A model generated the notes under the pieces. It ran no database searches and was not told where the DNA came from. It saw only the letters and a program-made list of their open reading frames with translations. Below, in pieces: positions 1 to 64,000 of a stretch of DNA of 64,000 nt. Within the stretch, counting starts at the first letter, position 1. The number at the start of each line of letters is the position of its first letter. The stretch covers positions 31,563 to 95,562 of the forward strand of contig LBWX01000001.1 of NCBI GenBank assembly GCA_000995065.1, in the 5' to 3' direction. The translations under genes were made by a program, and so were the position numbers. This DNA comes from a candidate division CPR2 bacterium GW2011_GWC2_39_35 (lineage in GTDB: Bacteria; Patescibacteriota; CPR2).

Positions 1-116
1 GCCCCTTTAGAGTGCGAGAGTTCTTTGGGGACGTAAGTAATTGTTTCGGTAGTAGAGTTATAGGCAAATCGTTTACCAGGAACGCAAACGTAATCCTTAA
101 ATATATCTTCGTACAT
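1..116 (-). CDS. hypothetical protein, N-terminal fragment; gene starts at 116 and runs leftward out of the window
   Basis: ATG at 116-114 (minus) with GGGGGG Shine-Dalgarno-like run upstream; open frame to window edge (MYEDIFKDYVCVPGKRFAYN...). Confidence 0.25.
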   Translation of the reverse strand, partial: MYEDIFKDYVCVPGKRFAYNSTTETITYVPKELSHSKG

Positions 117-283
117 GTCCCCCCTTAACATTCGTTATTTGATATGATCGGTATGTTTATTTTATTTTTTTTATAAACGAAGTCAATATTGTTTTAGAAA
201 TTTTTGTAACTATTAACAAAAATAACAACAAATATTCCAAAATATTTAGATTTGTAACCGAAAGAGAGTACGAGCTCTACTTG

Positions 284-1114
284 TTAATTTGCATCTAAAT
301 TAATGTAAGTTAAATATTTTTGCGTTGTGATGAGGTTTTTGTGTCCCGCAACTGTTGCGATTTCTTCAATACTTGCGCCGCTTTTCAGTTTATTGATGCA
401 GAAGGTGTGTCTTAGGTCGAATAGTGTTGCATTATTAATTTCTGCTTTTAAAAAATACCTGTTTATTTGACGTCTTAGATTACGGATGTTTAAAGGGATA
501 CCCGATGCTGAGACGAATAGATTTGCTTCCGACGATTTTGGTCTTACGGCGAGATACTTAAGGAGATTTTTTAGTGATAAATCTTCGAGCGGAATAGTCC
601 TGTCCTTTAGAACCAGACTGCCCTTGTTTTCAGTTAGAAGAAAATCAGTCATTTTTAAGTTAATGACTTCGCCAACCTTAATGCCTGAATAGAGCAGCAG
701 ATATACAATAGCAAGAGACCTTAAGTCGTTTTTTATTAGGTCTCTAAGTTTACTTATTTCTTCTTCTGTAAGCAGTCTCAATTCCGTACATTCTTTAGGC
801 GTCGAGTTGCTCGAAATATAATGGATAGAGACATTATATTTTTCTGATAAGTAGTCCAAAAAATTATTTACAGCAGACTTTTTACTATTAAGGCTTTTAG
901 TGCTATACCCTTCTTTGCTTAAATGCACCATGAAAAGCTCTGTGGATCTTTCTGAAATCGTAAATAAATCCTTATGCAAACCCCAAAAATAACAAAATTG
1001 CCTGACGGTATTTTCATAGCTCCTTGCGGTTGTTTGACTGAGTGTTTGGTTTCGAAGATGGCGTATATAATTTTCTAGTATTTCGGCGACTGTATCCATC
1101 GCTTCATTATACAT
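284..1114 (-). CDS. tyrosine site-specific recombinase (XerC/XerD / phage-integrase family)
   Basis: C-terminal catalytic region LRHTF..GHKNLITTQKYLTY (R-H-x-x-R...Y motif arrangement), N-terminal SAM-like domain; 276 aa. Confidence 0.85.
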   Translation of the reverse strand: MYNEAMDTVAEILENYIRHLRNQTLSQTTARSYENTVRQFCYFWGLHKDLFTISERSTELFMVHLSKEGYSTKSLNSKKSAVNNFLDYLSEKYNVSIHYISSNSTPKECTELRLLTEEEISKLRDLIKNDLRSLAIVYLLLYSGIKVGEVINLKMTDFLLTENKGSLVLKDRTIPLEDLSLKNLLKYLAVRPKSSEANLFVSASGIPLNIRNLRRQINRYFLKAEINNATLFDLRHTFCINKLKSGASIEEIATVAGHKNLITTQKYLTYINLDAN

Positions 1115-1199
1115 AATTATAAAGCACTGTCAAAAGGTTAGAATGAAACCCTAAAAAATATATCAAATGCATGCCAAACCCGATAAAATCATATTCTCA

Positions 1200-1228
1200 T
1201 TGACAAAAAAGGGTTTTTCGGCTATACT
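1200..1228 (+). promoter_or_regulatory. sigma70-like promoter TTGACA-17bp-TATACT reading rightward into a ~260-nt leader before ORF 1489
   Basis: exact TTGACA (1200-1205), 17-nt spacer, TATACT (1223-1228). Confidence 0.5.
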
Positions 1229-1488
1229 TAGATAAAGTACTTTTTAAGTTAAATTTTTTCTAATAAGAATGTTAGCGACTCGCTAATTGGCGTAAAACCC
1301 GTTAGCTTGTTGACTAGCATTCCTATTTGAGAGAGTTTAAGGGACTTGTTGCGCTATAGTATCGATCAGATAATAATTTAGTGATAAACTAATTTGGCAG
1401 AACACGTTTTGCCAAACAAATTTGTAAAAATAATGAATGTAATTTAAGCGCAGTCATATAAAATTACAATTAACTATAGGGAGAATCT

Positions 1489-2010
1489 ATGACTCCAACA
1501 TTAAGAAACATACTTATTCCGATTTTAATCATAATCGCTTTTGTTGGGATTGCTTTAGGAGTAGCTAATTATAGAAAGCAGGTAGAGCAAACAAAAAGCA
1601 CAGAGGATCAAGCACAAGTTGCGCCGGAGTTAACTATTACTTCTCCCGAAGATCAGGAAAAAATTTCCGGAAGTGATGTTACTGTAAAGGGTGAAACTGA
1701 CCCTCAGAATAAGGTTAGCGTTAATAATAATGAGATCGCGGTTGGACAGGACGGATTTTTTGAGACCGTTGTGCCTCTTATGGATAAAGAAAATAGAATT
1801 ACTGTAGAATCGACTGATAAGAATGGTAACAAAACCTCAATTGAGAGGGTTGTCATTAAGGAAGTAGCCGTGGCTGCAGATCGGCCTGCAGAGTTAAGTC
1901 AGGCTGGGCCAGAAACTTGGATTGCTCTATTTATGACTTTAACTCTTGTTGCTTATTTGCTAAAAAGGTTCTCAGGGCAGAGCGTTGACTCCAGCTTAAA
2001 GAAATTCTAA
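1489..2010 (+). CDS. bitopic membrane protein with N-terminal TM anchor, Ig-like extracytoplasmic segment and C-terminal TM helix followed by a basic tail
   Basis: AGGGAG SD then ATG; hydrophobic N-term (ILIPILIIIAFVGIALGV), beta-rich middle, C-term ...AGPETW-IALFMTLTLVAYLL-KRF. Confidence 0.55.
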   Translation: MTPTLRNILIPILIIIAFVGIALGVANYRKQVEQTKSTEDQAQVAPELTITSPEDQEKISGSDVTVKGETDPQNKVSVNNNEIAVGQDGFFETVVPLMDKENRITVESTDKNGNKTSIERVVIKEVAVAADRPAELSQAGPETWIALFMTLTLVAYLLKRFSGQSVDSSLKKF

Positions 2011-2028
2011 AAATCTAGCTAATAGCGA

Positions 2029-2067
2029 ATAACCGGTCTTAATTGCAATTAAGACCGGTTATTTTTG
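2029..2067. terminator. perfect 15-bp palindromic hairpin (AACCGGTCTTAATTG/CAATTAAGACCGGTT) followed by ATTTTT; likely bidirectional terminator
   Basis: inverted repeat read directly; 18 nt downstream of ORF 1489..2010 stop. Confidence 0.6.
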
Positions 2068-2137
2068 AGATAAAATCATTGTTTTGTCGGATATAAACAT
2101 CTATCACAGTAAGACTCAATCTGATAAAATATTTTTT

Positions 2138-2887
2138 ATGGCAAAATACTATATTGGCACATCGGGCTGGGCATATAAGCATTGGAAAGATATTTTTTAT
2201 CCAAATGAAATGCCTCAAAGCCACTGGCTTGAGTTTTATTCAAAATACTTTAATACGGTTGAAGTAAACTCAAGCTTTTATCGGCAGCCAACGCAAAAGA
2301 CTATAAATAAGTGGGTGGATTCTGTTCCGACGAATTTTCAGTTTTCTGTCAAACTAAATCGGTATGTTACTCATTTGAAGAAACTTAGTTTGGAAAAAGA
2401 CGATTTGCTTGGGTTAATAAATCCATTTTATGATTTTGGCATAAAAATGGGACCAGTCTTAATTCAACTCCCGCCTTTTTATAAGGCGAATAGCGAGGTT
2501 TTGGTGAGGTTTTTAAAATCTCTGCCATCACATCATAAATATGCTTTTGAGCCAAGACATGAGAGCTGGTTCTCTCCTCAAATAGTAAGAATTTTAAGGG
2601 ATCATAATATTGCTCTCGTGATTGCAGATTCCTCCAAATTTCCGATCTTAGAGACGCAAACTGCGGATTTTGGCTATATTCGATTTCACGGTCTTAATCT
2701 ATATGAATCTATGTATAACGAAGATGATTTGGAAAAGTGGGCCGTAAAAATCAAAAAATGGTCAAAGAAATGGCAGGAAGTATACATCTATTTTAATAAC
2801 GATGCCCAAGGACACGCCGTCAAAAATGCGTTAGATTTAAAGCAGATTTTAGGGGTATCCTATGGCAAGAATAGCAGTAGTAGCTGA
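2138..2887 (+). CDS. DUF72 (YecE/UPF0759) family protein
   Basis: N-terminal MAKYYIGTSGWAYKHW..FYP hallmark of DUF72; track ORF starts 2084 but family-typical start is the Met at 2138. Confidence 0.8.
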   Translation: MAKYYIGTSGWAYKHWKDIFYPNEMPQSHWLEFYSKYFNTVEVNSSFYRQPTQKTINKWVDSVPTNFQFSVKLNRYVTHLKKLSLEKDDLLGLINPFYDFGIKMGPVLIQLPPFYKANSEVLVRFLKSLPSHHKYAFEPRHESWFSPQIVRILRDHNIALVIADSSKFPILETQTADFGYIRFHGLNLYESMYNEDDLEKWAVKIKKWSKKWQEVYIYFNNDAQGHAVKNALDLKQILGVSYGKNSSSS

Positions 2888-3599
2888 TCTCCATGTGCAC
2901 GAACAGTCTAAAGGTTATATAAAGAAGCTTTTTTTGCGTCGCGACATCAATAAAGAGGCGGATATTTTGCTTATTGGGGGAGATCTCACCCAAAACGGCA
3001 AAATAAGAGAAGCGGAGATATTACTAGAGGAATTAAAAGTTGTGAAAATTCCCATTTATGCAGTTCTTGGAAATCACGATTATCAGCTAAATAAGAAAGA
3101 TAAAATTATCGAGGTTTTAAAAGATAAGGTTTTGGTGCTGGATGGAGATGGGATTGATATTGAAATCAAGGGTTTTAAAGTTGGCATCGCCGGTGTCAAA
3201 GGGTTTTGTGGCGGATTCGAACCTCATGTTGCCCAGGCGTATGGCGAAAAAGCATTAAAAGATTTTGTTTTCGCCGGCGATAGAGAAGCGGAAAAATTGG
3301 ACGAGGCTTTAAGTGAGCTCGAATCTGACGTTAAAATTGCTCTTCTTCATTATTCACCCGTTAAAGAAACAATAATAGGCGAGTTTCCGGAAATTTTTGC
3401 ATTCCTAGGCAGTAAGAAACTTTCTGTGCCTCTTGATTATCACAAAGTTTCCATAGCGTTTCATGGTCATGCGCATCACGGTACAATTATCGGGAAAACA
3501 GATGGCGGGATCGAGGTTCATAATGCAACTAGGATTTTGTATCATAATAACTATATCGTATTTGAGTTGAAGGAAGGCAAATGGATCAGAAAGTTTTAG
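2862..3599 (+). CDS. calcineurin-like metallophosphoesterase
   Basis: IAVVADLHVHE, GGDLTQNG, GNHDY, HGHAHH metal-binding motif series. Confidence 0.8.
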   Translation: MARIAVVADLHVHEQSKGYIKKLFLRRDINKEADILLIGGDLTQNGKIREAEILLEELKVVKIPIYAVLGNHDYQLNKKDKIIEVLKDKVLVLDGDGIDIEIKGFKVGIAGVKGFCGGFEPHVAQAYGEKALKDFVFAGDREAEKLDEALSELESDVKIALLHYSPVKETIIGEFPEIFAFLGSKKLSVPLDYHKVSIAFHGHAHHGTIIGKTDGGIEVHNATRILYHNNYIVFELKEGKWIRKF

Positions 3600-4192
3600 A
3601 CCTCTTAGACGCAACGATAAAAGCTGTAAAGGAAGCCAACATTAATTACATGATTGGTGGCGGCCTTGCCCTTATTCATTATGGAATGCTTAGGGAGACG
3701 CACGACTTGGACATATTTGTAAAACAGGAAGACGCGGAAAAGTTGATAAAAGGCTTTGAAAAACAAGGGATGTTAACTAAGCTCACTGATAAAAGATGGC
3801 TTTATCAAGCGACTTTAGGAAAGGGTTTGCTCGAATTTAAGAAAAACAACACGATAGATGTCATCTTCCAAAATGACACCGAGATTAAAATAGGTGATAG
3901 GTTTTTACTCCGGGCACAGAAAGTTAAGTTTCATGATAGACAGTTTAACGTAATATCTGTCGAAGATCTGGTTTTATTTAAGGCTCATAGTCAAAAAGAA
4001 TGGATAAAAAATCATTGGCGAGACGGAGTTTGGCTTATAAATAATCATATTTTAGAATTCAATTGGGATTATTTTTTGAGTTTGCCGGAAGCGTATTCCA
4101 GAAAGGTACTTGGTTTTTTGCTGATGGTTGATTCTGTAAGACAGGAAGTTCCTTTTAGAGTAATTAAACAAATATCAGATAAAGTATTATAA
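3581..4192 (+). CDS. nucleotidyltransferase-fold (minimal NTase/MNT-like) protein
   Basis: GGGLALIHYGMLRETHDLDIFV matches G[GS]-x(9-13)-D-x-D NTase signature; overlaps preceding gene by 19 nt (operon). Confidence 0.5.
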   Translation: MDQKVLDLLDATIKAVKEANINYMIGGGLALIHYGMLRETHDLDIFVKQEDAEKLIKGFEKQGMLTKLTDKRWLYQATLGKGLLEFKKNNTIDVIFQNDTEIKIGDRFLLRAQKVKFHDRQFNVISVEDLVLFKAHSQKEWIKNHWRDGVWLINNHILEFNWDYFLSLPEAYSRKVLGFLLMVDSVRQEVPFRVIKQISDKVL

Positions 4193-4198
4193 TATCCT

Positions 4199-4238
4199 TA
4201 AGGAATAAGGAATAAGGAATAAGGAATAAGGAATAAGG
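4199..4238 (+). repeat. (AGGAATA)x5 perfect tandem heptamer array ending in AGG directly abutting the ATG at 4239
   Basis: read directly: ccttAAGGAATAAGGAATAAGGAATAAGGAATAAGGAATAAGGatg. Confidence 0.9.
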
Positions 4239-4721
4239 ATGGCCTTAAACGAATACAATAAGAAAAGAGATTTTAGTAAAACCGGGGAGCCGAAGGGCGC
4301 CAAATATCATATATCCAGGATGAGATTTGTGGTTCAGGAGCATGAGGCAACTCATCATCATTTTGATTTTCGGTTGGAACTGCCGGAGGATATATTTGAA
4401 AATCCCCATGATCCGCGAGGGTATATTGTTCTTAAAAGCTGGGCTATACCAAAATATGTTCCGGACAAAAAAGGCGAGAAGAAGCTGGCCGTGGCAACCG
4501 AAGATCATCCCGTAGAATATTGCGATTTTGAAGGCACGATTCCCGAAGGCGAGTATGGGGCAGGGATTGTTAAAATATGGGATAAAGGAAGCTTTGAAAT
4601 AATTAGTAATGAGGCAAAGACTCTAAAAGTGCGCCTTAAAGGAAATAAACTAAATGGCGATTGGGTGCTTATAAACACGCGTTTTTCCAAGGAAAATCAG
4701 TGGCTTATTTTTCGGGCTTAG
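4239..4721 (+). CDS. stand-alone DNA ligase D 3'-phosphoesterase (LigD PE) domain protein
   Basis: KRDFSKTGEP...RFVVQEHEATHHHFDFRLE ... EDHPVEYCDFEGTIPEGEYGAGIVKIWDKG, the LigD PE signature blocks; 160 aa with no ligase/polymerase domains. Confidence 0.75.
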   Translation: MALNEYNKKRDFSKTGEPKGAKYHISRMRFVVQEHEATHHHFDFRLELPEDIFENPHDPRGYIVLKSWAIPKYVPDKKGEKKLAVATEDHPVEYCDFEGTIPEGEYGAGIVKIWDKGSFEIISNEAKTLKVRLKGNKLNGDWVLINTRFSKENQWLIFRA

Positions 4722-4743
4722 TAATTCTGACCCACCCTCACTT

Positions 4744-4823
4744 CCGTCATCTCAAACTTGTTTCAGGATCCTGTCTGATCACGAAAGGGATCCTGAAACA
4801 AGTTTGAGATGACGGGTTTTTGT
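4744..4823 (+). terminator. rho-independent terminator: perfect 28-bp stem (CCGTCATCTCAAACTTGTTTCAGGATCC / GGATCCTGAAACAAGTTTGAGATGACGG), 16-nt loop, then GTTTTTGT; also a member of a dispersed palindromic repeat family
   Basis: inverted repeat read directly 23 nt after the stop of 4239..4721; outer CACCCTCAC/GTGAGGGTG arms extend it. Confidence 0.65.
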
Positions 4824-4937
4824 AGGCTCTTTTGAAAAAGTGAGGGTGATTCAGTTAGGATTCAGTTAATTCTTTACAAAAGCGAAAAAATGTGGTAAAT
4901 TTGGATGGTCAAATCTTTTTAAGGAGGTTTTTAGTTT

Positions 4938-6065
4938 ATGCCAAAAACAGAAAATGCGTTGACGATGGCAGATCTCATGGCTGAGGCCCAAGTAAAGGCT
5001 CTTGCTGCTGGAGATATCGTTGAAGGCGAAATAATTAGTAAAACAAGAAATGAAGTTTGGGTAGACATACCCGGATTTGGTACCGGTGTTATTGCCGGTC
5101 GAGAGCTACAAGAAAACTCATCTATTATTTCTGACCTAAAAATCGGTGATAAGGTAATGGCATCCATTATCGAACCCGAGATGGAAGAAGGATGTGCTCT
5201 TTTATCTCTTAGAAAAGCTGCAAAAGATAGAGTTTGGGATCGGCTAGAAGAAAAGAAAAGCAAAGAAGAAAAATTAATGGTTAAGGCTTGCGATGCAAAT
5301 AAGGGCGGACTATTAATTGAAGTTGACGGTGTCCGAGGTTTTCTTCCGGTTTCGCAGTTGGCTCCCGAGCATTATCCGAGAGTGTCCGGCGGAGATAAGG
5401 ACGAAATCCTAATCAAATTAAACTCGCTCGTAAATAGGCCCTTAGAAGTCATTATTCTTGATGTGGATAAAAAGGAGAATAAATTAATATTTTCCGAGAA
5501 GATCGCTCAAAAAGAAGTCACCAAGAGCATCCTCTCTAATTTTGAAATCGGACAAATTGTAAAAGGAAAAGTTACCGGCGTTGTTGATTTCGGTATTTTT
5601 ATGAATGTTGCCGGAGTAGAAGGTCTGGTACATATCTCAGAGATTTCGTGGGACAGAGTGGAAGATGTTAGAGGGCACGTTAAGGTTGGTGAAGATATAG
5701 AAGCAAAGATCATTGGTATCGAAAAAGATAAAATTTCTCTAAGCTTAAAACAGCTTAGCCAAGATCCCTGGAAAGAAGCCATAAAAGATTTTAGCATTAA
5801 CGATTTAGTTGATGGTAAAGTAACCAGAGTTACTCCTTTTGGAGCCTTTGTTCAGATTCATAATAGTATAGAAGCTTTGGTTCATATTACGGAATTATCT
5901 GATGAACCAATTAACGCTCCGGCTGACGTTGTTAAAGTCGGCGAGTCTTATAAGTTTAAAATAATTTCTATCGAGCCTAATGGCCGGAAATTAGCCTTAA
6001 GCTTAAAATCCGCTCTTAAAGAAAAGAAAGAAGAAAAACCTAAAAAGGTTAAAAAGGAAGTTTAA
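4938..6065 (+). CDS. rpsA: 30S ribosomal protein S1 (short form, ~4 S1 domains)
   Basis: repeated S1-domain pattern (GxV.G.V..i..fG.FV.i..g.eGL.HiSei), AAGGAGG SD; 375 aa. Confidence 0.85.
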   Translation: MPKTENALTMADLMAEAQVKALAAGDIVEGEIISKTRNEVWVDIPGFGTGVIAGRELQENSSIISDLKIGDKVMASIIEPEMEEGCALLSLRKAAKDRVWDRLEEKKSKEEKLMVKACDANKGGLLIEVDGVRGFLPVSQLAPEHYPRVSGGDKDEILIKLNSLVNRPLEVIILDVDKKENKLIFSEKIAQKEVTKSILSNFEIGQIVKGKVTGVVDFGIFMNVAGVEGLVHISEISWDRVEDVRGHVKVGEDIEAKIIGIEKDKISLSLKQLSQDPWKEAIKDFSINDLVDGKVTRVTPFGAFVQIHNSIEALVHITELSDEPINAPADVVKVGESYKFKIISIEPNGRKLALSLKSALKEKKEEKPKKVKKEV

Positions 6066-6164
6066 TGGGACGTCTTAAAGTGTCTTAAGGCTTAAAGACC
6101 CGGATATTATATAATAATGCGTCTCTTAAGATTTTAAAGAGGCGCTTTATTATTAAAGGAGGCT

Positions 6165-7928
6165 ATGTTGTCAGAAGAGTTAAAAATAGAAATTGGTGAA
6201 GTTGTTACTGTCGGTGAACTGGCGGGAAAGCTTAATGTTCCGGTTAGTAAGGTTATTGGCGAACTAATGAAAAACGGCATAATGGCCACCATAAATGAAA
6301 ACATTGATTTTGAAACAGCGCAAATTATCGGCGAATATTTAGGATTTAACATTGATAGGGAGAGACAAGAAACTGTTAAAGAGGTTGTAGAGAAAAAGAC
6401 TAAATCTTCGGGAAAACTTGTCTCTAGACCGCCAATCGTGGCGGTTATGGGTCATGTTGACCACGGCAAAACAACCTTGCTTGACGCTATTAGAGAGAGT
6501 CGGGTGGCCCAGAAAGAAGCAGGCGGAATTACGCAGCATATTGGCGCCTATCAGGTAGAAAAAAATGGTAAAACGATTACTTTTTTGGACACGCCAGGAC
6601 ATGCTGCTTTCGAAAGTATGAGGGCTCGCGGTGCCGAAGTTACTGACATTGCTATTATCGTAGTGGCGGCGAATGATGGTATAAAACCGCAAACCAGCGA
6701 AGCGATAGACCATGCTAAAAGAGCTAATGTGCCCATGATCGTTGCAATTAACAAAATTGATTTGCCGGAAGCAAATATCGATAGAGTAAAACAGCAATTG
6801 ACTGAAATTGGTCTAATTCCAGAAGATTGGGGCGGCGACGTTATTACCATTCCAGTCTCAGCAAAAGATGGCAAAGGACTGGACGATCTCTTAGAGATGG
6901 TTTTGCTTGTTTCGGGAATCCATAACTTCGAGGCTGAAAAAGGCGGCGAGGCCACCGGTGTAATTATTGAGTCTCATATGGCGGTTGGAAAAGGACCGGT
7001 CGCTACCGTACTTGTCAAAAATGGTACTCTTAAAGTTAGTGATACGATTCAGGCCGGGGCAACATATGGAAAAGTAAAAATCATGGAAGACTATAAAGGA
7101 AAAAGGATAAAAGAAGCAGGTCCGTCAACGCCGGTTAGAATCTCAGGTTTAAAGGCAATTGCCGCGGCCGGAGATATTGTTCAGGTTTTTGCCGATGAAA
7201 GAATGTCGAAGGATCAAGCATTTATTTTTCAAAGGCAACAATCAAGTAAAAAAATATCGGAAGTAAAAAAGCTCGGTCTTGCGGAACTTACAGCTTCGTA
7301 TGAAGCCGGAATGACAAAGGATTTAAATATCATTTTAAAGGCCGATGTTAAGGGTTCGCTTGATGCCATAAAAGAGTCATTAGGTAAGTTTAAAACCCCT
7401 GAAGTGCAGGTAAAGATAATCAGTGAGGGCGTGGGCCTAATAAACGAGTCCGATATTATGATGGCTAAAACCTCAAATGCGCTCGTTATCGGATTTAATG
7501 TGCCTTTAAGCGCCACCATAAATCAGCTGTCGATAAGAGAAAAAGTAAAGGTATTGGGTTACCAAGTTATTTACGAACTCCTAGATGACATCAGAAATGC
7601 TTTAGAATCACTGTTGCCGCCGCTTATTACAGAAGTTACGGTTGGCAAGCTAGAAATCCTAAAAATCTTTAAAACTGCAAAAGGACACATTATCGCTGGA
7701 GGTAAAGTAACTTCCGGAAAACTCGAGAAGGGATTGGAAGTAAAAATTATAAGAAATGCCGAGGAAGAAGGCAAAGGAAAAATTAATTCCGTTAAAAGAG
7801 AAAAAGACGAGGTTAAAGAGTGCGGCATTGGAATGGAATGCGGTTTGAGTATCGAGACCAATGTAAAACTTATGGAAAAAGATATTATAGAAGCATTTAT
7901 ATTAGAGGAGACTAAACGGCACTTATGA
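6165..7928 (+). CDS. infB: translation initiation factor IF-2
   Basis: GHVDHGKTTLLD G1 motif, DTPGH, NKID, C-terminal IF-2 domains; SD AAGGAGG. Confidence 0.9.
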   Translation: MLSEELKIEIGEVVTVGELAGKLNVPVSKVIGELMKNGIMATINENIDFETAQIIGEYLGFNIDRERQETVKEVVEKKTKSSGKLVSRPPIVAVMGHVDHGKTTLLDAIRESRVAQKEAGGITQHIGAYQVEKNGKTITFLDTPGHAAFESMRARGAEVTDIAIIVVAANDGIKPQTSEAIDHAKRANVPMIVAINKIDLPEANIDRVKQQLTEIGLIPEDWGGDVITIPVSAKDGKGLDDLLEMVLLVSGIHNFEAEKGGEATGVIIESHMAVGKGPVATVLVKNGTLKVSDTIQAGATYGKVKIMEDYKGKRIKEAGPSTPVRISGLKAIAAAGDIVQVFADERMSKDQAFIFQRQQSSKKISEVKKLGLAELTASYEAGMTKDLNIILKADVKGSLDAIKESLGKFKTPEVQVKIISEGVGLINESDIMMAKTSNALVIGFNVPLSATINQLSIREKVKVLGYQVIYELLDDIRNALESLLPPLITEVTVGKLEILKIFKTAKGHIIAGGKVTSGKLEKGLEVKIIRNAEEEGKGKINSVKREKDEVKECGIGMECGLSIETNVKLMEKDIIEAFILEETKRHL

Positions 7929-8260
7929 CCGACAGGCACATCAAAGTTCAAGAATTAATAAAAGAAGAGATATCAAAGCTTATCCTGAGGGAAAAGATTG
8001 AAGGTACTATTTTGACAGTCACCGGTGTCGATGTCAGTCCGGATTATAAAAACGCAACGGTCTGGATTAGTGTTTTAGGCGGAAATGCCGAAGTATCGAT
8101 TAAAGAGCTATCTAAGAAGCTTCCCGAATTCCAATCCGTCATAAATAAAAGGCTATCGCTAAAGATTGTGCCAAAGCTTACGTTAAGAGAAGATCATTCA
8201 GCCGAGTATGCTGAAAAAATTGAGAAGCTATTTAAGAAAATAAAAAATGAAGACGATTGA
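7925..8260 (+). CDS. rbfA: ribosome-binding factor A
   Basis: size (111 aa), KVQELIKEEISKLILRE.. RbfA-like N-terminus, conserved position after infB, overlapping start. Confidence 0.8.
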   Translation: MTDRHIKVQELIKEEISKLILREKIEGTILTVTGVDVSPDYKNATVWISVLGGNAEVSIKELSKKLPEFQSVINKRLSLKIVPKLTLREDHSAEYAEKIEKLFKKIKNEDD

Positions 8261-9206
8261 TAAATTTGTACAAGAAGTTAGAAAGTCTAAAAAGATTGCG
8301 GTAATTTCGCATAAGAAACCGGATGGCGATGCCGCGTCTTCTCTGATCGCGTTAGCTCTTATCCTAAACAAAATGGGCAAGCAGGTTATTGCTTTTACAA
8401 AGACGGATATTCATGAGAACTTTCCCTTTTTGCCAGGACTGTTATTTACGAGGGAAGATTTAAATCCGGAAGAATTTGATCTTATTATACTTTTAGATTA
8501 TAACGTTTTAATGAGGGGGGAGTTTGATAAAGAATTATTGGGCTCTAAGACCCCTTTTTTTGTTATCGACCACCATCCGCCCCATCTAGATTCTGAGATC
8601 GAATCTGCCTATATAGATACTACTGCAGCATCAACAACCGAGGTTTTGTATGATGTTGCGCGAATGTTGGATATCGGGATTGATAGGCAAATTGCTACGT
8701 GCTTACTTACCGGACTCGTTACCGATACCAATTCTTTCCAAAATCAAAACACAACCACCAAGACGCTTCAGATTGCAAGCGATCTTTTGAATTTCGGAGG
8801 CAACCTGCAAAAGATCGTAAGAAGCACCTATAAGGTGAAGCCTGTAAAAAATTGGCAGGTGCTTGGTAGGGCTCTAACCGGACTTAGAAGTATCCCAAAA
8901 TATGGTTTAGCTTATACTGTCTTAACCAATGATGACCTAAAGAAATACGAGGCCTCAAAAAGCGAAACAGAAGAAATCTCTAATTTCTTGATTTTAACTT
9001 TAAAAGACGCAAAAATAATCATGGTTTTAATCGAAGAAGAACCGGGTTTTATCAAGGTAAGCATGAGAACAAGAGACCCTAAGATAAATTTAACAGAGAT
9101 AGCTAAGGTTTTTGGCGGAGGAGGGCATCGGGGAGCCTCGGGTTTTTCGATCAACGGAAGTTTCTCTAGGGCAGCCGAGAGCGTACCGGATATAATAAAT
9201 TCTTGA
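8247..9206 (+). CDS. nrnA: DHH/DHHA1 phosphoesterase (NrnA-like oligoribonuclease / pAp phosphatase)
   Basis: DHH motif (VIDHHPP), DHHA1 GGGGH motif (FGGGGHRGASGF). Confidence 0.8.
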   Translation: MKTIDKFVQEVRKSKKIAVISHKKPDGDAASSLIALALILNKMGKQVIAFTKTDIHENFPFLPGLLFTREDLNPEEFDLIILLDYNVLMRGEFDKELLGSKTPFFVIDHHPPHLDSEIESAYIDTTAASTTEVLYDVARMLDIGIDRQIATCLLTGLVTDTNSFQNQNTTTKTLQIASDLLNFGGNLQKIVRSTYKVKPVKNWQVLGRALTGLRSIPKYGLAYTVLTNDDLKKYEASKSETEEISNFLILTLKDAKIIMVLIEEEPGFIKVSMRTRDPKINLTEIAKVFGGGGHRGASGFSINGSFSRAAESVPDIINS

Positions 9207-9249
9207 CTTAAATTTTGGCCTCCCTTATTATTGATTAAGGAGGTTACTA

Positions 9250-9633
9250 ATGGCTGATTCTAAACCATATATATTGATAGTTGAGGATGACCCTTACATT
9301 TTAAAAATGTATGAGTTAAAGTTGGGCATGGCTGGTTACGACGTGAAAACAGCCATTAATGGTCGATTAGGCTTGGACAAAGTAAGGGAAAAGAAGCCTG
9401 ATCTTATTTTGCTCGACATCTTAATGCCGGAAATGGATGGTTTTGAGGTCCTGGAGCACTTAAAAGGTGATCCGGATACCAAAGGCGTTCCTGTGCTGGT
9501 ATTAAGCAACCTAGGACAGGAAGACCACATAAATAAAGCTATGAGTTTTGGTGTGCAGGGATTCATTGTAAAAAGCCAATATACGCCTTCCCAAGTAGTA
9601 GAAACTATTAAGGGCGTAATTAAAAAGAAATAA
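9250..9633 (+). CDS. stand-alone response-regulator receiver (CheY-like) domain protein
   Basis: ILIVEDD...LLDILMPEMDG...VLVLSN...FIVKS: acid pocket, phospho-Asp, Thr/Ser and Lys positions; no output domain; no histidine kinase in window. Confidence 0.75.
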   Translation: MADSKPYILIVEDDPYILKMYELKLGMAGYDVKTAINGRLGLDKVREKKPDLILLDILMPEMDGFEVLEHLKGDPDTKGVPVLVLSNLGQEDHINKAMSFGVQGFIVKSQYTPSQVVETIKGVIKKK

Positions 9634-9695
9634 TTTTAGATTAAAAAAGATTCTTCCTATATAATAGAAGGATCTTTATTAATTTTGAGGTTTTT

Positions 9696-10283
9696 ATGAT
9701 AAAGACATTAATGTTCGACAATTGTGGTGTAATTACAACTGGCGATCCTGAATGCGGATATCGAAACATTGCAGAGTTTTTAGGTATCAGTGAGGATAAA
9801 TTAATACCTGTCTGGGAGAATTTGGGTACAGATCTTGACGAGGGACTAATAACTACCGAAGACTTTCATATAAAGGCGCTGATGGCTTTGGGCGTTAGTA
9901 AAGATGTAGCTGAATTAAGAAAAGTACATTTAAGAAGTTATTATGTAAAAGAAGATGTCAAGGATTTGGTCGAACTTTTAAAACATAGCTATGGTGTTGT
10001 ATTGCTCACAAACTTTGGCGATGCTTTTGATGAGTGCAACCAGAATTGGAAATTAGATAAAATATTCGGCGACAAAATCTTTGTTTCTGCAAAACTAAAA
10101 ATGCGAAAGCCCAATGAGGATATTTATAAATATATTTTAGAAAAATTAAGCTTAAATGCTAACGAAACGGTCTTTATTGACGACAATATTGAGAATATTC
10201 AAACTTCCCGAAACATAGGCATGAGTGGAATTTTATTTGAGTCTCTGGATCAACTCAAAAAGGATCTTCGCGAGTTACTATAA
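9696..10283 (+). CDS. HAD-superfamily hydrolase-like protein (motif I degenerate: DNC instead of DxD)
   Basis: MFDNCGVI (motif I with second Asp replaced by Cys), LLTN (motif II), K..KP (motif III), FIDDN (motif IV). Confidence 0.5.
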   Translation: MIKTLMFDNCGVITTGDPECGYRNIAEFLGISEDKLIPVWENLGTDLDEGLITTEDFHIKALMALGVSKDVAELRKVHLRSYYVKEDVKDLVELLKHSYGVVLLTNFGDAFDECNQNWKLDKIFGDKIFVSAKLKMRKPNEDIYKYILEKLSLNANETVFIDDNIENIQTSRNIGMSGILFESLDQLKKDLRELL

Positions 10284-10293
10284 ATAGGCTTAA

Positions 10294-11205
10294 TTAAGTT
10301 AGCTGAGATTCGTTAATGCTTCTGTATCCATTAATAAAATCCTTTGAGTTCATTGGATTTTTGCCGGCGGGCTGAATTTCTAGGATTTTTAGAGCAAAAC
10401 TTTTAGTACCGATATATAAATCGCCATTTTCTATCATTACTTTGCCTGCCTCCAGGGTCTTATCGGACACCTCGGCTTTTAAGACGTTTAGTCTTACTTC
10501 TTGCCAGAATGTAAAGGCCAGGGGCCAAGGATAAAAAGCCCTAATCTCTCTTTCTATTTTATCGGCTTTTTTATTCCAGTTTATATGTCCGTCTTCTTTA
10601 TTTATAATCTTGGTGTAAGTTGCCTGAGATTCTTCTTGGGGGTTTGGGACTAGGTTTTTAAAATCATTGATGGTTTTTAATAGTAAGTTAGAGCCATCCT
10701 CAGAAAGATTTTTGGTGAGTGTTTGGGTGGTGTCTGCGGGTGATATTGGAATTCTCGATTGGCTTAATATTGATCCCGCATCCATTTTTGTAGAGATAAT
10801 CATGATCGTGTTTCCCGTTTCTTTGTCGCCATTTAAGATAGCTGCAAGAACAGGGGATGGGCCGCGGTATTTTGGCAAAAGTGAGGGATGAACATTTAAA
10901 GTTGTATATTCTGGTAAATCTAGGATCTCTTGGGGCAGATACTTACCATAAACGGCAACCACAAAAAAGTCAGCTTTTAGCGCCTTGAGATCATCTTCTA
11001 TTCCGCTGACCCTCAAGGGTGTTAAAACATCAATATTTTTATTTAGCGCGAACTCTTTTACCGGAGATGGTACTAGCTTTTTACTCCGACCATGAGGCTT
11101 GTCCGGCTGAGTTACGACGCAGATCACTTGGTGCTCACTTAATAAGTTATTAAGAATATGCTGTGCAAAATCTGATGTTCCAAAAAAGACGATTCTGTAT
11201 TTCAT
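10294..11205 (-). CDS. fmt: methionyl-tRNA formyltransferase
   Basis: MKYRIVFFGTSDFA N-terminus, formyltransferase core (NVHPSLLPKYRG), C-terminal Fmt domain; directly downstream of def. Confidence 0.9.
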   Translation of the reverse strand: MKYRIVFFGTSDFAQHILNNLLSEHQVICVVTQPDKPHGRSKKLVPSPVKEFALNKNIDVLTPLRVSGIEDDLKALKADFFVVAVYGKYLPQEILDLPEYTTLNVHPSLLPKYRGPSPVLAAILNGDKETGNTIMIISTKMDAGSILSQSRIPISPADTTQTLTKNLSEDGSNLLLKTINDFKNLVPNPQEESQATYTKIINKEDGHINWNKKADKIEREIRAFYPWPLAFTFWQEVRLNVLKAEVSDKTLEAGKVMIENGDLYIGTKSFALKILEIQPAGKNPMNSKDFINGYRSINESQLT

Positions 11206-11721
11206 TTAAACCTTCTTTTCTAGAACTAATTTTCCTCGACTGTTTAAAGTGTATATTTGGGAAGAGTCTTTTAAATAGTCTGTAAACAAAATTCCGTTTA
11301 AGTGGTCGATTTCGTGTTGAAGAATTCTTGCAAACATTCCCTCGGCAGCAATTTTAATATCCTTGCCCTCAAGGTTTTTAGCTTTAACTTTTATGCTCTT
11401 AGAGCGCATAATCATACCGTATTTTTTGGGAACACTCATACAGCCTTCTAAATCTTCATTTTCGGTTTTTGACTTCTTAATGATGATGGGATTAATAAGG
11501 GCGATATATTCCTCGTCTTCTTTTAAAACAATCATTCTTTTGGGGATGCCAATCTGAACGGCAGCTAAAGCAACTCCGGCCTCATATTCCGAAGAATAGG
11601 ATTCGATGGTGTCAGCCATTTCGTGAGCGAGTTCTAAAATTTCCGAGTTAATATCATTTATTTCTTCAGATTTTGATCTGAGTATTTTGTCGGGTAATGT
11701 AATTATTTTTTTTGCAGCCAT
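11206..11721 (-). CDS. def: peptide deformylase
   Basis: three PDF motifs GVALAAVQIG, EGCMSVP, QHEIDHLNG; start set at Met (11721) preceded by GAGGT SD rather than the longer track ORF (11754). Confidence 0.9.
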   Translation of the reverse strand: MAAKKIITLPDKILRSKSEEINDINSEILELAHEMADTIESYSSEYEAGVALAAVQIGIPKRMIVLKEDEEYIALINPIIIKKSKTENEDLEGCMSVPKKYGMIMRSKSIKVKAKNLEGKDIKIAAEGMFARILQHEIDHLNGILFTDYLKDSSQIYTLNSRGKLVLEKKV

Positions 11722-11728
11722 ATTTACC

Positions 11729-13726
11729 TCATAATAAGATGTTCTGGGGATCAATATCGATTGAACCTTCGACTCGATGGGAATAATCGCCTAAGAAATC
11801 ATTCAATTCGCTCTCTTTAAGCTTTAGAACTAATAAATAACGGTAGCTATTGTTAATCTTAGGAATAAATGATGGAATGGGCCCTAAAACGTTAAATTTC
11901 GTTTCTAAAAGTCTTTTGTCCTTTGTGGCAGCCAAAAGAGCATCTTTTTGAACTATATTATTATACAGGATTTTTACTAAATTTACAAAGGGGGGATAAT
12001 TGTGATCTTTTCTTATTAGCAACTCCTCGTCATAAAAGTCCCGGGTAAGGTTTTTGGCGGCATATTTTATGGCTTTGTTGTCGGGATTATAAGTTTGAAT
12101 GACGACCCTACCGGGTTTGTCGATGCCACGGCCGGCCCTGCCGGAAACCTGAGTAATAAGCTGAAATGTTCTCTCTTCGGCCCTAAAATCAGGCACAAAT
12201 AAAGTACTATCAGCTGAGATAATTCCCACCAGACTGACGTTTTCGATATCCCATCCTTTAGCGATCATTTGAGTGCCGATTAGGATGTCTGTCTCATGAT
12301 TTTTAAAAGATGAATAAATTTTTTCATGAGAATCTCTTTTTTTAGTGCTGTCTTTATCCATTCTTAGGATGCGGGCTGAGGGGAAAAGCTTATTTAGCTC
12401 ATTCTCTACTTTCTGAGTTCCGGTGCCAAAAAACTTAATATAGGGACCTTTGCAGTTTGGGCAGGTTGTTGGCGGATTGGCTTCGGCTGAGCAGTGGTGG
12501 CAGATAAGTTTATTAGTCAAAAGATGATAGATATACGGGATATCGCAATTAGGACACATAAAAACAAAGCCGCAATCACGGCAAAGCACAAAAGTGGAAG
12601 CGCCACGACGGTTTAGAAATAGAACAATTTGTTCTTTTTTGGCTAATGTTTCTCTTATTTTCCGCGTCAGAATTTCGGAAAAAATACTTTTATTGCCTTT
12701 TTTAAATTCGTCTCTTAGGTCGACGATGGTAGTTTGAGGGAGTAAGCTCTTGGTTGCTCTTTTGGTAAGGTTCAGCATCTTAAAATTATCATTTTTTGCG
12801 TAATAATAAGATTCTAGGGAGGGAGTGGCTGATCCTAAAATAACGGCTGATCCTAAAATTTTTTGTATTTCTAAGGCAATAGTTCTTGTCTGATATCTGG
12901 GCGTCTGGTCTTGTTTAAAGGAATTCTCTTGCTCTTCGTCGATAACAATTAAGCCTAAATTTTTCAGCGGTGCAAAAATAGCAGACCTAGATCCGATGAC
13001 AATCGGTTTTTCGTTGTTATGAATTTTCTGCCAGGTTTTAAACTTTTCCGTTTCTTTTAACTTGGAGTGCCAGACAGCAATCTTTCCCGGAAAACGGCTT
13101 TCGAAAACGGAATAAGTTTGAGGGGTAAGAGAAATTTCAGGGACCAGCACAATCACTTGTTTCCCTCTATTTAAAACCTCTTCTATGGCGCGAAGATAAA
13201 CCTCAGTTTTTCCGGAGCCGGTGATTCCCATCAGAAGGAAAGTCTTAGATAAATCTTCGGTAATGCTCTTCTTAATTTCATTAAAGGCATATTGTTGCTC
13301 GGGATTTAGCTTATGAAAGTCTGTCTTCTTAATTTCCTTTTCTTTCGTTTCTTTTGCTTGCCTATTTTTACTAAATGAATTAAAAGGAATTACGGTGCCA
13401 AGCGATTGTCTAAGGGAAGAAACGCAATTAGTTTGAAGAAAAAAAATAATTTTAATTAGATGAGCGGGGATTGGGTTTTCTTCGACGATAGTTTGGATAT
13501 CCTTGGTGCTAAAGGCAGGTTTTTCATTCGTAATTTTAATTACTAACCCCTTTAATTTGCGCTTATTAAAAAAGACCGTAACAATTTGGCCAACTTTAAT
13601 GTTGCTTCTCAGTTCTGGCGGTACGCCATAAGTAAATAGATCGTTATTATTTTTGGTATAGGTGAAGACCGCAATCTGAGCATAAATCATGAGCACATGA
13701 TAGCATGATAAGAGCTCGAATGCCAT
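11729..13726 (-). CDS. priA: primosomal protein N' (replication restart helicase PriA)
   Basis: Walker A GITGSGKTEVY, DEEQ box, Cys-rich zinc-binding insert (CRDCGF..CPNCD...CHHC...CPNC), C-terminal PriA domain; start may be internal Met (~13690). Confidence 0.9.
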   Translation of the reverse strand: MAFELLSCYHVLMIYAQIAVFTYTKNNNDLFTYGVPPELRSNIKVGQIVTVFFNKRKLKGLVIKITNEKPAFSTKDIQTIVEENPIPAHLIKIIFFLQTNCVSSLRQSLGTVIPFNSFSKNRQAKETKEKEIKKTDFHKLNPEQQYAFNEIKKSITEDLSKTFLLMGITGSGKTEVYLRAIEEVLNRGKQVIVLVPEISLTPQTYSVFESRFPGKIAVWHSKLKETEKFKTWQKIHNNEKPIVIGSRSAIFAPLKNLGLIVIDEEQENSFKQDQTPRYQTRTIALEIQKILGSAVILGSATPSLESYYYAKNDNFKMLNLTKRATKSLLPQTTIVDLRDEFKKGNKSIFSEILTRKIRETLAKKEQIVLFLNRRGASTFVLCRDCGFVFMCPNCDIPYIYHLLTNKLICHHCSAEANPPTTCPNCKGPYIKFFGTGTQKVENELNKLFPSARILRMDKDSTKKRDSHEKIYSSFKNHETDILIGTQMIAKGWDIENVSLVGIISADSTLFVPDFRAEERTFQLITQVSGRAGRGIDKPGRVVIQTYNPDNKAIKYAAKNLTRDFYDEELLIRKDHNYPPFVNLVKILYNNIVQKDALLAATKDKRLLETKFNVLGPIPSFIPKINNSYRYLLVLKLKESELNDFLGDYSHRVEGSIDIDPQNILL

Positions 13727-13824
13727 TAGTAAGAGGGACTTATACGAGATACTAGATACTATTTTATCTCTTTACTTTTCCCTAAAATTTGCCTATGATA
13801 TCTCATGATTAATTAAAGGCAGAT

Positions 13825-15132
13825 ATGAAAAGAAGATGGCTAAAAATAGTAGGAATTTTTTTGTTGGCAGCAATATGTTTTGTAGCCGCATCTCCCCAGT
13901 CCGTTAGAGACAAAATGAAAATAAGAATGTTAAAGCCGGTCCATTTACGGCTAGGACTTGATCTTCAGGGTGGTTCACACATTGCCTATGAAGCGGATTT
14001 AAGCAAGTTTAAGGACGTGTCGGAAAAAGAAAGGGCCATGGAAAGCCTGAGAAATGTGGTTGATAAAAGAGTTAATGCGCTTGGAGTGGCAGAACCAAAT
14101 ATTTATACAACTAAATTTGGTGATAATAGGCGTATAATAATAGAGCTTCCTGGAATTGATGTAAATCAGGCTAAAGATCTAATTGGTAAGACGGCAAAAA
14201 TGAAATTTAAGACCCAAATGAATGAAGAAGGAACAATGTGGCAGGATACGGATCTAGAAGGCAAAAATTTAAAGAAAGCCACCGTGCAAAATGATCCGCA
14301 AACGAATTCGCCGGAAGTGGCCATAGAATTTGATTCCGAAGGAGCCACCAAATTCGGAGACCTCACCAAAAATAATTTAGGTAAAAGAATTGGAATATTT
14401 TTAGATGACGAGATCGTATCTGCACCGACAGTGCAGGCAGAAATTAGAGATGGTCATGCTGTCATTTCTGGAAAATTCGATTATAAAGAAGCCAATGATT
14501 TAAAAATTCAGCTTAATGCAGGCGCCCTACCCGTTGATATCAAATTAGTCGAAGAAAGAACTGTAGGTGCGACATTGGGTCAGGAATCGGTTAGAAAAAG
14601 TTTTTTTGCCGGCACTATTGCCTTGCTTGTCATTTTTATGTTTATGACTATTTATTATAGATTCCCAGGCTTTATTGCTTCTGTAGCTTTGGGTATCTAC
14701 ACCCTAATTGTAATCGCGATCTTTAAGGGCGCTTTTTACATTTTTCCGCCAGTTACGCTCACTTTAGCAGGAATTGCGGCCTTTATCTTGTCTATCGGCA
14801 TGGCCGTCGATGCTAATATCTTGATTTTCGAAAGAATGAAAGAGGAATTTAGGTTAGGAAAGGGTTATGGAGCAGCCTTAGATGCCGGTTTTAAGAGGGC
14901 ATGGCCGTCTATAAAGGATTCAAATATCGCAACGTTTATTACTTGTGCGATCCTTATGGCTTTTGGGTCCACAGTTATTAAGGGCTTTGCCTATACGCTT
15001 TTAATAGGGGTTGCCGTATCGATGTTTACTGCGATCACAATCACCAGAACATTTTTAAAGGCATTTATTAATACCAGAATTTCCAAAAATCCAAAATTAT
15101 TTGGCTTTGCAATAGAAAAGGGAGAGAAATAA
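13825..15132 (+). CDS. secD: protein translocase subunit SecD
   Basis: signal-anchor N-terminus, large periplasmic domain, six C-terminal TM helices with SecD/SecF signature; abuts secF. Confidence 0.9.
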   Translation: MKRRWLKIVGIFLLAAICFVAASPQSVRDKMKIRMLKPVHLRLGLDLQGGSHIAYEADLSKFKDVSEKERAMESLRNVVDKRVNALGVAEPNIYTTKFGDNRRIIIELPGIDVNQAKDLIGKTAKMKFKTQMNEEGTMWQDTDLEGKNLKKATVQNDPQTNSPEVAIEFDSEGATKFGDLTKNNLGKRIGIFLDDEIVSAPTVQAEIRDGHAVISGKFDYKEANDLKIQLNAGALPVDIKLVEERTVGATLGQESVRKSFFAGTIALLVIFMFMTIYYRFPGFIASVALGIYTLIVIAIFKGAFYIFPPVTLTLAGIAAFILSIGMAVDANILIFERMKEEFRLGKGYGAALDAGFKRAWPSIKDSNIATFITCAILMAFGSTVIKGFAYTLLIGVAVSMFTAITITRTFLKAFINTRISKNPKLFGFAIEKGEK

Positions 15133-16043
15133 TGAACATTATGGGCAAAAGAAAGTTTTTGTATATTTTATCTCTAGCAATAATTATTCCGGGCATAATA
15201 GCCTTATTGTTATGGGGACTTAAACTATCGATTGATTTTACGGGCGGGACCTTACTTGAGATAGCAGGAACACAGGATGTAAATGCGGTGAAGGTGATAG
15301 CCGACGAAAACAAGTTCGAAAATACGATTATTACAACTTCAGGCGACCTTGTAGTCTTAAAGGCGAAAGAAATTCCTGATGCAACACATCGAAAGTTTAT
15401 TGAAGATCTAAAAGTAAAGATACCGGGAGCTACGGAAAACCGTTTTGAGAGCGTTGGTCCGACTATGTCTAAAACTATTACTAAGAATGCTTTTTATTCC
15501 GTAGGATTAGCCTCGATATTTATAGTAATTTACCTAGCTTACGCATTTAAAAAGGTATCTAAACCTCTAAGCCCTTGGGAGTTTGGAATTATGGCCGTAG
15601 TTGCCTTAATTCACGATGCTTTGGTAGTAGTTGGCGTATTTGCAATCTTTGGTCACTTTTTGCATATCGAAATTGATAGCATGTTCATTACCGCAATTCT
15701 TACCATTATTGGTTTTTCGGTACATGATACCATCGTAGTGTATGACAGAATCAGGGAAAAAGCCCTAAAAGAAGGCGTCGATAATTTTGAAAGCTTGGTA
15801 AATAGAAGCATTTTGGAGACTTTTTCTAGATCGATTAACACTTCGATGACGGTAATTATGACTTTGCTTGTAATCTATTTATTCGGCGGAGCAACAATCA
15901 AGCATTTTATTCTAGCGCTTCTTATTGGTATAACAGCTGGTACATATTCTTCAATCTTTGTTGCCAGCGCTCTTCTTGTAGAATCATTTAATCTAAAACA
16001 AAAATTAAGAGGAAGAGCTAAATGGAAGCAAAAAACTGCATAA
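15132..16043 (+). CDS. secF: protein translocase subunit SecF
   Basis: SecF topology and conserved TM block (GFSVHDTIVVYDRIRE), start overlaps secD stop (TAATG). Confidence 0.9.
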   Translation: MNIMGKRKFLYILSLAIIIPGIIALLLWGLKLSIDFTGGTLLEIAGTQDVNAVKVIADENKFENTIITTSGDLVVLKAKEIPDATHRKFIEDLKVKIPGATENRFESVGPTMSKTITKNAFYSVGLASIFIVIYLAYAFKKVSKPLSPWEFGIMAVVALIHDALVVVGVFAIFGHFLHIEIDSMFITAILTIIGFSVHDTIVVYDRIREKALKEGVDNFESLVNRSILETFSRSINTSMTVIMTLLVIYLFGGATIKHFILALLIGITAGTYSSIFVASALLVESFNLKQKLRGRAKWKQKTA

Positions 16044-16684
16044 TCGGGCCATTATATAAGAATTTAAATGATAAAGATATAAGCCTTATCCTGTCCAAAG
16101 GGATTCAGAAAAACTATAAAAAAGGCGAAACTATTGTGTACCCGGGCGAAACATCGTCCAGGATTTTTATTTTGAAAAAGGGGCAAGTAAAAATTACCCA
16201 GTTATCCAGAGAAGGAAAAAAGTTTATTTTGGAAATCGTAAGGCCTGGTGGGATTTTTTCGAGTGAGGGCTTTGGTCTATTTCATAAAGGGGATTTTAAG
16301 GACTTTGTCGAAGTGGATAAGAATTCCGAGGTTTGCGAAATTACAAAAGATGATTTTGTTTTGCTTCTAAAGGAAATACCGAGCTTATCTTTAAATCTCA
16401 TTGATATCTTGGCCGAAAAACTTAATCTAGCGGATAATAAATTAAGAGATATTGCTCTTTTAGACGTAAAGAGCCGTTTAAAACATGAGTTAATTCATAT
16501 CGCAAGAACCATCGGTTTTGATAAAGGCGAATTTTATGTCATACGAGAAAAATTTACGCACGAACAATTGGGAGAAATGCTTGGTACCTCGAGGGAGACC
16601 ATTACTAAATCTATGAGTGAATTAAAAAAAGAGGGATTTGTTTCTTATGACGATCTAAATAGAATTATTATTAAACACAAGTAA
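16022..16684 (+). CDS. Crp/Fnr-family transcriptional regulator (cNMP-binding domain + C-terminal HTH)
   Basis: cNMP-binding beta-roll (GETIVYPGETSSRIFILKKGQVKI), C-terminal HTH (QLGEMLGTSRETITKSMSELKKEG). Confidence 0.7.
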   Translation: MEAKNCIIGPLYKNLNDKDISLILSKGIQKNYKKGETIVYPGETSSRIFILKKGQVKITQLSREGKKFILEIVRPGGIFSSEGFGLFHKGDFKDFVEVDKNSEVCEITKDDFVLLLKEIPSLSLNLIDILAEKLNLADNKLRDIALLDVKSRLKHELIHIARTIGFDKGEFYVIREKFTHEQLGEMLGTSRETITKSMSELKKEGFVSYDDLNRIIIKHK

Positions 16685-17120
16685 TTCTTAAAAATCTTTG
16701 TTTTTTGTGATTTAGATCACTGACAAACCCTAAACTCTATATTATATTTACATTAACCTAATCTTAGCCAGAAGTTTTAAAAGATCCGACAAGTTGTAAA
16801 AATAAAAGTTCAATCTTTCGCGCTTAGCCGTGGCTAGCCGAAGTAGAACAATAATTTAATTAAGGGGTCTTGAATAAATCTTCTAGCAAGTTTGGCGAGT
16901 AATAAATAAGTATAACCCAAGGGGGATGAAAGTCCCGATTCCAAAAGGATCGGGACTTTATGTTACAATGATTCAATTTATAAATCTTTGTAACTAGTAA
17001 GGGGGTTTGAAAATGAGATACTTTAAAACTCAATGATAATTATAAAAAATGAAAATTAGAAATTTTAGGATGTGGGATTTTATTGGGTCAATTAGGATTT
17101 AGATTTTAGATATTCATTTT

Positions 17121-18863
17121 TTGATCTTTAGTCTTCATTCTTTAGCTGCTATACTATGCTTTATGAAAAAGCCGGAAAAGAAAAAATGGGTGGAAAAAGG
17201 TGCGCCGGAAGATTATCTGCTAAAAGATTTTTTTCATCGAGTAATTGCCGATATATTTTACAATAGAGGTATTAATAATCTTAAAGAGGCCGAAGATTTT
17301 CTAAGCCCTGACTTTAAAAAGCTCCCTAGTCCCTACCTTATTCCCAATATCGAAAAGGCAGCAAAAAGAGTTCTTGGCGCTATCCATAAGAAAGAGCTAA
17401 TTTGCGTCTATGGCGATTACGACGTGGATGGTATTACATCTACCGCGCTTATTATTAATATTTTAGAACAACTTAAGGCAAATTATACTTACTATATACC
17501 ATCCAGGCTTAAAGAAGGTTACGGTCTAAATAAGCCAGCAATCTCAAAGCTTGCTATTGCGGGCGTCAAACTTATTATTACAGTAGATTGCGGTATTACG
17601 GCATTAAAAGAGGTTGAATTAGCTAGAGAAAAAGGAATTGACGTTATTATAACGGATCATCACGAAGTCCCGGAGATTCTTCCCAAAGCATACGCCATAG
17701 TTCATCCGGATTCTCCGGGAAGCAAATACCCGCATAAGAACTTAGCCGGGGTTGGAGTTGCCTTCAAGTTAGCACACGTCATATTAAACGAGGCTAAGTA
17801 TGAGAAGGCCGAAGAATACTTAAAGTGGTTGTTGGATTTGGTCGCATTAGGAACTATTGCGGATATAGTACCGCTTGTTGGCGAAAACCGAATTCTCGCT
17901 CACTATGGTCTTATTGTTCTTGGCAAGACCAAAAGGATTGGATTGGATTCGATGTATGAGTCTGCCGGGATTAAGAAAGAGGATGTGACTAGTTATAATG
18001 TTGCTTTTCAGATTGCGCCTCGTCTCAATGCGGCTGGTCGTATTACTCATGCCGAAGAAGGCCTAAAAATCCTTCTCTCTCAGGATAAAAAGGAAGCTAG
18101 TAAGTTAGCCGCACACCTATCCAGCCTAAACTCTAAAAGGCAGGAAACGACCAAAAGAATACTAGATGAGGCGTTAGAAATGATTGATCAGCTTCCTGAT
18201 GATCAGCGTTTTATAATACTATCGTCTAAGGAGTGGTCAAGCGGCGTTATTGGGATTGTCGCTTCTAAAATTATTGAAAGTTATTCGAGGCCGGTAATAT
18301 TGCTTCAGGAAACAGATGATTTGCTTCATGGTTCCGCAAGGTCAATTGAAGAAATGGATCTATATCAGGCTCTTAAGCAGTGCGAACAGCATTTAACAAA
18401 TTTTGGGGGACATAAAGGGGCTGCTGGTTTATCGCTTAAGAAAAATAAGCTCAAGGATTTAACTTTAAGCTTAGAAGAAATCGGGATTAAGATTTTAGAC
18501 CTCGAGTCATTACTGCCTTCAATAGATATAGAAACTTTAGTTTCTTTTTCCGAAATCAATGATTCGCTTTTTGAGACTTTAAGAAAATTAGCGCCGCATG
18601 GAGCCGGGAACCCAGTTCCGGTTTTTGCAACCAAAGATATCTTAGTAATTTCGGCAAATGCAGTTGGCGCAGAGAAAAAGCATCTAAAGTTAAGATTGTC
18701 CGACCTGGACGGCTATAGTTTTGAGGCGATTGGTTTTGGTATGGGCGATCTTTTATTAACCCCCGGTAGCAAGGTTGATCTAGTGTATAGGTTGCATGAA
18801 AACGTTTGGAATGGTAAAAAGAGTTTAGAGTTAATTGTATTAGACCTATGTATACAAGATTAG
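17121..18863 (+). CDS. recJ: single-stranded-DNA-specific exonuclease RecJ
   Basis: DHH motifs (GDYDVDGITS, TDHH), DHHA1 (GGHKGAAG), OB-fold C-terminus; true start may be the Met at ~17163. Confidence 0.85.
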   Translation: MIFSLHSLAAILCFMKKPEKKKWVEKGAPEDYLLKDFFHRVIADIFYNRGINNLKEAEDFLSPDFKKLPSPYLIPNIEKAAKRVLGAIHKKELICVYGDYDVDGITSTALIINILEQLKANYTYYIPSRLKEGYGLNKPAISKLAIAGVKLIITVDCGITALKEVELAREKGIDVIITDHHEVPEILPKAYAIVHPDSPGSKYPHKNLAGVGVAFKLAHVILNEAKYEKAEEYLKWLLDLVALGTIADIVPLVGENRILAHYGLIVLGKTKRIGLDSMYESAGIKKEDVTSYNVAFQIAPRLNAAGRITHAEEGLKILLSQDKKEASKLAAHLSSLNSKRQETTKRILDEALEMIDQLPDDQRFIILSSKEWSSGVIGIVASKIIESYSRPVILLQETDDLLHGSARSIEEMDLYQALKQCEQHLTNFGGHKGAAGLSLKKNKLKDLTLSLEEIGIKILDLESLLPSIDIETLVSFSEINDSLFETLRKLAPHGAGNPVPVFATKDILVISANAVGAEKKHLKLRLSDLDGYSFEAIGFGMGDLLLTPGSKVDLVYRLHENVWNGKKSLELIVLDLCIQD

Positions 18864-20980
18864 AAAAGGCAATCAGATCAAAGAAAATCATTTATAGCCC
18901 TAAAGTGCTTAAGCAGGCTTTTTTGTTTGCCGAAAAGGCTCATAAAGGCCAAAAAAGAGATTCTGGAGAGCCATATTTGAGCCATCCCTTTGAAGTAGCC
19001 ATGATATTAATAGAGATGGGGCTTGATGCAAACACGATTATTGCGGGCTTGCTGCATGATACAGTCGAGGACTCGGAGACAACCGAAGATGATATTAAAA
19101 ATAAATTTGGTGACGATGTAGCGAATCTTGTCTTGGGCGTTACAAAATTAGAAAAAATTAATTTTGTAAGAGATAAAGCTGCAGATAATTTGACGGAGAA
19201 AGAGGAAATAGAGATCGAAAATTTCCGCAAATTTTTCCTAGCGATGGCAAAAGATCCCCGTGTGGTTTTAATTAAGCTTGCGGATAGGCTCCATAATTTA
19301 AAAACTTTGTCACATAAAAATATCGAGAGTCAAGGAAGAATCGCCAGAGAAACATTAAATATTTTTGCACCTCTTGCGGACAGATTGGGGATGGGTCAGT
19401 TAAAGGCGGATTTAGAGGATCTGGCGTTTAGTTTTTATTTGCCCGAAGATTACAAAAATGTAAAAAAACTGGTGAGTGAAAGATTAGAAGATCGTAAAAA
19501 GTATGTAGATGAATTTAAAGAGATCTTAAAGAAGAACTTCCACAAATCTGGTGTTTCAGTAATTAGTATCGAGGGTAGGGCTAAACATTTTTATAGTATT
19601 TATAAAAAACTACAAAAAACAGAAGGCGATATTGATAAAATATATGACTTGATGGCAATAAGGATTATTGTTAGGGATGTTAGTAGTTGCTACAAGACTT
19701 TGGGAGCTATTCACCAAGGTTATAAGCCGCTCATCTATCGAATCAAGGACTACATTGCAGTTCCTAAACCCAATGGTTATCAGTCGCTTCATACTACAGT
19801 TTTTGGGCATGAAGGGCGAATCACGGAGGTTCAGATTAGAACAACGCAAATGCATCAAGAAGCGGAAATGGGAATAGCGGCGCATTGGCATTACAACCAG
19901 GCAAAGTCCAAGTTATTTGGTAGACGTTTGCAGTCGTCGCTGGCGCCAAAAAAAGAGTTGGATTGGGTTAAGCAGCTTGTAGAGGTTCAGAAAGATACCT
20001 CGTCTAGAGAATTTATAGAGTCCCTAAGGCTTGATTTCTTTAAGGATCGGATCTTTGTCTTTACTCCTATGGGCAACTTATTTAATTTACCGGAAGGTGC
20101 GACTCCCATTGATTTTGCTTATCAGATACATTCGGAGGTTGGAAACCACTGTATCGGTGCCAGGATAAATGGAAAAATCGTGAACTTGGACGCAAAGCTA
20201 GAAAACCGCGACATTGTGGAGATTCTAACGTCAAATAAGGCAAGGCCGCGGCGCGACTGGTTAAACTTTGTAAAGACTAGCACCACCAAGCAACATATTC
20301 GAGCGTGGTTTAGGATTCAATCGAGAGAAGAAAACTTAAAATCAGGCGAAGCGATTCTCCTTAAAGAGTTCAAAAATGTTGAGATTACCATTCAGAATAT
20401 AAAAGAAAAAAAGGTCCTAGAAGGCCTTAGCTTAAAAAATTTAGAAGAACTTTATGTAAAAATCGGAGAAGGTCAGATAACGGTCAAGCAAGTTATGCGA
20501 AAGATTTCTTTAACCGAAGAGCGCAAAGTGAAGACTAAAGAAGTTAAAAAGACGGTGGGGATCATAAAAGGGACGGAAGGCATCCGTTATCGTCTTGCAA
20601 GCTGTTGCTCGCCAAAGATTGGAGATATAATCGCTGGTTACGTCACCCAGGGCCAGGGCGTAAGTATTCACAAGAGGGGCTGTATCAACATCACAAATAA
20701 AGACAAGGATAAGTTTATAAGCGTCAGCTGGAAAAATACAAAAACTCTTTATCAAATTCCGATAATAATTAGAGCTAAAAACCGAGTTGGTCTTTTAAAA
20801 GACATTACGGTCTTGCTATCGGATAAAGATATTAATATTGGTCCTGTAAGAAGCAAACAGAATGGCGATATGTCGGAGATAGATATGATTTTGGAAATAG
20901 AAAAGCCAAATGTGATCCCCCCTGTTTTAAAAAGTATAATGGCTATTAAAGATGTGCGGGATGTAAAAAGAGGTGGATAA
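18848..20980 (+). CDS. rel: bifunctional (p)ppGpp synthetase/hydrolase (Rel/SpoT homolog)
   Basis: HD hydrolase (HPFEVA..HDTVED), synthetase (RIIVRD..GYQSLHT), TGS, conserved CC motif (ASCCSPK) and ACT domain. Confidence 0.9.
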   Translation: MYTRLEKAIRSKKIIYSPKVLKQAFLFAEKAHKGQKRDSGEPYLSHPFEVAMILIEMGLDANTIIAGLLHDTVEDSETTEDDIKNKFGDDVANLVLGVTKLEKINFVRDKAADNLTEKEEIEIENFRKFFLAMAKDPRVVLIKLADRLHNLKTLSHKNIESQGRIARETLNIFAPLADRLGMGQLKADLEDLAFSFYLPEDYKNVKKLVSERLEDRKKYVDEFKEILKKNFHKSGVSVISIEGRAKHFYSIYKKLQKTEGDIDKIYDLMAIRIIVRDVSSCYKTLGAIHQGYKPLIYRIKDYIAVPKPNGYQSLHTTVFGHEGRITEVQIRTTQMHQEAEMGIAAHWHYNQAKSKLFGRRLQSSLAPKKELDWVKQLVEVQKDTSSREFIESLRLDFFKDRIFVFTPMGNLFNLPEGATPIDFAYQIHSEVGNHCIGARINGKIVNLDAKLENRDIVEILTSNKARPRRDWLNFVKTSTTKQHIRAWFRIQSREENLKSGEAILLKEFKNVEITIQNIKEKKVLEGLSLKNLEELYVKIGEGQITVKQVMRKISLTEERKVKTKEVKKTVGIIKGTEGIRYRLASCCSPKIGDIIAGYVTQGQGVSIHKRGCINITNKDKDKFISVSWKNTKTLYQIPIIIRAKNRVGLLKDITVLLSDKDINIGPVRSKQNGDMSEIDMILEIEKPNVIPPVLKSIMAIKDVRDVKRGG

Positions 20981-21035
20981 AAGCTTGTTAAAAAAGAAAA
21001 ACTATGTTATTTTCGTATAGTAAATTTTAAAAATT

Positions 21036-22313
21036 ATGTCAAAAAAGACTATCCAGAAACCAAGAGGAACTCAAGATATTTTACCCCAAGACCAAAAGTA
21101 TTGGGATTTTATTGTCGGAGCGTTTTCCGGGTCAGCTCTTAATGCTGGATTTAAAAGAATTATTACTCCGACTTTTGAAGATACGGCCCTTTTCGAAAGA
21201 GGCGTTGGTAGCGGCACTGATATTGTGGAAAAAGAAATGTATACTTTTAAGGATCGATCCGAGAATTCAATCACTTTGCGGCCGGAAGGTACGGCGCCTG
21301 TAGTGAGAGCATATTTGGAAGACGGATTTGTGGCTGAGCCTCATCCTGTAAAATTTTACTACATTAACTCGACATTTAGATACGAAAGGCCGCAAGCGGG
21401 TAGATTCAGAGAACATCATCAGTTTGGAGCCGAAATTATTGGCGACGGTAATCCATTGCTTGATGTCGAGATTATCTCCATGGCTTGGAGAACGTATAAA
21501 GCGCTTGGTTTAAGTAACATCTCTCTTCAGTTAAACAGTATTGGCTGTGTTGCATGCAGACCTCAATATCTGAGAAGTCTTAAAAATTATTACAAAGAAC
21601 ATGCAAAATTGATTTGCGAGGATTGTGCGAAGCGGCTTGAGAAAAACCCTTTAAGACTTTTAGATTGCAAGGAAAATGCCTGCATGGCGCTTGCCGAGGA
21701 GGCTCCTCAGCTTATAAACGCCTTATGTCCTGATTGCCACGATCATTTTCGAACAATTTTGGAGCTTCTAGACGACCTACAAATACCTTACAATCTTAAT
21801 ACAAAGATCGTAAGAGGCTTAGATTATTATACGAGGACCGTATTCGAGGTTTGGTTTCAAGTAGAAGGTTTCGGCTCGCAAAATGCAATTGGTGGTGGTG
21901 GACGTTATGATCTCTTAGTTGAGATGCTTGGGGGCAAACCCACGCCGGGTGTTGGCTTTGGAGTTGGGATCGAGAGATTAATGCTCGCCTTAAAACAGGA
22001 GGGAGTAAATGTGCCGGAATTAAACCTTCCTAAAATTTATGTAGCTCAATTGGGAGATGCGGCCAGAAAGCAAGCCTTTATTCTAGCTCAGGATCTATTA
22101 AACGAGGGCATGCCGGTTGTTGGAAAATTTGACAAGATGTCGGTTGGGGAGCAGCTAAGAGAGGCAAGTGAGCTCAAAGTTCCATATGCTATCATAATTG
22201 GGCAGAAGGAAGTTATTAATAGTACGGTGATTATTAAGGATATGTATACCGGTTTTCAAGAGATTATACCTACCGACAAAGCGGTTTCGGAGATTATAAA
22301 GAGACTAATGTGA
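21036..22313 (+). CDS. hisS: histidyl-tRNA synthetase
   Basis: RGTQDILP N-terminal HisRS motif, class II motifs 1-3 (FRYERPQAGRFREHHQFG), anticodon-binding C-terminus. Confidence 0.9.
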   Translation: MSKKTIQKPRGTQDILPQDQKYWDFIVGAFSGSALNAGFKRIITPTFEDTALFERGVGSGTDIVEKEMYTFKDRSENSITLRPEGTAPVVRAYLEDGFVAEPHPVKFYYINSTFRYERPQAGRFREHHQFGAEIIGDGNPLLDVEIISMAWRTYKALGLSNISLQLNSIGCVACRPQYLRSLKNYYKEHAKLICEDCAKRLEKNPLRLLDCKENACMALAEEAPQLINALCPDCHDHFRTILELLDDLQIPYNLNTKIVRGLDYYTRTVFEVWFQVEGFGSQNAIGGGGRYDLLVEMLGGKPTPGVGFGVGIERLMLALKQEGVNVPELNLPKIYVAQLGDAARKQAFILAQDLLNEGMPVVGKFDKMSVGEQLREASELKVPYAIIIGQKEVINSTVIIKDMYTGFQEIIPTDKAVSEIIKRLM

Positions 22314-23542
22314 AAAAGGTAAAATTTATCAGTTTGGGTTGCCGATTGAATAAGGCAGAGACTGATTCAATAATAAACCAAATCAGAGGCCGCTTCGAAA
22401 TTACGAATTCCGAGGCGGATATTTATATAGTTAATACATGTGCCGTTACTATCAGTGCCTCTCAGAAGTCAAGAAGGCTGATAAGGGCAATTAAGGACAA
22501 AAACCCGAAAAGCAAGGTGGTTGTAATCGGGTGTGCAGCCTCAGAAATAGAGGAATTAAATATATCCGCAGATCACATCTTCTCCAAAGAGAAACAAAAC
22601 GAAGTGAGTAATAAACTTATTCAAATGTATGGCAAAAAACAGACGTTGTTGAGCGGTAATAACGATGAGGTAAGTTTGTATGCTAGGCCATTAATAAAGA
22701 TTCAGGACGGTTGCGATAACTTTTGCAGTTATTGTATTGTTCCTATGTTAAGAGGCAGAGGGCATAGCGAAAAATTGGCTGCTATTATCGATAAAGTAAA
22801 GGAGCTTGAACAACTTGATTATTCAGAAATAGTTCTTACGGGAGTGAATATTGGCCACTATAAAGATGGGCATAATGATTTGATGATGCTTCTTAGTTCC
22901 TTACTTCGGGAGACAAGTAAATTAAGAATCCGTTTGAGTTCTATAAATCCGAATGACATTTCTGAGGATCTAATAAATGTCTTAGCCAGTGAACGAATAT
23001 GCGAGCATATTCATCTGTCGCTGCAGAGTGGAAGTGATACGGTTTTAAAACGAATGAATCGTCGATATGATAGTGCGTTGTATAAGGATATTGTAATTAA
23101 GTTAAGAGCCGTTAAGCCCAATATTGCAATCACAACTGATATTATTGTTGGATTTCCAGGAGAAACAGAAGGTGAATTCAAAGAAACCTTAGAATTTGTT
23201 AAGGAGATAAAATTTGCAAAGATCCACATATTTAGGTATTCAAAAAGACCGGGAACGGCGGCCTGCAATATGCCTGATCAGCAAAATGATGAGATAAAAA
23301 GATTAAGAGCTCACGAATTAGGTCTCGCAGCAAATAAATTGCGGAACGATTATTTAATGAAATCCATTGGAAGTGAACTAGAAGTGGTTTTTGAAGGCAG
23401 GGCCAAGGGAATGTATAAGGGAACTTCGTCGAACTATATTGATGTGCTTGTTAACACAAATCAGCCGCTTCGCGGACGACTTTGTAGGGTTTATGTCCTT
23501 CGAGCGGCTGATTCTTTTGTTGTGGCGCGCTTAGTAGCCTAG
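22310..23542 (+). CDS. radical-SAM methylthiotransferase (MiaB/RimO/MtaB family; MtaB-like)
   Basis: N-terminal MTTase Cys triad region (GCRLN..NTCAVT), radical SAM CDNFCSYC, C-terminal TRAM-like tail. Confidence 0.8.
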   Translation: MKKVKFISLGCRLNKAETDSIINQIRGRFEITNSEADIYIVNTCAVTISASQKSRRLIRAIKDKNPKSKVVVIGCAASEIEELNISADHIFSKEKQNEVSNKLIQMYGKKQTLLSGNNDEVSLYARPLIKIQDGCDNFCSYCIVPMLRGRGHSEKLAAIIDKVKELEQLDYSEIVLTGVNIGHYKDGHNDLMMLLSSLLRETSKLRIRLSSINPNDISEDLINVLASERICEHIHLSLQSGSDTVLKRMNRRYDSALYKDIVIKLRAVKPNIAITTDIIVGFPGETEGEFKETLEFVKEIKFAKIHIFRYSKRPGTAACNMPDQQNDEIKRLRAHELGLAANKLRNDYLMKSIGSELEVVFEGRAKGMYKGTSSNYIDVLVNTNQPLRGRLCRVYVLRAADSFVVARLVA

Positions 23543-24163
23543 CTTATGAGCAATGCCTTGAACGTGATTTACATACTCCATGCTATGGTTATAGCGGAAT
23601 AATGCATTGGTTACATTTCCATTGGCGGCACCGTTTGCCTTAAGATAGTTTGCGGCAGCGAAAACGGCATCATTTACGTTGTGGATGTTGGTAGTACCAT
23701 CACCATCACCATCCTGGCCATAGGCTCTAAAGGTTCCAGGCATAAACTGCATGGGGCCCATAGCGCCGGCATAGGAGGCAACAGTAGTGTTGCCCGATTG
23801 ATGAGTTTCTACAACGTGTACGGCAGCAATAACTTGCCACGGAACACCATATTTTTCAGAAGCCTTTTTGTAAAGGTTGGCAAACTGAGACTTATAACCA
23901 GCCTTAGCTAAGTTATCCTCAACAGATTGGTTCTTCTGGATGGTGTCGTTTGAAACGACGACTTGTTTTTTAAAGTTTTCTAATGATTGGTTTTGAAGTA
24001 ACTGAATTTGGTAATCGTATCTCTCGTCAACTTCGGTTCTTTCAGCTACGTTTTTTACTGCAACTGGTAGTTTTAAGGTTTGTTTTTGAGCATTAGCGGC
24101 ATTTACAGAGCCGCTGTTCATGACCAGGCCTAAAATAATAATGGCCATTGTCATTTTACGCAT
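23531..24163 (-). CDS. secreted lytic transglycosylase (SLT/GEWL-like domain)
   Basis: signal peptide (MRKMTMAIIILGLVMNSGSVNAANA), transglycosylase core ...AGAMGPMQFMPGTF.. Confidence 0.7.
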   Translation of the reverse strand: MRKMTMAIIILGLVMNSGSVNAANAQKQTLKLPVAVKNVAERTEVDERYDYQIQLLQNQSLENFKKQVVVSNDTIQKNQSVEDNLAKAGYKSQFANLYKKASEKYGVPWQVIAAVHVVETHQSGNTTVASYAGAMGPMQFMPGTFRAYGQDGDGDGTTNIHNVNDAVFAAANYLKANGAANGNVTNALFRYNHSMEYVNHVQGIAHKLGY

Positions 24164-24324
24164 GTGAAGTTAACCTTCCTTTCCACCCTCCTGAGATAGA
24201 AATTAACCTACCTCATGAGACGGGTAGCATTGTATCATAAAAGGATAAATTTGTCAAGTAGTTTATCCAAAAGAGCTAGTAAATTTAGGTATTTTATCTT
24301 AGGAGATTGTAGTATAATTTCGTT

Positions 24325-24669
24325 ATGGAGAAATGCATATTTGATCAAATAGTCGAAGGAAAGATTCCTTCTAAGAAGGTTTGGGAAAGTGATTCTGTAC
24401 TTGCCTTCTGGGACATAAGCCCAGTTGCTCCGATACACGTTTTAATTATTCCCAAGAAGCATCTTCAGGATCTAAATAGTGTAACTCAAAATGACAAAGA
24501 AATATTAGGGGATTTGATGTTGGCAGTTCCGGAGGTTGCCAAGAAATTAGGAGTTAAGGACAGTGGCTACCGAATTATTATTAACAATGGTGAGCATGCA
24601 GGACAATTGGTTCCGCATATCCATATTCACCTACTTGCTGGAAAAAATCTCGGTCCAAAGATTATATAA
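24325..24669 (+). CDS. HIT-family (histidine triad) nucleotide hydrolase
   Basis: histidine triad HIHIHLL near C-terminus, 114 aa. Confidence 0.85.
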   Translation: MEKCIFDQIVEGKIPSKKVWESDSVLAFWDISPVAPIHVLIIPKKHLQDLNSVTQNDKEILGDLMLAVPEVAKKLGVKDSGYRIIINNGEHAGQLVPHIHIHLLAGKNLGPKII

Positions 24670-24747
24670 ATTATTAAATATATATTGCTTAAAAGTGCAT
24701 TTTGAAGTATAATTAATTCGAAACACTCGTAAAGGAGGTGATTTTTT

Positions 24748-24957
24748 TTGGCTGAAGTAACCAGAAAAGAACAAGAAACGTTCGAAAATCTACTTCGCAG
24801 ATTCAACAGAAAAGTACAGCAAAACGGGATACTTCCGATTGCTAGAAAAAAACAGTATTTTACAAAACCGCTTTCTAAGAAGGAACAGCGGGAGATTGCT
24901 ATTAGAAAAAGAGCGAAAAAAGAAGCAAAACTAAAGCAGATAATTAGAGGATTTTGA
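24748..24957 (+). CDS. rpsU: 30S ribosomal protein S21
   Basis: 69 aa, basic, canonical S21 sequence (MAEVTRKEQETFENLLRRFNRKVQQNG...); GGAGG SD. Confidence 0.85.
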   Translation: MAEVTRKEQETFENLLRRFNRKVQQNGILPIARKKQYFTKPLSKKEQREIAIRKRAKKEAKLKQIIRGF

Positions 24958-25394
24958 TGTTAGTTGATAAAATCAATATCGAGCTAAAAGAGGCTTTAAA
25001 AAATAGAAGAGAAAAGGAATTAAGTGTCTTGAGGCTTATTAAATCGGCCTTAAAGAATGAAGAAATTTCAAAAAAGCATCCTTTATCTGAGGAGGAAGCG
25101 ATCTATATATTGGATCGTCAAGCTAAGCAAAGAGAAGATGCGATTTTAGCGTACGAAAAAGCTGGAAGAACGGATCTAGCCGAGAAAGAACAGCAGGAGC
25201 TTTTAATTATCAGTAAATATCGACCCAAAAAGATGGGTGAAGACGAGGTAATAGCAGAAGTAAAGAAGGTCTTAGAGGGACTTGGGGCAAGTGATTTTGG
25301 ACAGGCTATGAAACAAGTAATGTCCGAACTCAAAGGGAAGGCCGATGGAAGGCTTGTCTCTGAAATTGTAAAAGCTGAATTTAATAAAAAATGA
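24954..25394 (+). CDS. yqeY: GatB/YqeY-domain protein
   Basis: YqeY-like N-terminus (INIELKEALKNRREKELSVLRLIKSALKN), conserved rpsU-yqeY adjacency. Confidence 0.75.
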   Translation: MMLVDKINIELKEALKNRREKELSVLRLIKSALKNEEISKKHPLSEEEAIYILDRQAKQREDAILAYEKAGRTDLAEKEQQELLIISKYRPKKMGEDEVIAEVKKVLEGLGASDFGQAMKQVMSELKGKADGRLVSEIVKAEFNKK

Positions 25395-25840
25395 TCAATT
25401 TTATAATTTATAATTTGCCTGAGGGCTTAAGCGAAGCCTTCATCCAAAACGTTGCTAATCAGATTTCTAAAACACTAAATAAAAGCGACATTATTGAAGT
25501 AAATTTTATCTCTAAAGAAGAAATTAAGCACTTAAATAAGGATTATCGAGGTAAAAACATGGAGACCGATGTTCTGTCCTTTAGTTTTACGGAGTCCAGA
25601 GGGGAACGCATAGAAGAAAAAAACGAAGTTGCTGGTCAAATTTTTATATGTTACGATATAGCACGGGAACAAGCAATAGAGCACGAATGGAGCCTCGAAA
25701 ATGAATTAGCCCTTCTCATGATTCACGGGGCTTTACATATTTATGGTTATGATCATGAAAACGAGCAAGAATATATGCAGATGGTTAAAAAAGAAAATGA
25801 GATACTTAAAAATTTAAAGCTGAGGGAATATGAATCCTAA
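25391..25840 (+). CDS. ybeY: endoribonuclease YbeY (rRNA maturation factor)
   Basis: H-x-x-x-H-x-x-G-x-D-H zinc motif (HGALHIYGYDHE). Confidence 0.85.
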   Translation: MINFIIYNLPEGLSEAFIQNVANQISKTLNKSDIIEVNFISKEEIKHLNKDYRGKNMETDVLSFSFTESRGERIEEKNEVAGQIFICYDIAREQAIEHEWSLENELALLMIHGALHIYGYDHENEQEYMQMVKKENEILKNLKLREYES

Positions 25841-26471
25841 TCCTAATCTAATTATTTTTGGCCCTCCGGGCGCTGGCAAAGACACACAAGTAGAAGTACT
25901 ACTTAAGAAACTAGATATTGTACCGATTGAAACAGGGGCAATTATTAGGGATATGGTCAAATCTGACTCCAAAATTGCAGAAGAAATTAAAAATACGATC
26001 GCACGGGGCGATTTGGTAAATGATTCATTAATGGAAGCCATCATTAAGGATAAACTTGATGAAGTTCCAACGGAGAGAGGTACAATATTTGACGGGTTTC
26101 CTCGAACCATAAAGCAAGCCGAGACTCTTCATGTGTTATTGTCATTTGTCGGGAGAAAGATAGATAAGGTTTTGTTCTTAGATGTGCCTGAAGAAGTACT
26201 GATCGAGCGTTTGACACAACGAAAAATCTGCGGATCATGCGGGAAAACAGCGTTTCCTCACGAAGAGAGATGTTCGCAGTGCGGAGGAGAGCTTGTTAAG
26301 CGAATTGATGATAATATAGAGTCAATTAAAGCTAGGATAGTTAACTATCGTGCCAAAACTGCCCCAATTATAGCTTTTTATGAAAAAAGAGGTTTAATTT
26401 TTAAAATAAATGGCAATCAAAAGCCTCAAGATGTAACAAGCGAATTGTTAACAGGACTCGGGATTGATTAG
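25830..26471 (+). CDS. adk: adenylate kinase with zinc-binding LID
   Basis: P-loop GPPGAGKDTQ, LID Cys motif CGSCG...CSQCGG. Confidence 0.9.
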   Translation: MNPNPNLIIFGPPGAGKDTQVEVLLKKLDIVPIETGAIIRDMVKSDSKIAEEIKNTIARGDLVNDSLMEAIIKDKLDEVPTERGTIFDGFPRTIKQAETLHVLLSFVGRKIDKVLFLDVPEEVLIERLTQRKICGSCGKTAFPHEERCSQCGGELVKRIDDNIESIKARIVNYRAKTAPIIAFYEKRGLIFKINGNQKPQDVTSELLTGLGID

Positions 26472-27207
26472 CATTAAGACATCAAATGAAATAAAGACAA
26501 TGAGAAGGGGTGGTCGAATTCTAGCGGTCACCCTTAAAGAGCTGTCAAATATTGCGAAACCTGGGATGAAGCTTTCCAAGATCGACAAAATAGCGCATGA
26601 CCTCATCACAAAATCCGGGGGACAGCCATCTTTCTTAAATTATAATGGATATCCGGGCTCTATGTGTGCTTCTATAAATGATGAAGTAGTGCATGGTTTA
26701 CCAAGAGAAACTAAACTTCGAGATGGCGATATTTTTTCGATTGATTGCGGTGTCTATTTTGAAGGGTACCACACAGACAGCGCAATAACTATTCCGATCG
26801 GAAAGATTGGTAAGGATGCGATTAATTTAATTTCTATCACAAGAAATGCTCTCTATAAAGGCATAGATATAATAAGACCAGGCATTTATTTAGGCGATGT
26901 TTCCGCAGCGATTCAAAGAGAAGTCGAAAGCGCCGGAATGGGTGTGGTCAAGGATTTGGTGGGACATGGGATCGGTAAAGAACTGCATGAGGAACCTCAA
27001 ATTCCAAATTTTGGTAAAAGGGGCACAGGAATTATCTTAAGAGAGGGGATGACACTTGCGATTGAGCCAATGGTAACCCTTGGCAGGCCCGAAATAAAGG
27101 TGGGGAAAGATAATTGGACTATATTTACAGTAGATGGTAGTCTATCTGCACATTTTGAACACACGATTTGTGTTACCAAAGAAGGCTCTGAAATACTTAC
27201 GAAGTAA
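26464..27207 (+). CDS. map: methionine aminopeptidase type I
   Basis: pita-bread fold metal ligands (D..D..H..E..E spacing), adk-map adjacency. Confidence 0.9.
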   Translation: MISIKTSNEIKTMRRGGRILAVTLKELSNIAKPGMKLSKIDKIAHDLITKSGGQPSFLNYNGYPGSMCASINDEVVHGLPRETKLRDGDIFSIDCGVYFEGYHTDSAITIPIGKIGKDAINLISITRNALYKGIDIIRPGIYLGDVSAAIQREVESAGMGVVKDLVGHGIGKELHEEPQIPNFGKRGTGIILREGMTLAIEPMVTLGRPEIKVGKDNWTIFTVDGSLSAHFEHTICVTKEGSEILTK

Positions 27208-27267
27208 TCCTAAAAACATTGGCATTAATCTTAAATAAAGCTATAATTTGATAAGTAAGGAGTTAGC

Positions 27268-28488
27268 GTGACACCTAAAGAACAATCTTTTGCCGGAATT
27301 GATATAGGAAGCACGAAAGTTAATATTGTTGTTGGAGTAATAGAATATCCAAATACACCAAGCATTGTTGGTGTCGGGACATATCCAACAAGCGGTATTA
27401 GAAAAGGCGTTGTTATTGATGTCGAAGAAACCGTTAGCAGCATCTCGAGCGCCTTAGAACTTGCTGAAAGAAGTGCAGGGGTACCTATTACCCAAGCTAG
27501 TATAAATATTGATGGTTCTCACGTTGCCTCATTAAACAGCCGTGGTGTTATAGCAGTAGGCAGGGCAGATTCAGAAATTACTTTTGAAGATACTGTTAGG
27601 GCCGAGGAAGCAGCTCAAGCTATATCTTTACCTTCAAATAAAGAGATTATTCATGTTATTCCAAGAGAGTATTCCGTAGATAGCCAAACAGGAATTAAAG
27701 ATCCAATTGGAATGAGTGGCGTAAGGTTAGAAGTCGAAGCTCATATCATCACTGGTTCCCAGCCGGCCATTAGAAACCTGCTTAAATGTATTAATCAGGC
27801 TGGTATTAGCGCTGAAAATCAGATTGTTACGCCGCTGGCTGCGGCAAAGGCAATGCTTTCTAAGAGACAAAAAGAGCTAGGTTCTGTCTTAGTTGATATA
27901 GGAGGAGGCACGACCGGCATTGCGATTTTTGAGGAAGGAAATATTCTATATTCGGCTATTTTACCTATTGGCTCCGGACATATAACAAACGATATTGCTA
28001 TTGGTCTTAGAACTTCAGTTGATATTGCTGAAAAAGTGAAGCTAAAATATGGTTATGCTTCGCCTCAAGAGATTCCGGAGAAGGAAAAAATCGATTTGTC
28101 TGAGTTCGGTGGCGAAGGTATGACTTTCAGGCGTCAAGTAGCAAAGATTGTTGAAGCAAGACTGAAAGAAATTCTTGATTTGGTTAGAGATGAGTTAAGA
28201 AGAATAAATAAGGATGGTATGCTTCCCGGTGGCGTAGTTATTACCGGCGGCGGTGCGAACATGCCGGGACTTGCAATCTTAGCAAAACACATGCTTAAAC
28301 TTCCGTGTGAGATAGGGGAACCAAAGGGCATTCATGGACTTATCGATAAGGTTTCTGGTCCGGAGCATGCTACCGCTTTGGGTCTAATGCTGTATTCCAT
28401 GGACAAGCAGCAAACCTACGGCGCTAATGATAAATTAGCCAAAGCTTTTGACGGAATAAAGAAATTAGTCAAAATTTTCTTACCATAA
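27268..28488 (+). CDS. ftsA: cell division protein FtsA
   Basis: actin-like ATPase motifs (GIDIGSTKV, DIGGGTTGIAIF), immediately upstream of ftsZ. Confidence 0.85.
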   Translation: MTPKEQSFAGIDIGSTKVNIVVGVIEYPNTPSIVGVGTYPTSGIRKGVVIDVEETVSSISSALELAERSAGVPITQASINIDGSHVASLNSRGVIAVGRADSEITFEDTVRAEEAAQAISLPSNKEIIHVIPREYSVDSQTGIKDPIGMSGVRLEVEAHIITGSQPAIRNLLKCINQAGISAENQIVTPLAAAKAMLSKRQKELGSVLVDIGGGTTGIAIFEEGNILYSAILPIGSGHITNDIAIGLRTSVDIAEKVKLKYGYASPQEIPEKEKIDLSEFGGEGMTFRRQVAKIVEARLKEILDLVRDELRRINKDGMLPGGVVITGGGANMPGLAILAKHMLKLPCEIGEPKGIHGLIDKVSGPEHATALGLMLYSMDKQQTYGANDKLAKAFDGIKKLVKIFLP

Positions 28489-28506
28489 TTGTTCAAGATA
28501 TCCACA

Positions 28507-28531
28507 GAAAATCAAATGATTTTCTTTTTTT
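28507..28531 (+). terminator. hairpin GAAAATCA-AAT-GATTTTC followed by T7 after ftsA
   Basis: inverted repeat plus T-run read directly. Confidence 0.45.
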
Positions 28532-28633
28532 ATACTTAATCCGAATAAATAATTTATGCTAATTTTTAGGCTTTACAACTGAACAAATTTTATATACTAT
28601 TAGCGCAAGGATTTAATTTGAAGGAGGAGACAG

Positions 28634-29731
28634 GTGGAGATTAAACCGCAAGTCGAAACTTTTGCACGGATCAAGGTTGTCGGCTTAGGTGGAGGTGGCA
28701 CTAATGCCATTAATAGGATGATCGCAGCAAACTTGAGAGGTGTCGAGTTTATTGCGATTAACACTGATGCTCAATCGTTGCATCACTGCGATGCATCGAA
28801 GAAAGTCCACATTGGGAAAACAACCACTCGTGGACTCGGAGCAGGATCTGACCCTGACACGGGCCGAAAAGCAGCCGAAGAGTCTTCAGAAGAAATTTAT
28901 GAAGCCTTAAAGGGCGCAGACATGATCTTTCTAACTTGCGGTATGGGCGGCGGTACAGGCACCGGTTCTATACCAGTGGTGGCAAGTTTGGCAAGAGAAG
29001 TTGGCGCCTTGACAGTGGGAATCGTGACAAAACCATTTATCTTCGAAGGAGAAAGAAGAAAGAGAGTATCCGAAGAAGGCATGGATCTCTTAAAGGACAA
29101 GGTTGACACTTTAATTACTATTCCAAATGATCGACTGCTTACCATGATTGACAGGAAAACAACAATGCTAGATGCATTTAATGTGGTAGATGATGTTTTA
29201 CGTCAAGGCGTCCAAGGCATTTCTGATCTTATTACAGTTCATGGCGTAATTAATGTAGACTTTGCGGATGTTAAGGCAATCATGTCTAATGCTGGTTCGG
29301 CTCTAATGGGTATCGGTAGAGGAACTGGTGAAAACAGGGCTACAGAGGCTGCAAAAATGGCTATCAATAGTCCTCTGCTCGAGGTATCTATTGATGGCGC
29401 AAGAGGGGTATTATTCAATATATCCGGCGGTCCGGATCTGGGCATGTTCGAAATAGATGAAGCAGCTAAGGTTATTACTCAAGCCGTTGATTCAGACGCA
29501 AACATCATATTCGGTTCCGTCATCGATCCTAATATATCCGGAGAAATTAAGATTACCGTTGTTGCAACCGGGTTTTCTCCTGATAGGCCGCAAGCACCAC
29601 TAACCGAAACGCGCAGAATTGAGCCGGAGCCAGTGAGGACGTATCCGATCTTTACTTCTAAGCCAGAGGAAGATACCGAAAAAGACGATGAACTTGATAT
29701 CCCAGCCTTTATAAGGCATAGAGTAGAGTAG
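28634..29731 (+). CDS. ftsZ: cell division GTPase FtsZ
   Basis: tubulin signature GGGTGTG, GLGGGGTNA, T7 loop NVDFAD; AGGAGG SD with GTG start. Confidence 0.9.
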   Translation: MEIKPQVETFARIKVVGLGGGGTNAINRMIAANLRGVEFIAINTDAQSLHHCDASKKVHIGKTTTRGLGAGSDPDTGRKAAEESSEEIYEALKGADMIFLTCGMGGGTGTGSIPVVASLAREVGALTVGIVTKPFIFEGERRKRVSEEGMDLLKDKVDTLITIPNDRLLTMIDRKTTMLDAFNVVDDVLRQGVQGISDLITVHGVINVDFADVKAIMSNAGSALMGIGRGTGENRATEAAKMAINSPLLEVSIDGARGVLFNISGGPDLGMFEIDEAAKVITQAVDSDANIIFGSVIDPNISGEIKITVVATGFSPDRPQAPLTETRRIEPEPVRTYPIFTSKPEEDTEKDDELDIPAFIRHRVE

Positions 29732-29747
29732 TTTTAAAGATTTTTTA

Positions 29748-29774
29748 TTGCAAGGATACCCGTTAAGAGTAACG
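29748..29774 (+). terminator. hairpin ACCCGTTA-AGAG-TAACGGGT followed by GTTTTTG after ftsZ
   Basis: inverted repeat plus T-run read directly. Confidence 0.5.
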
Positions 29775-29888
29775 GGTGTTTTTGTTTATATAGACGCCTT
29801 GTTGATATCTTTTGTAGGTGGATAAAGTGTTGTGGATTTTTACATTTTATCTTCTTAAAGCTAAAAAATCATGTGGAAAAGAAAAGCA

Positions 29889-29941
29889 TTGACACGCTAT
29901 ATATAGGGTTATAAGCTAACTTATAACACTATATATAGTAT
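29889..29941 (+). promoter_or_regulatory. two NrdR boxes (acgCTATATATAGgg and acaCTATATATAGtat) with cores 32 bp apart overlapping a TTGACA -35 element, upstream of nrdR
   Basis: palindromic CTATATATAG cores at 29897-29906 and 29929-29938; second copy is a near-perfect match to the NrdR-box consensus acacTATATATAGtgt; the region between is itself palindromic. Confidence 0.6.
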
Positions 29942-29953
29942 TAGGAGTTATCT

Positions 29954-30418
29954 ATGCAATGTCTTGATTGCAAACAAAATGATACAAAGGTTATGGAATC
30001 CCGCGAGCTTTACGACGGTGAGGTAATAAGGAGAAGAAGAGAGTGCTTGCATTGTAATTCTAGATTTACTACCTATGAGAGAGTAGAAACCCCAGTTCTT
30101 ATAATTGTAAAAAAAGATGGCAAGCATGAACAATTTATAAGGCAAAAAGTGGCCAATGGTATCTATAGGGCTTGCGAAAAACGAGAAATACCGCAGTTAC
30201 AGATTGAGCAAATTATTACTAAAATAGAAAAAAAATTAAGAGCTACTGGTGAATCAGAAATTTCCAGCAAAGAAATTGGAGAAATTGTGTTAGAAGAATT
30301 AGCAAATTTAGATGATGTAAGCTATATAAGATTTGCTTCTGTATACAAATCATTTACGGATATAGATAGCTTTCAAGATGTCTTAAATGAATTAAAGAAA
30401 GAAAAATCAAAAATATAA
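29954..30418 (+). CDS. nrdR: transcriptional repressor NrdR (zinc ribbon + ATP-cone)
   Basis: MQCLDCKQNDTKV...C..C zinc ribbon, ATP-cone (VIKKDGKHEQF). Confidence 0.9.
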   Translation: MQCLDCKQNDTKVMESRELYDGEVIRRRRECLHCNSRFTTYERVETPVLIIVKKDGKHEQFIRQKVANGIYRACEKREIPQLQIEQIITKIEKKLRATGESEISSKEIGEIVLEELANLDDVSYIRFASVYKSFTDIDSFQDVLNELKKEKSKI

Positions 30419-30428
30419 AGGGGGTAAA

Positions 30429-32261
30429 ATGCTTACAAGAGTTGCAAAGGAAAAACTGACAAAAGAGGCTGAAGAGTTATTGGAGAGCGCCTACTACCAT
30501 ACAGATTTTAGAGGAAGCGGTTTGGATAATTTTGATGGATTATGTAGGCGGGCGGCTAAAGAAGCTAGTAAAGCGGAATTTCGGGTGAGTTCCCGAATGC
30601 TTATTGAGGAAGAATTTTATAGTGCGATAGTCAATCTTAAATTTCTGCCAAGTTCCCGGATTTTAAAAAATATTGGATTGAACAATGATCTTCTCTCGGA
30701 TCGGATTGATTATCTAAAGAGCGATTTTGAAACGAACCACACCAATCCGGCTGAGCTTTTTAAGTCAAAGAATCTACTTTTTAAGCGAATTGACGATCCG
30801 GACATTGAAAATTTTTTAGATAAAGAACAGGATCTGGAGGTAATAACTGTTGTTAGCTTAACCGAAAATTTTATGAGCTCAGTAATTAAGGATGGTTATT
30901 ATGATTTACTCATGCACGGAAACGGACAACCGGTAAGGAAGTTAAGGGCGAGAGAAGTGTGGAGCAAGCTTATAGGGTTAATTATGCAGCGGGATGCAAT
31001 AAATATAGCTTTTGGCGATGAGGTGATGAGATCTAACAATATTTCCCCGTCAGAAAGCTTAAAAGAGTTAATGCAAATTTTTTATGAAGAAAGTTTAAGT
31101 GTCGGGTATATCAACCTAGCAAAATTCGTTCGAGATGAAGAAATTCTTTGGGATGACTTGCAAGATACCTTAAAGACCGGTGTTAGGTTTTTAAATAATG
31201 TTGTGGAACTTTTAAATGAGCCGTCTTGTAAGACAGTAAAAAGAAATCTTGGATTGGGAGTTACTGGCTTTGCAGATTTGCTCATTAAGCTTCGGATTCC
31301 GTATTCATCAAGTACAGCGGTTGATTTCGCTGAAAAACTCGCAAGGTTTTTATATGTTGAATCGAATAAAGCCATAGAGGAGGTTATGGCTGAAAAGCAG
31401 CACTCTAATGATGGCGACAATAGTCTCTTTATAAATAATAATAGTTATCTTGCGATTCTTCCTTCAAAGGAAATAGCAGTCATTACAAATACCGAGAAAG
31501 GCATTGATGCAATAAATAGCTTGGTAAACGAAAATGGCCAGATCAACTCTCTTTTTTATGAAATTGCAACGAGGGAAGGTTTTTACAATGAAGATTTGGA
31601 AAGCGCTCTTAAAGAAGATAATAAGGTTACATATAATAAACTATTTCCTCTAAAATGGCAGGATATCTTTGCTTTATCCAGCGAAATAGCTCCCGAAAAG
31701 CAAATTAAGATTCAAGCCGCTTTTCAGAAATATGTTGATAACATCGTCTTTAAAAACGTTAATATTTCCAAAGAAACAACTCAAAATGAATATGAAGACA
31801 TGGTATTAATGGCTTACAGGATGGGGCTTAAAATGTTGAGCATAACTAAAGAAGCAGAAGACGAAAAATACAACCCAATAACCGACAAAGAAGAGAATTT
31901 TCGTGAGACGGAAAGGATGCTTAAAAAATCTGATGAATTAGTTGTGTATGAGAGTAAGACTGTTAAGGTTAAGGTCCCCTGTGGAGAGCTCCTGGTTACC
32001 ATAAACACAAATGAGGTTAAAGAAAACCAGGGCATATTTGTTAATTTTGAAGGAAATAATAAGTGCGCTATACCGCAATTGCAGCTAGTAGCGAAGCTAA
32101 GTTTATCTCAAATCAATAATTCAGATAATAATGCTGAGGTTTTAGGAGAGTTAAGTAGGGTTACTTGTAAAGGACACAGTGATGATAATGAAGGTGTATT
32201 AATTGCCAAATCGTGTAGCGAAGCCATCGCGAAAGCTCTAAAGGTAGTAAAATCAGAATAA
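30429..32261 (+). CDS. ribonucleotide reductase large-subunit (class I/II NrdJ/NrdA-like) homolog lacking all catalytic cysteines: predicted pseudoenzyme with ~140-aa Cys-containing C-terminal tail
   Basis: RNR-alpha motif series in canonical order: FLPSSRILKNIG (cf FLPNSPTLMNAG), ENFMSSV, AREVWSKLIGLIMQRDAINIAFGDE, NLGLGVTGFADLLIKLRIPYSS (cf NRxxGLGxMGFADxL), NSYLAILPSKEI (cf NSxLxAIAPTGS), IQAAFQKYVD, MAYRMGLKMLSI. Positions expected for the C225/C439-E441/C462 equivalents read D (DLLSD), S..S (NNISPSE) and S/G (ESLSVGYINL); no Cys within 20 aa of any. Confidence 0.6.
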   Translation: MLTRVAKEKLTKEAEELLESAYYHTDFRGSGLDNFDGLCRRAAKEASKAEFRVSSRMLIEEEFYSAIVNLKFLPSSRILKNIGLNNDLLSDRIDYLKSDFETNHTNPAELFKSKNLLFKRIDDPDIENFLDKEQDLEVITVVSLTENFMSSVIKDGYYDLLMHGNGQPVRKLRAREVWSKLIGLIMQRDAINIAFGDEVMRSNNISPSESLKELMQIFYEESLSVGYINLAKFVRDEEILWDDLQDTLKTGVRFLNNVVELLNEPSCKTVKRNLGLGVTGFADLLIKLRIPYSSSTAVDFAEKLARFLYVESNKAIEEVMAEKQHSNDGDNSLFINNNSYLAILPSKEIAVITNTEKGIDAINSLVNENGQINSLFYEIATREGFYNEDLESALKEDNKVTYNKLFPLKWQDIFALSSEIAPEKQIKIQAAFQKYVDNIVFKNVNISKETTQNEYEDMVLMAYRMGLKMLSITKEAEDEKYNPITDKEENFRETERMLKKSDELVVYESKTVKVKVPCGELLVTINTNEVKENQGIFVNFEGNNKCAIPQLQLVAKLSLSQINNSDNNAEVLGELSRVTCKGHSDDNEGVLIAKSCSEAIAKALKVVKSE

Positions 32262-32289
32262 ATCCAAGTGAAATAAAAAGGAGGAAAAA

Positions 32290-34434
32290 TTGAAAGAAAA
32301 TGCCGACATGGAGCAAGCTCAGCTTAATCTAGGAAAGAAAGTTCTAGAAAAAAAGCCTTTTACCCACATCATAAAGCGTAATGGAGATTTGGTTAGGTTT
32401 GAGAACGTAAAGATTACCAATGCAATTCTAAAGGCGGGAGCGGCCACAGGAGAGCTTAATGAAAAGCTTGCTAAGAAATTATCCGATAAAGCGGTAAATC
32501 TCTTAATAAGAAAGTTTGAGAATAACCCACCTACGGTTGAGCAAATTCAGGATGTAGTGGAACACATTTTAATTGATTCGATATTTGAGGAGACAGCAAA
32601 GGCCTATATCCACTATCGAAGAAAAAGGGCAGAGGCCAGAGAGGTTACAAAACTGCTTGACCCTCAAGCAATAATGGAAGGCTATCTTAATGAAACCGAT
32701 TGGCGAGTTAAAGAAAATAGTAATATGAGCTACTCGTTACAGGGTCTAAATAACTATATCAGTACAGCTGTGACCACTAAATATTGGCTCGAGAAAATGT
32801 ATCCTGAAAACATCAAGAAGGCTCATATCGACGGCGATTATCATATTCACGACCTATACATATTAGCGGCTTATTGTTCCGGTTGGGACTTAAAGGATCT
32901 GCTGCTAAGCGGTTTTGGGGGAGTGAGAGGCAAAATAGAGAGCGGGCCTGCTAAGCATCTTCGCGTTGCCTTAGGGCAGATTGTCAATTTCTTTTACACT
33001 CTTCAGGGGGAAGTTGCCGGCGCTGTTGCTTTTTCCAATTTTGATACTTACTTAGCACCTTTTGTCCGCTATGACAAGCTTGCTTATAAGGACGTTAAGC
33101 AATGCCTTCAGGAATTTGTTTTTAATATTAATGTTCCGACGAGAGTTGGTTTTCAAACTCCTTTTACTAATATCACTATGGACGTAAAGCCATCGAAGCT
33201 GATCGGTGAAGAGAATGTTATAATTGGCGGCAAGCCCCAAAAGGAAAAGTATAAAGAATTTCAGAAGGAAATGGATCTTATAAACAAAGCTTTTGCCGAA
33301 GTAATGATGGAAGGGGATGCAAAGGGTAGAGTCTTCACGTTTCCAATTCCGACTTACAATATCACAAAGGATTTTAACTGGGACAATCCGGTCTTAGATC
33401 CCGTCTGGGAGATGTCTGCTAAATACGGCATCCCTTATTTTTCGAACTTTATCAATTCTGATATGGATCCGGATGATGCTCGTTCTATGTGCTGTCGCCT
33501 TCGAATTGATAATACCGAGCTTCGAAAAAGAGGCGGCGGCTTATTCGGCGCTAATCCTCTGACGGGCAGTGTCGGAGTAGTCACAATTAATCTGGCCAGG
33601 GTCGGTTACTTATCTGAGAACAAGAAGGAATTTTTAGAAAGAGTCGGGACTCTGGCCGATCTAGCACATGAAAGTCTGATAATTAAAAGAAAAGCGGTCG
33701 AAAAGTTTACGTTAGAAGGTTTATATCCTTATGCGAAAGTTTATCTTGATAGTGTGTATAAAAGATATGGCAAGTATTGGCAAAATCATTTTTCGACCAT
33801 TGGAGTACTTGGTATGAACGAAGCCATGTTAAACTTTAGAGGAAAAGGCTTAGGCGATGAGGAATCTCGAAGCTTTGCATTAGAAGTAATGGATTTCTTA
33901 AATGACAAGATGCTTAGATATCAGAAAGAGACGGGAAATCTATATAATTTAGAGGCTACTCCCGGAGAAGGAACCACTTATCGGTTTGCAAGACTTGATA
34001 AGAAAAAATATGCTGATATTATGGTGGCTAACGAAGACGCATTTAGGGAAGGTGCTGAGCCATATTACACTAATTCTTCTTGGCATCCTGTTAATTTTAC
34101 AAACGATATCTTTGAGCTATTGGATAAGCAGGATGACTTTCAGACTAAATATACCGGCGGCACGGTGCTTCATAACTACATCGGCGAAAGAATTAATAAT
34201 GTTAATTCTTTTAAAAAGCTAGTAAAAACTATTGCTGAAAATTATAAATTGCCTTACTTTACTATTACTCCTACATTTAGCGTTTGCCCAAAACATGGAT
34301 ATTTAGCCGGGGAACATCACTTCTGCCCGATCTGCGATGAAGAAATTGGTTATAGAGAGCAGTTAACTCTAGAAATTCCAACGGAAAGTAAGACCCAATC
34401 AAAACTTAATGTTAAACAAAAAATAAAAGCCTAA
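32290..34434 (+). CDS. nrdD: anaerobic (class III) ribonucleoside-triphosphate reductase NrdD, large part (ATP-cone, barrel, thiyl-Cys loop, Zn ribbon), ending at an in-frame TAA before the glycyl-radical loop
   Basis: ATP-cone (IIKRNGDLVRFENVKI..AKAYIHYRRKRAEARE), HIHDLY..YCSGWD, thiyl-Cys loop SMCCRLRI, C-terminal Zn ribbon CPKHGY..CPICD; collinear with E. coli NrdD as recalled. Confidence 0.8.
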   Translation: MKENADMEQAQLNLGKKVLEKKPFTHIIKRNGDLVRFENVKITNAILKAGAATGELNEKLAKKLSDKAVNLLIRKFENNPPTVEQIQDVVEHILIDSIFEETAKAYIHYRRKRAEAREVTKLLDPQAIMEGYLNETDWRVKENSNMSYSLQGLNNYISTAVTTKYWLEKMYPENIKKAHIDGDYHIHDLYILAAYCSGWDLKDLLLSGFGGVRGKIESGPAKHLRVALGQIVNFFYTLQGEVAGAVAFSNFDTYLAPFVRYDKLAYKDVKQCLQEFVFNINVPTRVGFQTPFTNITMDVKPSKLIGEENVIIGGKPQKEKYKEFQKEMDLINKAFAEVMMEGDAKGRVFTFPIPTYNITKDFNWDNPVLDPVWEMSAKYGIPYFSNFINSDMDPDDARSMCCRLRIDNTELRKRGGGLFGANPLTGSVGVVTINLARVGYLSENKKEFLERVGTLADLAHESLIIKRKAVEKFTLEGLYPYAKVYLDSVYKRYGKYWQNHFSTIGVLGMNEAMLNFRGKGLGDEESRSFALEVMDFLNDKMLRYQKETGNLYNLEATPGEGTTYRFARLDKKKYADIMVANEDAFREGAEPYYTNSSWHPVNFTNDIFELLDKQDDFQTKYTGGTVLHNYIGERINNVNSFKKLVKTIAENYKLPYFTITPTFSVCPKHGYLAGEHHFCPICDEEIGYREQLTLEIPTESKTQSKLNVKQKIKA

Positions 34435-34449
34435 CGAAGGGAGGGAAAG

Positions 34450-34620
34450 ATGAAACCCATAGAAGAAATAGAAAATTTAGAAGACAAGAGACAACCTTGC
34501 GAAGTATTCTCGCGAGTGGTTGGGTATATTCGGCCGGTTCATCAGTGGAATAAAGGAAAACAATCGGAATTTAAGGACAGAAAGTTACTCAATATGGAAT
34601 TAGATATAGAAGAAGTTTAA
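34450..34620 (+). CDS. 56-aa NrdD glycyl-radical peptide (separately initiated C-terminal fragment of NrdD)
   Basis: GGAGGGAAAG SD then ATG; CEVFSRVVGYIRPVHQWNKGKQSEFKDRK matches the NrdD glycyl radical signature (RVCGYLG..NxGKxxEVxxR); same reading frame as 32290..34434, separated by a single TAA (34432-34434). Confidence 0.6.
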   Translation: MKPIEEIENLEDKRQPCEVFSRVVGYIRPVHQWNKGKQSEFKDRKLLNMELDIEEV

Positions 34621-34657
34621 GGGTTATCAGCATAAAGGCTATGGACGAAGGCAACTC

Positions 34658-35359
34658 ATGATTATCAGCGGTTTAGAAAAAACGACGCTTATTGACTATC
34701 CGGGCAAAATTGCCGCAACTATTTTTACATACGGGTGTAATTTTAGGTGCGGTTTTTGTCATAATCCAGACCTAGTGATCGGAAAAAAAGAAGATAGACC
34801 AATTATTACCGAGGAAGAAATATTAACTTTCCTTAAAAAACGAAAGGGTATCTTGGAGGGTGTTTGCATTACGGGCGGAGAACCGACTATCCATAAAGAT
34901 TTGCCGACATTTATTAACAAAATAAAGAAAATAGGGTTGAATGTAAAACTTGACTCTAACGGCACAAATCCCGAAATGCTAAAAGAATTAATCGAAAATA
35001 ACCTGATTGATTATATTGCCATGGACATTAAAAATTCTCTTAGCGAGTATAATCTCACGACAAACACAAGCGTTGATACCGGAAAAATTAAAGAGAGTAT
35101 CAAGATTATCCTCAGTAGCGGTCTTCACTACGAATTTAGAACAACGCTACTTCCAAGGCTGCATAATAAGACCGCTTTGGATGAAATAGGGCGTTTATTA
35201 AAGGGCGCTAAGAAATATACATTACAGGGCTTTCGTCCGGGCATAACTATTTCTAAAAGTTTTGAGACGGAGAAAATCTTTAGCAAGGAAGATCTTATTG
35301 AATTAAAGATGGTTCTTAAGAAATATGTTAAGGATATCGAAGTAATTGATAATTTGTGA
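34658..35359 (+). CDS. nrdG: anaerobic ribonucleotide reductase activating protein NrdG (radical SAM)
   Basis: CNFRCGFCHNP radical-SAM/NrdG cluster motif near N-terminus; 233 aa; immediately downstream of nrdD. Confidence 0.85.
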   Translation: MIISGLEKTTLIDYPGKIAATIFTYGCNFRCGFCHNPDLVIGKKEDRPIITEEEILTFLKKRKGILEGVCITGGEPTIHKDLPTFINKIKKIGLNVKLDSNGTNPEMLKELIENNLIDYIAMDIKNSLSEYNLTTNTSVDTGKIKESIKIILSSGLHYEFRTTLLPRLHNKTALDEIGRLLKGAKKYTLQGFRPGITISKSFETEKIFSKEDLIELKMVLKKYVKDIEVIDNL

Positions 35360-35642
35360 TATACTTAGACCAACACTCATGAAGGTATTAATATTTTCAA
35401 AAGACAATAGTTCGTATTTCGAGGAAAGAGCGTTAGATGATTTCGAATCTAACCTGAAATCCGATCATTTTGAAGTAGAGAAATTGGATACGGAAAATGT
35501 CGACGGAAATTTAAGAGCGCTTCTGTATGATATTATGACTACGCCTTCGGTTGTTGTAACGACAAGTGATGGACAATATATTCGCGCTTGGAGTGGCGAA
35601 TTGCCGCCTCTTGCTGAAATTAAGTATTATTTAACGGTGTAA
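35346..35642 (+). CDS. thioredoxin/glutaredoxin-fold small protein lacking the CxxC active site (SSYF in its place)
   Basis: fold pattern KVLIFS-KDNSSYFEE-helix-FEVEKLD-...TTPSVVV (cis-Pro position)...DGQYIRAWSG..; core probably starts at Met 35379; overlaps nrdG stop. Confidence 0.45.
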   Translation: MIICDILRPTLMKVLIFSKDNSSYFEERALDDFESNLKSDHFEVEKLDTENVDGNLRALLYDIMTTPSVVVTTSDGQYIRAWSGELPPLAEIKYYLTV

Positions 35643-35645
35643 TAT

Positions 35646-35903
35646 ATGAAATTTTTATTAAGCGACATCATTGATCTAATAGCAAATGCTCTAACTCTCC
35701 TCTTATTTGCAAGAGCTATTATTTCCTGGATCCCAAATGCCCACAATAAATTTAGCGACTTTATTGTAAAAGCCACCGACCCCTTCTTAAATCCCATCAG
35801 AAGCGTGGTTCCTGTTGTTGGCGGTGTCGATTTTTCACCGCTTGTCCTGTTTTTTGTCATACAGGTCTTAAGGAATCTACTGTTTAGATTTGCCGGAGTT
35901 TAA
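35646..35903 (+). CDS. yggT: YggT-family membrane protein
   Basis: LLLFARAIISWIP... YggT signature, 85 aa, two TM helices. Confidence 0.7.
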   Translation: MKFLLSDIIDLIANALTLLLFARAIISWIPNAHNKFSDFIVKATDPFLNPIRSVVPVVGGVDFSPLVLFFVIQVLRNLLFRFAGV

Positions 35904-36133
35904 TGAAAATCACGGTTAAGGTGACTCCTAATGCCAGAGATAATCTTGTTATACCAATCGAAGATGATTTTAGGGTGAGAGTAACAGCGCCGGCCGGCAA
36001 GGGGCAAGCAAATGCAAAAGTTATAGAACTGATTTCGGAGTATTTTAAGGTACCAAAATCGAAAGTAGAAATAATTAGCGGCTGGAATTTTAGAGAGAAA
36101 ATTGTTAAGATTGAGACAGATGAAGACAAATAG
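35903..36133 (+). CDS. DUF167 (YggU/UPF0235) family protein
   Basis: VKVTPNARDN...V.APAGKGQANAKVIELISEYF family-typical sequence; conserved yggT-yggU adjacency. Confidence 0.75.
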   Translation: MKITVKVTPNARDNLVIPIEDDFRVRVTAPAGKGQANAKVIELISEYFKVPKSKVEIISGWNFREKIVKIETDEDK

Positions 36134-37127
36134 ACCTCTTGGATTAAGAAGCGTATTAACGGCAGTAATAGGCAACGGTTTAGTGGCCATTTTTAAGTTT
36201 GCTGGGTTTTATGTGTCCGGATCGGCCGTGATGCTGTCCGAGGGAATTCATTCAATAGCAGATACAGCAAACCAAGCACTCCTTCTTATTGGGATTATAA
36301 GATCAGAGCGACCAGCGGATGATAAATTTAACTACGGCTATTTTCAAGAACGTTTTTTCTGGGCTCTTATTAGTGCCTGCGGCATATTTTTTCTTGGTGC
36401 CGGCTTTACAATCTATCACGGTATTAGTTCGATTAGTCATCACGAGGTGGCTCATATTGGAAACACTCTTTACTATGTGCTTTTCCTGTCATTTATTTTC
36501 GAAGGATATGCTCTAAGAACTGCGATAAAGGAAGCTAAACATAATGCAAAAGGCGCTAAAATCTTTAATTATATGAGGAGGTCTGGCGATCCCACTATTA
36601 TGGCTGTTATATTTGAGGATTCAGCTGCTTTAGTTGGTATATCAATTGCATTTATATCTATTATTTTAACCAAGCTTACAGGAATTAATTACTGGGATGG
36701 TATCGGATCGATTATGATAGGAATCCTTTTGGGAGTAATTGCTATTGCCCTAATTAAAAATAATCGTGAGTTTCTTCTTAATAGATCGGTTCCCAAGCAT
36801 GTTCATAAAAAAATCTTACATTTTTTAGAGAGGCAAAAATTAGTTGATGAAATACATGACTTTAAAACCGTAATGATATCTTCGGACGGATGTCGGGTAA
36901 AAGCGGAGATCGAGATAAATGGCCATGTCCTTGCTGATAAGATTTTCGAAAGCCGAGATTTTAAGAAGGAATATGAACATATTAAAAGTTACGAGAGCTT
37001 TGTCAAATTTTGTGCTGATTTTAGTGACGAAGTTACAAGGACACTGGGCAAGGAAATTGATACGCTGGAAAAGGCTATAGCAGAGGAAATTCCGACTGTT
37101 AAACATATCGATATCGAAACCAACTAG
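36102..37127 (+). CDS. cation diffusion facilitator (CDF) family metal efflux transporter
   Basis: six TM helices, HSIADTANQ (TM2 signature), DDKFNYGYFQER, C-terminal cytoplasmic domain. Confidence 0.8.
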   Translation: MLRLRQMKTNRPLGLRSVLTAVIGNGLVAIFKFAGFYVSGSAVMLSEGIHSIADTANQALLLIGIIRSERPADDKFNYGYFQERFFWALISACGIFFLGAGFTIYHGISSISHHEVAHIGNTLYYVLFLSFIFEGYALRTAIKEAKHNAKGAKIFNYMRRSGDPTIMAVIFEDSAALVGISIAFISIILTKLTGINYWDGIGSIMIGILLGVIAIALIKNNREFLLNRSVPKHVHKKILHFLERQKLVDEIHDFKTVMISSDGCRVKAEIEINGHVLADKIFESRDFKKEYEHIKSYESFVKFCADFSDEVTRTLGKEIDTLEKAIAEEIPTVKHIDIETN

Positions 37128-37135
37128 AAACCTTA

Positions 37136-37319
37136 GAGCCTGTTTAAAATCTCAACGCAAGAGATAAATATAAAATATTGCTTGCCGTTTAAAAACTCAT
37201 AATTTCGGCTGCAAAACGTTCAAAGCTCGTCATAATACATCAAGTATTCTTTCTCGCTTTTCACGCTTTTCGCTCGAAATTATGAGTTTTTAAATCGACA
37301 TGAGATTTTAAACAGGTTC
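37136..37319. repeat. ~185-bp nested inverted-repeat element (outer arms 37136-37154/37301-37319, inner arms 37187-37207/37275-37294, ~67-nt core) between CDF gene and atp promoter
   Basis: outer arms GAGCCTGTTTAAAATCTCA vs TGAGATTTTAAACAGGTT (17/18), inner arms GTTTAAAAACTCATAATTTCG vs CGAAATTATGAGTTTTTAAA (20/21), read directly. Confidence 0.6.
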
Positions 37320-37352
37320 TTAAAAAAGCAACCGAAAAAATAAACAAAGTGG

Positions 37353-37381
37353 TTGATTTTTAAGTTAAGTGTAGGTATACT
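37353..37381 (+). promoter_or_regulatory. sigma70-like promoter TTGATT-17-TATACT for the atp operon
   Basis: hexamers and 17-nt spacer read directly; ~60 nt upstream of atpZ. Confidence 0.5.
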
Positions 37382-37440
37382 ACTTACGGTTAAAGGCAGA
37401 TATACCACCTTGCCAAGATGGTATTTTTAAATTCTAAAAG

Positions 37441-37656
37441 ATGAAAAAAGAAAAGAGCAATAATTTAATAGTTGCTTTCCAGCTATTTGAAATCGGATAT
37501 AGAATTAGCATTCCTTTAGTTGTTCTAATACTGGTTGGTAATGTTATGGATAAAAGATTTGGCACAAAGCCACTTTTTATCCTCTTGGGAATTTTTGTTT
37601 CCTTATTTACTTCTAGTTATGCCATTTATAAATCAATTAAAAAGATTACGAAATAG
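37441..37656 (+). CDS. AtpZ/AtpI-like small membrane protein (ATP synthase operon gene 1)
   Basis: 71 aa, two TM helices, first gene of atp operon. Confidence 0.5.
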   Translation: MKKEKSNNLIVAFQLFEIGYRISIPLVVLILVGNVMDKRFGTKPLFILLGIFVSLFTSSYAIYKSIKKITK

Positions 37657-37665
37657 GAGAGGTAG

Positions 37666-38412
37666 ATGCATATTTCTATCGCAGCAGAAGAAATATTTAA
37701 GATCGGCCCCGTTCAAGTTACCAATAGTATGCTTGCGGCGGCTATTACGTTTGTCATGCTCGGCTCCGTTTCTTATTTGGCTACAAGAAATTTAAAAAGC
37801 GTTCCAACCGGCCTTCAGAATGTTTGCGAAGCCATGGTTGAGGCTTTATACAATCTTACTCATAGTATTTCAAGAGATAAAAAGCTTACAGATAAAATTT
37901 TTCCACTGATAGCAACCTTTTTTATCTTTATTCTTTTTAATAATTGGTTGGGGCTTCTGCCGGGTTTTGGTACTATTGGATTCCACGAAATAAATGGCGA
38001 AGGACATGAGGTTTTTCTTCCCATGCTAAGGGCCGGCACTGCTGATCTAAATACCACTGTCGCTTTAGGACTTATTTCGGTAATAGCGATTCAGGTGATT
38101 GGAATTGGCGCATTGGGAGTTGCAAAATATTCCAAAAAGTTTATCAATTTTTCTTCCCCGGTCAATTTTTTTGTAGGTTTGCTAGAACTCATTTCCGAGG
38201 TTATTAAAATTATTTCGTTTGCGTTCAGGCTTTTTGGCAACGTTTTTGCCGGAGAAGTTTTGCTTACTGTGATGTCCGTTTTAGTTCCATATTTAATTCC
38301 GATGCCTTTTTATATAATGGAAGTTTTTGTTGGCTTTATTCAGGCATTGGTATTTACCATGTTGTCGTTGGTATTTATTAAGATGGCAACAATGAGTCAT
38401 GATAGTCATTAA
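37666..38412 (+). CDS. atpB: F0F1 ATP synthase subunit a
   Basis: five TM helices, conserved Arg in FRLFGN motif (AFRLFGNVFAGE). Confidence 0.9.
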   Translation: MHISIAAEEIFKIGPVQVTNSMLAAAITFVMLGSVSYLATRNLKSVPTGLQNVCEAMVEALYNLTHSISRDKKLTDKIFPLIATFFIFILFNNWLGLLPGFGTIGFHEINGEGHEVFLPMLRAGTADLNTTVALGLISVIAIQVIGIGALGVAKYSKKFINFSSPVNFFVGLLELISEVIKIISFAFRLFGNVFAGEVLLTVMSVLVPYLIPMPFYIMEVFVGFIQALVFTMLSLVFIKMATMSHDSH

Positions 38413-38471
38413 ATCAAATATTAGTAATTCACCCGAAGGGTGAAAAGCGCCCTCCCATGCGGGTCGTATGA

Positions 38472-38720
<249 letters not shown>

Positions 38721-38731
38721 AGAGGATATTT

Positions 38732-39235
38732 ATGGAGATATTACATAGTATCGGGATCGAGCCAAAACTTCTAGTGGCTCAAGCAATAAACTTTGGGCTG
38801 CTACTTTTTGTGCTCTATAAATTTTTGTACAATCCGATATTAAAATTGCTTAATGAACGTACAAAAAAGATCGAAAAGAGCTTAAAAGATGCTGAGGAAG
38901 TTGAGAAAAAGCTAGAAGAGACTGAAATAGAAAAAGGTAAAGTCATTACAAGTGCCAAGACAGAAGCTTCGGCGATGGTTAAAGAAGCCAAAATAGCCGG
39001 AGAAGAAGTGAAGGTTGGCATTATTAAAGAAGCCGAAGCAAAATCTAAGGAACTTCTTAAAAATGCAAAAGAGGATATCGAAAAAGAAAAAGAACTGGTC
39101 TTAAAAGAAGTAAAGAACGAAGTTGCGGAGCTTGTTTCTAGGGCCATGAGAACCATCGTAGATAAAGATGGTGAAAAATACGATGAAAAACTTATAAAAG
39201 AAGCAATTTCTGAAGTCGCAAAGGCGAGGGGATAA
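38732..39235 (+). CDS. atpF: F0F1 ATP synthase subunit b
   Basis: N-terminal TM then long charged coiled coil, position in operon. Confidence 0.85.
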   Translation: MEILHSIGIEPKLLVAQAINFGLLLFVLYKFLYNPILKLLNERTKKIEKSLKDAEEVEKKLEETEIEKGKVITSAKTEASAMVKEAKIAGEEVKVGIIKEAEAKSKELLKNAKEDIEKEKELVLKEVKNEVAELVSRAMRTIVDKDGEKYDEKLIKEAISEVAKARG

Positions 39236-39238
39236 ATT

Positions 39239-39625
39239 ATGCTGGGCGTATCCGACATTGCAAAGATTCTTTCCTCGGTTACTGTAAGTAAAGATAAGGA
39301 CGGTTTAGAAAGAATTGCAAAAAAAATTGTCGCCATTTATCCGGAAAAGGTACCGGCTATTATTAAGGCGCTTCAGAGGATTAAAGAATTTGATGATTCG
39401 GAAGTCACGATAACAACCGCAAAAGAACTAAATGATAATGAAAAACACAGATTAAAAAAAGAGGTTTCTTCTCAGTTTGATTACCCTTTAAATTTTAATT
39501 TTAGGGTCTCAAGAAGGATTGGGGCTGGCGTAATTATTAAAAAAGGCGAGCTAGTTATTGATAACAGCGCCGAAAATCGAATAAAAGAAGTAACAAATAT
39601 TATAAGGACAGCAAATATTAGTTAG
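39239..39625 (+). CDS. atpH: F0F1 ATP synthase subunit delta (short form)
   Basis: position between atpF and atpA, C-terminal delta-like region (RRIGAGVIIKKGELVIDNSAENRIKE); 128 aa is shorter than typical. Confidence 0.7.
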   Translation: MLGVSDIAKILSSVTVSKDKDGLERIAKKIVAIYPEKVPAIIKALQRIKEFDDSEVTITTAKELNDNEKHRLKKEVSSQFDYPLNFNFRVSRRIGAGVIIKKGELVIDNSAENRIKEVTNIIRTANIS

Positions 39626-39634
39626 GGAGCCAAA

Positions 39635-41137
39635 ATGTTAAACAGTAAGGAATATTTAATACAAAAGCTGACAGAGGAACTTGAGGGCTTTAAACCATCG
39701 CCAAGCGTATATAAGACCGGTAAAGTTGTATCCGTAGGTGATGGAATAGTTAAGGCAGTCGGCCTTAGCGATGTAATGTCATTTGAAATGGTTGAATTTC
39801 ATGATGGTATATACGGAATCGCACTGAACCTAGAAGAAGATGCTGTGGGCATTGTGGTTATGGGCGATGTAGATGCGATTAATGAAGGAGACGAAGTTAA
39901 ATGTACCGGTAGAGTATTAGAAGTTCCTGTGTCAGATAGTTTGCTTGGCCGCGTGGTTGATCCTCTTGGAAACCCTATTGATGGCAAAGGAGAGCTTAAG
40001 GCTAATAAATTTTATCCCGTCGAGAAAGTGGCGCCTGGCGTTATTAGCCGAAAATCGGTCACCCAGCCACTTCAGACCGGAATAAAGGCTATTGATTCTG
40101 TTATTCCAATCGGTCGAGGTCAAAGAGAGCTTATTATTGGCGATAGACAGACAGGCAAAACCGCAATCGCAATTGATACGATTATCAATCAAAAAAATGA
40201 GGATGTAATCTCGGTATATGTTGCCATAGGCCAAAAAAGGTCTAAGGTTGCCAGAATTGTTGCTGAACTCGAAAAGCATGGCGCCATGAAAAATACGATT
40301 GTGGTAATGGCGGGTGCTTCTGATCCGGCTCCATATCTATTTTTAGCGCCCTATACCGGTGTTTCTATCGCCGAGTATTTTATGGATAAAGGTCAGGACG
40401 TATTAATTGTGTATGATGATCTTTCTAAGCACGCTTGGTCTTATAGACAAGTCTCTTTGCTCTTAAGAAGACCTCCCGGACGAGAAGCCTATCCCGGTGA
40501 TGTTTTCTATCTTCATTCCAGACTCCTGGAAAGAGCTTGTCGAAGAGATCAGAAATATGGCGGCGGCTCTATTACGGCGCTTCCTATCATCGAAACTCAA
40601 GCTGGCGACATTTCGGCTTACATTCCAACAAACGTGATCTCTATTACAGACGGGCAAATTTTCTTGGAAACGGACCTTTTTTATCAAGGTATCAGGCCGG
40701 CTTTAAACGTTGGTTTATCAGTTTCCAGGGTTGGTTCAGCCGCTCAAATTAAGTCAATGAAAAAAGTAGCTGGAAAATTACGTCTTGAACTCGCTCAGTT
40801 TAGGGAGCTTCAGTCGTTTGCACAATTTGCATCAGACTTAGATGAAGATACAAGAAAACAGATCGAAAGAGGTAAAAGACTAGTTGAGGTCTTAAAGCAA
40901 GACCAGTATAAGCCTTTAGCAGTAGAAAAACAGGTTGCTATTATTTACGCGGCAACAAATGGCTACTTAGATGACATCGAAGTCGAAAAAGTCAAAGAAT
41001 TTGAAACTGCTTTGGATGATTATATGGACACCAGAGGCAAAAACTTTGCTAGTAATTTAAAGAAAGAAGCTAATCTTACGGAAGTAATCGAAAAAGAGCT
41101 TAAAGAAGTAATCGCGAAGGTTAAAGGAGAGTTTTAG
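39635..41137 (+). CDS. atpA: F0F1 ATP synthase subunit alpha
   Basis: Walker A GDRQTGKT, alpha signature, 500 aa. Confidence 0.95.
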
Positions 41138-41991
41138 TGGCATCCGCAAAGGAAGTTAGAAGAAGAATAAAATCAGCGACAAATACCAAGCAGATTATAA
41201 AAGCGATGGAGCTTACCTCTGTTATCAAGATGCAAAAAGCGGTCGCCAAAAACCTTGCTTCAAGATCTTATGCCAGATCAGCAAATGAAATTTTGCACTC
41301 TCTCCTGGGAGACATTAATCCGGCAGAACACCCTTTTCTAGAGACTAGGGGCCACGATAAAAAATTAATTCTTCTTATTACGTCCGACAGAGGGCTTTGC
41401 GGCGGCTTAAATGCCAAGGCTATTAAGAAGGCCTTGGATGCTGCAAAGCACGCAAAAGAAGCGGAATTCGTGACAATCGGCAGAAAGGGTAGGGACTTCC
41501 TAAAAGCATACGGATATAAGATTGTGGCAGAATTTACGAAATTAGAAGACCGGCCATCCTTTAAAGATATCTTACCGATTATCGAAGTTGCAACCGGGGA
41601 CTTTTTGTCAGGTAAATATGATGAGGTGGTTTTAGTTTATACTGACTTTAAGTCGACCTTAACTCAAGAACCAATCTCTAAAAAGCTTCTGCCTTTTCAA
41701 AATTCGGTTGAGAAAACCAACCATCAGCAGGACAAAATAACTTTTGAGCCTCAAAAAGCCGAAATTTTAAACAGTTTAATACCAAGAATCTTAGAGATAA
41801 AGGTTTGGCAGGCTCTTCTAGAGTCTATTGCTTCCGAACATTCCGCTAGGATGGTAGCCATGAAAAATGCAAACGAGAGTGCCGAAGAGTTAATATCAGA
41901 CTTAACGCTCACCTATAATCAGACAAGACAAGCGGGAATTACTCAAGAGATAGCCGAGATTTCCGCCGGCAAAATGACGCTGGAAGGATAA
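41137..41991 (+). CDS. atpG: F0F1 ATP synthase subunit gamma
   Basis: MASAKEVRRRIKSATNTKQI N-terminus and C-terminal ...ITQEIAEISAG helix typical of gamma. Confidence 0.9.
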   Translation: MASAKEVRRRIKSATNTKQIIKAMELTSVIKMQKAVAKNLASRSYARSANEILHSLLGDINPAEHPFLETRGHDKKLILLITSDRGLCGGLNAKAIKKALDAAKHAKEAEFVTIGRKGRDFLKAYGYKIVAEFTKLEDRPSFKDILPIIEVATGDFLSGKYDEVVLVYTDFKSTLTQEPISKKLLPFQNSVEKTNHQQDKITFEPQKAEILNSLIPRILEIKVWQALLESIASEHSARMVAMKNANESAEELISDLTLTYNQTRQAGITQEIAEISAGKMTLEG

Positions 41992-42138
41992 AACAAATGT
42001 CGAATGCCAAAGCTCAAATTTCAAATCAAATCCTAATATCAAATGCTTTAATTTTGACATTAGGTCATTTGTCATTCATTTGAAATTTGGATTTGACATT
42101 TAGATTTGGAAACCCCGAAAAATGGGTAAATATATTAA

Positions 42139-43515
<1,377 letters not shown>

Positions 43516-43545
43516 GATAGGAATAAGGAAAATAGGAAGCAATAA

Positions 43546-43980
43546 ATGCAAAAATTACATCTTAAGATAACAACTCCAGAAAGAGTTCTTGTGGATGAAG
43601 AAGCAAGAGAAGTCATTGTGCCGACAAAATCCGGCCAGATTTCGATTTTGCCAAGCCATACCGCTCTAGTTGCCGAAATTACGCCCGGCGAGATGTTGAT
43701 CCGCAACGAAAAGGAAGAAAAGGTTGCTTTGGTTTACGGCGGCTTTGTCGAAGTGCAGGAAGGCAGTAAGGTAATTATCTTAGCAGACAGCGCCGAGCAT
43801 CTGCATGAGTTAAGCGAGAAAGAGGCGGAAGAAGCCAGGAATCGAGCCGAAACGTTGATGCAAGAAGTAAGGGACGACAAGGAAAGATTCGCCGATGCTG
43901 AAGCCGAACTTGCCAGAAGTCTCATTCAGTTAAAATTGCTTAAAAAACATCATTCGCATAGACACACGAAACTTAACTAA
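43546..43980 (+). CDS. atpC: F0F1 ATP synthase subunit epsilon
   Basis: N-terminal beta sandwich (LKITTPERVL..ISILPSH) and C-terminal helical hairpin; last gene of operon. Confidence 0.85.
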   Translation: MQKLHLKITTPERVLVDEEAREVIVPTKSGQISILPSHTALVAEITPGEMLIRNEKEEKVALVYGGFVEVQEGSKVIILADSAEHLHELSEKEAEEARNRAETLMQEVRDDKERFADAEAELARSLIQLKLLKKHHSHRHTKLN

Positions 43981-44062
43981 ACTAAGCCGCTCGAAAGAGC
44001 GGTTTTGGTTTTACTATTGATTTTATATGGTTGCTTGTTAGATAATTAATCTAGGAGATGTT

Positions 44063-44347
44063 ATGGCTTTTAGAGAAATCTGTGAGGAACTTGCAGAGCT
44101 TTATGACAAAAAAAACCAGGATTATGCCGAAAAAGGCGATACTTATAAAAATTTTAGGGAAAATGCCGAGCTTTGGGATACCGAGATTTGGCAAGAGCCT
44201 CTAAGAAGACTTACGGAAAAAGTGGTAAGGCTTACGAATCTTATCAAGTCCGAAAAAGAGCCGAATTTCGAAAGTATTGATGATTCTATAAAAGACATTG
44301 CGGTTCTTGCGATCATTGCCATGGACATGAGACGGGGTAATAAGTAG
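44063..44347 (+). CDS. small all-alpha NTP pyrophosphohydrolase-like (MazG-like) protein (tentative)
   Basis: paired acidic motifs EELAE...ENAELWD and C-terminal ...DIAVLAIIAMDM resembling MazG-type helices; 94 aa. Confidence 0.4.
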   Translation: MAFREICEELAELYDKKNQDYAEKGDTYKNFRENAELWDTEIWQEPLRRLTEKVVRLTNLIKSEKEPNFESIDDSIKDIAVLAIIAMDMRRGNK

Positions 44348-44356
44348 AATAAGGCT

Positions 44357-44779
44357 ATGAGCAAACGTCGATCAAAAAAGAAAAAAATAGTCCTTTTCTC
44401 CCTTACAGTAGTAGCTATTGGATACATCTACTTTGCTTCTACCTCTAGCACTTCTAAATCTGATATCGATCCAATGGGAGCAAAGCTTAGTATCAAAAAC
44501 TTGAAATCTGAGGAAATTGGACCAGAAGACATTAAGCCGGAGCTAGAGCTAGGCGCGCAAAGCGAAATCCTACCATTTAAAATGACTTTTAAGGAACCAA
44601 AGGGTTACGAAGTCAAAACAATCAGTATGAAAATTCTTGCCGGCAACAAGATACAATTAACTCCGGTTGCCAAGAGATGTCTGTTTTGCAAGGCAAAGAA
44701 ATATACGGTTGAAGGTGAAATTTCCAATTTAGTAGCCGGCGAGTGGGATATTGTGACTAATTATGGGGGCGGGCTATAA
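44357..44779 (+). CDS. hypothetical membrane-anchored protein
   Basis: basic N-terminus then TM helix (IVLFSLTVVAIGYIYFA); no recognisable domain. Confidence 0.45.
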   Translation: MSKRRSKKKKIVLFSLTVVAIGYIYFASTSSTSKSDIDPMGAKLSIKNLKSEEIGPEDIKPELELGAQSEILPFKMTFKEPKGYEVKTISMKILAGNKIQLTPVAKRCLFCKAKKYTVEGEISNLVAGEWDIVTNYGGGL

Positions 44780-44989
44780 AGATTAAAAAATTTTAAAAAG
44801 GGTTAATTATGAAAAGGTGGCTATCTTACTTAACAATTGGCATAACTATCTTAATTAACTCCTTTATTTATCTAATTTAGACTGATTGGTTTTGGTTAGT
44901 GTAATGACAATTGTTTTATTGGTTTTATTGTTAAAAAACAAAAACAGTTAATTTTGGTTAGAATTTATAGTATAATGGTGGTGTAAAAC

Positions 44990-45400
44990 AATTAGTTAAA
45001 AGCGTTTGAGTCCGGCCATCACCGGACGAGCTGCCGGAAGAAAAGTTTATATCTCGTCATTTAAGAATTAATTTCAGAATCTCCCCAATGCAAGATGGGA
45101 TTCTGAAACAAGTTCAGAATGACGGCATAAGCTTAGTAGAACCGGACGGGAAAGCCCGTAACTGCTTATGAATTAAGAGCAGTGACTTAAAATAGTCATT
45201 GCGAGCCCTTAGGGCGCGGCAATCTCGTCTTTAAAATCAATGAGATTGCGTAGCCTGTCCTGAATTTATTTCAGGATCCCACTCCTCGCAATGACAAAGT
45301 CCTGAATTAAGGTGGTACCGCCTATAACTGATTATCAGTGATCTATAGGGTCCTTAAACATAGTTTGAGGATTTTTTCTTTTTAGGAGGCTTTAATGATT
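44990..45400 (+). promoter_or_regulatory. T-box riboswitch leader upstream of ileS (T-box sequence AATTAAGGTGGTACCGCC at 45305-45322) with long structured stems
   Basis: 16/18 match to T-box consensus AATTAGGGTGGTACCGCG; UGGU bulge compatible with A73 discriminator of tRNA-Ile; ~580-nt untranslated leader before ileS; possible -10 TATAAT at ~44965. Confidence 0.5.
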
Positions 45401-45564
45401 GGATCAAAGATTAAAGATCAAGAATCAAAAATAAAATATAGTAACAAGAGATATAAAAGGTACCTATGCCTTCAATTTGCATTTTGATTTTTGAGTTTTG
45501 GCCTTTGAGCTATTTCACTTTAAGTCGATTTAATAATACTAATAACTAACTACGTCAAAAGTAT

Positions 45565-48477
45565 ATGAGAAAGGAGATGGTTGTGTTAAATCCCGTTAAT
45601 CCCAGACCAAATTTTCCAGGTGAGGAAGAAGATATCCTAAAATTCTGGAATACAAAAAATATTTTTAAAAAGTCGATCGAAAGTCGTCCCAAAAACAAGA
45701 CCTTTTCTTTTTATGATGGCCCCCCATACGCTACGGGCCTACCTCATTATGGCCATCTAGTTGCAGGTACCATAAAAGATGTTATTCCCAGATACAAAAC
45801 TATGAAAGGTTATAGAGTTGAAAGAGTTTGGGGTTGGGATACCCATGGGTTGCCAATTGAAAATATCGTCGAACAAGAATTAAATATCAAATCCAAACTT
45901 CAGATAAGAGAATATGGCATTGACAAATTTAATGAAAAAGCGAGAGCCAAGGTCTTAGAATATGCCCATGCTTGGGAGCATATTGTAGAGCGAACCGGTC
46001 GCTGGGTAGATATGGAAAATGCCTATATTACAATGGATTCAAAATATATGGAATCTGTCTGGTGGGTTTTTAAGTCTATTTGGGACAAAGGCCTTGTCTA
46101 TATGGGCCATAAAGTAATGCCATATTGTCCCCGATGTGCTACCGGTCTTTCGAGCTTTGAGGTGGGCCTTGGTGGTTACAAAGACAAGATTGATAAGACT
46201 GTTACTGTTAAATTTCAGTCGGAAGACGACCCAAATACCTACTTTTTGGCTTGGACAACCACGCCCTGGACATTGCCTGGAAACTTGGCATTGGCAGTCA
46301 ATCCAAATATCAAATACGTAAAAGTTAAAAGGTATGATAAATTTTATATCTTAGCAAAGGACAGGTTAGAGCACTACAAAAACGTAATTGGCGATGAAAT
46401 TGTAGAAGAATTTAACGCCAAAAAACTCATCGGTAAGAAATATAAACGTATTTTTGATTACTATAAAGGTGTTGATAAGGCGTTTGAAATAATTGCCGGT
46501 GATTATGTAACTACAGAGGACGGTACGGGCATTGTGCACATTGCGCCAGCTTTTGGCGAAGAAGATTACCGCGTAGCCAAGGAAAGCGGCATCGCCTTTT
46601 ACATGCCGGTTAATGACATGGGGGAATTTGAAATAGACGTGCCAGATTATGCTGGACTTAGCGTTGTTTCCTCTGATACGAACGCGAGAATTATTACCGA
46701 ATTAGGAGACAAGGCATTAGTCGTTAGAGACCATACCCACCCATATCCGTATTGCTGGAGATGTGACTCACCTTTAATCTACAAAGCTATTGATAGCTGG
46801 TTTGTAGCTACCGAAAAGCTAAAGAAACAAATGATAAAGAACAACGAAAGTGTTCATTGGGTGCCGGACCATATTGGAAAAGGCCGTTTTGCCAAGCTTT
46901 TAGAAGGTGCTCCCGACTGGAATATCTCCCGAAACCGTTTTTGGGGTGTACCGATTCCCGTATGGGCTTGCGAGAAATGTAATGAAAATAAAGTTATGGG
47001 CAGCATAAAAGAGCTGGAAGAAGCTACCGGTAAAAAGATTGATGATATTCATTTGCACAAGATTCATGATTTAAAAGTTAAATGTAAATGCGGCGGAGAT
47101 GCCAGACTTACCGGAGAAGTTTTGGACGTCTGGTTTGATTCAGGCTGTATGCCATATGCATCAATCCATTATCCGTTTGAAAATAAGGATAAGTTTGAAC
47201 GGGATTTTCCTGCTGACTTTATTGCCGAAGGCGTCGATCAAACCAGAGGCTGGTTTAATTCCTTGATGGTTTTAGGAACTGCTCTTTTTGGCAAATCGCC
47301 TTATAAAAACGTGGTGGTAAACGGTATTGTTCTCGCGGAAGACGGCCAAAAAATGGCCAAAAGGCTTAAGAATTACCCTGATCCTAGTTATGTCATGGAA
47401 AAATACGGCGCTGATGCTATGCGGTTTTACCTCATGTCTAGTCCAGCCGTTAAGGCAGGAGACCTAAACTTTTCCGAAAAAGGGGTAGAAGAAATTGTTA
47501 AAAGACTAATTCTTACTTACTGGAACTCCTATTCCTTCTTTGTAACGTACGCATCTATTGTGGGCTTTAAGCCGGAAGAGATAGAAACTGAGGATATTTT
47601 AGACCTTTGGGTGATTTCCAGGCTTAATAACACTGTAAACATGGTTACCGAAGAACTGGATAATTACGAACTTCCTCCTGCCGCCAGAGCCATAGAGGAA
47701 TTTGTAGGCGATCTTTCCAATTGGTACATCCGCAGAAATAGAAAACGCTTTGCCGCCGGCGACAAAGCGGCCCTAAACACGCTTTATGGGGTCTTGGTTA
47801 AGTTGTCTCAAATGCTAGCACCGTACATGCCGTTTGTGACCGAAGAAGTTTATCAGAATTTGGTGGTAAATTTTGTTTCTGATGCTAAGGAGTCAATCCA
47901 TTTAACCGATTTTCCCGTATATAACGAGTTAAAGGTTGATGATGAACTGGAAGATAATATGGAGATGGTAAGAAAGCTTGTTGAGATGGGAATGAGTATT
48001 AGAAACGAAAAAGGTATCAAGGTAAGGCAGCCGTTGTCGGTTATCAATGCTACCATAAACAATAATTTGTTGGATAAAAGGCTTCAAAATATTCTGCTCG
48101 AAGAGTTAAATGTTAAAGGTTTTGCAGATCGGATAAAAAGCAAGAATAGCGAGGAATCCTCAGCTAGGGTCAATTCAAAAGAACTAAAGCTTATCGTTGA
48201 TCTTGAAATAACCTCGGAATTAAAAGCCGAAGGTTTGGCTAGAGAAATCCTAAGAAAAGTTCAAGTGTTAAGAAAGGAAAAGGGGCTGTCTATTGATGAC
48301 AAAATCGAGCTTTACTATGAAACAGAGGATAATGCCTTGAGAAATGCGATAAATCACCCTGTTTTTAAAGAAGGCGCCAAGGTAAAAACCACAAAAGAAG
48401 GCAAAATAGAAGATGCTCACAGCAAAGAATTAGCCATAGAGGGTAGTATGATTTGGGTAGGGATTAAGAAAGCGTAG
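45565..48477 (+). CDS. ileS: isoleucyl-tRNA synthetase, type 2 (eukaryote/archaeal-like)
   Basis: HIGH motif (PHYGHL), KMSKS variant (KMAKRLKN), CP1 editing domain, Zn-binding C-terminal-type-2 architecture; 970 aa. Confidence 0.9.
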   Translation: MRKEMVVLNPVNPRPNFPGEEEDILKFWNTKNIFKKSIESRPKNKTFSFYDGPPYATGLPHYGHLVAGTIKDVIPRYKTMKGYRVERVWGWDTHGLPIENIVEQELNIKSKLQIREYGIDKFNEKARAKVLEYAHAWEHIVERTGRWVDMENAYITMDSKYMESVWWVFKSIWDKGLVYMGHKVMPYCPRCATGLSSFEVGLGGYKDKIDKTVTVKFQSEDDPNTYFLAWTTTPWTLPGNLALAVNPNIKYVKVKRYDKFYILAKDRLEHYKNVIGDEIVEEFNAKKLIGKKYKRIFDYYKGVDKAFEIIAGDYVTTEDGTGIVHIAPAFGEEDYRVAKESGIAFYMPVNDMGEFEIDVPDYAGLSVVSSDTNARIITELGDKALVVRDHTHPYPYCWRCDSPLIYKAIDSWFVATEKLKKQMIKNNESVHWVPDHIGKGRFAKLLEGAPDWNISRNRFWGVPIPVWACEKCNENKVMGSIKELEEATGKKIDDIHLHKIHDLKVKCKCGGDARLTGEVLDVWFDSGCMPYASIHYPFENKDKFERDFPADFIAEGVDQTRGWFNSLMVLGTALFGKSPYKNVVVNGIVLAEDGQKMAKRLKNYPDPSYVMEKYGADAMRFYLMSSPAVKAGDLNFSEKGVEEIVKRLILTYWNSYSFFVTYASIVGFKPEEIETEDILDLWVISRLNNTVNMVTEELDNYELPPAARAIEEFVGDLSNWYIRRNRKRFAAGDKAALNTLYGVLVKLSQMLAPYMPFVTEEVYQNLVVNFVSDAKESIHLTDFPVYNELKVDDELEDNMEMVRKLVEMGMSIRNEKGIKVRQPLSVINATINNNLLDKRLQNILLEELNVKGFADRIKSKNSEESSARVNSKELKLIVDLEITSELKAEGLAREILRKVQVLRKEKGLSIDDKIELYYETEDNALRNAINHPVFKEGAKVKTTKEGKIEDAHSKELAIEGSMIWVGIKKA

Positions 48478-48556
48478 TTTTCAATTTAAACAAAGGGTTA
48501 TTCAATTATTAAAATCACTTGGATCTCAAACAATTTAGATGTAAAATACTACTGCT

Positions 48557-49657
48557 ATGTCTAAAAAAATACTATTTAAAAACTTCGACTGGGTACTTTT
48601 TGCGGTAGTAGGGCTCCTAATTAGTTTTGGTCTTCTAACTATTTACAGCACGGCTTTTGCGGAGACGGACGCCAAAGGAAATAAAGCTATATCTCAAGCA
48701 GTTTTCGCTGCTCTTGGTTTTATATTAGTCTTTGTTTTTGCAAAAATTGACTATCGGGTTTTCAGAAAGTTTACCGGACTCTTTTATGTCATTATGATTG
48801 CTTTATTGCTGGTGGTTGAATTTGCCGGTTCTAATGTTCTGGGTGCTACAAGATGGATTAATCTTGGTTTTTTTCAGCTGCAGCCATCAGAAGTCGCTAA
48901 AATTATATCTATTATCATCCTAGCAAAGTATTTTTCAGATCATAATGAAGAAATGTGGCGGGTTAAACATATAATCATTTCGGGGATATACATTATAATT
49001 CCCGTTTTAATGGTGGCGAAACAGCCCGACCTTGGAACCGCTATTGTTATCTTTTCTATTTGGCTGGGTATGCTTTTTGTTTCGAATGTCAAGAGGTCTA
49101 CTCTAATTAAAATGGCTGGGATCGGTCTAGCTATTCTTCCCCTTATGTGGTTTACGCTTCATGATTATCAAAAAAATCGAATATTAACGCTTTTTAGTCC
49201 GGATGCTGATGTATTGGGAAAAGGATGGAATGTAGAACAGGCAAATATAGCTATTGGATCGGGACAGTTTTTTGGCCGCGGTTTTGGTTATGGTTCGCAA
49301 AGCCATTTAAATTTCTTACCAATGCAGCATACTGACTTTGCATTTGCAGTTTTAGCCGAAGAAATGGGATTTTTAGGCTCCGTAATTCTTATTGGACTCT
49401 ATTTCTTATTGCTTTATCGTGTTCTAGCAATCGCAAAGTCATCCAGAGACAGTTTCGGTATGTTTATTGCAACAGGAACTGCCGTCATGTTTTTTGTCCA
49501 TATCTTTGTAAATATAGGTATGAATATAAGGCTTATGCCGGCTACGGGTATCCCGCTGCCTTTTATTAGCGCTGGCGGGACAGCAATCCTTATTAACCTC
49601 GCAGCGATTGGAATCTTGGAAAGCATTTATTCCAGACATAAGAAGATTGATTTTTAA
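48557..49657 (+). CDS. ftsW: SEDS-family peptidoglycan glycosyltransferase (FtsW/RodA)
   Basis: 10-TM topology, SEDS-family polytopic architecture and size (366 aa); motif identity not checked. Confidence 0.85.
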   Translation: MSKKILFKNFDWVLFAVVGLLISFGLLTIYSTAFAETDAKGNKAISQAVFAALGFILVFVFAKIDYRVFRKFTGLFYVIMIALLLVVEFAGSNVLGATRWINLGFFQLQPSEVAKIISIIILAKYFSDHNEEMWRVKHIIISGIYIIIPVLMVAKQPDLGTAIVIFSIWLGMLFVSNVKRSTLIKMAGIGLAILPLMWFTLHDYQKNRILTLFSPDADVLGKGWNVEQANIAIGSGQFFGRGFGYGSQSHLNFLPMQHTDFAFAVLAEEMGFLGSVILIGLYFLLLYRVLAIAKSSRDSFGMFIATGTAVMFFVHIFVNIGMNIRLMPATGIPLPFISAGGTAILINLAAIGILESIYSRHKKIDF

Positions 49658-49737
49658 ACGGACCGCTTGTTGTTATTTATCCTTGACGAAAGGCGAATAA
49701 TTTGTTATTCTATTTACGGTACTTTTAAGGAGAACTC

Positions 49738-50109
49738 ATGTCAGAAGAGACTAAAACAGCTGAAAAGAAAGAAGTAAAAAAGGCGGGAAAATCCAGCCGT
49801 TTTGCTGTTATTGAAACAGGTGGAAAACAATATATTGTACGTGAAGGCCAGAGGATCGAGGTGGAACTTTTGGCAGACGCAAAAGAAGGCAAGGATCTGA
49901 CTCTTGACGCACTGCTTGTTGGCGACGACAAAACCGTTAAGGTTGGCAAGCCGATGGTAGAAAAAGCGACCGTTAAAGTTAAAGTGTTAGGGGATATTAA
50001 AGGAGAAAAGCTTATTGTATTTAAATACAAAGCAAAGAAAAACCAAAGAAAAAAAACCGGTCACAGACAAAAATACACTGAGCTTGAAATCACAAAGATC
50101 GAAATCTAA
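49738..50109 (+). CDS. rplU: 50S ribosomal protein L21 (with N-terminal basic extension)
   Basis: FAVIETGGKQYIVREGQRIEVE L21 core; no rpmA (L27) follows. Confidence 0.9.
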   Translation: MSEETKTAEKKEVKKAGKSSRFAVIETGGKQYIVREGQRIEVELLADAKEGKDLTLDALLVGDDKTVKVGKPMVEKATVKVKVLGDIKGEKLIVFKYKAKKNQRKKTGHRQKYTELEITKIEI

Positions 50110-50175
50110 TTTAAAACAGAATTTTTATGAAAAGCTGCTTCAAAAGGGCAGTTTTTTTGATACAATAGTTTTTGC

Positions 50176-50682
50176 ATGAATAAAGATTTATCAAAAATTA
50201 AGCATATGGCCGGTCTTATCATGGCTGTCCTATTTATTATTATTTCTCTTTATTCGTCCCAATATGATAGATCAGGAGTATCTGATGATGTTGCAGTCAA
50301 AAAAGTCGTTGACGGCGATACCGTGATACTTACAAATGACGAAAAGGTTAGATACATCGGCATCGACACGCCCGAGACCAAACATCCCAAGAAAGAAATT
50401 CAATGTTTCGGAAAAGAAGCTGCGGCTAGAAATAAGGAGCTAGTTGAAGGTAAAAAGGTAAAGCTCGAAAGGGATATTTCGGAGCGAGACAAGTATGGCC
50501 GCCTGCTTAGATATGTTTATTTAGAAGATAGTACATTCGTAAATCTACTTCTTGTAAAAGAAGGGTATGCTAGAGCTTCGACTTATCCGCCGGACATAAA
50601 ACATCAAAATGACTTTTTAGAGGCGGAAAGAGAGGCAAGGGGAAATAATCGAGGATTGTGGAATGCAGAAGCTTGTAATTAA
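50176..50682 (+). CDS. membrane-anchored thermonuclease (SNase/micrococcal nuclease family)
   Basis: N-terminal TM, SNase core VVDGDTVIL..VRYIGIDTPE...RYVYLED..NLLLVKEGYA. Confidence 0.8.
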   Translation: MNKDLSKIKHMAGLIMAVLFIIISLYSSQYDRSGVSDDVAVKKVVDGDTVILTNDEKVRYIGIDTPETKHPKKEIQCFGKEAAARNKELVEGKKVKLERDISERDKYGRLLRYVYLEDSTFVNLLLVKEGYARASTYPPDIKHQNDFLEAEREARGNNRGLWNAEACN

Positions 50683-50818
50683 TAACTTGAAAAAAATACT
50701 CTATCATGGTAAATTTTAAATGTATGAAAAAACGATTACAGATCAATGGGAAAGCATGGTGGGTCTGGCAAAAGTAAGCCGGGAGATTTTGTGATCTAAA
50801 TTTAATAAATAAGTAACA

Positions 50819-50841
50819 AGCTCCCGATGGGAGATTTTTTT
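50819..50841 (+). terminator. short hairpin CTCCC-GAT-GGGAG followed by ATTTTTTT
   Basis: read directly; region also contains direct repeats CGATGGGAGAT x2. Confidence 0.45.
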
Positions 50842-51012
50842 GCTTAAAATCTCCTCTTACGATGGGAGATGTTATGTTTAGATTGCAGTAGATGAAGATA
50901 ATACATTGAAATCGAGTGAAGTACATTACAAATCTAATAAGCCCGAAATTTGGGATGAAATAAAGAGCGCGTAAGTTTAGAAACTGGCTGTCCACGACTT
51001 AGGGAGGGTGAG

Positions 51013-51276
51013 ATGAGTAAGAAGATGGAACCAAAAAAGCTTGGGGGAAGAAAAACAAATGTTAGAAATATAAAACGAAGGAGTGAAGATCCAAGGAAAT
51101 TAAGTGCTGAGATAGCTGATCACATGAATGAAAGAGCAAGAATCGGTAAAAAAATCGAAGCAAGTGAATACCCCAAAAGAAAGGCACGTCGAGTCAAAAC
51201 ACGAATTACAGAGTTAAATTTTCTAATTGAGGAGAAAATGAATCTTTTTTCAAAAGCGATTGCTTCTGCAAACTGA
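51013..51276 (+). CDS. hypothetical highly basic small protein (87 aa)
   Basis: GGGAGGG SD then ATG; K/R-rich (RKTNVRNIKRRSEDPRK...RKARRVKTR); no recognisable domain. Confidence 0.4.
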   Translation: MSKKMEPKKLGGRKTNVRNIKRRSEDPRKLSAEIADHMNERARIGKKIEASEYPKRKARRVKTRITELNFLIEEKMNLFSKAIASAN

Positions 51277-51316
51277 CACGTATTAATAAGCGGAACATTG
51301 TTATTTTAGAAAAGCA

Positions 51317-51772
51317 TTGGCGACATCCATGGAAGGAGTAATCATAACAATGCAAGCACCGAAAAAGGGGATAAAGCCTACGGGTCATGTAAAGAAGGCA
51401 AAGCGAAGATGTTTTACGAATCTGCATGCAACCACCCTGGCTAGGCAAATATCTGTTACAGTTATGAAGGGACAATTTCTATTACCTTGTATAGATTTAT
51501 CTTATCTATCTAATTATAGGGTTTGGCGCATTATAGATAGGATTAAAACGATCAATTGTGAAATAGAGGTTGTAGAAATACGGTTAAAAATGGCATTTGA
51601 ACCAGTAGATGTTTTAGGCGAAATGGCAAAAATAAAGAATGCGCTTATCTTAAAACGCTGCTATCTTGCAAGATTTTATGAAGAAATCAGAGACATTCAA
51701 ACTAGCCTGGAGTATCCTGATTACTATCAGATGATGCCAAGAACAACCTTAGATCCGACGACGATAAGATAA
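51317..51772 (+). CDS. hypothetical protein (151 aa)
   Basis: intact ORF followed by strong terminator at 51780-51829; no recognisable domain. Confidence 0.4.
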   Translation: MATSMEGVIITMQAPKKGIKPTGHVKKAKRRCFTNLHATTLARQISVTVMKGQFLLPCIDLSYLSNYRVWRIIDRIKTINCEIEVVEIRLKMAFEPVDVLGEMAKIKNALILKRCYLARFYEEIRDIQTSLEYPDYYQMMPRTTLDPTTIR

Positions 51773-51779
51773 CAAATTA

Positions 51780-51829
51780 CCCCAAGGAAAACGCGCATAG
51801 TCGCAAAATTTTCCTTGGGGCTGTTTTTT
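51780..51829 (+). terminator. rho-independent terminator: 12-bp stem CCCCAAGGAAAA/TTTTCCTTGGGG then CTGTTTTTT
   Basis: read directly, 8 nt after stop of 51317..51772. Confidence 0.55.
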
Positions 51830-51840
51830 GGAAAAAAGGC

Positions 51841-51869
51841 TTGACTTGCAACACAAAGCCGGATAAAAT
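51841..51869 (+). promoter_or_regulatory. sigma70-like promoter TTGACT-17-TAAAAT
   Basis: hexamers and exact 17-nt spacer read directly. Confidence 0.55.
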
Positions 51870-51875
51870 ATGTAT

Positions 51876-52022
51876 CGATGAAGCAATTAACCAACCTCAT
51901 TCAAATCAGCGTAATGATGCTCGTGGTGAAGGAAAGCCACGGAAGGTTAGTGTTGTCTGAATCGTAAAGTTTAGAAAGAGCATAGCTCAAGAAGAACCAA
52001 CCTTCCAAGCGGAAGGTTTTTT
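51876..52022 (+). ncRNA. candidate ~150-nt small transcript bracketed by promoter (51841) and terminator (52001-52022); contains a possible 30-codon hydrophobic peptide ORF (51878-51970, MKQLTNLIQISVMMLVVKESHGRLVLSES)
   Basis: promoter and terminator geometry only; no SD before the small ORF. Confidence 0.35.
52001..52022 (+). terminator. hairpin CCTTCC-AAGC-GGAAGG followed by TTTTTT
   Basis: read directly. Confidence 0.6.
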
Positions 52023-52032
52023 GATTGCATGC

Positions 52033-52107
52033 GGAAGTATGGGCAAATGGCAAGCCGTCGGCCAAACATGCCGAAATCCGAGGGTTCGAATCCCTCTACT
52101 TCTACCC
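52033..52107 (+). tRNA. tRNA-like gene with canonical acceptor stem, D-arm (GG), 5-bp anticodon stem and GGTTCGAATCC T-arm, but non-canonical anticodon loop CAAACAU (A at position 33; nominal anticodon AAC)
   Basis: manual cloverleaf: 1-7 GGAAGTA pairs 66-72 TACTTCT (one G-U), T-arm GAGGG-TTCGAAT-CCCTC, discriminator A, then CCC (no encoded CCA). Confidence 0.45.
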
Positions 52108-52236
52108 AAGAAGCTAAGCAAAAGTTTGGCTACATAGTACCTTTACTTATTCAACCGAAGACCAAATGATCATTTATTGTCTGACACCGTGGGAAAAGTT
52201 ATTGTAGGCAGAAATTAGGACAAACAGGAGGGAACA

Positions 52237-52515
52237 ATGGTTAAAGAAAGAGGAAGATTTGACGTAAACCCAGCGCTAGAAGGGAATGAAAGCCAATTTA
52301 GCAAGTTAAGCCATGAAGTCTTGCGAGTCGAGAACAAAATAAAGCGTCTCGAAACACATGCGTCAATGTTGCTAAAGCACCAGAAAGCAGCGGCCGATCC
52401 AAAGATACATGATGAGTTGATTGAAAAAACAAAAGAAGATATCCGGCGGCTTATGCCGCAATTAAATCTTCTACAATCAGAAATCGATCGTTGCTTAAGT
52501 CTCAACCCATGCTAA
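52237..52515 (+). CDS. hypothetical coiled-coil small protein (92 aa)
   Basis: AGGAGGG SD then ATG; heptad-like charged sequence; followed by 14-bp perfect hairpin. Confidence 0.4.
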   Translation: MVKERGRFDVNPALEGNESQFSKLSHEVLRVENKIKRLETHASMLLKHQKAAADPKIHDELIEKTKEDIRRLMPQLNLLQSEIDRCLSLNPC

Positions 52516-52540
52516 TATAAGCTAACGGTTAACAAAAGTC

Positions 52541-52580
52541 AGGACCTATTTAGATTAGAGATAGTCTCTAAATAGGTCCT
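52541..52580 (+). other. perfect 14-bp inverted repeat AGGACCTATTTAGA / TCTAAATAGGTCCT with internally palindromic loop (TAGAGATAGTCTCTA); terminator or protein-binding palindrome
   Basis: read directly; not followed by a T-run. Confidence 0.4.
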
Positions 52581-52624
52581 GAGAACAACTCAAGAGACGC
52601 AGGTGGTGATTATGACTGTATTGA

Positions 52625-52879
52625 TTGGAGGAGATAGACATGGGGATGCCAAGGACTAGCATATGTGGAGTAAATATGCCCTTAGTTGAGGCAACAAAAG
52701 AGCAAATCGACTTGGTTAAGAAGTGTTACGAAACTAAGGGTGAGCGCGGTGCGGAGTGTGCTATTAATGGCGAGAAGATTTGCAAGTACGGCTTGCCCGT
52801 AATTTGCCGCCTTAGAAACGGGCACGACTATAATCCGAAGAAACCGGAAGAGTGTGCAAAACTTTCCATTGTTGGTTAA
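52625..52879 (+). CDS. hypothetical small cysteine-rich protein (6-7 Cys in ~75 aa)
   Basis: Cys at ICGV, KKCY, AECA, KICK, VICR, EECA; start ambiguous (several in-frame Met); convergent with copA. Confidence 0.45.
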   Translation: MEEIDMGMPRTSICGVNMPLVEATKEQIDLVKKCYETKGERGAECAINGEKICKYGLPVICRLRNGHDYNPKKPEECAKLSIVG

Positions 52880-52994
52880 CCGAGAAAAGGAGTTTTGTTG
52901 GACAATAGAGAGGAGCGTGAATTATGAGGGGTTTTAAGAAAAAAGTTTATATATAAATATAAACCCCTCTAACCGCGCTCTTTTTATTTTGTCT

Positions 52995-55211
52995 TTATAG
53001 AGTTTTTTTCTTCAAAAGCAATGAATTTGTTACCACGGAAACGCTAGAAAAGCCCATGGCGAGCCCAGCTAGTTCCGGAGTAAGCAGAAGTCCAGTAGCG
53101 GGGTAGAGGACTCCAGCGGCCACGGGAATTCCAATAACATTATAGAAAAAAGCCCAGAAGAGATTTTGCTTTATTTTCGTCATAGTAAGTTTCGACAACC
53201 TAATGGCCCTGACCGCATCCATCAAGTTATTTTTAACAAGCACGATGTCTCCGGCTTCAATTGCAATATCCGTACCGGCGCCAAGAGCAATACCAACGTC
53301 AGCTTGAGTTAAAGCTACGGAATCATTAATACCGTCTCCAACCATCGCCACAATCTTGCCATTTTTTTGCAGTTCCTTTATTTCTTTAGCTTTTTCGTAC
53401 GGCAAGACTTCAGCAATAACTTTTTTTATACCAACTTTATTCGCTACTGCTTGAGCGGTTATCTTATTGTCTCCGGTTATGATTATGGTTTCGATATTCA
53501 TCTTATGTAACTTTTGAATCGCATCTTTTACGTTTTCCTTTAAGGTATCGGCGACGGCAATTGCCCCGATTATTTCATTGTTTAAGCCAATAATCATCAC
53601 TGTTTTACCATCAATTTCCAGCGAAGAAATTTTTTGTTCAATTTCTTCGGTAATTCTAATATTTTCGGTTTTAAAGAGACTTCTATTTCCTAGCATTGCA
53701 CTCTTACTATTAAGTTTCCCCTCGATACCTTTACCGGGAATAGCTTTAAAGTCCTCGACATCTTTTAATTTGATTTTTTTAAACTCAACATAGGTATCAA
53801 TAGCTTCGGCCAATGGATGTTCGCTAAATTTTTCGAGAGTTCCTGCCACTTCCAAAACATCAGTTTCTTGATTTTTATCAAAGGAGATTATATCAGTGAC
53901 TTCCGGCTTGCCTTTGGTTAGAGTCCCTGTTTTATCAAAAACTACTGTCGTTAATCTTTGGGCAATTTCTAGTGAAGCTGCGGATTTAATTAGGATGCCG
54001 TTTTCGGCGCCTTTTCCGGTGCCCACTATGATGGCTGCTGGGGTGGCAAGACCAAGGGCGCAAGGACAGGCAATAACCACCACTGCAATTGCTGTAAGAA
54101 GTGAGAACGTAAAAGTTTGGTCTACCACGAAATACCAAACGATAAATGTAAAGAGCGACAATATAAGCACCGTTGGTACAAAATAAGCCGAAACCGTGTC
54201 TGCAATTCGCTGTATTGGTGCTTTAGAGCCTTGCGCTTCTTCGACGAGTTTTACGATTTGCGCCAAAACGGTACCTTCACCAACCAAAGAAGTTTTTACC
54301 TTAATTGCTCCAAACTTATTAATCGTAGCACCAATTACTTTATCGCCGGGTTTTTTCTCTACCGGAATCGGCTCGCCAGAGATCATAGACTCATCAACCG
54401 ACGTTAGGCCTTCTATTATAACTCCATCAACTGGTATCTTCTCTCCAGGCCTAATTAGGACAATATCTCCAACTTTTACGTCGTCAATTGGAATATCGTA
54501 TTCTTTACCGTCTTTTATAACTCTGGCGGTTTTTGATTTTAGTTCAAGGAGCTTTTTTATTGCTTCGCCGGCTTTACCTTTTGCATTAGTCTCTAATAGT
54601 TTGCCAAGCAAAATAAAGGTGATAAGCAGCGCTGCGATCTCGTAAAACACGATCCCCGAGACAAAGAAAGTCGAAATTACAGAATAGAAATAGGCGGCAG
54701 AAGTGCCAACTACCACCAAGGTGTCCATATTAGACGTTTTGTTCTTTAAAGCGACTAAGGCTCCTTTATAAAAAGACGCGCCGGAGATAAACTGAACCGG
54801 AGTTGTGAGGGCAAATAGCAGTAGCTTTCGGTTTGGAAAATCCATTAGAAAATCGATGTTTAAGCCGAATACCTTAAATACATGAGGCATCGAAATCACA
54901 AAAACCGGAATAGATAGTAATGCTGCCAGAATAAAACGCCTAAGCAACATATAATAGTCTTTGCTTTTGTCTTTTTCTTTTTCGGTCGAGATAATTTGGG
55001 ATTCTTCGGCATCATAACCGACTTTTTTAACAATATTTATTAATTTATTAGTGTCTGTTTTAGCAGGATCGTACAATACGCTGGCCTTTTCTGAAGCAAG
55101 GTTGACGCTAGCCTCAGTTACGCCCTCGCTCTTTAGAAGCGCTTTTTCGACATTAATAGCGCAACTGGCGCAATGCATTCCCTTTATAATGAGTTGTTCC
55201 TTCTTAGTCAA
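52995..55211 (-). CDS. copA: copper-translocating P1B-type ATPase
   Basis: N-terminal HMA domain [18 protein letters not shown] transmembrane metal site ([11 protein letters not shown]), DKTGTLT phosphorylation motif, GDGINDS. Confidence 0.9.
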
Positions 55212-55401
55212 TCTATGCTCCAGTGCATACCTCTAATTTTGTTGATAATGTTATTCATCTATCCTCCTTAAGTTTACAAAACCCATTATAATTACAGTTA
55301 TCTTTGATTGCTAGGGTGTTTCAAAAAAACCAATTTCTTTCCTTAAAACCAATTTTATGCTTCCATCTTTATTTAAGAGTTGCTATAATCGTGAGCGTTA
55401 T

Positions 55402-55579
55402 GAAAAGAAACTGGCTAAGCATATTTTTTATCTGTATACTCATTATTTTATTTGCAAAGGTTTACAATGCTAAGTCCTTTAAGGATTTAGGCGCCGTCCT
55501 CAGTGCCGTAGCAGGCTCAACTTTTGCCTTAATAATAACAAAAGCCCTAGTAAGATTAAAAGATGCAGATGATAAATAA
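55402..55579 (+). CDS. hypothetical small secreted/membrane peptide (59 aa) (tentative)
   Basis: TATAAT -10 at 55385-55390 then ATG; signal-peptide-like MKRNWLSIFFICILIILFAKVYNA; the longer track ORF start (55304) lacks signals. Confidence 0.3.
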
Positions 55580-55695
55580 TTTTATTTTCAAATTAGCTGT
55601 TTAAAAATTGTACATTTAAAATCTAATAGTTGCTAGCATTAATGAAATTCAACAATTTGAGTGGGGTGGAGTGAGAATGCGCGTCAATTTAAGGC

Positions 55696-56052
55696 ATGAC
55701 GTATGGGAAACAAGATCGCTGGAGAAAAAAAAGGAACCTTATCGTAAAGGTTACAAGCAGGCAGTTCGAAGCTATTCGCCATATTTTTACGAAAGCTATT
55801 GCGGATGGTGGTATGGCTAATTATTCCTTAAATGAATTAAAGGTAGTGCTTGGGCTAGAAAACAGTGCTTTTCGTTCTCTTATAAAAGCATTGCACATGA
55901 ATAAAAGGCTCATTAACGTTGCTGGAGATGAATATAGCATTAATCATAAGAAGCTTATAAGCATAAAGGAAATAGTTGTTGTAAACGGCTCTGGTAGCCA
56001 TCATCCTACGGGTAAGAAATGGATTGGCGAAACTGGACAATTTAAAAACTAG
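55696..56052 (+). CDS. hypothetical protein (118 aa)
   Basis: intact ORF, no recognisable domain. Confidence 0.35.
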   Translation: MTYGKQDRWRKKRNLIVKVTSRQFEAIRHIFTKAIADGGMANYSLNELKVVLGLENSAFRSLIKALHMNKRLINVAGDEYSINHKKLISIKEIVVVNGSGSHHPTGKKWIGETGQFKN

Positions 56053-56297
56053 CCTCCTTTTCTGCGCAATGAACGTTTCTACAAAAAGAGCTTGGTATGA
56101 CAAGAAACCGGCTCTTTTTTATTTTTAAATTTAATTAACGCTTCTTATGATTGATATTTAGCGCTCTTTATGTTATGCTATAATGTTTTTATAAACTAAA
56201 GAAAAAATAGCTTTAAATGTCCTTTAACATTCTCGGTAAACGGCTAATGGCCGATTAACAAATACATAATCTTGTATCCTAGGTTGCGTCTTAGTTA

Positions 56298-56894
56298 TTG
56301 GAGGCAAAAATGTTAGCAATGAAAGCAGTATGTGTCCCGGATTCCTTGGTCTCAATCAACGATCCGCGTATTGGTGAGGAAAAACCTGCCAAGACGAGCG
56401 AAGTGTCGAGATTAAGATGGGAATTAGGAGGTATCGGATTTAAGGAGAGACACGACTTTGTCTTTTGGGATGAAGAAAAAGAAAGGCTAAAAGTTGAAAA
56501 TGGACAGCAAGGCGCAATAAAACTTACGAAGAATCAATTCATCGATGTACTTGAGGGCCGTCACGAAATTCCGGAATGGGCGAGAACAAGGATAGTCGAA
56601 TGGGTAACTGCCTGGACTGGACCGAGCGATCAGTTTGATTGCGATGATTTTTTCAATATCGACAAGAGAATTGAGGCGCAAGTAAATAAGATTACGGCCC
56701 TCGGATTTACTAATCCAGACGAAGTCCCATACTCTTCTCTTCTAAGAAAAGAGCTTTCTAGGCTGAGAAAAATCAGAGAAGCAAAAAGGATGGCTGATCT
56801 TAAGGATCGTTATATGATTAAAGATCCCGATCGGCTTAAAGTCTTTCAGAAAACTATGAAGAAGCATCATATTAACTATTGGTCGCCGATTTAA
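56298..56894 (+). CDS. hypothetical protein (~195 aa; likely ATG start at 56309 or 56318 rather than TTG 56298)
   Basis: GGAGG SD at 56300-56304; intact ORF followed by GC-rich hairpin terminator at ~56915-56950; no recognisable domain. Confidence 0.5.
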   Translation: MEAKMLAMKAVCVPDSLVSINDPRIGEEKPAKTSEVSRLRWELGGIGFKERHDFVFWDEEKERLKVENGQQGAIKLTKNQFIDVLEGRHEIPEWARTRIVEWVTAWTGPSDQFDCDDFFNIDKRIEAQVNKITALGFTNPDEVPYSSLLRKELSRLRKIREAKRMADLKDRYMIKDPDRLKVFQKTMKKHHINYWSPI

Positions 56895-56975
56895 TCTCAG
56901 AAGTATTTGTTTCAAAGCGCCCCTAAGGGAGTTGTTTGCCCCGGGCGCTTTAATTTTGTACAATAAATACAATAT

Positions 56976-57467
56976 ATGACAAAAGATTATTACAACGTTA
57001 TAAAACAGTTTAGTGATAAGCTTCCCAAGTTTCCGGATGGCCGGATTAATTATAGCGGCACAAATAGGGCGCCGGTAATTAATGCCCTCGTAAAATATAG
57101 AGACGAAATTTTAATTTTAAAAAGAAGTGATAAGGTTGCTAATTATAAAGGGAAATGGAATTCTATAGGCGGTTTTTTGGATGAAGCAAAGCCCTTAAAA
57201 CAAAAGGTTTTAGAAGAGGTAAATGAAGAACTTGGCATCACCGAAGATGAAATTGAAGAAGCGAGATTATTTGAAAGCTATGTATTTTATGATGAGTCAA
57301 TTGATAAAACCTGGATCAGTTTTCCGGCATTAATCGAACTTAAGGTTAAGCCTGAAATAAAGCTAGACCAGGAACACACAGATTATAAGTGGATTAAACC
57401 GGAAGATCTAAAAAAATACGAATTTATTCCAGGGCTAGATGAGGCAATAAAGAAGATTCTGAAATAG
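56976..57467 (+). CDS. NUDIX hydrolase
   Basis: Nudix box GGFLDEAKPLKQKVLEEVNEELGI (G-x5-E-x7-REUxEExGU pattern). Confidence 0.8.
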   Translation: MTKDYYNVIKQFSDKLPKFPDGRINYSGTNRAPVINALVKYRDEILILKRSDKVANYKGKWNSIGGFLDEAKPLKQKVLEEVNEELGITEDEIEEARLFESYVFYDESIDKTWISFPALIELKVKPEIKLDQEHTDYKWIKPEDLKKYEFIPGLDEAIKKILK

Positions 57468-57544
57468 TATGTATAGTGAGAGGCTATAACTAAATTAGAT
57501 TAAATGCTTTATAATTTAGTCGTTTTGCGATAGAATACATTTGT

Positions 57545-58312
57545 ATGATAACAATTGCTCTTACAAACCAAAAAGGCGGAGTTGGTAAAACAACCACTGC
57601 CATCAATCTGGCAGCTTATTTAGGTAAATACGGAAAACGTGTGCTTTTAGTTGATTTAGATCCTCAAGCCAATTCCTCGAGCGGCCTTGGCTTAGACATA
57701 AGATCTCTGAAGGCAGGTCTTTATGATGTAATTGTCGGCGAGGTACCTATTGCGGACGCAATTTTAAAAGTTGATACTAAAAACTTAAATATCATCCCTT
57801 CTGATCCCACTTTGGCTGCCGCCGAAGTGGAGTTAGTTGGAACGATGGGCAGGGAATCTAGACTTAAAAAGGCTTTGGAAGGTGTACAGGAAAGGTACGA
57901 TTTTTGTCTCATCGATTGTCCACCATCCTTAAGTCTGCTTACATTAAATGGCTTAGTGGCTGCCGATAGGGTAATTATTCCGGTCCAAAGCGAATATTAC
58001 GCCCTTGAAGGTCTTGGACATTTGCTTCATACTATAGATCGGGTTAGAATGAATTTAAACCCGTATTTAAAAATACTTGGAATAGTTCTTACAATGTATG
58101 ACCATAGAACGGTGCTATCGCAGCAAGTCCAGGTAGAAGTTAAAAAACATTTTGCAGATAAATTATTTAATTCTTTAATACCAAGGAACATCCGCCTGGC
58201 AGAGGCGCCGAGTCATGGTAAAAGCATTTTGCAATATGACAGATTCTGCAAAGGAGCCTCGTCATACAAAAGCTTAGCAAAGGAGGTAATAGAGAGATGT
58301 CAAAAGGATTAG
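57545..58312 (+). CDS. parA: chromosome partitioning ATPase ParA/Soj
   Basis: deviant Walker A KGGVGKTTT, ParA family length and motifs. Confidence 0.9.
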   Translation: MITIALTNQKGGVGKTTTAINLAAYLGKYGKRVLLVDLDPQANSSSGLGLDIRSLKAGLYDVIVGEVPIADAILKVDTKNLNIIPSDPTLAAAEVELVGTMGRESRLKKALEGVQERYDFCLIDCPPSLSLLTLNGLVAADRVIIPVQSEYYALEGLGHLLHTIDRVRMNLNPYLKILGIVLTMYDHRTVLSQQVQVEVKKHFADKLFNSLIPRNIRLAEAPSHGKSILQYDRFCKGASSYKSLAKEVIERCQKD

Positions 58313-59133
58313 GAAGAGGTTTGGAATCTCTGATTCCCACAACCGGACAAATTGAAAAAACCATCGGTTTAAAGCCGTCGGACATAAATGAAGTGCCAAT
58401 AGAAAAGGTAGTAGCTAACCCAAACCAACCCCGATATACCTTTGATGAAGATGCTCTATCAGAATTAGCCGAATCGATTAAAACGCATGGGATAATTCAG
58501 CCTCTTATTGCTACCAAAAATGGTGACAAATACGAGCTTATAGCCGGTGAAAGACGTCTAAGAGCCGCAAAAATTGCAAACTTTAAGACCGTACCAATTA
58601 TCGTAAGGACCTATGACGAGCAACAAAAGCTCGAGATTGCGATTATCGAAAACATTCAGAGGCATAATCTAAATCCCTTAGAAGAGGCAATGGCCTTCCA
58701 GAGACTTCAGGACGATTTTAATCTAACTCAAGAAGAAGTATCCAAGAAAATGGGCAAAAGTCGAAGTGCCGTCGCCAACACTTTAAGGCTATTAAACTTG
58801 CCTGTTGAAATCAAAAGAGGGCTTGTTGATGGTAAGATTACCGAGGGGCATGCAAGAGCTATTCTTTCGGTAGATGATCCTCAAAAGAGAATGGATTTGT
58901 ATAATCAAATCTTGGCCGATAAGCTAAACGTTCGAACTGTCGAAGCCAAGGCCAAAACGCTTTCCGCCAAGACAAAAGAAGATAATTCGAGCATTTATCT
59001 CGATCTAGAGTCAAAGCTGCGAAACAGTCTGGGCGCAAAGGTCAAAATCCAGCCACAAGGCAAAGGCGGCAAGATTGTGATAGATTTCTATAGCGACGAG
59101 GAACTAGAAAGCTTGATGGAGAAGATGAGCTAA
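58297..59133 (+). CDS. parB: chromosome partitioning protein ParB/Spo0J
   Basis: ParB box GERRLRAA, HTH region, overlapping start with parA. Confidence 0.9.
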   Translation: MSKGLGRGLESLIPTTGQIEKTIGLKPSDINEVPIEKVVANPNQPRYTFDEDALSELAESIKTHGIIQPLIATKNGDKYELIAGERRLRAAKIANFKTVPIIVRTYDEQQKLEIAIIENIQRHNLNPLEEAMAFQRLQDDFNLTQEEVSKKMGKSRSAVANTLRLLNLPVEIKRGLVDGKITEGHARAILSVDDPQKRMDLYNQILADKLNVRTVEAKAKTLSAKTKEDNSSIYLDLESKLRNSLGAKVKIQPQGKGGKIVIDFYSDEELESLMEKMS

Positions 59134-59181
59134 ATAAATTACTAATTAATCTAATTTCTAATTGCTCTACCAAATCTCAAT

Positions 59182-59799
59182 TTAGGCTTTATTATAAACA
59201 GGGCTTTTTATTAGCTCAAAACCAGGCAAGAGTCGAACCCAAACTTTACCTATAATGTGGTCTCTTGTTAAGGCTCCCCATTCTCTGGAATCTGAGCTGG
59301 CATTTGGTTCGCGGTTGTCGCCGATAACAAAATATTCATCACCGGCTAATTTTTTTTCGATAGAGCCGAGCGTTGGTGTATTGGGCTCGATATATTTTTC
59401 ATTAAGTGTTATAAAATCATCATTTCCATTTGTTCTCACTGAAACCTCGCCATTTCTAATATTTACGGTTTCTCCTGGCAAACCGATTATCCTTTTAATA
59501 TAATTCTTGCAAGGATCCGTTTTGCCGATTTTTGAAGTATAACCTTGCTTTACAAAACTATCACACTCCGATGTCGGATGCTTTAAAACAACTACCTGAC
59601 CCCTCTTGGGCGCTAAGATGTGATAAGTAAGTTCATCAATAATTAGATAATCATTATTTTGATATGTTGGCTCCATAGAAGAGCCCACAACATAAAAAGG
59701 TTGAACTACAAAATTTCTTATTACAAAAACGAATAGCACTATGAGAAGTACTGTTTTTATTATTTCTCCGACGAAAAGTAAATTATCATTTTTGGGCAT
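59182..59799 (-). CDS. lepB: signal peptidase I
   Basis: catalytic Ser box GSSMEPT, Lys box KRIIGLPGE, GDNR box; start set to internal Met at 59799 preceding the TM anchor (track ORF extends to 59919). Confidence 0.8.
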   Translation of the reverse strand: MPKNDNLLFVGEIIKTVLLIVLFVFVIRNFVVQPFYVVGSSMEPTYQNNDYLIIDELTYHILAPKRGQVVVLKHPTSECDSFVKQGYTSKIGKTDPCKNYIKRIIGLPGETVNIRNGEVSVRTNGNDDFITLNEKYIEPNTPTLGSIEKKLAGDEYFVIGDNREPNASSDSREWGALTRDHIIGKVWVRLLPGFELIKSPVYNKA

Positions 59800-59874
59800 A
59801 AAAGTATTATAGTATAAAAAAGTATTGGAATACAATAAAAAATTTTCTATAATACTAGGGTTAAAGGTGAAGCT

Positions 59875-61242
59875 ATGATTAAAAAGGGAACAAGGGTGTC
59901 GCTGGAAAACAGCCGGCAAACAGGAAAATCCAGACTAGACAACTTAGAAAAAAAGAAAAAAAACTCTCGAAAGAAAAAGATCCTTATTGCAGTAATAATG
60001 ATTTTTTTAGTAGCCACCGGCTTTTTGGGATGGCGCGTTTGGGGGGCATTTAATAAAATATTTAGCGACGGAATGAATCCGCTTTCGATTTTGGCAAACT
60101 TAAAACCAACCTCTTTGGCGGGGGAGTCCGAAGGTAGAACCAATATTCTACTCCTCGGGACCGGAGACAAGGATTGGCCGGGAGGAGACTTAACGGACAC
60201 AATAATGGTTGCCAGCATAAATCCAAAAACAAGTGATGTGGCTTTAATTTCTATTCCGAGGGATTTCTATGTAAAGATAGAGGATCATGGTTGGGATAAA
60301 ATTAATTCGGCTTATGTTTACGGCGAGCAAAATCAGTATCAGGGTGGCGGAGCAGCCTTAACGTCGAAAACGGTTTCTGATGTATTGGATATCCCCATAC
60401 ACTATTACGCAAAAATTGACTTTACGGCTTTTAAAAAAGCAATCGACTCTGTTGGCGGAATTGACATCACCCCGTCAGAAAATCTCTACGATCCATATTA
60501 TCCAGGCGGCACAGTTTCTTTTAAGGGAGGCAGGAACTACCACATGAATGGAGAACTGGCTTTAAAATATGCAAGATCCAGACAAACAACTTCTGATTTT
60601 GATAGAGCAAGAAGACAGCAAGAGGTTTTGGTTGCCCTTAAAGAAAAATCAATGTCTCTAGGGACGCTATCTAACCCAAAGACAGTCTTAGAATTAATTG
60701 ATATTCTTGGTGATCATATTAGAACCAGTTTAAAGCCGAATGAAATGAAAAGGTTAGCGGATATCGTCAATAGTATCAACAAAGACAAGGTAATTAGCGC
60801 AGTGATTGATGGAGAGAAAACTAAACTAGCAACCACTGGCAACGTTAATGGTGCTTCTGTTGTTTTACCTGTACTTGGAAAAGGAAAATACGCCGATATC
60901 CAGGATTATGTCCAGAATATCTTTACTGCCGACAACAAAGTCGGCAGCCTTACAGACGAGAAAGCCAAAATAATGGTTCAAAATGGAGCTGGTATTCCGG
61001 GACTAGCAGCTACCGCTACTGAGAATCTGACCAAAAAAGAATATTTAATAGTCGGCACCGAAAATGCTGACAAATCAACTTACACAAAAACTAAAATTAT
61101 TGATTATGCCAACGGACAAAAAAAGTTGACAATCAAATCTCTCGAAGATTATTTTAGTATAACGAGTGTGAAACAAACTACATCCACTGCTAATTATGAT
61201 ATTTTGATTATTATTGGTCAGGACTATGAACCAGAAAATTAA
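59875..61242 (+). CDS. LytR-CpsA-Psr (LCP) family cell-envelope phosphotransferase
   Basis: N-terminal TM anchor, LCP core (RTNILLLGTGD...DTIMVASINP...ISIPRD). Confidence 0.8.
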   Translation: MIKKGTRVSLENSRQTGKSRLDNLEKKKKNSRKKKILIAVIMIFLVATGFLGWRVWGAFNKIFSDGMNPLSILANLKPTSLAGESEGRTNILLLGTGDKDWPGGDLTDTIMVASINPKTSDVALISIPRDFYVKIEDHGWDKINSAYVYGEQNQYQGGGAALTSKTVSDVLDIPIHYYAKIDFTAFKKAIDSVGGIDITPSENLYDPYYPGGTVSFKGGRNYHMNGELALKYARSRQTTSDFDRARRQQEVLVALKEKSMSLGTLSNPKTVLELIDILGDHIRTSLKPNEMKRLADIVNSINKDKVISAVIDGEKTKLATTGNVNGASVVLPVLGKGKYADIQDYVQNIFTADNKVGSLTDEKAKIMVQNGAGIPGLAATATENLTKKEYLIVGTENADKSTYTKTKIIDYANGQKKLTIKSLEDYFSITSVKQTTSTANYDILIIIGQDYEPEN

Positions 61243-62050
61243 GCTTTTTACATCATTTGCGTCAAGCGTGCTTCTTTTGTTAGCAAGCTTCTATCCTTCA
61301 TCTAGCAGCACAAGACTGTTTTGGTATTATCTTCTAGTCGCCTTACTAGTTAATGTTGTGGCCGTGCTATTTATAGCGGGTCCTAAACTTCAAGATCTAA
61401 AACAAAAATGGGATTTTTTTATTTTACCAATTCTTCTGAGTATAGGGATATTTTTTTTTGTGACATACTATCCGAGTAAGATATTACAAATTTTAATTTC
61501 TTTATTTTTCGGAAGCGCGCTGTTCTTTGTGTATAATTCTCTCTCTGCTTGCCGCGATAAAAAGCTAGCGCTTCCGATATTCTATCGAAATTTGCTTACA
61601 ATTTTGTCGCTTGGAACGATCTTTCTAATGTCGGGTATCATATACAATTTTTATTTATATTGGGAACTTCCGGTGTATTATTTGATATTGCCGCATTTTA
61701 TAGTAGTTTTTGGGATCAACCACTTTCTTACAAAACATATGTTAGTGGCCCCAAGTGTTTATTCTCATCTTTATAATCTCATTATGAGCTTAATCATTTT
61801 AGAGGTGTCCTGGGTGCTTAGTTTTTGGTCAGTAAATTATCCTGCACCGCCGGAAAAAATATCATTTTCGTATCTTGGTATTCCAGTTGCATCCATTATA
61901 ATTCTTATAGTTTATTACTGCATATGGGGTATGGTGTATTATTTGATCGAGGGTAGGCTTACAAAAAAAGTTATATATGAATATCTGTCCGTAGGAGCAA
62001 TAACCTTAATTCTTATATTGCTAACCACGAAATGGTTACCGATCGTTTAA
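61214..62050 (+). CDS. hypothetical polytopic membrane protein (~8 TM)
   Basis: continuous hydrophobic helices, no recognisable motif; overlaps LCP gene end. Confidence 0.5.
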   Translation: MVRTMNQKIKLFTSFASSVLLLLASFYPSSSSTRLFWYYLLVALLVNVVAVLFIAGPKLQDLKQKWDFFILPILLSIGIFFFVTYYPSKILQILISLFFGSALFFVYNSLSACRDKKLALPIFYRNLLTILSLGTIFLMSGIIYNFYLYWELPVYYLILPHFIVVFGINHFLTKHMLVAPSVYSHLYNLIMSLIILEVSWVLSFWSVNYPAPPEKISFSYLGIPVASIIILIVYYCIWGMVYYLIEGRLTKKVIYEYLSVGAITLILILLTTKWLPIV

Positions 62051-62062
62051 AAGGAGGGATAA

Positions 62063-63187
62063 ATGAAAGCGGATAATCAGGATGTCAAATTTATTGTTGC
62101 ATTATGTATCGTTATAAGCCTTGTCGGGGGAATACTTGGCGGTATAGTTTTTTCTAGCTCTAATAATACTGGAAATAATTTCTTTAATGCGGGGACATCG
62201 AAAACTGAAAATGTTCAGGTCAGCGTGACTTCGGGTATAACGGAAGTGGTAAATAAAGTCTCTCCCGCTGTAGTCAGTATTACAAGCGAACACCTGACAA
62301 GAGGTTTTTGGGGACCTTACACCTCTAAAAGTTCCGGAACCGGATTTGTAGTTACTGCTGAAGGGCTTGTTATCACCAATAAGCATGTAGTTGAAGATGC
62401 AAATGCTTCGTACAGCGTGTTTACAAATGACGGAACCGAATATCCGGCCAAAGTTAAGGCTCAAGATCCCTTAAGTGATATTGCTTTTCTTCAAATGGAA
62501 AAAGCCAATGATTTAAAAACAATTGACCTAGGAGACTCTGATGAACTGCAAGTTGGCGAGCCCGTAATCGCCATTGGAAATGCTCTTGGGCAATATCAGA
62601 ATTCTGTTACTACAGGAATTGTTTCTGGAGTGGGGCGCGCTCTTCCGGTCGGGGACAGCGAAAGCGGCCAAGTAAACTCTTTAGACAATGTTATTCAAAC
62701 TGATGCTGCAATTAATCCGGGTAATTCCGGCGGCCCTTTGGTAAACATTCGAGGCCAAGTAATCGGTATTAACACAGCTATTGATCAGAGCGGTCAAAAT
62801 ATTGGCTTTGCGATTCCCATAAATTCGGTAAAAACAGCTTTAAAAAGCGTCCAATCCACCGGGAAGGTAATAAGACCTATCATTGGTATAAGCTATATTT
62901 CAATCACCAAGGATCTAGCTAAAAAAAATAACTTAAGCGTTAATGAGGGCGCCTTGGTTTACGTAAGCGGTAACTCTCCCGCGCTAAAGCCCGGTTCTCC
63001 TGCCGAGAAGGCCGGCATTAAAGAAAATGATATCATTACCAAAATCAACGATACTAAAATCGACGCAAAACATAGCTTAAGCTCTACTGTTAGAGAACAC
63101 TCGGTAGGCGAGACGATAAAGATTACCTTAATTAGAGATAGCAAAGAGATGAAGGTTGATGTCAAGCTCGAGGAACTCAAGCAGTAG
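62063..63187 (+). CDS. htrA: HtrA/DegP-family serine protease with C-terminal PDZ domain
   Basis: N-terminal TM, trypsin-like catalytic triad region (TNKHVV...D...GNSGGPL), PDZ domain. Confidence 0.85.
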   Translation: MKADNQDVKFIVALCIVISLVGGILGGIVFSSSNNTGNNFFNAGTSKTENVQVSVTSGITEVVNKVSPAVVSITSEHLTRGFWGPYTSKSSGTGFVVTAEGLVITNKHVVEDANASYSVFTNDGTEYPAKVKAQDPLSDIAFLQMEKANDLKTIDLGDSDELQVGEPVIAIGNALGQYQNSVTTGIVSGVGRALPVGDSESGQVNSLDNVIQTDAAINPGNSGGPLVNIRGQVIGINTAIDQSGQNIGFAIPINSVKTALKSVQSTGKVIRPIIGISYISITKDLAKKNNLSVNEGALVYVSGNSPALKPGSPAEKAGIKENDIITKINDTKIDAKHSLSSTVREHSVGETIKITLIRDSKEMKVDVKLEELKQ

Positions 63188-63322
63188 ATTGAAGAAGCTC
63201 GAATAAAGAATTTGGAATTAAGTATTAAGAATAGATTCCCATAGGACTAAAAACATATACCTTTAAGACTTTGTTCGTTTATCGTTTATCCTCTATCCCT
63301 TATACCTTATTCTTAATTCCGT

Positions 63323-64000
63323 TTACTTAAGATCATTCATGGCTGCTTCTTGGTCTGCTTCGATAAGCTTTTCGGTAAGATTAAAGATATTGCCGTCCAA
63401 GACATCGCTCATATTGTGTACGGAGAAATTAATACGATGATCCGTTATTCGATCTTGAGGATAGTTATAAGTTCTTATCTTCTCGGATCTGTCGCCACTG
63501 CCGATTTGACCCTTCCTGGCATCACCTCTTTTTTGTCTTTCTTCTTCTTCTCTTTTAGCAAGTAGCCTGGACCTTAAAACAGACATAGCCTTATCCCGAT
63601 TTTTTATCTGAGATCTCTCGTCTTGACATGTAACTACTATTCCCGTTGGCAAATGCGTAATTCTTACAGCTGAGTCGGTAGTATTAACACTCTGGCCTCC
63701 ACATCCGCCAGATCTGAAAACATCAACCCTTAAGTCGTTAGGGCTAATTCCGATATCTACTTCGCTTGCTTCAGCAAGAACTGCTACCGTTACCGTAGAC
63801 GTGTGAATTCGTCCGCCGCTCTCAGTCTTAGGTACCCTTTGAACGCGATGAACACCGCTTTCGTATTTTAAGTATTTGAATACATCTAGGCCTTCTATCT
63901 TGAATATAATTTCCTTAATACCGCCAATATCTGTCTCGTTTAGAGAAAGCACTTCCACCTTCCAGTTTTTCCGCTCCGCATATCTTGAATACATTCTGAA
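63323..64000 (-). CDS. prfA: peptide chain release factor 1, C-terminal ~225 aa (gene continues rightward beyond window end)
   Basis: GGQ motif ([24 protein letters not shown]), tripeptide anticodon PKT (PxT = RF1 type) in [17 protein letters not shown]. Confidence 0.85.

What the first reader, a model, noticed from the sequence alone, without database searches (positions are those of the whole stretch)
30429..32261. Catalytically dead ribonucleotide-reductase alpha homolog embedded in the NrdR-controlled anaerobic nrd operon
The 610-aa product carries the class I/II RNR large-subunit motif series in canonical order (FLPSSRILKNIG; AREVWSKLIGLIMQRDAINIAFGDE; NLGLGVTGFADLLIKLRIPYSS; NSYLAILPSKEI; IQAAFQKYVD; MAYRMGLKMLSI), so the 10-stranded barrel is very likely retained. 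At the three positions where the redox and thiyl cysteines sit in NrdA/NrdJ (C225-, C439/E441- and C462-equivalents) it reads DLLSD, NNISPSE and SLSVGYINL: no Cys and no Glu. It also lacks an ATP-cone and carries a novel ~140-aa tail with four scattered Cys. It sits between nrdR and nrdD-nrdG behind two NrdR boxes, so it is co-regulated with the functional class III enzyme. An inactive RNR paralog here could act as an allosteric nucleotide sensor, a scaffold or chaperone for NrdD, or have been exapted to a non-radical function.
Basis: partly seen in the sequence, partly recalled or inferred. Interest (0 to 1): 0.8.

Follow-up and report, generated by a model that had tools for sequence, protein, structure and literature searches.

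The report
Dead B12-type ribonucleotide reductase relic protein
A groundwater CPR2 bacterium keeps, inside its anaerobic ribonucleotide-reductase operon, a badly eroded copy of a B12-type reductase that cannot do the chemistry, yet related genomes keep it as a protein under selection, so it is a bacterial pseudoenzyme of unknown job, not junk and not an enzyme.

Summary
The 610-aa ORF at 30429-32261 is real. It is a homolog of class II (NrdJ) ribonucleotide reductase of the subclass with a Cys-rich C-terminal domain.

It cannot be a reductase:
- The finger loop (NPCGE, carrying the thiyl Cys, Asn and Glu) is deleted.
- Both redox Cys are replaced.
- About 60 residues are missing, covering strand betaA through the loop-1/specificity-site helices.
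- The phosphate-binding APTG and SSGIEP motifs are degenerate.
- The terminal six-Cys zinc finger is gone.

The barrel is therefore not intact. The "novel tail" is the known IscU-like/TSCPD domain. Lack of an ATP-cone is normal for this subclass.

The gene sits in one NrdR-boxed operon: nrdR, this gene, nrdD, a glycyl-radical peptide, nrdG. Syntenic orthologs occur in three other CPR2 lineages and are absent from five. They are only 25-29% identical to each other, against 77-81% for NrdD, yet all are intact. The one close pair gives dN/dS of 0.10-0.18.

Verdict: a fast-evolving, selected pseudoenzyme derived from NrdJ, with unknown function. A nucleotide-sensor role is unlikely.

Side finding: NrdD here, and in many CPR and DPANN genomes, is split, with a separately encoded glycyl-radical peptide.

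The parts
29894..29909 (+). NrdR box 1 (ACGCTATATATAGGGT), overlapping a TTGACA -35-like hexamer
   Evidence: 2 mismatches to the palindromic consensus. Only two matches occur in 64 kb, against 0.24 expected. The same box lies at about -60 of nrdR in relatives. Sequence read.
29926..29941 (+). NrdR box 2 (ACACTATATATAGTAT), 32 bp from box 1
   Evidence: 1 mismatch. A box at the same offset is found in L001.
29954..30418 (+). nrdR, the repressor (Zn ribbon plus ATP-cone)
   Evidence: PF22811, PF03477. TIGR00244 scores 190.6 bits against a cut-off of 124.65.
30429..32261 (+). The finding: a 610-aa catalytically dead NrdJ-derived protein. A Shine-Dalgarno GGGGG lies 5 nt upstream of the ATG.
30456..30683 (+). 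Residues 10-85: retained RNR N-terminal all-alpha domain, ending in FLPSSRILKNIG
   Evidence: PF00317, E 2.9e-8, 34.1 bits against a cut-off of 28; helices at pLDDT 76-96.
30690..30773 (+). Residues 88-115: degenerate stub. It replaces about 85 canonical residues (betaA Cys, helix alphaA, GGGTGFSFSRLRP loop 1, SSGPVSF helix alphaB, QGGxRRGA).
   Evidence: alignment gaps; C aligned to R. (pLDDT below 50 for 88-115).
30774..31856 (+). Residues 116-476: remaining barrel. The second half-barrel core is recognisable: GYINL, VRFLNNVVE, NLGLGVTGFADLL, QAAFQKYVD, MLSITK.
31041..31091 (+). Residues 205-221: remnant of the finger-loop region. The NPCGE motif (thiyl Cys, Asn, Glu) is deleted, and the betaF 'ESCNLG' reads 'ESLSVG'.
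   Evidence: 8-column gap; C aligned to L, N to S.
31941..32255 (+). Residues 505-609: IscU-like/TSCPD domain with Cys518, Cys545, Cys580 and Cys596. The terminal six-Cys zinc finger of canonical NrdJ is absent.
32290..34434 (+). nrdD large subunit (ATP-cone plus class III barrel plus Zn ribbon). It ends before the glycyl-radical motif.
   Evidence: PRK08270 scores 1023.8 bits against a cut-off of 548..
34450..34620 (+). 56-aa glycyl-radical peptide (…CEVFSRVVGYIRPVHQWNKGK…) with its own Shine-Dalgarno sequence
   Evidence: matches the last ~30 positions of the NrdD models.
34658..35359 (+). nrdG, the radical-SAM activase
   Evidence: TIGR02495 scores 206.6 bits against a cut-off of 131.

Best explanation
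SHOWN. The ORF is a descendant of a dimeric, Cys-rich-domain-type class II ribonucleotide reductase (NrdJ). It has lost every element needed for nucleotide reduction, for substrate and effector binding, and for re-reduction. It still folds as an RNR-like shell: the N-terminal helical domain, about 8 of the 10 barrel strands with the second half-barrel best preserved, and the IscU-like domain. It lies 10 nt downstream of nrdR and upstream of nrdD, the glycyl-radical peptide and nrdG, behind a promoter covered by two NrdR boxes. Co-transcription is inferred from this arrangement and has not been shown. Orthologs at the same position in a well-supported CPR2 subclade are all intact. They have diverged to 25-29% identity, and in the one close pair they are under purifying selection as strong as that on nrdG.

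INFERRED. Catalysis was lost in or near the subclade ancestor, plausibly when B12-dependent reduction became useless to an anaerobic symbiont-like cell that has NrdD. A burst of relaxed or adaptive change followed, and the protein then settled under constraint as a non-enzymatic accessory protein. The most likely mode of action is protein-protein binding through the conserved second half-barrel and the IscU-like domain, which in real NrdJ mediates oligomerisation. That would make it a scaffold or partner within the class III RNR system, not a nucleotide sensor. The partner is unknown.
For: Homology and fold
- The AF2 model has pLDDT 77.9 and pTM 0.74.

Loss of function
-. In one search, only 74 of 204 near-invariant NrdJ columns are kept. 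None of the betaA Cys, GGGTG..LRP, SGP, QGGxRRGA, NPCGE, CN(betaF), APTG, SSGIEP or terminal Cys array survives in any of the four lineages.

Operon
-.

Orthologs and rates
-. Between deep lineages the RNR-like protein is 25-29% identical, against NrdD 77-81%, FtsZ 83-89% and NrdG 50-56%.

Selection
- L004 against L009 aligns over 534 codons without gaps.
- dN/dS is 0.10 (NG86) or 0.18 (YN00), against 0.13 or 0.15 for nrdG.
- Windows range from 0.03 to 0.20, lowest over codons 181-360.
- Differences by codon position are 75/55/210.
- 0 of 2000 neutral simulations stayed stop-free.
- The composition-based chance of 610 open codons is 1e-22.

Not an artefact
- The same protein was recovered on 9 contigs from independent assemblies.

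Distribution
- The subclade of carriers plus L002 has 196/200 bootstrap support.

Role of the Cys-rich domain
- Its role in NrdJ oligomerisation is reported in PMC5704485 and PMC9669993.
Against: - No expression, binding or phenotype data exist.
- The gene is absent from five related lineages that have the same nrdR-nrdD-peptide-nrdG cluster, so it is dispensable.
- Only 15 canonical residues are shared by all four lineages. The IscU-domain Cys are not conserved among orthologs, so no common functional site can be named.
- Deletions differ in extent between lineages, which looks like ongoing erosion.
- Purifying selection was measured in one pair only, with dS near 1 (close to saturation), and not in the window's own lineage, for which only identical copies exist.
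- The AF2 alignment consisted of canonical NrdJ, so the model leans toward that fold.
Confidence: 0.6

Rival explanations
1. It is a slowly decaying relic with no protein-level function. The reading frame stays open only because premature stops would be polar on the essential downstream nrdD-nrdG, or because decay is unfinished.
For: - It diverges far faster than its neighbours.
- Deletions differ in size between lineages.
- NrdJ-model scores fall stepwise: 268, then 186, then 55 bits.
- It is cleanly absent from five relatives.
- nrdR overlaps the RNR-like gene by 8 nt in L001 and L004, which is compatible with translational coupling.
Against: - Polarity would select against stops, but it would not produce dN/dS of 0.10-0.18, a 75/55/210 codon-position pattern, or an ungapped 534-codon alignment at 21% nucleotide divergence.
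- Four lineages keep 1.6-1.8 kb intact in very small genomes.
- Constraint is concentrated on the half-barrel core, not spread uniformly.
Confidence: 0.25
2. It is an allosteric nucleotide sensor. The dead barrel would still bind dNTP or ATP and report nucleotide status to NrdD or NrdR.
For: Operon context with two ATP-cone proteins, NrdR and NrdD. Pseudoenzymes often keep ligand binding (general knowledge).
Against: - There is no ATP-cone.
- The alphaA/loop 1/alphaB segment is deleted or unmodelled. In T. maritima NrdJ this segment builds the dimer interface and the specificity site (the 1xj* entries whose titles appear; otherwise my own knowledge).
- The substrate phosphate-binding motifs APTG and SSGIEP are degenerate in all lineages.
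Confidence: 0.05
3. It is an Fe-S or redox accessory protein acting through the IscU-like domain. The four Cys would bind a cluster or relay electrons for NrdG or NrdD.
For: - Its four Cys sit at the conserved Cys columns of canonical NrdJ. PMC9669993 reports that 253 of 600 cluster-2 NrdJ tails have Cys at the four IscU ligand positions. Whether the window's four Cys correspond to those IscU ligand positions was not mapped.
- The radical-SAM gene nrdG is a neighbour.
Against: - The Cys set is not conserved in the L001, L004 and L009 orthologs.
- No Fe-S role is known even for real NrdJ.
- The Cys may be simple ancestral leftovers in the least-eroded copy.
Confidence: 0.07
4. It is still an active reductase using unconventional residues, or the missing parts are supplied in trans as in the split NrdJa/NrdJb enzymes.
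For: Split class II RNRs exist, for example P. aeruginosa NrdJa+b.
Against: - The thiyl-radical finger loop, which I know to be universal to all RNR classes, is physically deleted.
- Internal barrel strands cannot be supplied in trans.
- No second NrdJ fragment is found in the window or the related loci.
- Scores are far below all curated cut-offs.
Confidence: 0.01

Closest known systems
Dimeric class II ribonucleotide reductase NrdJ with Cys-rich C-terminal domain (NCBIfam PRK08665/TIGR02504; T. maritima NrdJ, PDB 1XJE; S. nassauensis NrdJd)
   Same: - Clear common ancestry: 27-32% identity over about 98% of the length.
- Same domain order: N-terminal helical domain, barrel, IscU-like domain.
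- NrdJ genes are commonly under NrdR control (my own knowledge).
   Different: - All catalytic, substrate, effector and re-reduction elements are lost.
- About 60 residues and the finger loop are deleted.
- There is no terminal zinc finger.
- It scores 268 against a cut-off of 961 bits.
- It evolves several-fold faster than its neighbours.
It is not a member in the functional sense.
Herpesvirus RNR large-subunit homologs with non-catalytic roles (betaherpesvirus M45/UL45, catalytically inactive; EBV BORF2, which binds APOBEC3B, PDB 7RW6)
   Different: - Those are class I-derived, viral, and have known host targets.
- This one is class II-derived, cellular (a CPR bacterium), embedded in an nrd operon, and more severely truncated.
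- The inactivity of M45/UL45 is from my own knowledge and was not checked here.
NCBIfam NF005401 (PRK06948) 'ribonucleotide reductase-like protein' subfamily
   Same: An annotated group of bacterial RNR-like proteins that are not called reductases. Weak match at 68 bits, E 6e-19.
   Different: The score is far below the cut-off of 906. The match covers only residues 225-351. It is not a member. I did not examine what PRK06948 proteins retain.
IscU/NifU Fe-S scaffold fold (Pfam TSCPD as found at NrdJ C-termini)
   Different: - It is just under the Pfam cut-off of 22.8.
- The Cys are not conserved in orthologs.
- Cluster binding is not established even in true NrdJ.

Membership tests
Class II RNR (NrdJ), functional enzyme | RNR alpha fold: N-terminal helical domain plus 10-stranded alpha/beta barrel | tested here: inconclusive
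Class II RNR (NrdJ), functional enzyme | Score above the curated family cut-offs | tested here: not met
   PRK08665 scores 268.4 against 961. TIGR02504 scores 141.2 against 399.95. Orthologs score 186 and 55 bits.
Class II RNR (NrdJ), functional enzyme | Thiyl-radical Cys with Asn and Glu on the finger loop (NPCGE) | tested here: not met
   An 8-residue deletion in the window protein. The loop is substituted in L004 and L009 and mostly deleted in L001.
Class II RNR (NrdJ), functional enzyme | Redox-active Cys pair on betaA and betaF | tested here: not met
   betaA 'LSACF' reads 'LSDRI'. betaF 'ESCNLG' reads 'ESLSVG'. Both are lost in all four lineages.
Class II RNR (NrdJ), functional enzyme | Loop-1/specificity-site segment and substrate phosphate-binding motifs (GGGTGFSFSRLRP, SSGP, QGGxRRGA, APTG, SSGIEP) | tested here: not met
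   The first three are deleted. APTG reads LPSK and SSGIEP reads TEKGIDA.
Class II RNR (NrdJ), functional enzyme | C-terminal Cys-rich domain: IscU-like domain plus six-Cys zinc finger/redox pair (PMC5704485, PMC9669993) | tested here: not met
   The IscU-like part is present. The six-Cys terminal array is absent, because the protein ends about 100 residues early.
Class II RNR (NrdJ), functional enzyme | Adenosylcobalamin binding | not testable with these tools
   There is no sequence motif diagnostic enough to test. It would need binding assays.
NrdR regulon / nrd operon member | Tandem NrdR boxes about 31-32 bp apart at the promoter, and co-directional tightly spaced genes | tested here: met
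   Boxes at 29894 and 29926, the only two in 64 kb. They are conserved in relatives. Gaps between genes are 10, 28, 15 and 37 nt. No convincing internal terminator was found. Transcription itself was not observed.
Pseudoenzyme (dead homolog retained by selection) | Catalytic residues lost but the ORF is intact and under purifying selection | tested here: met
   Intact in four lineages. dN/dS is 0.10-0.18 for L004 against L009. This could not be measured for the window's own lineage.
Pseudogene | Frameshifts or stops, or omega near 1 | tested here: not met
   There are no stops in 534-610 codons in any lineage. The other frames of the same DNA have 15-87 stops. A neutral simulation stayed stop-free 0 times in 2000.
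IscU/TSCPD domain | Fold match, Pfam score above cut-off, and conserved ligand Cys | tested here: inconclusive
Known anti-phage defence proteins (PADLOC) | Match to any PADLOC model | tested here: not met
   No hit for the window, L001 or L004 proteins.

The most novel reading that the evidence does not exclude
The CPR2 proteins are a new family of bacterial RNR-derived pseudoenzymes that gained a role specific to the two-piece class III reductase of these organisms. One possibility is a docking or protection platform that presents the free 56-aa glycyl-radical peptide to NrdG or to the NrdD body. Another is an oligomerisation partner acting through its IscU-like domain. Either would make it the first cellular example of an exapted RNR alpha subunit.
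Probability: 0.15. Interest if true: 0.75.

Novelty: new variant of a known kind. Interest (0 to 1): 0.5.

Why it matters
1. Annotation. GenBank and UniRef call these proteins 'Ribonucleoside-diphosphate reductase' or 'Vitamin B12-dependent ribonucleotide reductase'. Metabolic reconstructions of CPR2/Howlettbacteria would therefore wrongly credit them with a B12-dependent, oxygen-indifferent route to dNTPs. The only credible RNR in this locus is class III.

2. Evolution. This is a rare case where the fate of a lost essential-enzyme paralog can be followed in a streamlined genome. The copy is inactivated, changes very fast, and then comes under renewed constraint. Sister lineages that deleted it serve as natural controls.

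3. Biochemistry. If a partner is found, it would extend the idea of an RNR alpha subunit used as a protein-binding module from herpesviruses to bacteria.

The by-product may matter more. A class III RNR whose glycyl-radical domain is a separate gene, widespread in CPR and DPANN, would be directly testable. It would bear on how glycyl-radical enzymes are activated and repaired.

Tried and rejected
- **Close relatives by sequence search.** The word-indexed search and exhaustive HMMER over 1.84 billion representatives found nothing above about 35% identity except the protein itself. A profile of the four orthologs again returned only canonical NrdJ. It even missed the L001, L004 and L009 proteins, which are in the collection. 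Orthologs had to be found by synteny through NrdD.
- **Metagenome scan with the ortholog alignment.** It added no new lineage of the dead family. It re-found two known ones and turned up a different RNR-like group.
- **Defence-system role.** No PADLOC hits.
- **Active-enzyme and trans-complementation readings.** Rejected on sequence grounds. No second NrdJ fragment is found in any locus.
- **Sequencing or assembly artefact.** Rejected, because the identical protein occurs on 9 contigs and L003 is identical.
- **Common origin with the NrdJ next to NrdD in a Nanoarchaeia contig (L087).** No special similarity: 34% identity over 73 residues only.
- **Literature searches.** They found no description of a dead bacterial NrdJ or of a split NrdD. 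The library is open-access only, so absence is weak evidence.
Full report
**What is there**

The ORF listing gives an ATG ORF of 610 aa at 30429-32261 on the + strand. A GGGGG Shine-Dalgarno sequence lies upstream, and nrdR ends 10 nt before the ATG. The neighbours, all on the same strand, are map, ftsA, ftsZ, nrdR (29954-30418), this ORF, nrdD (32290-34434), a 56-aa ORF (34450-34620) and nrdG (34658-35359).

The protein and its neighbours carry GenBank and UniRef names from candidate division CPR2 bacteria. The 56-aa neighbour is named for GW2011_GWC1_41_48.

**Homology**

- Pfam matches are Ribonuc_red_lgC (E 6.4e-34, in two pieces), Ribonuc_red_lgN (E 2.9e-8) and a weak TSCPD.
- The best NCBIfam families are all NrdJ. 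PRK08665 scores 268 bits against a curated cut-off of 961, and TIGR02504 scores 141 against 400.
- The best solved relative by sequence is T. maritima NrdJ.
- An AF2 model built on 80 NrdJ homologs has pLDDT 77.9 and pTM 0.74.

The protein is specifically class II.

**Catalytic state**

I aligned the protein with canonical relatives. I then made a column-by-column comparison against 204 positions that are at least 90% conserved in 80 NrdJ sequences. These show:

- The betaA Cys is replaced (LSACF becomes LSDRI).
- About 60 residues that follow are missing: helix alphaA, the GGGTGFSFSRLRP loop 1, the SSGPVSF helix and QGGxRRGA. They are replaced by a stub, residues 88-115, that AF2 cannot place (pLDDT below 50).
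- The NPCGE finger loop, which carries the thiyl Cys, Asn and Glu, is an 8-residue deletion.
- betaF ESCNLG reads ESLSVG.
- APTG and SSGIEP are degenerate.
- The protein ends before the six-Cys zinc finger and redox pair. Loderer et al. showed that array to be required for turnover (PMC5704485).

The protein keeps 74 of the 204 conserved positions. It cannot be a reductase.

Three details of the finding need correction:

- 'NNISPSE' aligns upstream of the finger loop, not at it.
- The barrel is not intact.
- The tail is not novel.

**Regulation**

Only two matches to the NrdR box occur in the 64 kb, at 29894-29909 and 29926-29941. They are 32 bp apart, overlap a TTGACA hexamer and lie upstream of nrdR. 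Shuffles give a mean of 0.24 matches. Relatives have boxes at the same offsets. Intergenic gaps are 10-37 nt, with no convincing internal terminator. The five genes are therefore most simply read as one NrdR-autoregulated operon. That reading is inferred and was not observed.

**Relatives**

Sequence searches find nothing close. Apart from the protein itself, the best hits in 5.8 billion proteins (word-indexed search) and in 1.84 billion cluster representatives (exhaustive HMMER) are ordinary NrdJ at no more than about 35% identity.

Synteny does find orthologs. Among contigs whose NrdD is 73-81% identical, the result is:

| State | Loci |
|---|---|
| 534-536-aa RNR-like ORF between nrdR and nrdD | L001; L004=L012 (bacterium CG2_30_37_16 / Ca. 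Howlettbacteria); L009=L011 (CPR2 GW2011_GWC2_39_10) |
| nrdR abuts nrdD directly | L002, L006, L007, L008, L010 |

On an NrdD tree, the four carriers plus L002 form a clade with 196/200 bootstrap support, inside a CPR2 clade with 200/200.

**Evolutionary rate and selection**

Identity between the three deep carrier lineages:

| Protein | Identity |
|---|---|
| RNR-like | 25-29% |
| NrdD | 77-81% |
| FtsZ | 83-89% |
| NrdR | 51-68% |
| NrdG | 50-56% |

None of the four copies retains any catalytic motif, and only 15 canonical residues survive in all four. All 15 lie in the barrel between betaE and the FQKY motif, most of them in the second half. Deletions differ in extent. NrdJ-model scores fall from 268 to 186 to 55 bits.

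Yet every copy is an uninterrupted ORF:

- The other five frames of the window ORF contain 15-87 stops.
- The composition-based chance of 610 open codons is 1e-22.

The only pair close enough for codon analysis is L004 against L009:

- It aligns over 534 codons without a gap.
- Differences by codon position are 75/55/210.
- dN/dS is 0.10 (NG86) or 0.18 (YN00), the same as nrdG at 0.13 or 0.15.
- Windows range from 0.03 to 0.20, lowest over the second half-barrel.
- Neutral simulation at the same divergence never stayed stop-free and gave 57% amino-acid identity, against 78% observed.

So the family encodes a protein under purifying selection, at least in that branch. Deep divergence is much larger than NrdG's, while recent divergence equals NrdG's. 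This pattern suggests an early burst followed by constraint. That is an inference from few data points.

**Interpretation**

The most economical reading has four steps:

- An ancestral nrdJ lay next to nrdD. This adjacency also exists with an intact Cys-rich-domain NrdJ in a Nanoarchaeia contig (L087).
- It lost catalysis in or near the ancestor of one CPR2 subclade.
- It diverged very fast.
- It persists as a non-enzymatic protein.

A nucleotide-sensor role is unlikely, because the specificity-site elements and the phosphate-binding motifs are the parts that are gone, and there is no ATP-cone.

What remains conserved is the half-barrel core and, weakly, the IscU-like domain, which in true NrdJ is implicated in oligomerisation. 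I therefore favour a protein-binding accessory or scaffold role within the class III system, with about 0.6 confidence for the whole package and much less for any particular partner.

The main rival is a functionless relic kept open by polarity on nrdD-nrdG (about 0.25). It explains the dispensability and the erosion, but not the dN/dS.

An Fe-S role for the four Cys is possible for this lineage only, because the orthologs lack them.

**Comparison with known systems**

The protein is derived from NrdJ but fails every functional membership criterion tested.

I found no paper describing a dead bacterial NrdJ. It is therefore a new variant of a known kind, narrow in distribution and without a demonstrated function.

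Public annotations as 'Vitamin B12-dependent ribonucleotide reductase' or 'Ribonucleoside-diphosphate reductase' are misleading.

**Side observations**

*Split NrdD.* NrdD in this window stops right after its Zn ribbon (…CPKHGY…CPICDEEIGY…). The glycyl-radical motif (CEVFSRVVGYIRPVHQWNKGK) is on a separate 56-aa ORF with its own Shine-Dalgarno sequence.

- The split is present in all nine distinct CPR2-clade loci examined, usually in a different frame. It is therefore not a sequencing error.
- Among 84 loci where both motifs could be paired, 33 are split and 51 are fused, the fused ones mostly with a 72-nt spacing.
- Split loci come from Patescibacteria, DPANN archaea and Elusimicrobiota. Fused loci come from Omnitrophota, Desulfobacterota, Saccharibacteria, Berkelbacteria and others.
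- A 2026 review states that spare-part glycyl-radical proteins are known only for formate lyases (PMC13450708). My searches found no description of a split NrdD.

*A different RNR-like group.* A metagenome scan also turned up a group of about 570-aa proteins that keep the three Cys but lack loop 1. Each is followed by a PfkB-family kinase gene (L097-L099).

Noticed in passing
window 32290-34434 and 34450-34620; also L001-L014, L016, L019, L021-L023, L025, L026, L028, L031, L033, L036, L038, L040, L043, L050, L063, L064, L072, L083, L087: The class III reductase NrdD is split. The large subunit ends just after the Zn ribbon. A separate 50-89-aa ORF with its own Shine-Dalgarno sequence carries the glycyl-radical motif (SRVVGY). 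The split is conserved in all CPR2-clade loci, usually in a different frame. Among 84 PRK08270-type NrdD loci where both motifs could be paired, 33 are split (Patescibacteria, DPANN archaea, Elusimicrobiota) and 51 are fused. A 2026 review says stand-alone glycyl-radical 'spare parts' are known only for formate lyases, and I found no paper describing this. It may be more interesting than the assigned finding.
   Followed up: partly
L097 3518-5227, L098 2516-4237, L099 2644-4395 (metagenome contigs): These loci encode a distinct group of ~570-583-aa RNR-like proteins. They keep the betaA Cys, a finger-loop 'PPC[SA]E' (Asn replaced by Pro) and the betaF Cys. They lack the GGGTG..LRP/SSGP loop-1 segment and any C-terminal Cys tail. 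TIGR02504 scores about 335 bits, below the cut-off of 400. Each is immediately followed, with overlapping stop and start, by a PfkB-family kinase; in L097 the kinase is fused to NUDIX. They are not next to nrdR or nrdD. They could be an unusual class II RNR or a repurposed radical enzyme.
   Followed up: partly
L087 3-1286 and 1319-3304; L031 2496-4961 and 5001-7010: In a Nanoarchaeia contig, an apparently intact Cys-rich-domain-type NrdJ sits directly upstream of a split nrdD (only its C-terminal 428 aa are on the contig; APTG, SGIEP and the terminal Cys array are present). In a Woesearchaeota contig, a class I NrdA with an ATP-cone sits directly upstream of nrdD. Adjacency of a second RNR class to nrdD is thus recurrent in small-genome lineages.
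   Followed up: partly
window 30429-32261 (GenBank KKR18674.1, KKR29504.1, HBG81454.1); orthologs KKQ95294.1, OIP24117.1, PJB07222.1: Public records name these dead proteins 'Ribonucleoside-diphosphate reductase' or 'Vitamin B12-dependent ribonucleotide reductase'; others call them 'hypothetical protein'. The enzyme names are misannotations and could mislead metabolic reconstructions of CPR2/Howlettbacteria.
   Followed up: yes
(method note): The word-indexed protein search did not return the L001, L004 and L009 orthologs even when they were part of the query profile, although exact look-up shows they are in the collection. For fast-evolving families, 'no close hits' from that tool is not evidence of absence. 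Synteny recovered them.
   Followed up: yes
L002 925-5126: L002 is the one lineage inside the carrier clade that lacks the RNR-like gene. Its region between ftsZ and nrdR is rearranged, with an insertion of VWA, MoxR-type AAA and peptidase M10 genes. It has 176 nt between nrdD and the glycyl-radical ORF. This is compatible with secondary loss there.
   Followed up: no

Follow-up and report, generated by a model that had tools for sequence, protein, structure and literature searches.

A putative two-chain class III ribonucleotide reductase with a separately encoded glycyl-radical peptide in CPR2 and related lineages

Introduction

Can an anaerobic ribonucleotide reductase (RNR) be assembled from two polypeptides, one with the active site and the other with the glycyl radical? 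The question is raised by an nrdD locus in a 64-kb stretch of CPR2 DNA (the window), where a 714-aa open reading frame (ORF) resembling a class III RNR stops ahead of the glycyl-radical loop, and a 56-aa ORF encodes that loop. A first-pass annotation of the window took the loop to be initiated separately, on a different chain from the thiyl-radical cysteine, and named stop-codon readthrough, a recent pseudogene and an assembly error as other explanations. Based on gene architecture, conservation and recurrence, we consider it probable (roughly 0.8) that the locus encodes an obligate two-polypeptide class III RNR, the radical peptide of which would be activated by NrdG and dock in trans.

Results

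Organization of the locus

The relevant features are all encoded on the forward strand.

29954..30418 (+): nrdR, transcriptional repressor of RNR genes, at the head of the cluster (Pfam Zn_ribbon_NrdR, E 1.5e-18; ATP-cone, E 7.5e-22)
30429..32261 (+): NrdJ-like (class II RNR-like) ORF, 610 aa (Pfam Ribonuc_red_lgC and lgN)
32290..34434 (+): nrdD large chain, 714 aa, TTG start, with ATP-cone, catalytic barrel and zinc ribbon (PF13597)
33490..33495 (+): codons of finger-loop C401/C402 (MCCR motif), the predicted thiyl-radical site
34285..34335 (+): zinc ribbon C666-P-K-H669 ... C679-P-I-C682, after which the large chain has no further canonical element
34336..34431 (+): extra C-terminal tail of the large chain, opening with D-E-E-I-G-Y, the remainder variable
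34432-34434 (+): TAA stop codon of the large chain
34435-34449 (+): 15-nt spacer, cgaaGGGAGGGaaag, read directly
34439-34445 (+): ribosome-binding site GGGAGGG, ending 4 nt 5' of the ATG
34450..34620 (+): nrdD small chain, 56 aa, the glycyl-radical peptide, with ATG at 34450 and TAA at 34618-34620 (PF13597)
34522-34524 (+): codon of Gly25, the predicted radical glycine of the small chain
34658..35359 (+): nrdG, radical-SAM activase (TIGR02495 NrdG2, 206.6 bits, cut-off 131)

Direct reading of the sequence bears out the strong Shine-Dalgarno site and ATG, in frame and 15 nt past the TAA, on which the first-pass annotation had remarked; the length of the spacer places both ORFs in one frame in this window. 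Ahead of the stop, the large chain ends in CPKHGYLAGEHHFCPICDEEIGYREQLTLEIPTESKTQSKLNVKQKIKA. The small chain begins with MKPIEEIENLEDK, and its core reads C17-EVFSRVVG25Y-IRPVHQWNKGKQSEFKDR. A search for an internal promoter of the peptide gene and for an intergenic terminator gave nothing above shuffled expectation. The leading position of nrdR is also kept in relatives L001-L008.

The NrdJ-like ORF is context and appears to lie outside the split enzyme. Aligned to the NrdJ of Thermotoga maritima (1xje), it has L..MQI in place of the finger-loop motif NPCGE, and its top NCBIfam match, at 268 bits, falls short of the cut-off of 961; it is probably catalytically inactive. Because this ORF lacks NPCGE, the supposition that the organism relies on a single anaerobic RNR is plausible, within a genome view of 64 kb.

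The NrdD profile is divided between two chains

The large ORF matches positions 1-529 of the 562 of PF13597 (NRDD; E 1.8e-179, 598.5 bits, cut-off 26.2), and scores 1023.8 bits with NF006126 (cut-off 548) and 509.3 bits with TIGR02487 (cut-off 326). The 56-aa ORF matches positions 530-560 of the same profile (E 5.3e-10), its sole Pfam match, so that PF13597 is cut cleanly in two. These matches are far beyond chance. The claim that the radical loop and the thiyl-cysteine site are on separately initiated chains is supported.

Residues expected of a working catalytic chain are retained. M400, C401, C402 and R403 do not vary among 58 large chains, and a finger loop of this double-cysteine MCCR type has been described (PMC9669993). 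C666, H669, C679 and C682, the candidate zinc ligands, are invariant in 58 homologues, and the zinc ribbon that they form aligns with the CPxHGY...CPxC element of fused relatives. An AlphaFold2 model of the large chain alone has a pLDDT of 79, with residues 693-714 below 50, and its top Foldseek matches are the class III RNR structures 9d3x, 8p2c, 4u3e, 4coi and 1h7a. The RVxGY motif is absent from this chain, which stops 32 aa past the zinc knuckle. The counterpart of NrdD would therefore be the pair of large chain and peptide, and not the large chain alone.

The tail beyond the zinc knuckle has some conservation of its own. D683 is invariant, E685 and G687 are conserved in at least 90% of the 58 homologues, and a motif of the type CD-x-E-[ILM]-G-[YF] occurs in the tail of almost all of the 120 nearest large-chain homologues. 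The D-E-E-I-G-Y version is kept in split forms and is missing from fused relatives. The possibility that ‘EIGY’ provides a second radical glycine was considered and rejected as a canonical site: there is no Arg at position -3, and it lies 4 residues past the zinc knuckle, compared with at least 13 in the fused relatives inspected.

The small chain is a conserved protein

The peptide has 265 homologues, and the best 120 of these are all stand-alone, Met-initiated and 38-89 aa long; several of the short homologues are encoded on contigs of 100-900 kb. Across 30 diverse peptides, 14 columns are invariant. Of 231 pairs, 32 had usable dS, and over these the median dN/dS of the peptide core is ~0.09; in the remaining 199, dS fell outside the usable range, consistent with synonymous saturation. 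These values point to purifying selection on the peptide core.

Sequence comparison of the peptide alone to PDB entries (phmmer) returned chance-level matches only, and the large-chain tail and the peptide leader showed no consistent charge complementarity. A zinc site shared between Cys17 of the peptide and the large chain was also considered. It is weakened by the four invariant candidate ligands already present in the large chain, and further by the frequent replacement of Cys17 by Thr in fused relatives.

The split is widespread, and frame and spacing are not conserved

Comparison of orthologous nrdD loci, which the first-pass annotation had proposed as a check, shows the same split throughout the 120 nearest large-chain homologues (clustered at 90%, 62-100% identical): none has a glycine loop, and all end in CPxC and a short tail. 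When clustered at 50%, 64 of 150 representatives are fused, and 45 stop just past the zinc knuckle and have no glycine loop. The order large chain, peptide, nrdG is found in CPR2, other Patescibacteria, a Diapherotrites archaeon, Micrarchaeota and a Thermoplasmatales genome, with nrdG after the peptide gene in every split locus with called genes listed. Two-chain NrdD appears to be the norm in a large part of Patescibacteria, and to occur also in DPANN archaea.

This distribution bears directly on whether the nonsense codon is real and the gene alive. The thought that a nonsense mutation, a sequencing error or a misassembly has broken a normal nrdD draws on the single stop codon that interrupts otherwise continuous homology. 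The junction is identical in five separately assembled contigs; being 100% identical over 3.8 kb, however, these may represent one population. Against such an accident, the same architecture is found in divergent homologues of 55-80% identity, and the junction comprises ~45 extra codons and a ribosome-binding site rather than a point change. The conserved catalytic residues of the large chain, the selection on the peptide and an intact nrdG likewise speak against recent decay. We regard both a pseudogene and an error as extremely improbable.

Readthrough, recoding or frameshifting could instead yield a single fused NrdD, with a peptide ORF that is merely apparent. The window invites this reading, given two ORFs in one frame separated by one TAA and 15 nt. 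Among relatives, however, the gap between the ORFs ranges from -8 (an 8-nt overlap) to 179 nt, and the two share a reading frame in only 9 of 23 lineages; in the other 14 the frames differ, and several of the same-frame lineages carry more than one stop between the ORFs. In the lineages compared, each peptide ORF starts at an ATG of its own, in many cases with a Shine-Dalgarno site. Nor did an Rfam scan of 29000-36000 find a match, or the region show notable structure. Readthrough is thus very improbable. Because frame and spacing vary among relatives, and because TAA terminates 32 of the 51 long ORFs in the window, the ‘exactly in frame’ TAA of the first-pass annotation is a coincidence.

The two chains might also be joined after translation, for example by trans-splicing of the split-intein type. 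Many representatives of the NrdD clade reach 800-1900 aa and match in two to four separate stretches, indicating inteins, and the invariant C17 of the peptide lies just ahead of the conserved core. Yet the extra segments, of 9-34 aa in the large chain and 4-25 aa in the peptide, are far below the size of an intein fold, C17 is preceded by RQP, RTK or KTK rather than by the His-Asn that ends inteins, and the large-chain tail begins with Asp rather than with Cys or Ser. C17 is in any case a feature of the clade, since close fused relatives also have Cys here and those further removed have Thr. Protein splicing has, we judge, only the slightest chance of being correct.

The split has arisen or spread more than once

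Fused relatives have merely 3-8 residues between CPxC and CEVYSRVVGY. The split form has ~45 more, in the 32-aa tail of the large chain and the 16-aa leader of the peptide. The large chain of one archaeal locus (L014) is 86-88% identical to fused Thermoplasmatales NrdDs. What sets it apart is an insertion of 71 nt, exactly at the boundary of CPxC and CEVYSR, with tail codons, a TAA, an AGGAGG and an ATG. This is an independent fission at the same site. Judging from this case and a rough neighbour-joining tree of large chains, the split state would have arisen or spread at least two or three times.

A second architecture occurs in related genomes (Minisyncoccales), where an intact nrdD adjoins a gene for an autonomous 92-aa glycyl-radical domain of the NrdD type, such as MNSN_06970 of Minisyncoccus archaeiphilus, a bacterium grown in co-culture. 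A Foldseek search of the modelled 92-aa domain against the PDB gave no significant match, merely weak ones to zinc-ribbon ribosomal proteins. The occurrence of these domains beside an intact nrdD suggests that such domains can act in trans.

Discussion

A proposed mechanism

From the architecture, conservation, purifying selection and recurrence described above, we infer the following course of translation, activation by NrdG, docking in trans and catalysis. The two ORFs would be co-transcribed with nrdG. Because neither frame nor spacing is conserved, each chain is probably translated by itself, with a strong ribosome-binding site serving the peptide. The 714-aa chain would supply the ATP-cone, the ten-stranded barrel, the C401/C402 finger loop and the zinc ribbon, and the 56-aa chain would bring the glycine loop, with Gly25 in SRVVGY, and a short stretch beyond it. 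As the large chain has no glycine loop, the peptide should be obligatory. NrdG would abstract a hydrogen from the C-alpha of Gly25, acting either before or after the peptide has joined the large chain. The peptide would then fill the barrel channel that is occupied by the covalently attached C-terminal domain in ordinary NrdD, and hand the radical on to the cysteine of the finger loop. Solved structures of NrdD place the C-terminal glycyl-radical domain within the barrel, non-covalently and beside the finger loop (PMC9669993), and for this reason a detached loop could in principle take the same site.

Is there a benefit to the split?

It may be speculated that the split limits the cost of oxygen damage, in that cleavage at the glycyl radical would sacrifice a cheaply remade 6.6-kDa peptide and not an 82-kDa enzyme. 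This would suggest that organisms of minimal biosynthetic capacity could survive exposure to oxygen at little cost.

We give somewhat under even odds to the contrary view that the fission is neutral: the two-chain enzyme works, and was split without benefit at a break-tolerant loop between zinc ribbon and glycine loop. This challenges only the adaptive idea of a replaceable part, and leaves the proposed mechanism as it is. Recurrence at one loop in unrelated lineages fits a structurally permissive site, and tail and leader vary in length and sequence. The carriers are small-genome lineages, in which we would expect strong drift, and the split class II enzyme NrdJa/NrdJb has no obvious advantage according to its authors (PMC4520616). 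A purely neutral origin sits less easily with fixation of the split in a very large clade, where none of the 120 nearest homologues has reverted to the fused form, and with its having arisen or spread at least two or three times. The autonomous glycyl-radical domains beside intact nrdD genes also hint that a detached radical domain is useful.

The two-chain reading could be taken further, with the radical carried by a diffusible, cofactor-like peptide of 5-7 kDa that is activated by NrdG while free, docks into any large chain and is replaced after cleavage by O2. We consider this stronger version unlikely. Were it true, NrdG could act without first drawing a buried domain from the barrel, and together with the 92-aa domains it would imply that radical modules acting in trans are a general strategy for repair and activation of anaerobic RNRs in CPR bacteria and DPANN archaea.

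Whatever its advantage, the arrangement has practical consequences. In annotation, the large chain by itself is routinely given the name of a complete ‘ribonucleoside triphosphate reductase’, and it is easy to overlook the peptide. Split loci also offer a ready-made system for two questions: how activases gain access to a buried glycine, and whether the radical domain can move from one enzyme to another. Full-text literature searches, with subscription journals mostly outside their reach, returned no description of a split NrdD.

Comparison with known systems

The split enzyme has much in common with the canonical class III NrdD/NrdG systems of E. coli, phage T4 and T. maritima (1h7a, 4coi, 4u3e), including the ATP-cone, the barrel, the zinc ribbon, the glycine-loop sequence SRVVGY...WN.GK and an adjoining NrdG activase. 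The MCCR double-cysteine finger loop of its large chain is that of T. maritima-type NrdD. All described NrdDs carry the glycine loop at the C-terminus of the catalytic chain, whereas in the split form it is the product of a separate 56-aa gene, and the split large chain has the extra D-E-E-I-G-Y tail. Class III RNR has been described as a homodimer (PMC4520616).

The first-pass annotation had likened the peptide to GrcA/YfiD, the spare part of PFL. The likeness is sound in that both are small, stand-alone copies of the radical-bearing C-terminal segment of a glycyl-radical enzyme, presumably activated by the partner's activase and inserted in trans. It breaks down at the partner: GrcA is a backup for an enzyme that has retained its glycine loop, and comes into play only once oxygen has cleaved that enzyme, whereas the large chain here has no such loop and the 56-aa peptide would be needed at all times. 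GrcA also belongs to the PFL-type Gly_radical family, while the peptide matches PF13597 only. To our knowledge, the gene for GrcA does not lie inside the operon of its partner. The 92-aa domain of Minisyncoccales is the closer analogue of GrcA. According to a 2026 review, glycyl-radical spare parts are known only for formate lyases (PMC13450708).

Class II NrdJa/NrdJb of Pseudomonas aeruginosa, the only split RNR recognised in cellular organisms, is required there in both parts (PMC4520616). Like the split nrdD, it is encoded by two adjacent ORFs of one operon, with a functional element on the C-terminal piece. Unlike the 56-aa peptide, NrdJb is a class II protein of 229 aa that bears a redox cysteine pair and no radical.

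An RNR large-subunit gene is also divided into two ORFs in Aeromonas phage Aeh1, where insertion of a homing-endonuclease gene has split nrdA, a class I gene, and the products reassemble. The 15-nt gap described here, in contrast, holds no endonuclease gene.

In its division of labour, the putative two-chain enzyme resembles class I RNR, in which the stable radical is likewise on one polypeptide (beta) and the thiyl-radical active site on another (alpha). The class I radical subunit is not related to the peptide; it is a di-metal protein of the ferritin-like kind that carries a tyrosyl radical or a metal centre. If the peptide is indeed diffusible, split class III enzymes would have converged on the class I logic of a radical subunit apart from the catalytic subunit, yet by a different route: class I enzymes are oxygen-dependent and use long-range proton-coupled electron transfer, whereas for the split class III enzyme we propose direct insertion of the glycyl-radical loop.

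Organization of the nrdD locus

The window encodes its class III ribonucleotide reductase (RNR), NrdD, in two pieces within a cluster of five ORFs.

29954-30418: nrdR, at the start of the RNR cluster
30429-32261: NrdJ-like ORF, 610 aa, between nrdR and nrdD
32290-34434: nrdD-large, 714 codons, TTG start behind GGAGG, ATP-cone at the N-terminal end
34450 (ATG) to 34618-34620 (TAA): nrdD-small, 56 codons, MKPIEEIENLEDKRQPCEVFSRVVGYIRPVHQWNKGKQSEFKDRKLLNMELDIEEV
34658-35359: nrdG, NCBIfam TIGR02495 at 206.6 bits against a cut-off of 131

Successive spacers are 10, 28, 15 and 37 nt. The large ORF ends ...FSVCPKHGYLAGEHHFCPICDEEIGYREQLTLEIPTESKTQSKLNVKQKIKA, followed by TAA (34432-34434) and by 15 nt, cgaaGGGAGGGaaag, that lead to the ATG of the peptide. 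Reading the window confirmed this layout of stop, gap and 56-codon radical ORF, which the first-pass annotation had described. The two products share one Pfam model: of the 562 positions of PF13597 (NRDD), 1-529 are covered by the large ORF (E 1.8e-179) and 530-560 by the small ORF (E 5.3e-10), and NCBIfam accords with Pfam on these pieces. No promoter-like or terminator-like site in the cluster rose above shuffled expectation.

The NrdJ-like ORF (30429-32261) scores 268 bits in NCBIfam, far under the cut-off of 961, and its alignment to T. maritima NrdJ shows no NPCGE finger-loop motif, which bears the radical cysteine. It is kept in CPR2 relatives (534 aa at locus L006) and may have some other role as a catalytically inactive relative of RNR.

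Distribution and reality of the split form

Split nrdD is a widespread gene architecture and the rule in a large clade. Searching with the peptide returned 265 homologues, the best 120 of which are all 38-89 aa long, begin with Met and match PF13597 only; several of these 120 lie on 100-900 kb contigs labelled CPR2, Patescibacteria, Minisyncoccales or Diapherotrites. Each of the 120 clusters listed for the large chain (62-100% identity) lacks the glycine loop and finishes with CPxC plus a short tail. The best 150 representatives from a 50%-identity library comprise 64 with the loop, 45 that stop right after the zinc knuckle without it, and 41 that are truncated or unclassifiable. A scan limited to a single genome for each species gave 80 loci, 19 of them split by our own classification. 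These 19 belong to several classes of Patescibacteria, to three Micrarchaeota (L020, L030, L049), to one Thermoplasmatales archaeon (L014) and, as a partial locus, to a Hippea MAG (L076). Gene-by-gene listing gives the order large chain, peptide, nrdG in CPR2 (L006), a Diapherotrites archaeon (L009) and two other Patescibacteria (L010-L012). The comparison with relatives that the first-pass annotation had proposed thus finds the same split, and the architecture is not peculiar to the window genome.

An assembly error had been one suggested explanation for the stop codon. The exact 56-aa protein occurs on 21 contigs in public collections, and all five fetched loci (Logan SRR6487949, JGI 3300025309, NCBI GCA_003526405.1 and two ENA assemblies) have the same 714-aa ORF, peptide and nrdG, with a junction identical at every base. 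Because these loci are 100% identical across 3.8 kb, they represent one population assembled repeatedly, not independent lineages. The stronger argument for real DNA, and against an error, comes from divergent relatives with the same architecture, including the 120 nearest large-chain clusters.

Readthrough, recoding, decay and ligation

In the window both ORFs share a frame, and readthrough of the TAA had been put forward as an alternative. In the 23 split lineages compared, the large-ORF stop and the peptide ATG lie -8 to 179 nt apart; the frame is common to only 9 of the 23, about the chance level, and additional stops separate the ORFs in several of those. The close relatives L006 and L013 have 11-nt gaps with the ORFs out of frame. 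Given such variability in frame and gap, the in-frame layout of the window is coincidental, and readthrough is ruled out as a conserved mechanism. Recoding is likewise rejected since, of the window's 51 ORFs that reach 150 aa, 32 end with TAA as an ordinary terminator. The junction region matched no Rfam family.

A recent pseudogene, also raised as an alternative, is contradicted by purifying selection and by invariant residues in both chains. Over the 28-codon core of the peptide, the median dN/dS is 0.09 for the 32 pairs with usable dS; in the other 199 of 231 pairs dS lies beyond the usable range, consistent with synonymous saturation, and the amino-acid sequence nevertheless stays conserved. 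Thirty diverse peptides share 14 invariant columns, including C17, S21, R22, V24, G25, Y26, R28, P29, V30, W33 and N34. In 58 large-chain homologues, the finger loop M400-C401-C402-R403 and zinc-ribbon residues C666, H669, C679 and C682 are invariant. Ligation by a split intein is excluded by the size of the extra segments (9-34 aa for the large-chain tail, 4-25 aa for the peptide leader), the lack of His-Asn before C17 and a tail that opens with Asp.

Two conserved, selected and separately initiated ORFs therefore jointly constitute one NrdD, with nrdG adjoining. This supports the main reading of the first-pass annotation, that the radical glycine resides on a separately initiated small protein.

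Break site and origin

Fused relatives read ...CPxHGY..GEHxxCPxC-(3 to 8 residues)-CEVYSRVVGYLRPV.QWN.GKQ.EF.DRK. With only 3 to 8 residues between CPxC and CEVYSRVVGYLRPV, the break falls in the short linker from the second zinc knuckle to the glycine loop, where split forms, compared with fused ones, have an added large-chain tail and an added peptide leader.

A rough neighbour-joining tree (553 well-occupied columns from the large chain's C-terminal 560 residues up to the zinc knuckle) gives one clade of 16 bacterial split forms, the window's among them, and a separate clade of Micrarchaeota split forms. The Thermoplasmatales form L014 is placed among fused enzymes of its own order; its large chain shares 86-88% identity with fused L046, L079 and L059 and no more than 66% with any of the other split forms, and its peptide resembles the C-termini of its fused sisters. 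DNA alignment with L046 and L079 locates a 71-nt insertion exactly at the linker (L014 3455-3530); it contains tail codons, TAA, AGGAGG and ATG, and makes a fused Thermoplasmatales nrdD split. The separate clades and this insertion indicate that fission at the same site occurred more than once, the number of events being uncertain with a neighbour-joining tree.

The added segments have features of their own. Directly after the CPxC knuckle, the window's large chain carries D-x-E-I-G-Y (D683-Y688, 34336-34353), which is kept in almost every split large chain, those of Micrarchaeota among them, is DEELGL in the independently split L014, and is absent in fused relatives; we rejected it as a canonical radical-glycine motif. 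At the Hippea junction (L076, ~330-460), the tail KEEKLEEIESEIQRLKRQLELEMENG... and leader MMTRDEILKRIEELEKAKKEIKG both resemble heptad-repeat helices, and similar helical tails occur in homologues P0191, P0199, P0225 and P0263. Unlike the D-E-E-I-G-Y type, such a tail and leader may form a coiled-coil docking device. Many radical peptides end in cysteine pairs (CGC, CxC, CxxC; P0012, P0020, P0042, P0063, P0091 and others), as do many large-chain tails (P0164, P0177, P0188, P0214, P0254). Such pairs, missing from the peptide of the window, are reminiscent of the redox shuttles at the C-terminus of class I and II RNRs.

Other nrdD architectures also occur among the relatives. At 800-1900 aa, many NrdD representatives within P0121-P0270 match in two to four separate stretches, a pattern that indicates one to three putative inteins per gene and recurs at some loci (L034, L041, L057, L074, L090). 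P0174 (836 aa) joins NrdD to an NrdG-like radical-SAM domain, and P0159, P0170, P0181, P0192, P0205 and P0230 bear a C-terminal thioredoxin/NrdH-like extension with TCPNC. In a Saccharibacteria-labelled MAG (L018 792-2950), the large chain lies in two overlapping frames (792-2315 and 2240-2950), the result of a frameshift error or else of gene decay.

Structure and proposed mechanism

AlphaFold2 modelled the large chain alone (58 sequences) with a mean pLDDT of 79, low confidence in the finger loop (401-424) and tail (693-714), and a short helix over CDEEIGY (680-686). Foldseek against the PDB placed class III RNRs in all the top positions, namely those of S. thermophilus (9d3x), P. copri (8p2c), T. 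maritima (4u3e and 4coi) and T4 (1h7a). In solved enzymes, the C-terminal glycyl-radical domain sits inside the barrel with its glycine beside the finger loop (PMC9669993). The contact between domain and barrel is non-covalent except for the linker, the site of the break in split forms.

Two products are predicted for the operon, a catalytic chain of 82 kDa and a radical peptide of 6.6 kDa. NrdG would generate the radical on Gly25, and the peptide would occupy the barrel channel and hand the radical to C401 or C402. By its MCCR finger loop, the enzyme is of the double-cysteine type, as in T. maritima and N. bacilliformis (PMC9669993). This predicted mechanism is well grounded by homology, its biochemical steps being predictions.

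Glycyl-radical enzymes are cut by oxygen at the glycine that holds the radical. With this glycine on a small peptide, oxygen damage would, speculatively, cost only that peptide. The data fit a neutral fission at a permissive loop just as well as such a replacement benefit.

Comparison with known systems

Class III enzymes are described as homodimers (PMC4520616). A full-text literature search, which misses most subscription journals, found no description of a split NrdD, and Pfam and NCBIfam have no model dedicated to the peptide. Where sources name these proteins, most label both pieces 'anaerobic ribonucleoside-triphosphate reductase'. The split nrdD is real, and within that literature scope it has no published description.

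The first-pass annotation had likened the peptide to GrcA/YfiD. GrcA/YfiD is a spare for PFL, which retains its own loop. The window peptide differs in that its partner lacks the glycine loop and its sole match is PF13597, so it is not a GrcA.

A closer analogue, with an intact partner nrdD, occurs in Minisyncoccales and Paceibacterota. Here a 92-aa ORF lies between a fused full-length nrdD, which keeps its own CEVYSRVVGY, and nrdG (L053, L054, L086, L093, L094), for example:

L053 3643-3921: 92-aa ORF
L093 (GCA_036987175.1) 4001-4279: 92-aa ORF

Besides a CxxC...CxxC zinc ribbon of its own, this ORF carries a second glycine loop of the NrdD type. Its product has at least 120 relatives, which measure 74-110 aa and span 76-100% of its length, among them the annotated MNSN_06970 of Minisyncoccus archaeiphilus, and C7, C10, C43, C46 and G67 are invariant. 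Stand-alone 101-160-aa versions with zinc ribbon and NrdD-type glycine loop occur in one Patescibacteria MAG and two Desulfobacterales-type MAGs (L026 3318-3623, L084 3126-3608, L092 about 3087-3620), with no nrdD body beside them at these loci. By analogy, the 92-aa domain may serve class III RNR as a GrcA-like spare part. A 2026 review (PMC13450708) states that, among glycyl-radical enzymes, spare-part proteins are known for formate lyases alone, and not for class III RNR. Together, the 92-aa domains and the split enzyme suggest that NrdD-type radical domains can act in trans.

Follow-up and report, generated by a model that had tools for sequence, protein, structure and literature searches.

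Organization of the locus

The window analysed here is a 64,000-nucleotide stretch of DNA from a bacterium of candidate division CPR2 (Patescibacteria), an uncultured groundwater organism; the elements of the unit described below lie on its plus strand. An orphan gene (51350-51772) is followed by an intrinsic terminator (51780-51829) consisting of a 12-bp stem, CCCCAAGGAAAA/TTTTCCTTGGGG (51780-51827), and then CTGTTTTTT (-21.2 kcal/mol, z = -3.76). This terminator serves the orphan gene and insulates the downstream unit from upstream transcription. A promoter-like site of the sigma-70 type comes next (51841-51869), with TTGACT (51841-51846) and TAAAAT (51864-51869) separated by a 17 nt spacer. 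Its score, 10/12, was the best within 50000-54000. Thirty-nine sites of at least 10/12 were found in the whole window on both strands. Since 11 of these 39 are intergenic (intergenic DNA represents 14% of the window) and several are correctly placed before genes, sigma-70-type promoters seem to be used in this genome. At this score, one site is found per ~3.3 kb of strand; given the background rate, a spacer of 450 nt such as this one has a ~0.1 chance of containing a site of 10/12 or better on the strand considered.

Downstream of the promoter-like site lies a 29-codon ORF (51878-51967) that encodes a candidate leader peptide, MKQLTNLIQISVMMLVVKESHGRLVLSES (29 aa, that is 30 codons with the stop), and carries no Shine-Dalgarno (SD) sequence. 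Its stop codon is at 51965 and the open frame ends 31 nt before a second terminator (51999-52022). The latter is composed of an 8-bp stem, AACCTTCC/GGAAGGTT (51999-52018), with the loop AAGC and six T (52017-52022); it folds at -11.1 kcal/mol (z = -3.1) and is among only 8 strict terminators present in 128 kb of strand. The 150-nt transcript as a whole is also unusually structured (-39.8 kcal/mol, z = -3.15), none of 200 shuffled sequences folding as well.

A tRNA gene (52033-52106) starts 10 nt after the T-run. It was predicted by ARAGORN, scores 56.3 bits with the Rfam tRNA model and folds as a cloverleaf with the anticodon loop CAAACAU. Two small genes with SD sequences follow (52237-52879), encoding 92 aa (52237-52515) and 79 aa (52640-52879), neither with a family match. 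We detected no promoter of at least 9/12 in the 14-nt gap between terminator and tRNA start, nor in the leader, nor between the tRNA and 52237. Because no such promoter precedes the two small genes, they may be co-transcribed with the tRNA by read-through.

The first-pass annotation of this DNA had placed the promoter, the ORF, the terminator and the upstream terminator correctly, and the discrete transcription unit bracketed by promoter and terminator that it proposed is plausible from the sequence; the type I toxin that it considered for this unit is not supported, as detailed below. It had missed the upstream copies of the terminator arms, which allow an antiterminator, the start of the tRNA as close as 10 nt after the T-run and the lack of a promoter-like site for this tRNA.

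Such a unit might be a stand-alone sRNA of ~145 nt (51877-52022) acting in trans, the ORF being incidental and the tRNA expressed by leaky read-through or from an unrecognised promoter. The clean bracketing by promoter and terminator, the structured transcript (z = -3.15) and the insulation of the upstream gene by its own terminator are what one would expect of an sRNA gene, and bacterial sRNAs typically end in such a terminator hairpin with its U-tail. In comparison with dual-function sRNAs (SgrS/SgrT, RNAIII/delta-haemolysin, SR1/SR1P), the likeness is that of a short, structured, terminator-ended transcript with a small ORF; unlike them, the transcript shows no sign of trans base-pairing, and its internal repeats point to a switch acting in cis. 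Search with the Rfam 15 covariance models retained the tRNA only: no leader, riboswitch, T-box or sRNA family appeared even at E = 10. The best other hits remained below 23 bits (E 0.03 to 6), among them Phe_leader with 17 bits against a cutoff of 55, from the terminator alone. We consider an sRNA unlikely. Besides the missing Rfam match, no target could be proposed and no conservation was seen, and an sRNA would leave unexplained why the two terminator arms are repeated upstream, why a tRNA only 10 nt downstream has no recognisable promoter-like site and why a terminator precedes the same odd type of tRNA elsewhere, too.

The unit lies in a lineage-specific insert

The whole unit is carried by an insert of ~7.4 kb between rplU and parA (50110-57545). 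In four relatives (L018, L221, L222 and L223), whose RodA is 60-67% identical to that of the window, the gene order is ileS-rodA-rplU-parA-parB-lepB-lytR, with parA directly after rplU and the insert absent. The accessory islet suspected in the first-pass annotation was thus borne out. The next RodA in the protein database is 71% identical, nothing being closer, and in the closest RodA relatives (60-71%) either the insert is absent or the contig stops at that spot. The closest relatives of the Cu-ATPase encoded in the insert (at most 65% identity) are found in another context, with csoR/cupredoxin. Judged from these comparisons, the insert is specific to the CPR2 lineage of the window. Apart from the leader and the tRNA, it contains genes for a staphylococcal-type nuclease, the Cu-ATPase and a Nudix protein, and small ORFs without family matches. 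For the 140-aa and 92-aa ORFs flanking the RNA, homologue searches returned no homologue anywhere.

Identical proteins are encoded on contigs LBXJ01000031, LBXK01000044 and MEST01000024 (named GW2011_GWD1_39_7 or GWD1_39_7). The segment 51780-52236 is 100% identical across 16 independent assemblies (public contig stretches from several distinct samples), which rules out an assembly error. These 16 stretches derive from the same population, nearly clonal over 20 kb, and their identity therefore provides neither a comparative nor a polymorphism signal. When 80 RodA-anchored genome loci were searched with blastn and nhmmer, no relative of the leader RNA was found, so that the search for conservation in relatives suggested by the first-pass annotation yielded no related sequence.

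The islet had further been taken for a possible mobile or addiction module. Mobility was not corroborated: among the ORFs of the 50110-57545 insert, the part that was scanned contained no recognisable integrase-like gene, and within 49600-58000 no att-like direct repeat matches 14 nt or more of the 3′ end of the tRNA. Phage and plasmid collections gave no match by blastn. In viral contigs, exact patterns for the tRNA anticodon arm, the P3 hairpin of the leader (see below) and the T-arm/acceptor produced only chance or unrelated matches, which fell in a coding region, in a tmRNA and in a tRNA-free, unrelated stretch.

Both terminator arms are repeated in the leader

We observed that both arms of the terminator have an exact copy upstream. 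The 5′ arm, region 3 (51995-52006, AACCAACCTTCC), starts with 9 nt that are also present in region 1 (51889-51899, AACCAACCTCA), and the 3′ arm, region 4 (52009-52022, GCGGAAGGTT, including the T-run), shares 9 nt with region 2 (51940-51951, CGGAAGGTTAGT). The leader thus carries two copies of AACCAACCT, at 51889 and 51995, and two of CGGAAGGTT, at 51940 and 52010; in both pairs, it is the downstream copy that makes up a terminator arm. In the RNA, the pairing segments are AACCAACCU (region 1), CGGAAGGUU (region 2), AACCAACCUUCC (region 3) and CGGAAGGUU followed by U6 (region 4). This order 1-2-3-4 allows three pairings: 1:2, the helix P1; 2:3, an antiterminator; and 3:4, the terminator. P1 encloses two small hairpins, P2 (51908-51921) and P3 (51922-51941), which cover codons 11-21 of the ORF, including GTA ATG ATG CTC GTG GTG.

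When the upstream 118 nt were shuffled 300,000 times with composition preserved, 9-nt copies of both arms in that order were obtained only once (~3 in a million), a copy of either arm alone appearing in ~1-2 per 1000. The 2:3 duplex (-14.1 kcal/mol) was matched by 22 of 2000 dinucleotide shuffles (1.1%), and the antiterminator domain as a whole (51940-52008) reached z = -4.2, with no shuffle among 200 as stable. P1 together with P2 and P3 is only modestly unusual (z = -2.0). An upstream partner for the 5′ arm is a property of this terminator only among the 8 strict ones (0/300 shuffles, against fractions of 0.08-1.0 for the others). The minimum-energy fold of the growing RNA is P1 up to ~51990, the antiterminator at 52008 and, for the full leader, the terminator together with P1.

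The repeats are confined to the pairing segments: their flanks are not repeated, and the offset is 106 nt for one repeat and 70 nt for the other. This is not accounted for by simple tandem duplication. The repeated arms could in principle reflect an old duplication instead of selection for switching. Two other origins were considered and dropped. Local alignment of leader and tRNA was no better than with shuffled sequences (307/500), so that the former is no degenerate tandem copy of the latter, and the repeated hairpin does not belong to a REP-like family, no further copies being present in the window.

These repeats also bear on the view that the segment has no function and consists of relics in a recently acquired, decaying islet, the promoter-like site having arisen by chance, the terminator being orphaned and the tRNA degenerating. 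Such a view accommodates the lineage-specific 7.4 kb insert with its 140-aa and 92-aa flanking ORFs devoid of homologues, a tRNA that lacks the near-universal U33, promoter-like sites of 10/12 as frequent as ~1 per 3.3 kb of strand, and conservation that cannot be shown. It is at odds with the joint occurrence of both arm copies (~3 in a million) and with the repetition of the pairing segments without their flanks, which speaks against a recent neutral duplication. The tRNA, moreover, keeps U8, A14, G18, G19 and its T-loop and scores 56 bits, and the sequence is invariant in 16 assemblies from several samples, albeit of a nearly clonal population. Absence of function therefore strikes us as decidedly unlikely. 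Were the locus inert after all, it would illustrate that a clean promoter-terminator pair and a short hydrophobic-looking ORF are insufficient to call a type I toxin.

A small ORF at a leaderless position

The ATG of the small ORF sits 8 nt after the -10 box TAAAAT, and a transcript starting at 51876-51878 would offer a 5′ AUG to ribosomes. We examined this geometry in the genes of the window. Of 19 genes without SD sequence, 7 have a start codon preceded, at 6-9 nt, by the end of a TAnnnT hexamer, against none of 41 genes with an SD sequence; at random ATGs, the same arrangement occurred in 9%. The seven genes of leaderless type include rodA, parA, those for signal peptidase and the nuclease (SNase), and the gene at 44357. 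A full -35/-10 promoter was found by scan for the SNase gene and the gene at 44357, and by eye for rodA and the signal peptidase gene. Leaderless mRNAs thus appear to be common in this genome, and the small ORF is likely translatable as one of them because its ATG shares the geometry of the apparent leaderless genes. A precedent for a leader peptide without ribosome-binding site, the valine-containing leader of ilvBNC in Corynebacterium glutamicum, is cited in PMC4046766. According to our own estimate, an ATG at that position followed by 29 open codons has a probability of ~1.5%; the ORF could be a chance reading frame.

In the first-pass annotation, the encoded peptide was compared to type I toxins and membrane microproteins. 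We found little resemblance. Over 19 residues, its Kyte-Doolittle hydropathy reaches 1.07 at best, compared with 2.2-2.5 in the toxins TisB, Fst and Ibs. The longest stretch without charged residues, His, Gln or Asn is 8 aa, and the hydrophobic N-terminal patch LIQISVMMLVV, with its 11 aa, falls short of the length of a membrane helix. No match was obtained in Pfam, PHROGs, PADLOC or NCBIfam, libraries that cover such short peptides poorly. An antisense promoter, which the first-pass annotation proposed to look for, was equally missing: a consensus scan of the minus strand gave no site of at least 9/12 within 51841-52100. Compared with known type I modules (hok/sok, tisB/istR-1, fst/RNAII, ibs/sib), the locus has in common an ORF of ~30 codons with a hydrophobic N-terminal part, a structured mRNA and a location in accessory DNA; unlike them, it has no transmembrane-length segment, no antisense promoter and no family match. 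It possesses in turn the terminator-arm copies and the tRNA 10 nt downstream, both of which those modules lack. We thus rejected the type I toxin, which appears extremely improbable given the short hydrophobic run and the lack of antisense promoter and family match. On the same grounds the membrane microprotein and the addiction module were not upheld.

A broader form of this idea is a plain small-protein gene, in which a leaderless mRNA with its own terminator would simply produce the 29-aa peptide, perhaps membrane-associated or a type I toxin. The leaderless geometry, the end of the frame 31 nt before the terminator and the patch LIQISVMMLVV fit this description. The hydrophobic run of 11 aa (Kyte-Doolittle 1.07), the minus strand devoid of promoters of at least 9/12 and the lack of matches in the four protein libraries argue against it as before. 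In addition, the ORF was not predicted by any gene caller on the 16 contig stretches obtained from public data, its coding region is more structured than usual and the duplicated terminator arms would be left unexplained. Codon usage is atypical as well: the rare codons CTC and GTG, the rarest for Leu and Val, occur two and three times respectively, and the commonest Val codon, GTT, is absent. Such a gene seems very improbable to us.

A model of conditional termination

In our interpretation, a small operon has its 5′ leader in this segment, which would be neither a free-standing sRNA nor a toxin gene. More specifically, it may be a conditional terminator acting in cis in the leader of a tRNA operon and read by a ribosome on the leaderless 29-codon ORF. 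This is the interpretation that we favour, tentatively and at somewhat less than an even chance. According to this model, transcription would start ~7-9 nt after TAAAAT, at or beside the AUG at 51878, and a ribosome would load on the nascent 5′ AUG and translate the ORF. The regions would then pair 1:2 (P1), 2:3 (antiterminator) or 3:4 (terminator), in the manner of the trp leader. With the ribosome absent or at the stop codon (51965), region 2 would be held in P1 or the 2:3 loop would be occupied, the 3:4 hairpin would form and transcription would stop at ~52022. A ribosome stalled with any of codons 1-17 in the A site would block 1:2 and leave region 2 free for pairing with region 3; RNA polymerase would then read into the tRNA, the presumed regulated gene, and probably also into the two small genes. 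What signal might cause the stalling, and what purpose the tRNA might have, are likewise presumptive parts of the model.

The effect of the ribosome was modelled by covering positions -15 to +12 around the A-site codon and forbidding pairs that span the ribosome. For A-site codons 1-17, region 2 was free and the probability of 2:3 pairing was 0.97-0.99, dropping to 0.08 or less from codon 19 onward; at the stop codon, the modelled ribosome lies within what would be the 2:3 loop. The sensing codons end with GUA AUG AUG CUC GUG GUG (three Val, two Met and one Leu, several of these six being rare), 13 nt separating the tandem GUG GUG from region 2.

Several results argue for the attenuator. Copies of both arms are present upstream in the 1-2-3-4 order (one of 300,000 shuffles), the antiterminator is strong (-14.1 kcal/mol for 2:3, z = -4.2 for its domain) and, among the 8 strict terminators, specific to this one. 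The nascent fold passes from the antiterminator at 52008 to the terminator and P1 in the full leader. The genome appears to use leaderless mRNAs, the small ORF shares their geometry and the ilvBNC leader (PMC4046766) is a precedent without ribosome-binding site. Finally, the occupancy model fits (0.97-0.99 against at most 0.08), no promoter-like site separates the terminator from the tRNA start and a terminator recurs before two other tRNAs with the CAAACAU loop (L117 and L175, see below). What computation shows is the presence of the sequence elements, the existence and rarity of the alternative pairings, a geometry of leaderless type and the lack of a promoter-like site from the terminator to the tRNA start.

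Other results argue against it. Ribosome-free nascent RNA at equilibrium favours the antiterminator (P = 0.82); as a consequence, a default 'off' state would have to rest on folding kinetics. The peptide has no run of one amino acid, and the GUA and GUG valine codons would not be read by an AAC anticodon unless this is modified. The regulated genes, a tRNA and two small ORFs, do not belong to amino-acid biosynthesis, synthetases or transport. To our knowledge, there is no known case of attenuation controlling a tRNA gene.

The likeness to known leader-peptide attenuators (E. coli trpL, ilvL, ivbL, hisL and pheL; C. glutamicum ilvBNC) is one of architecture: promoter, leader ORF, intrinsic terminator and regulated gene follow each other, four segments form mutually exclusive 1:2, 2:3 and 3:4 pairs, and the ORF spans region 1 and stops before region 3. 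The tandem GUG GUG, ~13 nt before region 2, recalls trpL, which carries tandem Trp codons. The leaderless start has its counterpart in the ilvBNC leader (as reported in PMC4046766). In contrast to these systems, a tRNA and orphan ORFs lie downstream, no single amino acid forms a strong run, the ORF extends through region 2 as well, none of the Rfam leader families matches and the leader is known from a single population. A supposed attenuator before E. coli pheV was considered for comparison as well and dropped, a plain promoter lying directly upstream of that gene.

The same switch could be operated without translation. In such a riboswitch-like or factor-dependent attenuator, the junction of P1, P2 and P3 would bind a small molecule, a protein (for example one of the basic orphan proteins encoded upstream) or an RNA such as the tRNA itself, the ORF being untranslated. 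The alternative pairings would be explained just as by the ribosome-read attenuator, and P1-P2-P3 has the three-helix junction layout of small aptamers. Two features of the sequence are also in its favour: AAC, the anticodon of the tRNA, lies within regions 1 and 3 and GUU, its codon, within regions 2 and 4; and a stretch of 93 nt contains CGGAAG three times, the last of these being the 5′ end of the tRNA. On the other hand, no riboswitch or T-box signature was detected even at E = 10, the classes concerned are normally conserved in many genomes while this leader is unique to one population, P1-P2-P3 reaches only z = -2.0, and an ATG at a leaderless position with a 29-codon open frame would be unexplained. 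The comparison with T-box riboswitches is similarly limited. They too link a choice between terminator and antiterminator to a tRNA, and the leader contains GUU and, twice, CGGAAG; unlike them, it has neither Stem I/specifier nor T-box sequence (Rfam, E up to 10) and is, with ~145 nt, much shorter. Genes downstream of T-boxes encode synthetases, biosynthetic enzymes and transporters rather than tRNAs. We judge a sensor of this kind distinctly improbable.

If the attenuator read by a ribosome were confirmed, trp-type attenuation would be extended to the supply of a tRNA, in a bacterium of the Candidate Phyla Radiation (CPR), where gene regulation is almost unstudied. It would also be further evidence for routine leaderless translation in these organisms.

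A non-canonical tRNA and its counterparts elsewhere

The first-pass annotation had noted an odd tRNA-like gene in the neighbourhood, which proved to be a real tRNA (56 bits with Rfam) with A33 and the anticodon AAC. It keeps the canonical U8, A14, G18, G19 and T-loop, and carries A33 in place of the near-universal U33. It also has A35, C36 and A73, known as valine identity elements from E. coli. A tRNA with A33 might be a decaying gene. ANN anticodons are themselves exceptional, such tRNAs being nearly absent from prokaryotes according to a preprint (bioRxiv 10.64898/2026.05.15.725136). A more specific and decidedly improbable extension of the attenuator is that it gates this non-canonical tRNA (A33, an A-starting anticodon and valine identity elements), which would be made only when ribosomes stall; the tRNA could then serve as a conditional back-up or for a non-ribosomal purpose. 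Tight conditional expression could explain how a tRNA with A33 and an ANN anticodon is tolerated.

We searched metagenomes for similar tRNAs. A specific pattern gave no match in a first scan, the same pattern matching the window itself. A relaxed scan for the loop with a common T-loop returned 113 loci, among which only two, L117 and L175, contained genuine tRNAs with the same CAAACAU loop. The bodies of both are unrelated to that of the tRNA of the window, and no Rfam family was found in their leaders. In both loci, a terminator-like hairpin ends 22-29 nt upstream of the tRNA. Such an upstream hairpin was seen in none of 167 other tRNAs of the fetched loci and none of 263 tRNAs of viral loci, the baseline within CPR genomes being thin (6 tRNAs). 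The recurrence of this arrangement in uncultured genomes unrelated to that of the window suggests that the terminator and the CAAACAU-loop tRNA belong together.

The two loci differed when their terminators were analysed for an antiterminator partner. In L175, the candidate partner was not significant (187/1000 shuffles); the tRNA of this locus heads a same-strand cluster with a divergent class I synthetase-like gene, a methyltransferase gene and a radical SAM gene. In L117, a significant partner of the 5′ terminator arm is present upstream (7/1000 shuffles); it lies in a 21-codon ORF whose ATG is again 8 nt after a -10-like hexamer.

An unusual tRNA gene downstream of the leader terminator

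The tRNA gene located 10 nt past the terminator T-run (52033-52106 of the window) carries the anticodon loop CAAACAU, with AAC as anticodon. Position 33, near-universally U in tRNAs, is occupied by A, and ANN anticodons are rare in prokaryotes. Apart from A33, the AAC anticodon, a G1-U72 wobble and the lack of an encoded CCA, this tRNA is canonical, and its sequence was identical in all of the 16 public assemblies retrieved.

The hexanucleotide CGGAAG is present at 51940, 52010 and 52032, that is, three copies inside 93 nt versus 28 in the whole 64 kb strand; the copy at 52032 extends across the 5′ end of the tRNA. The longer motif GCGGAAG was found at both 52009 and 52031, and the 3′ arm of the terminator (51999-52022) therefore mimics the tRNA start.

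Same-loop tRNAs in metagenomic loci

The 7-nt loop was found in only two other tRNAs, in loci L117 and L175 of the relaxed metagenome scan. In both of them a terminator-like hairpin lies upstream of the tRNA, ending 22-29 nt away (3106-3233 of L117 and 14124-14242 of L175, minus strand). Among the fetched loci, the remaining 430 tRNAs showed no such upstream hairpin.

In L175, the tRNA and the same-strand genes that follow it occupy 10967-14197 (minus strand). Downstream of the tRNA, this cluster encodes a divergent class I aminoacyl-tRNA-synthetase-like protein (515 aa), together with a SAM methyltransferase and a radical SAM enzyme. The L175 tRNA may be dedicated to a non-ribosomal pathway. 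Elsewhere in this locus, a weak T-box leader match at 6615-6807, scoring 37.6 bits against a gathering score of 93, precedes an ORF at 6979-7911.

A lineage-specific insert and its small genes

Between rplU and parA, the window carries about 7.4 kb of lineage-specific inserted DNA (50110-57545). In four relatives rplU is directly followed by parA, with no insert, and three independent assemblies of the CG2_30_37_16 relative end at one and the same spot, just past rodA.

Directly 3′ of the 92-aa ORF (52237-52515) lies a perfect 16-bp inverted repeat, TCAGGACCTATTTAGA / TCTAAATAGGTCCTGA (52539-52582), which lacks a T-run on the plus strand and has CTTTTGTT on the minus strand. The 79-aa protein encoded at 52640-52879 contains seven cysteines and gave no family match; its gene is convergent with that of a Cu-ATPase (52995-55211). 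The latter lacks the csoR, HMA-DsbD and cupredoxin partners that adjoin its closest relatives.

Leaderless-type gene starts

Leaderless-type starts are frequent across the window, with examples at 44357, 48557, 50176, 57545 and 59799 (minus strand). A -10-like hexamer ending 6-9 nt ahead of the start codon was observed in 7 of the 19 genes without Shine-Dalgarno sequence and, with the same geometry, in none of the 41 window genes having one. Separately, the Shine-Dalgarno-like unit AAGGAATA occurs in five tandem copies (around 4195-4238) directly 5′ of the ATG at 4239.
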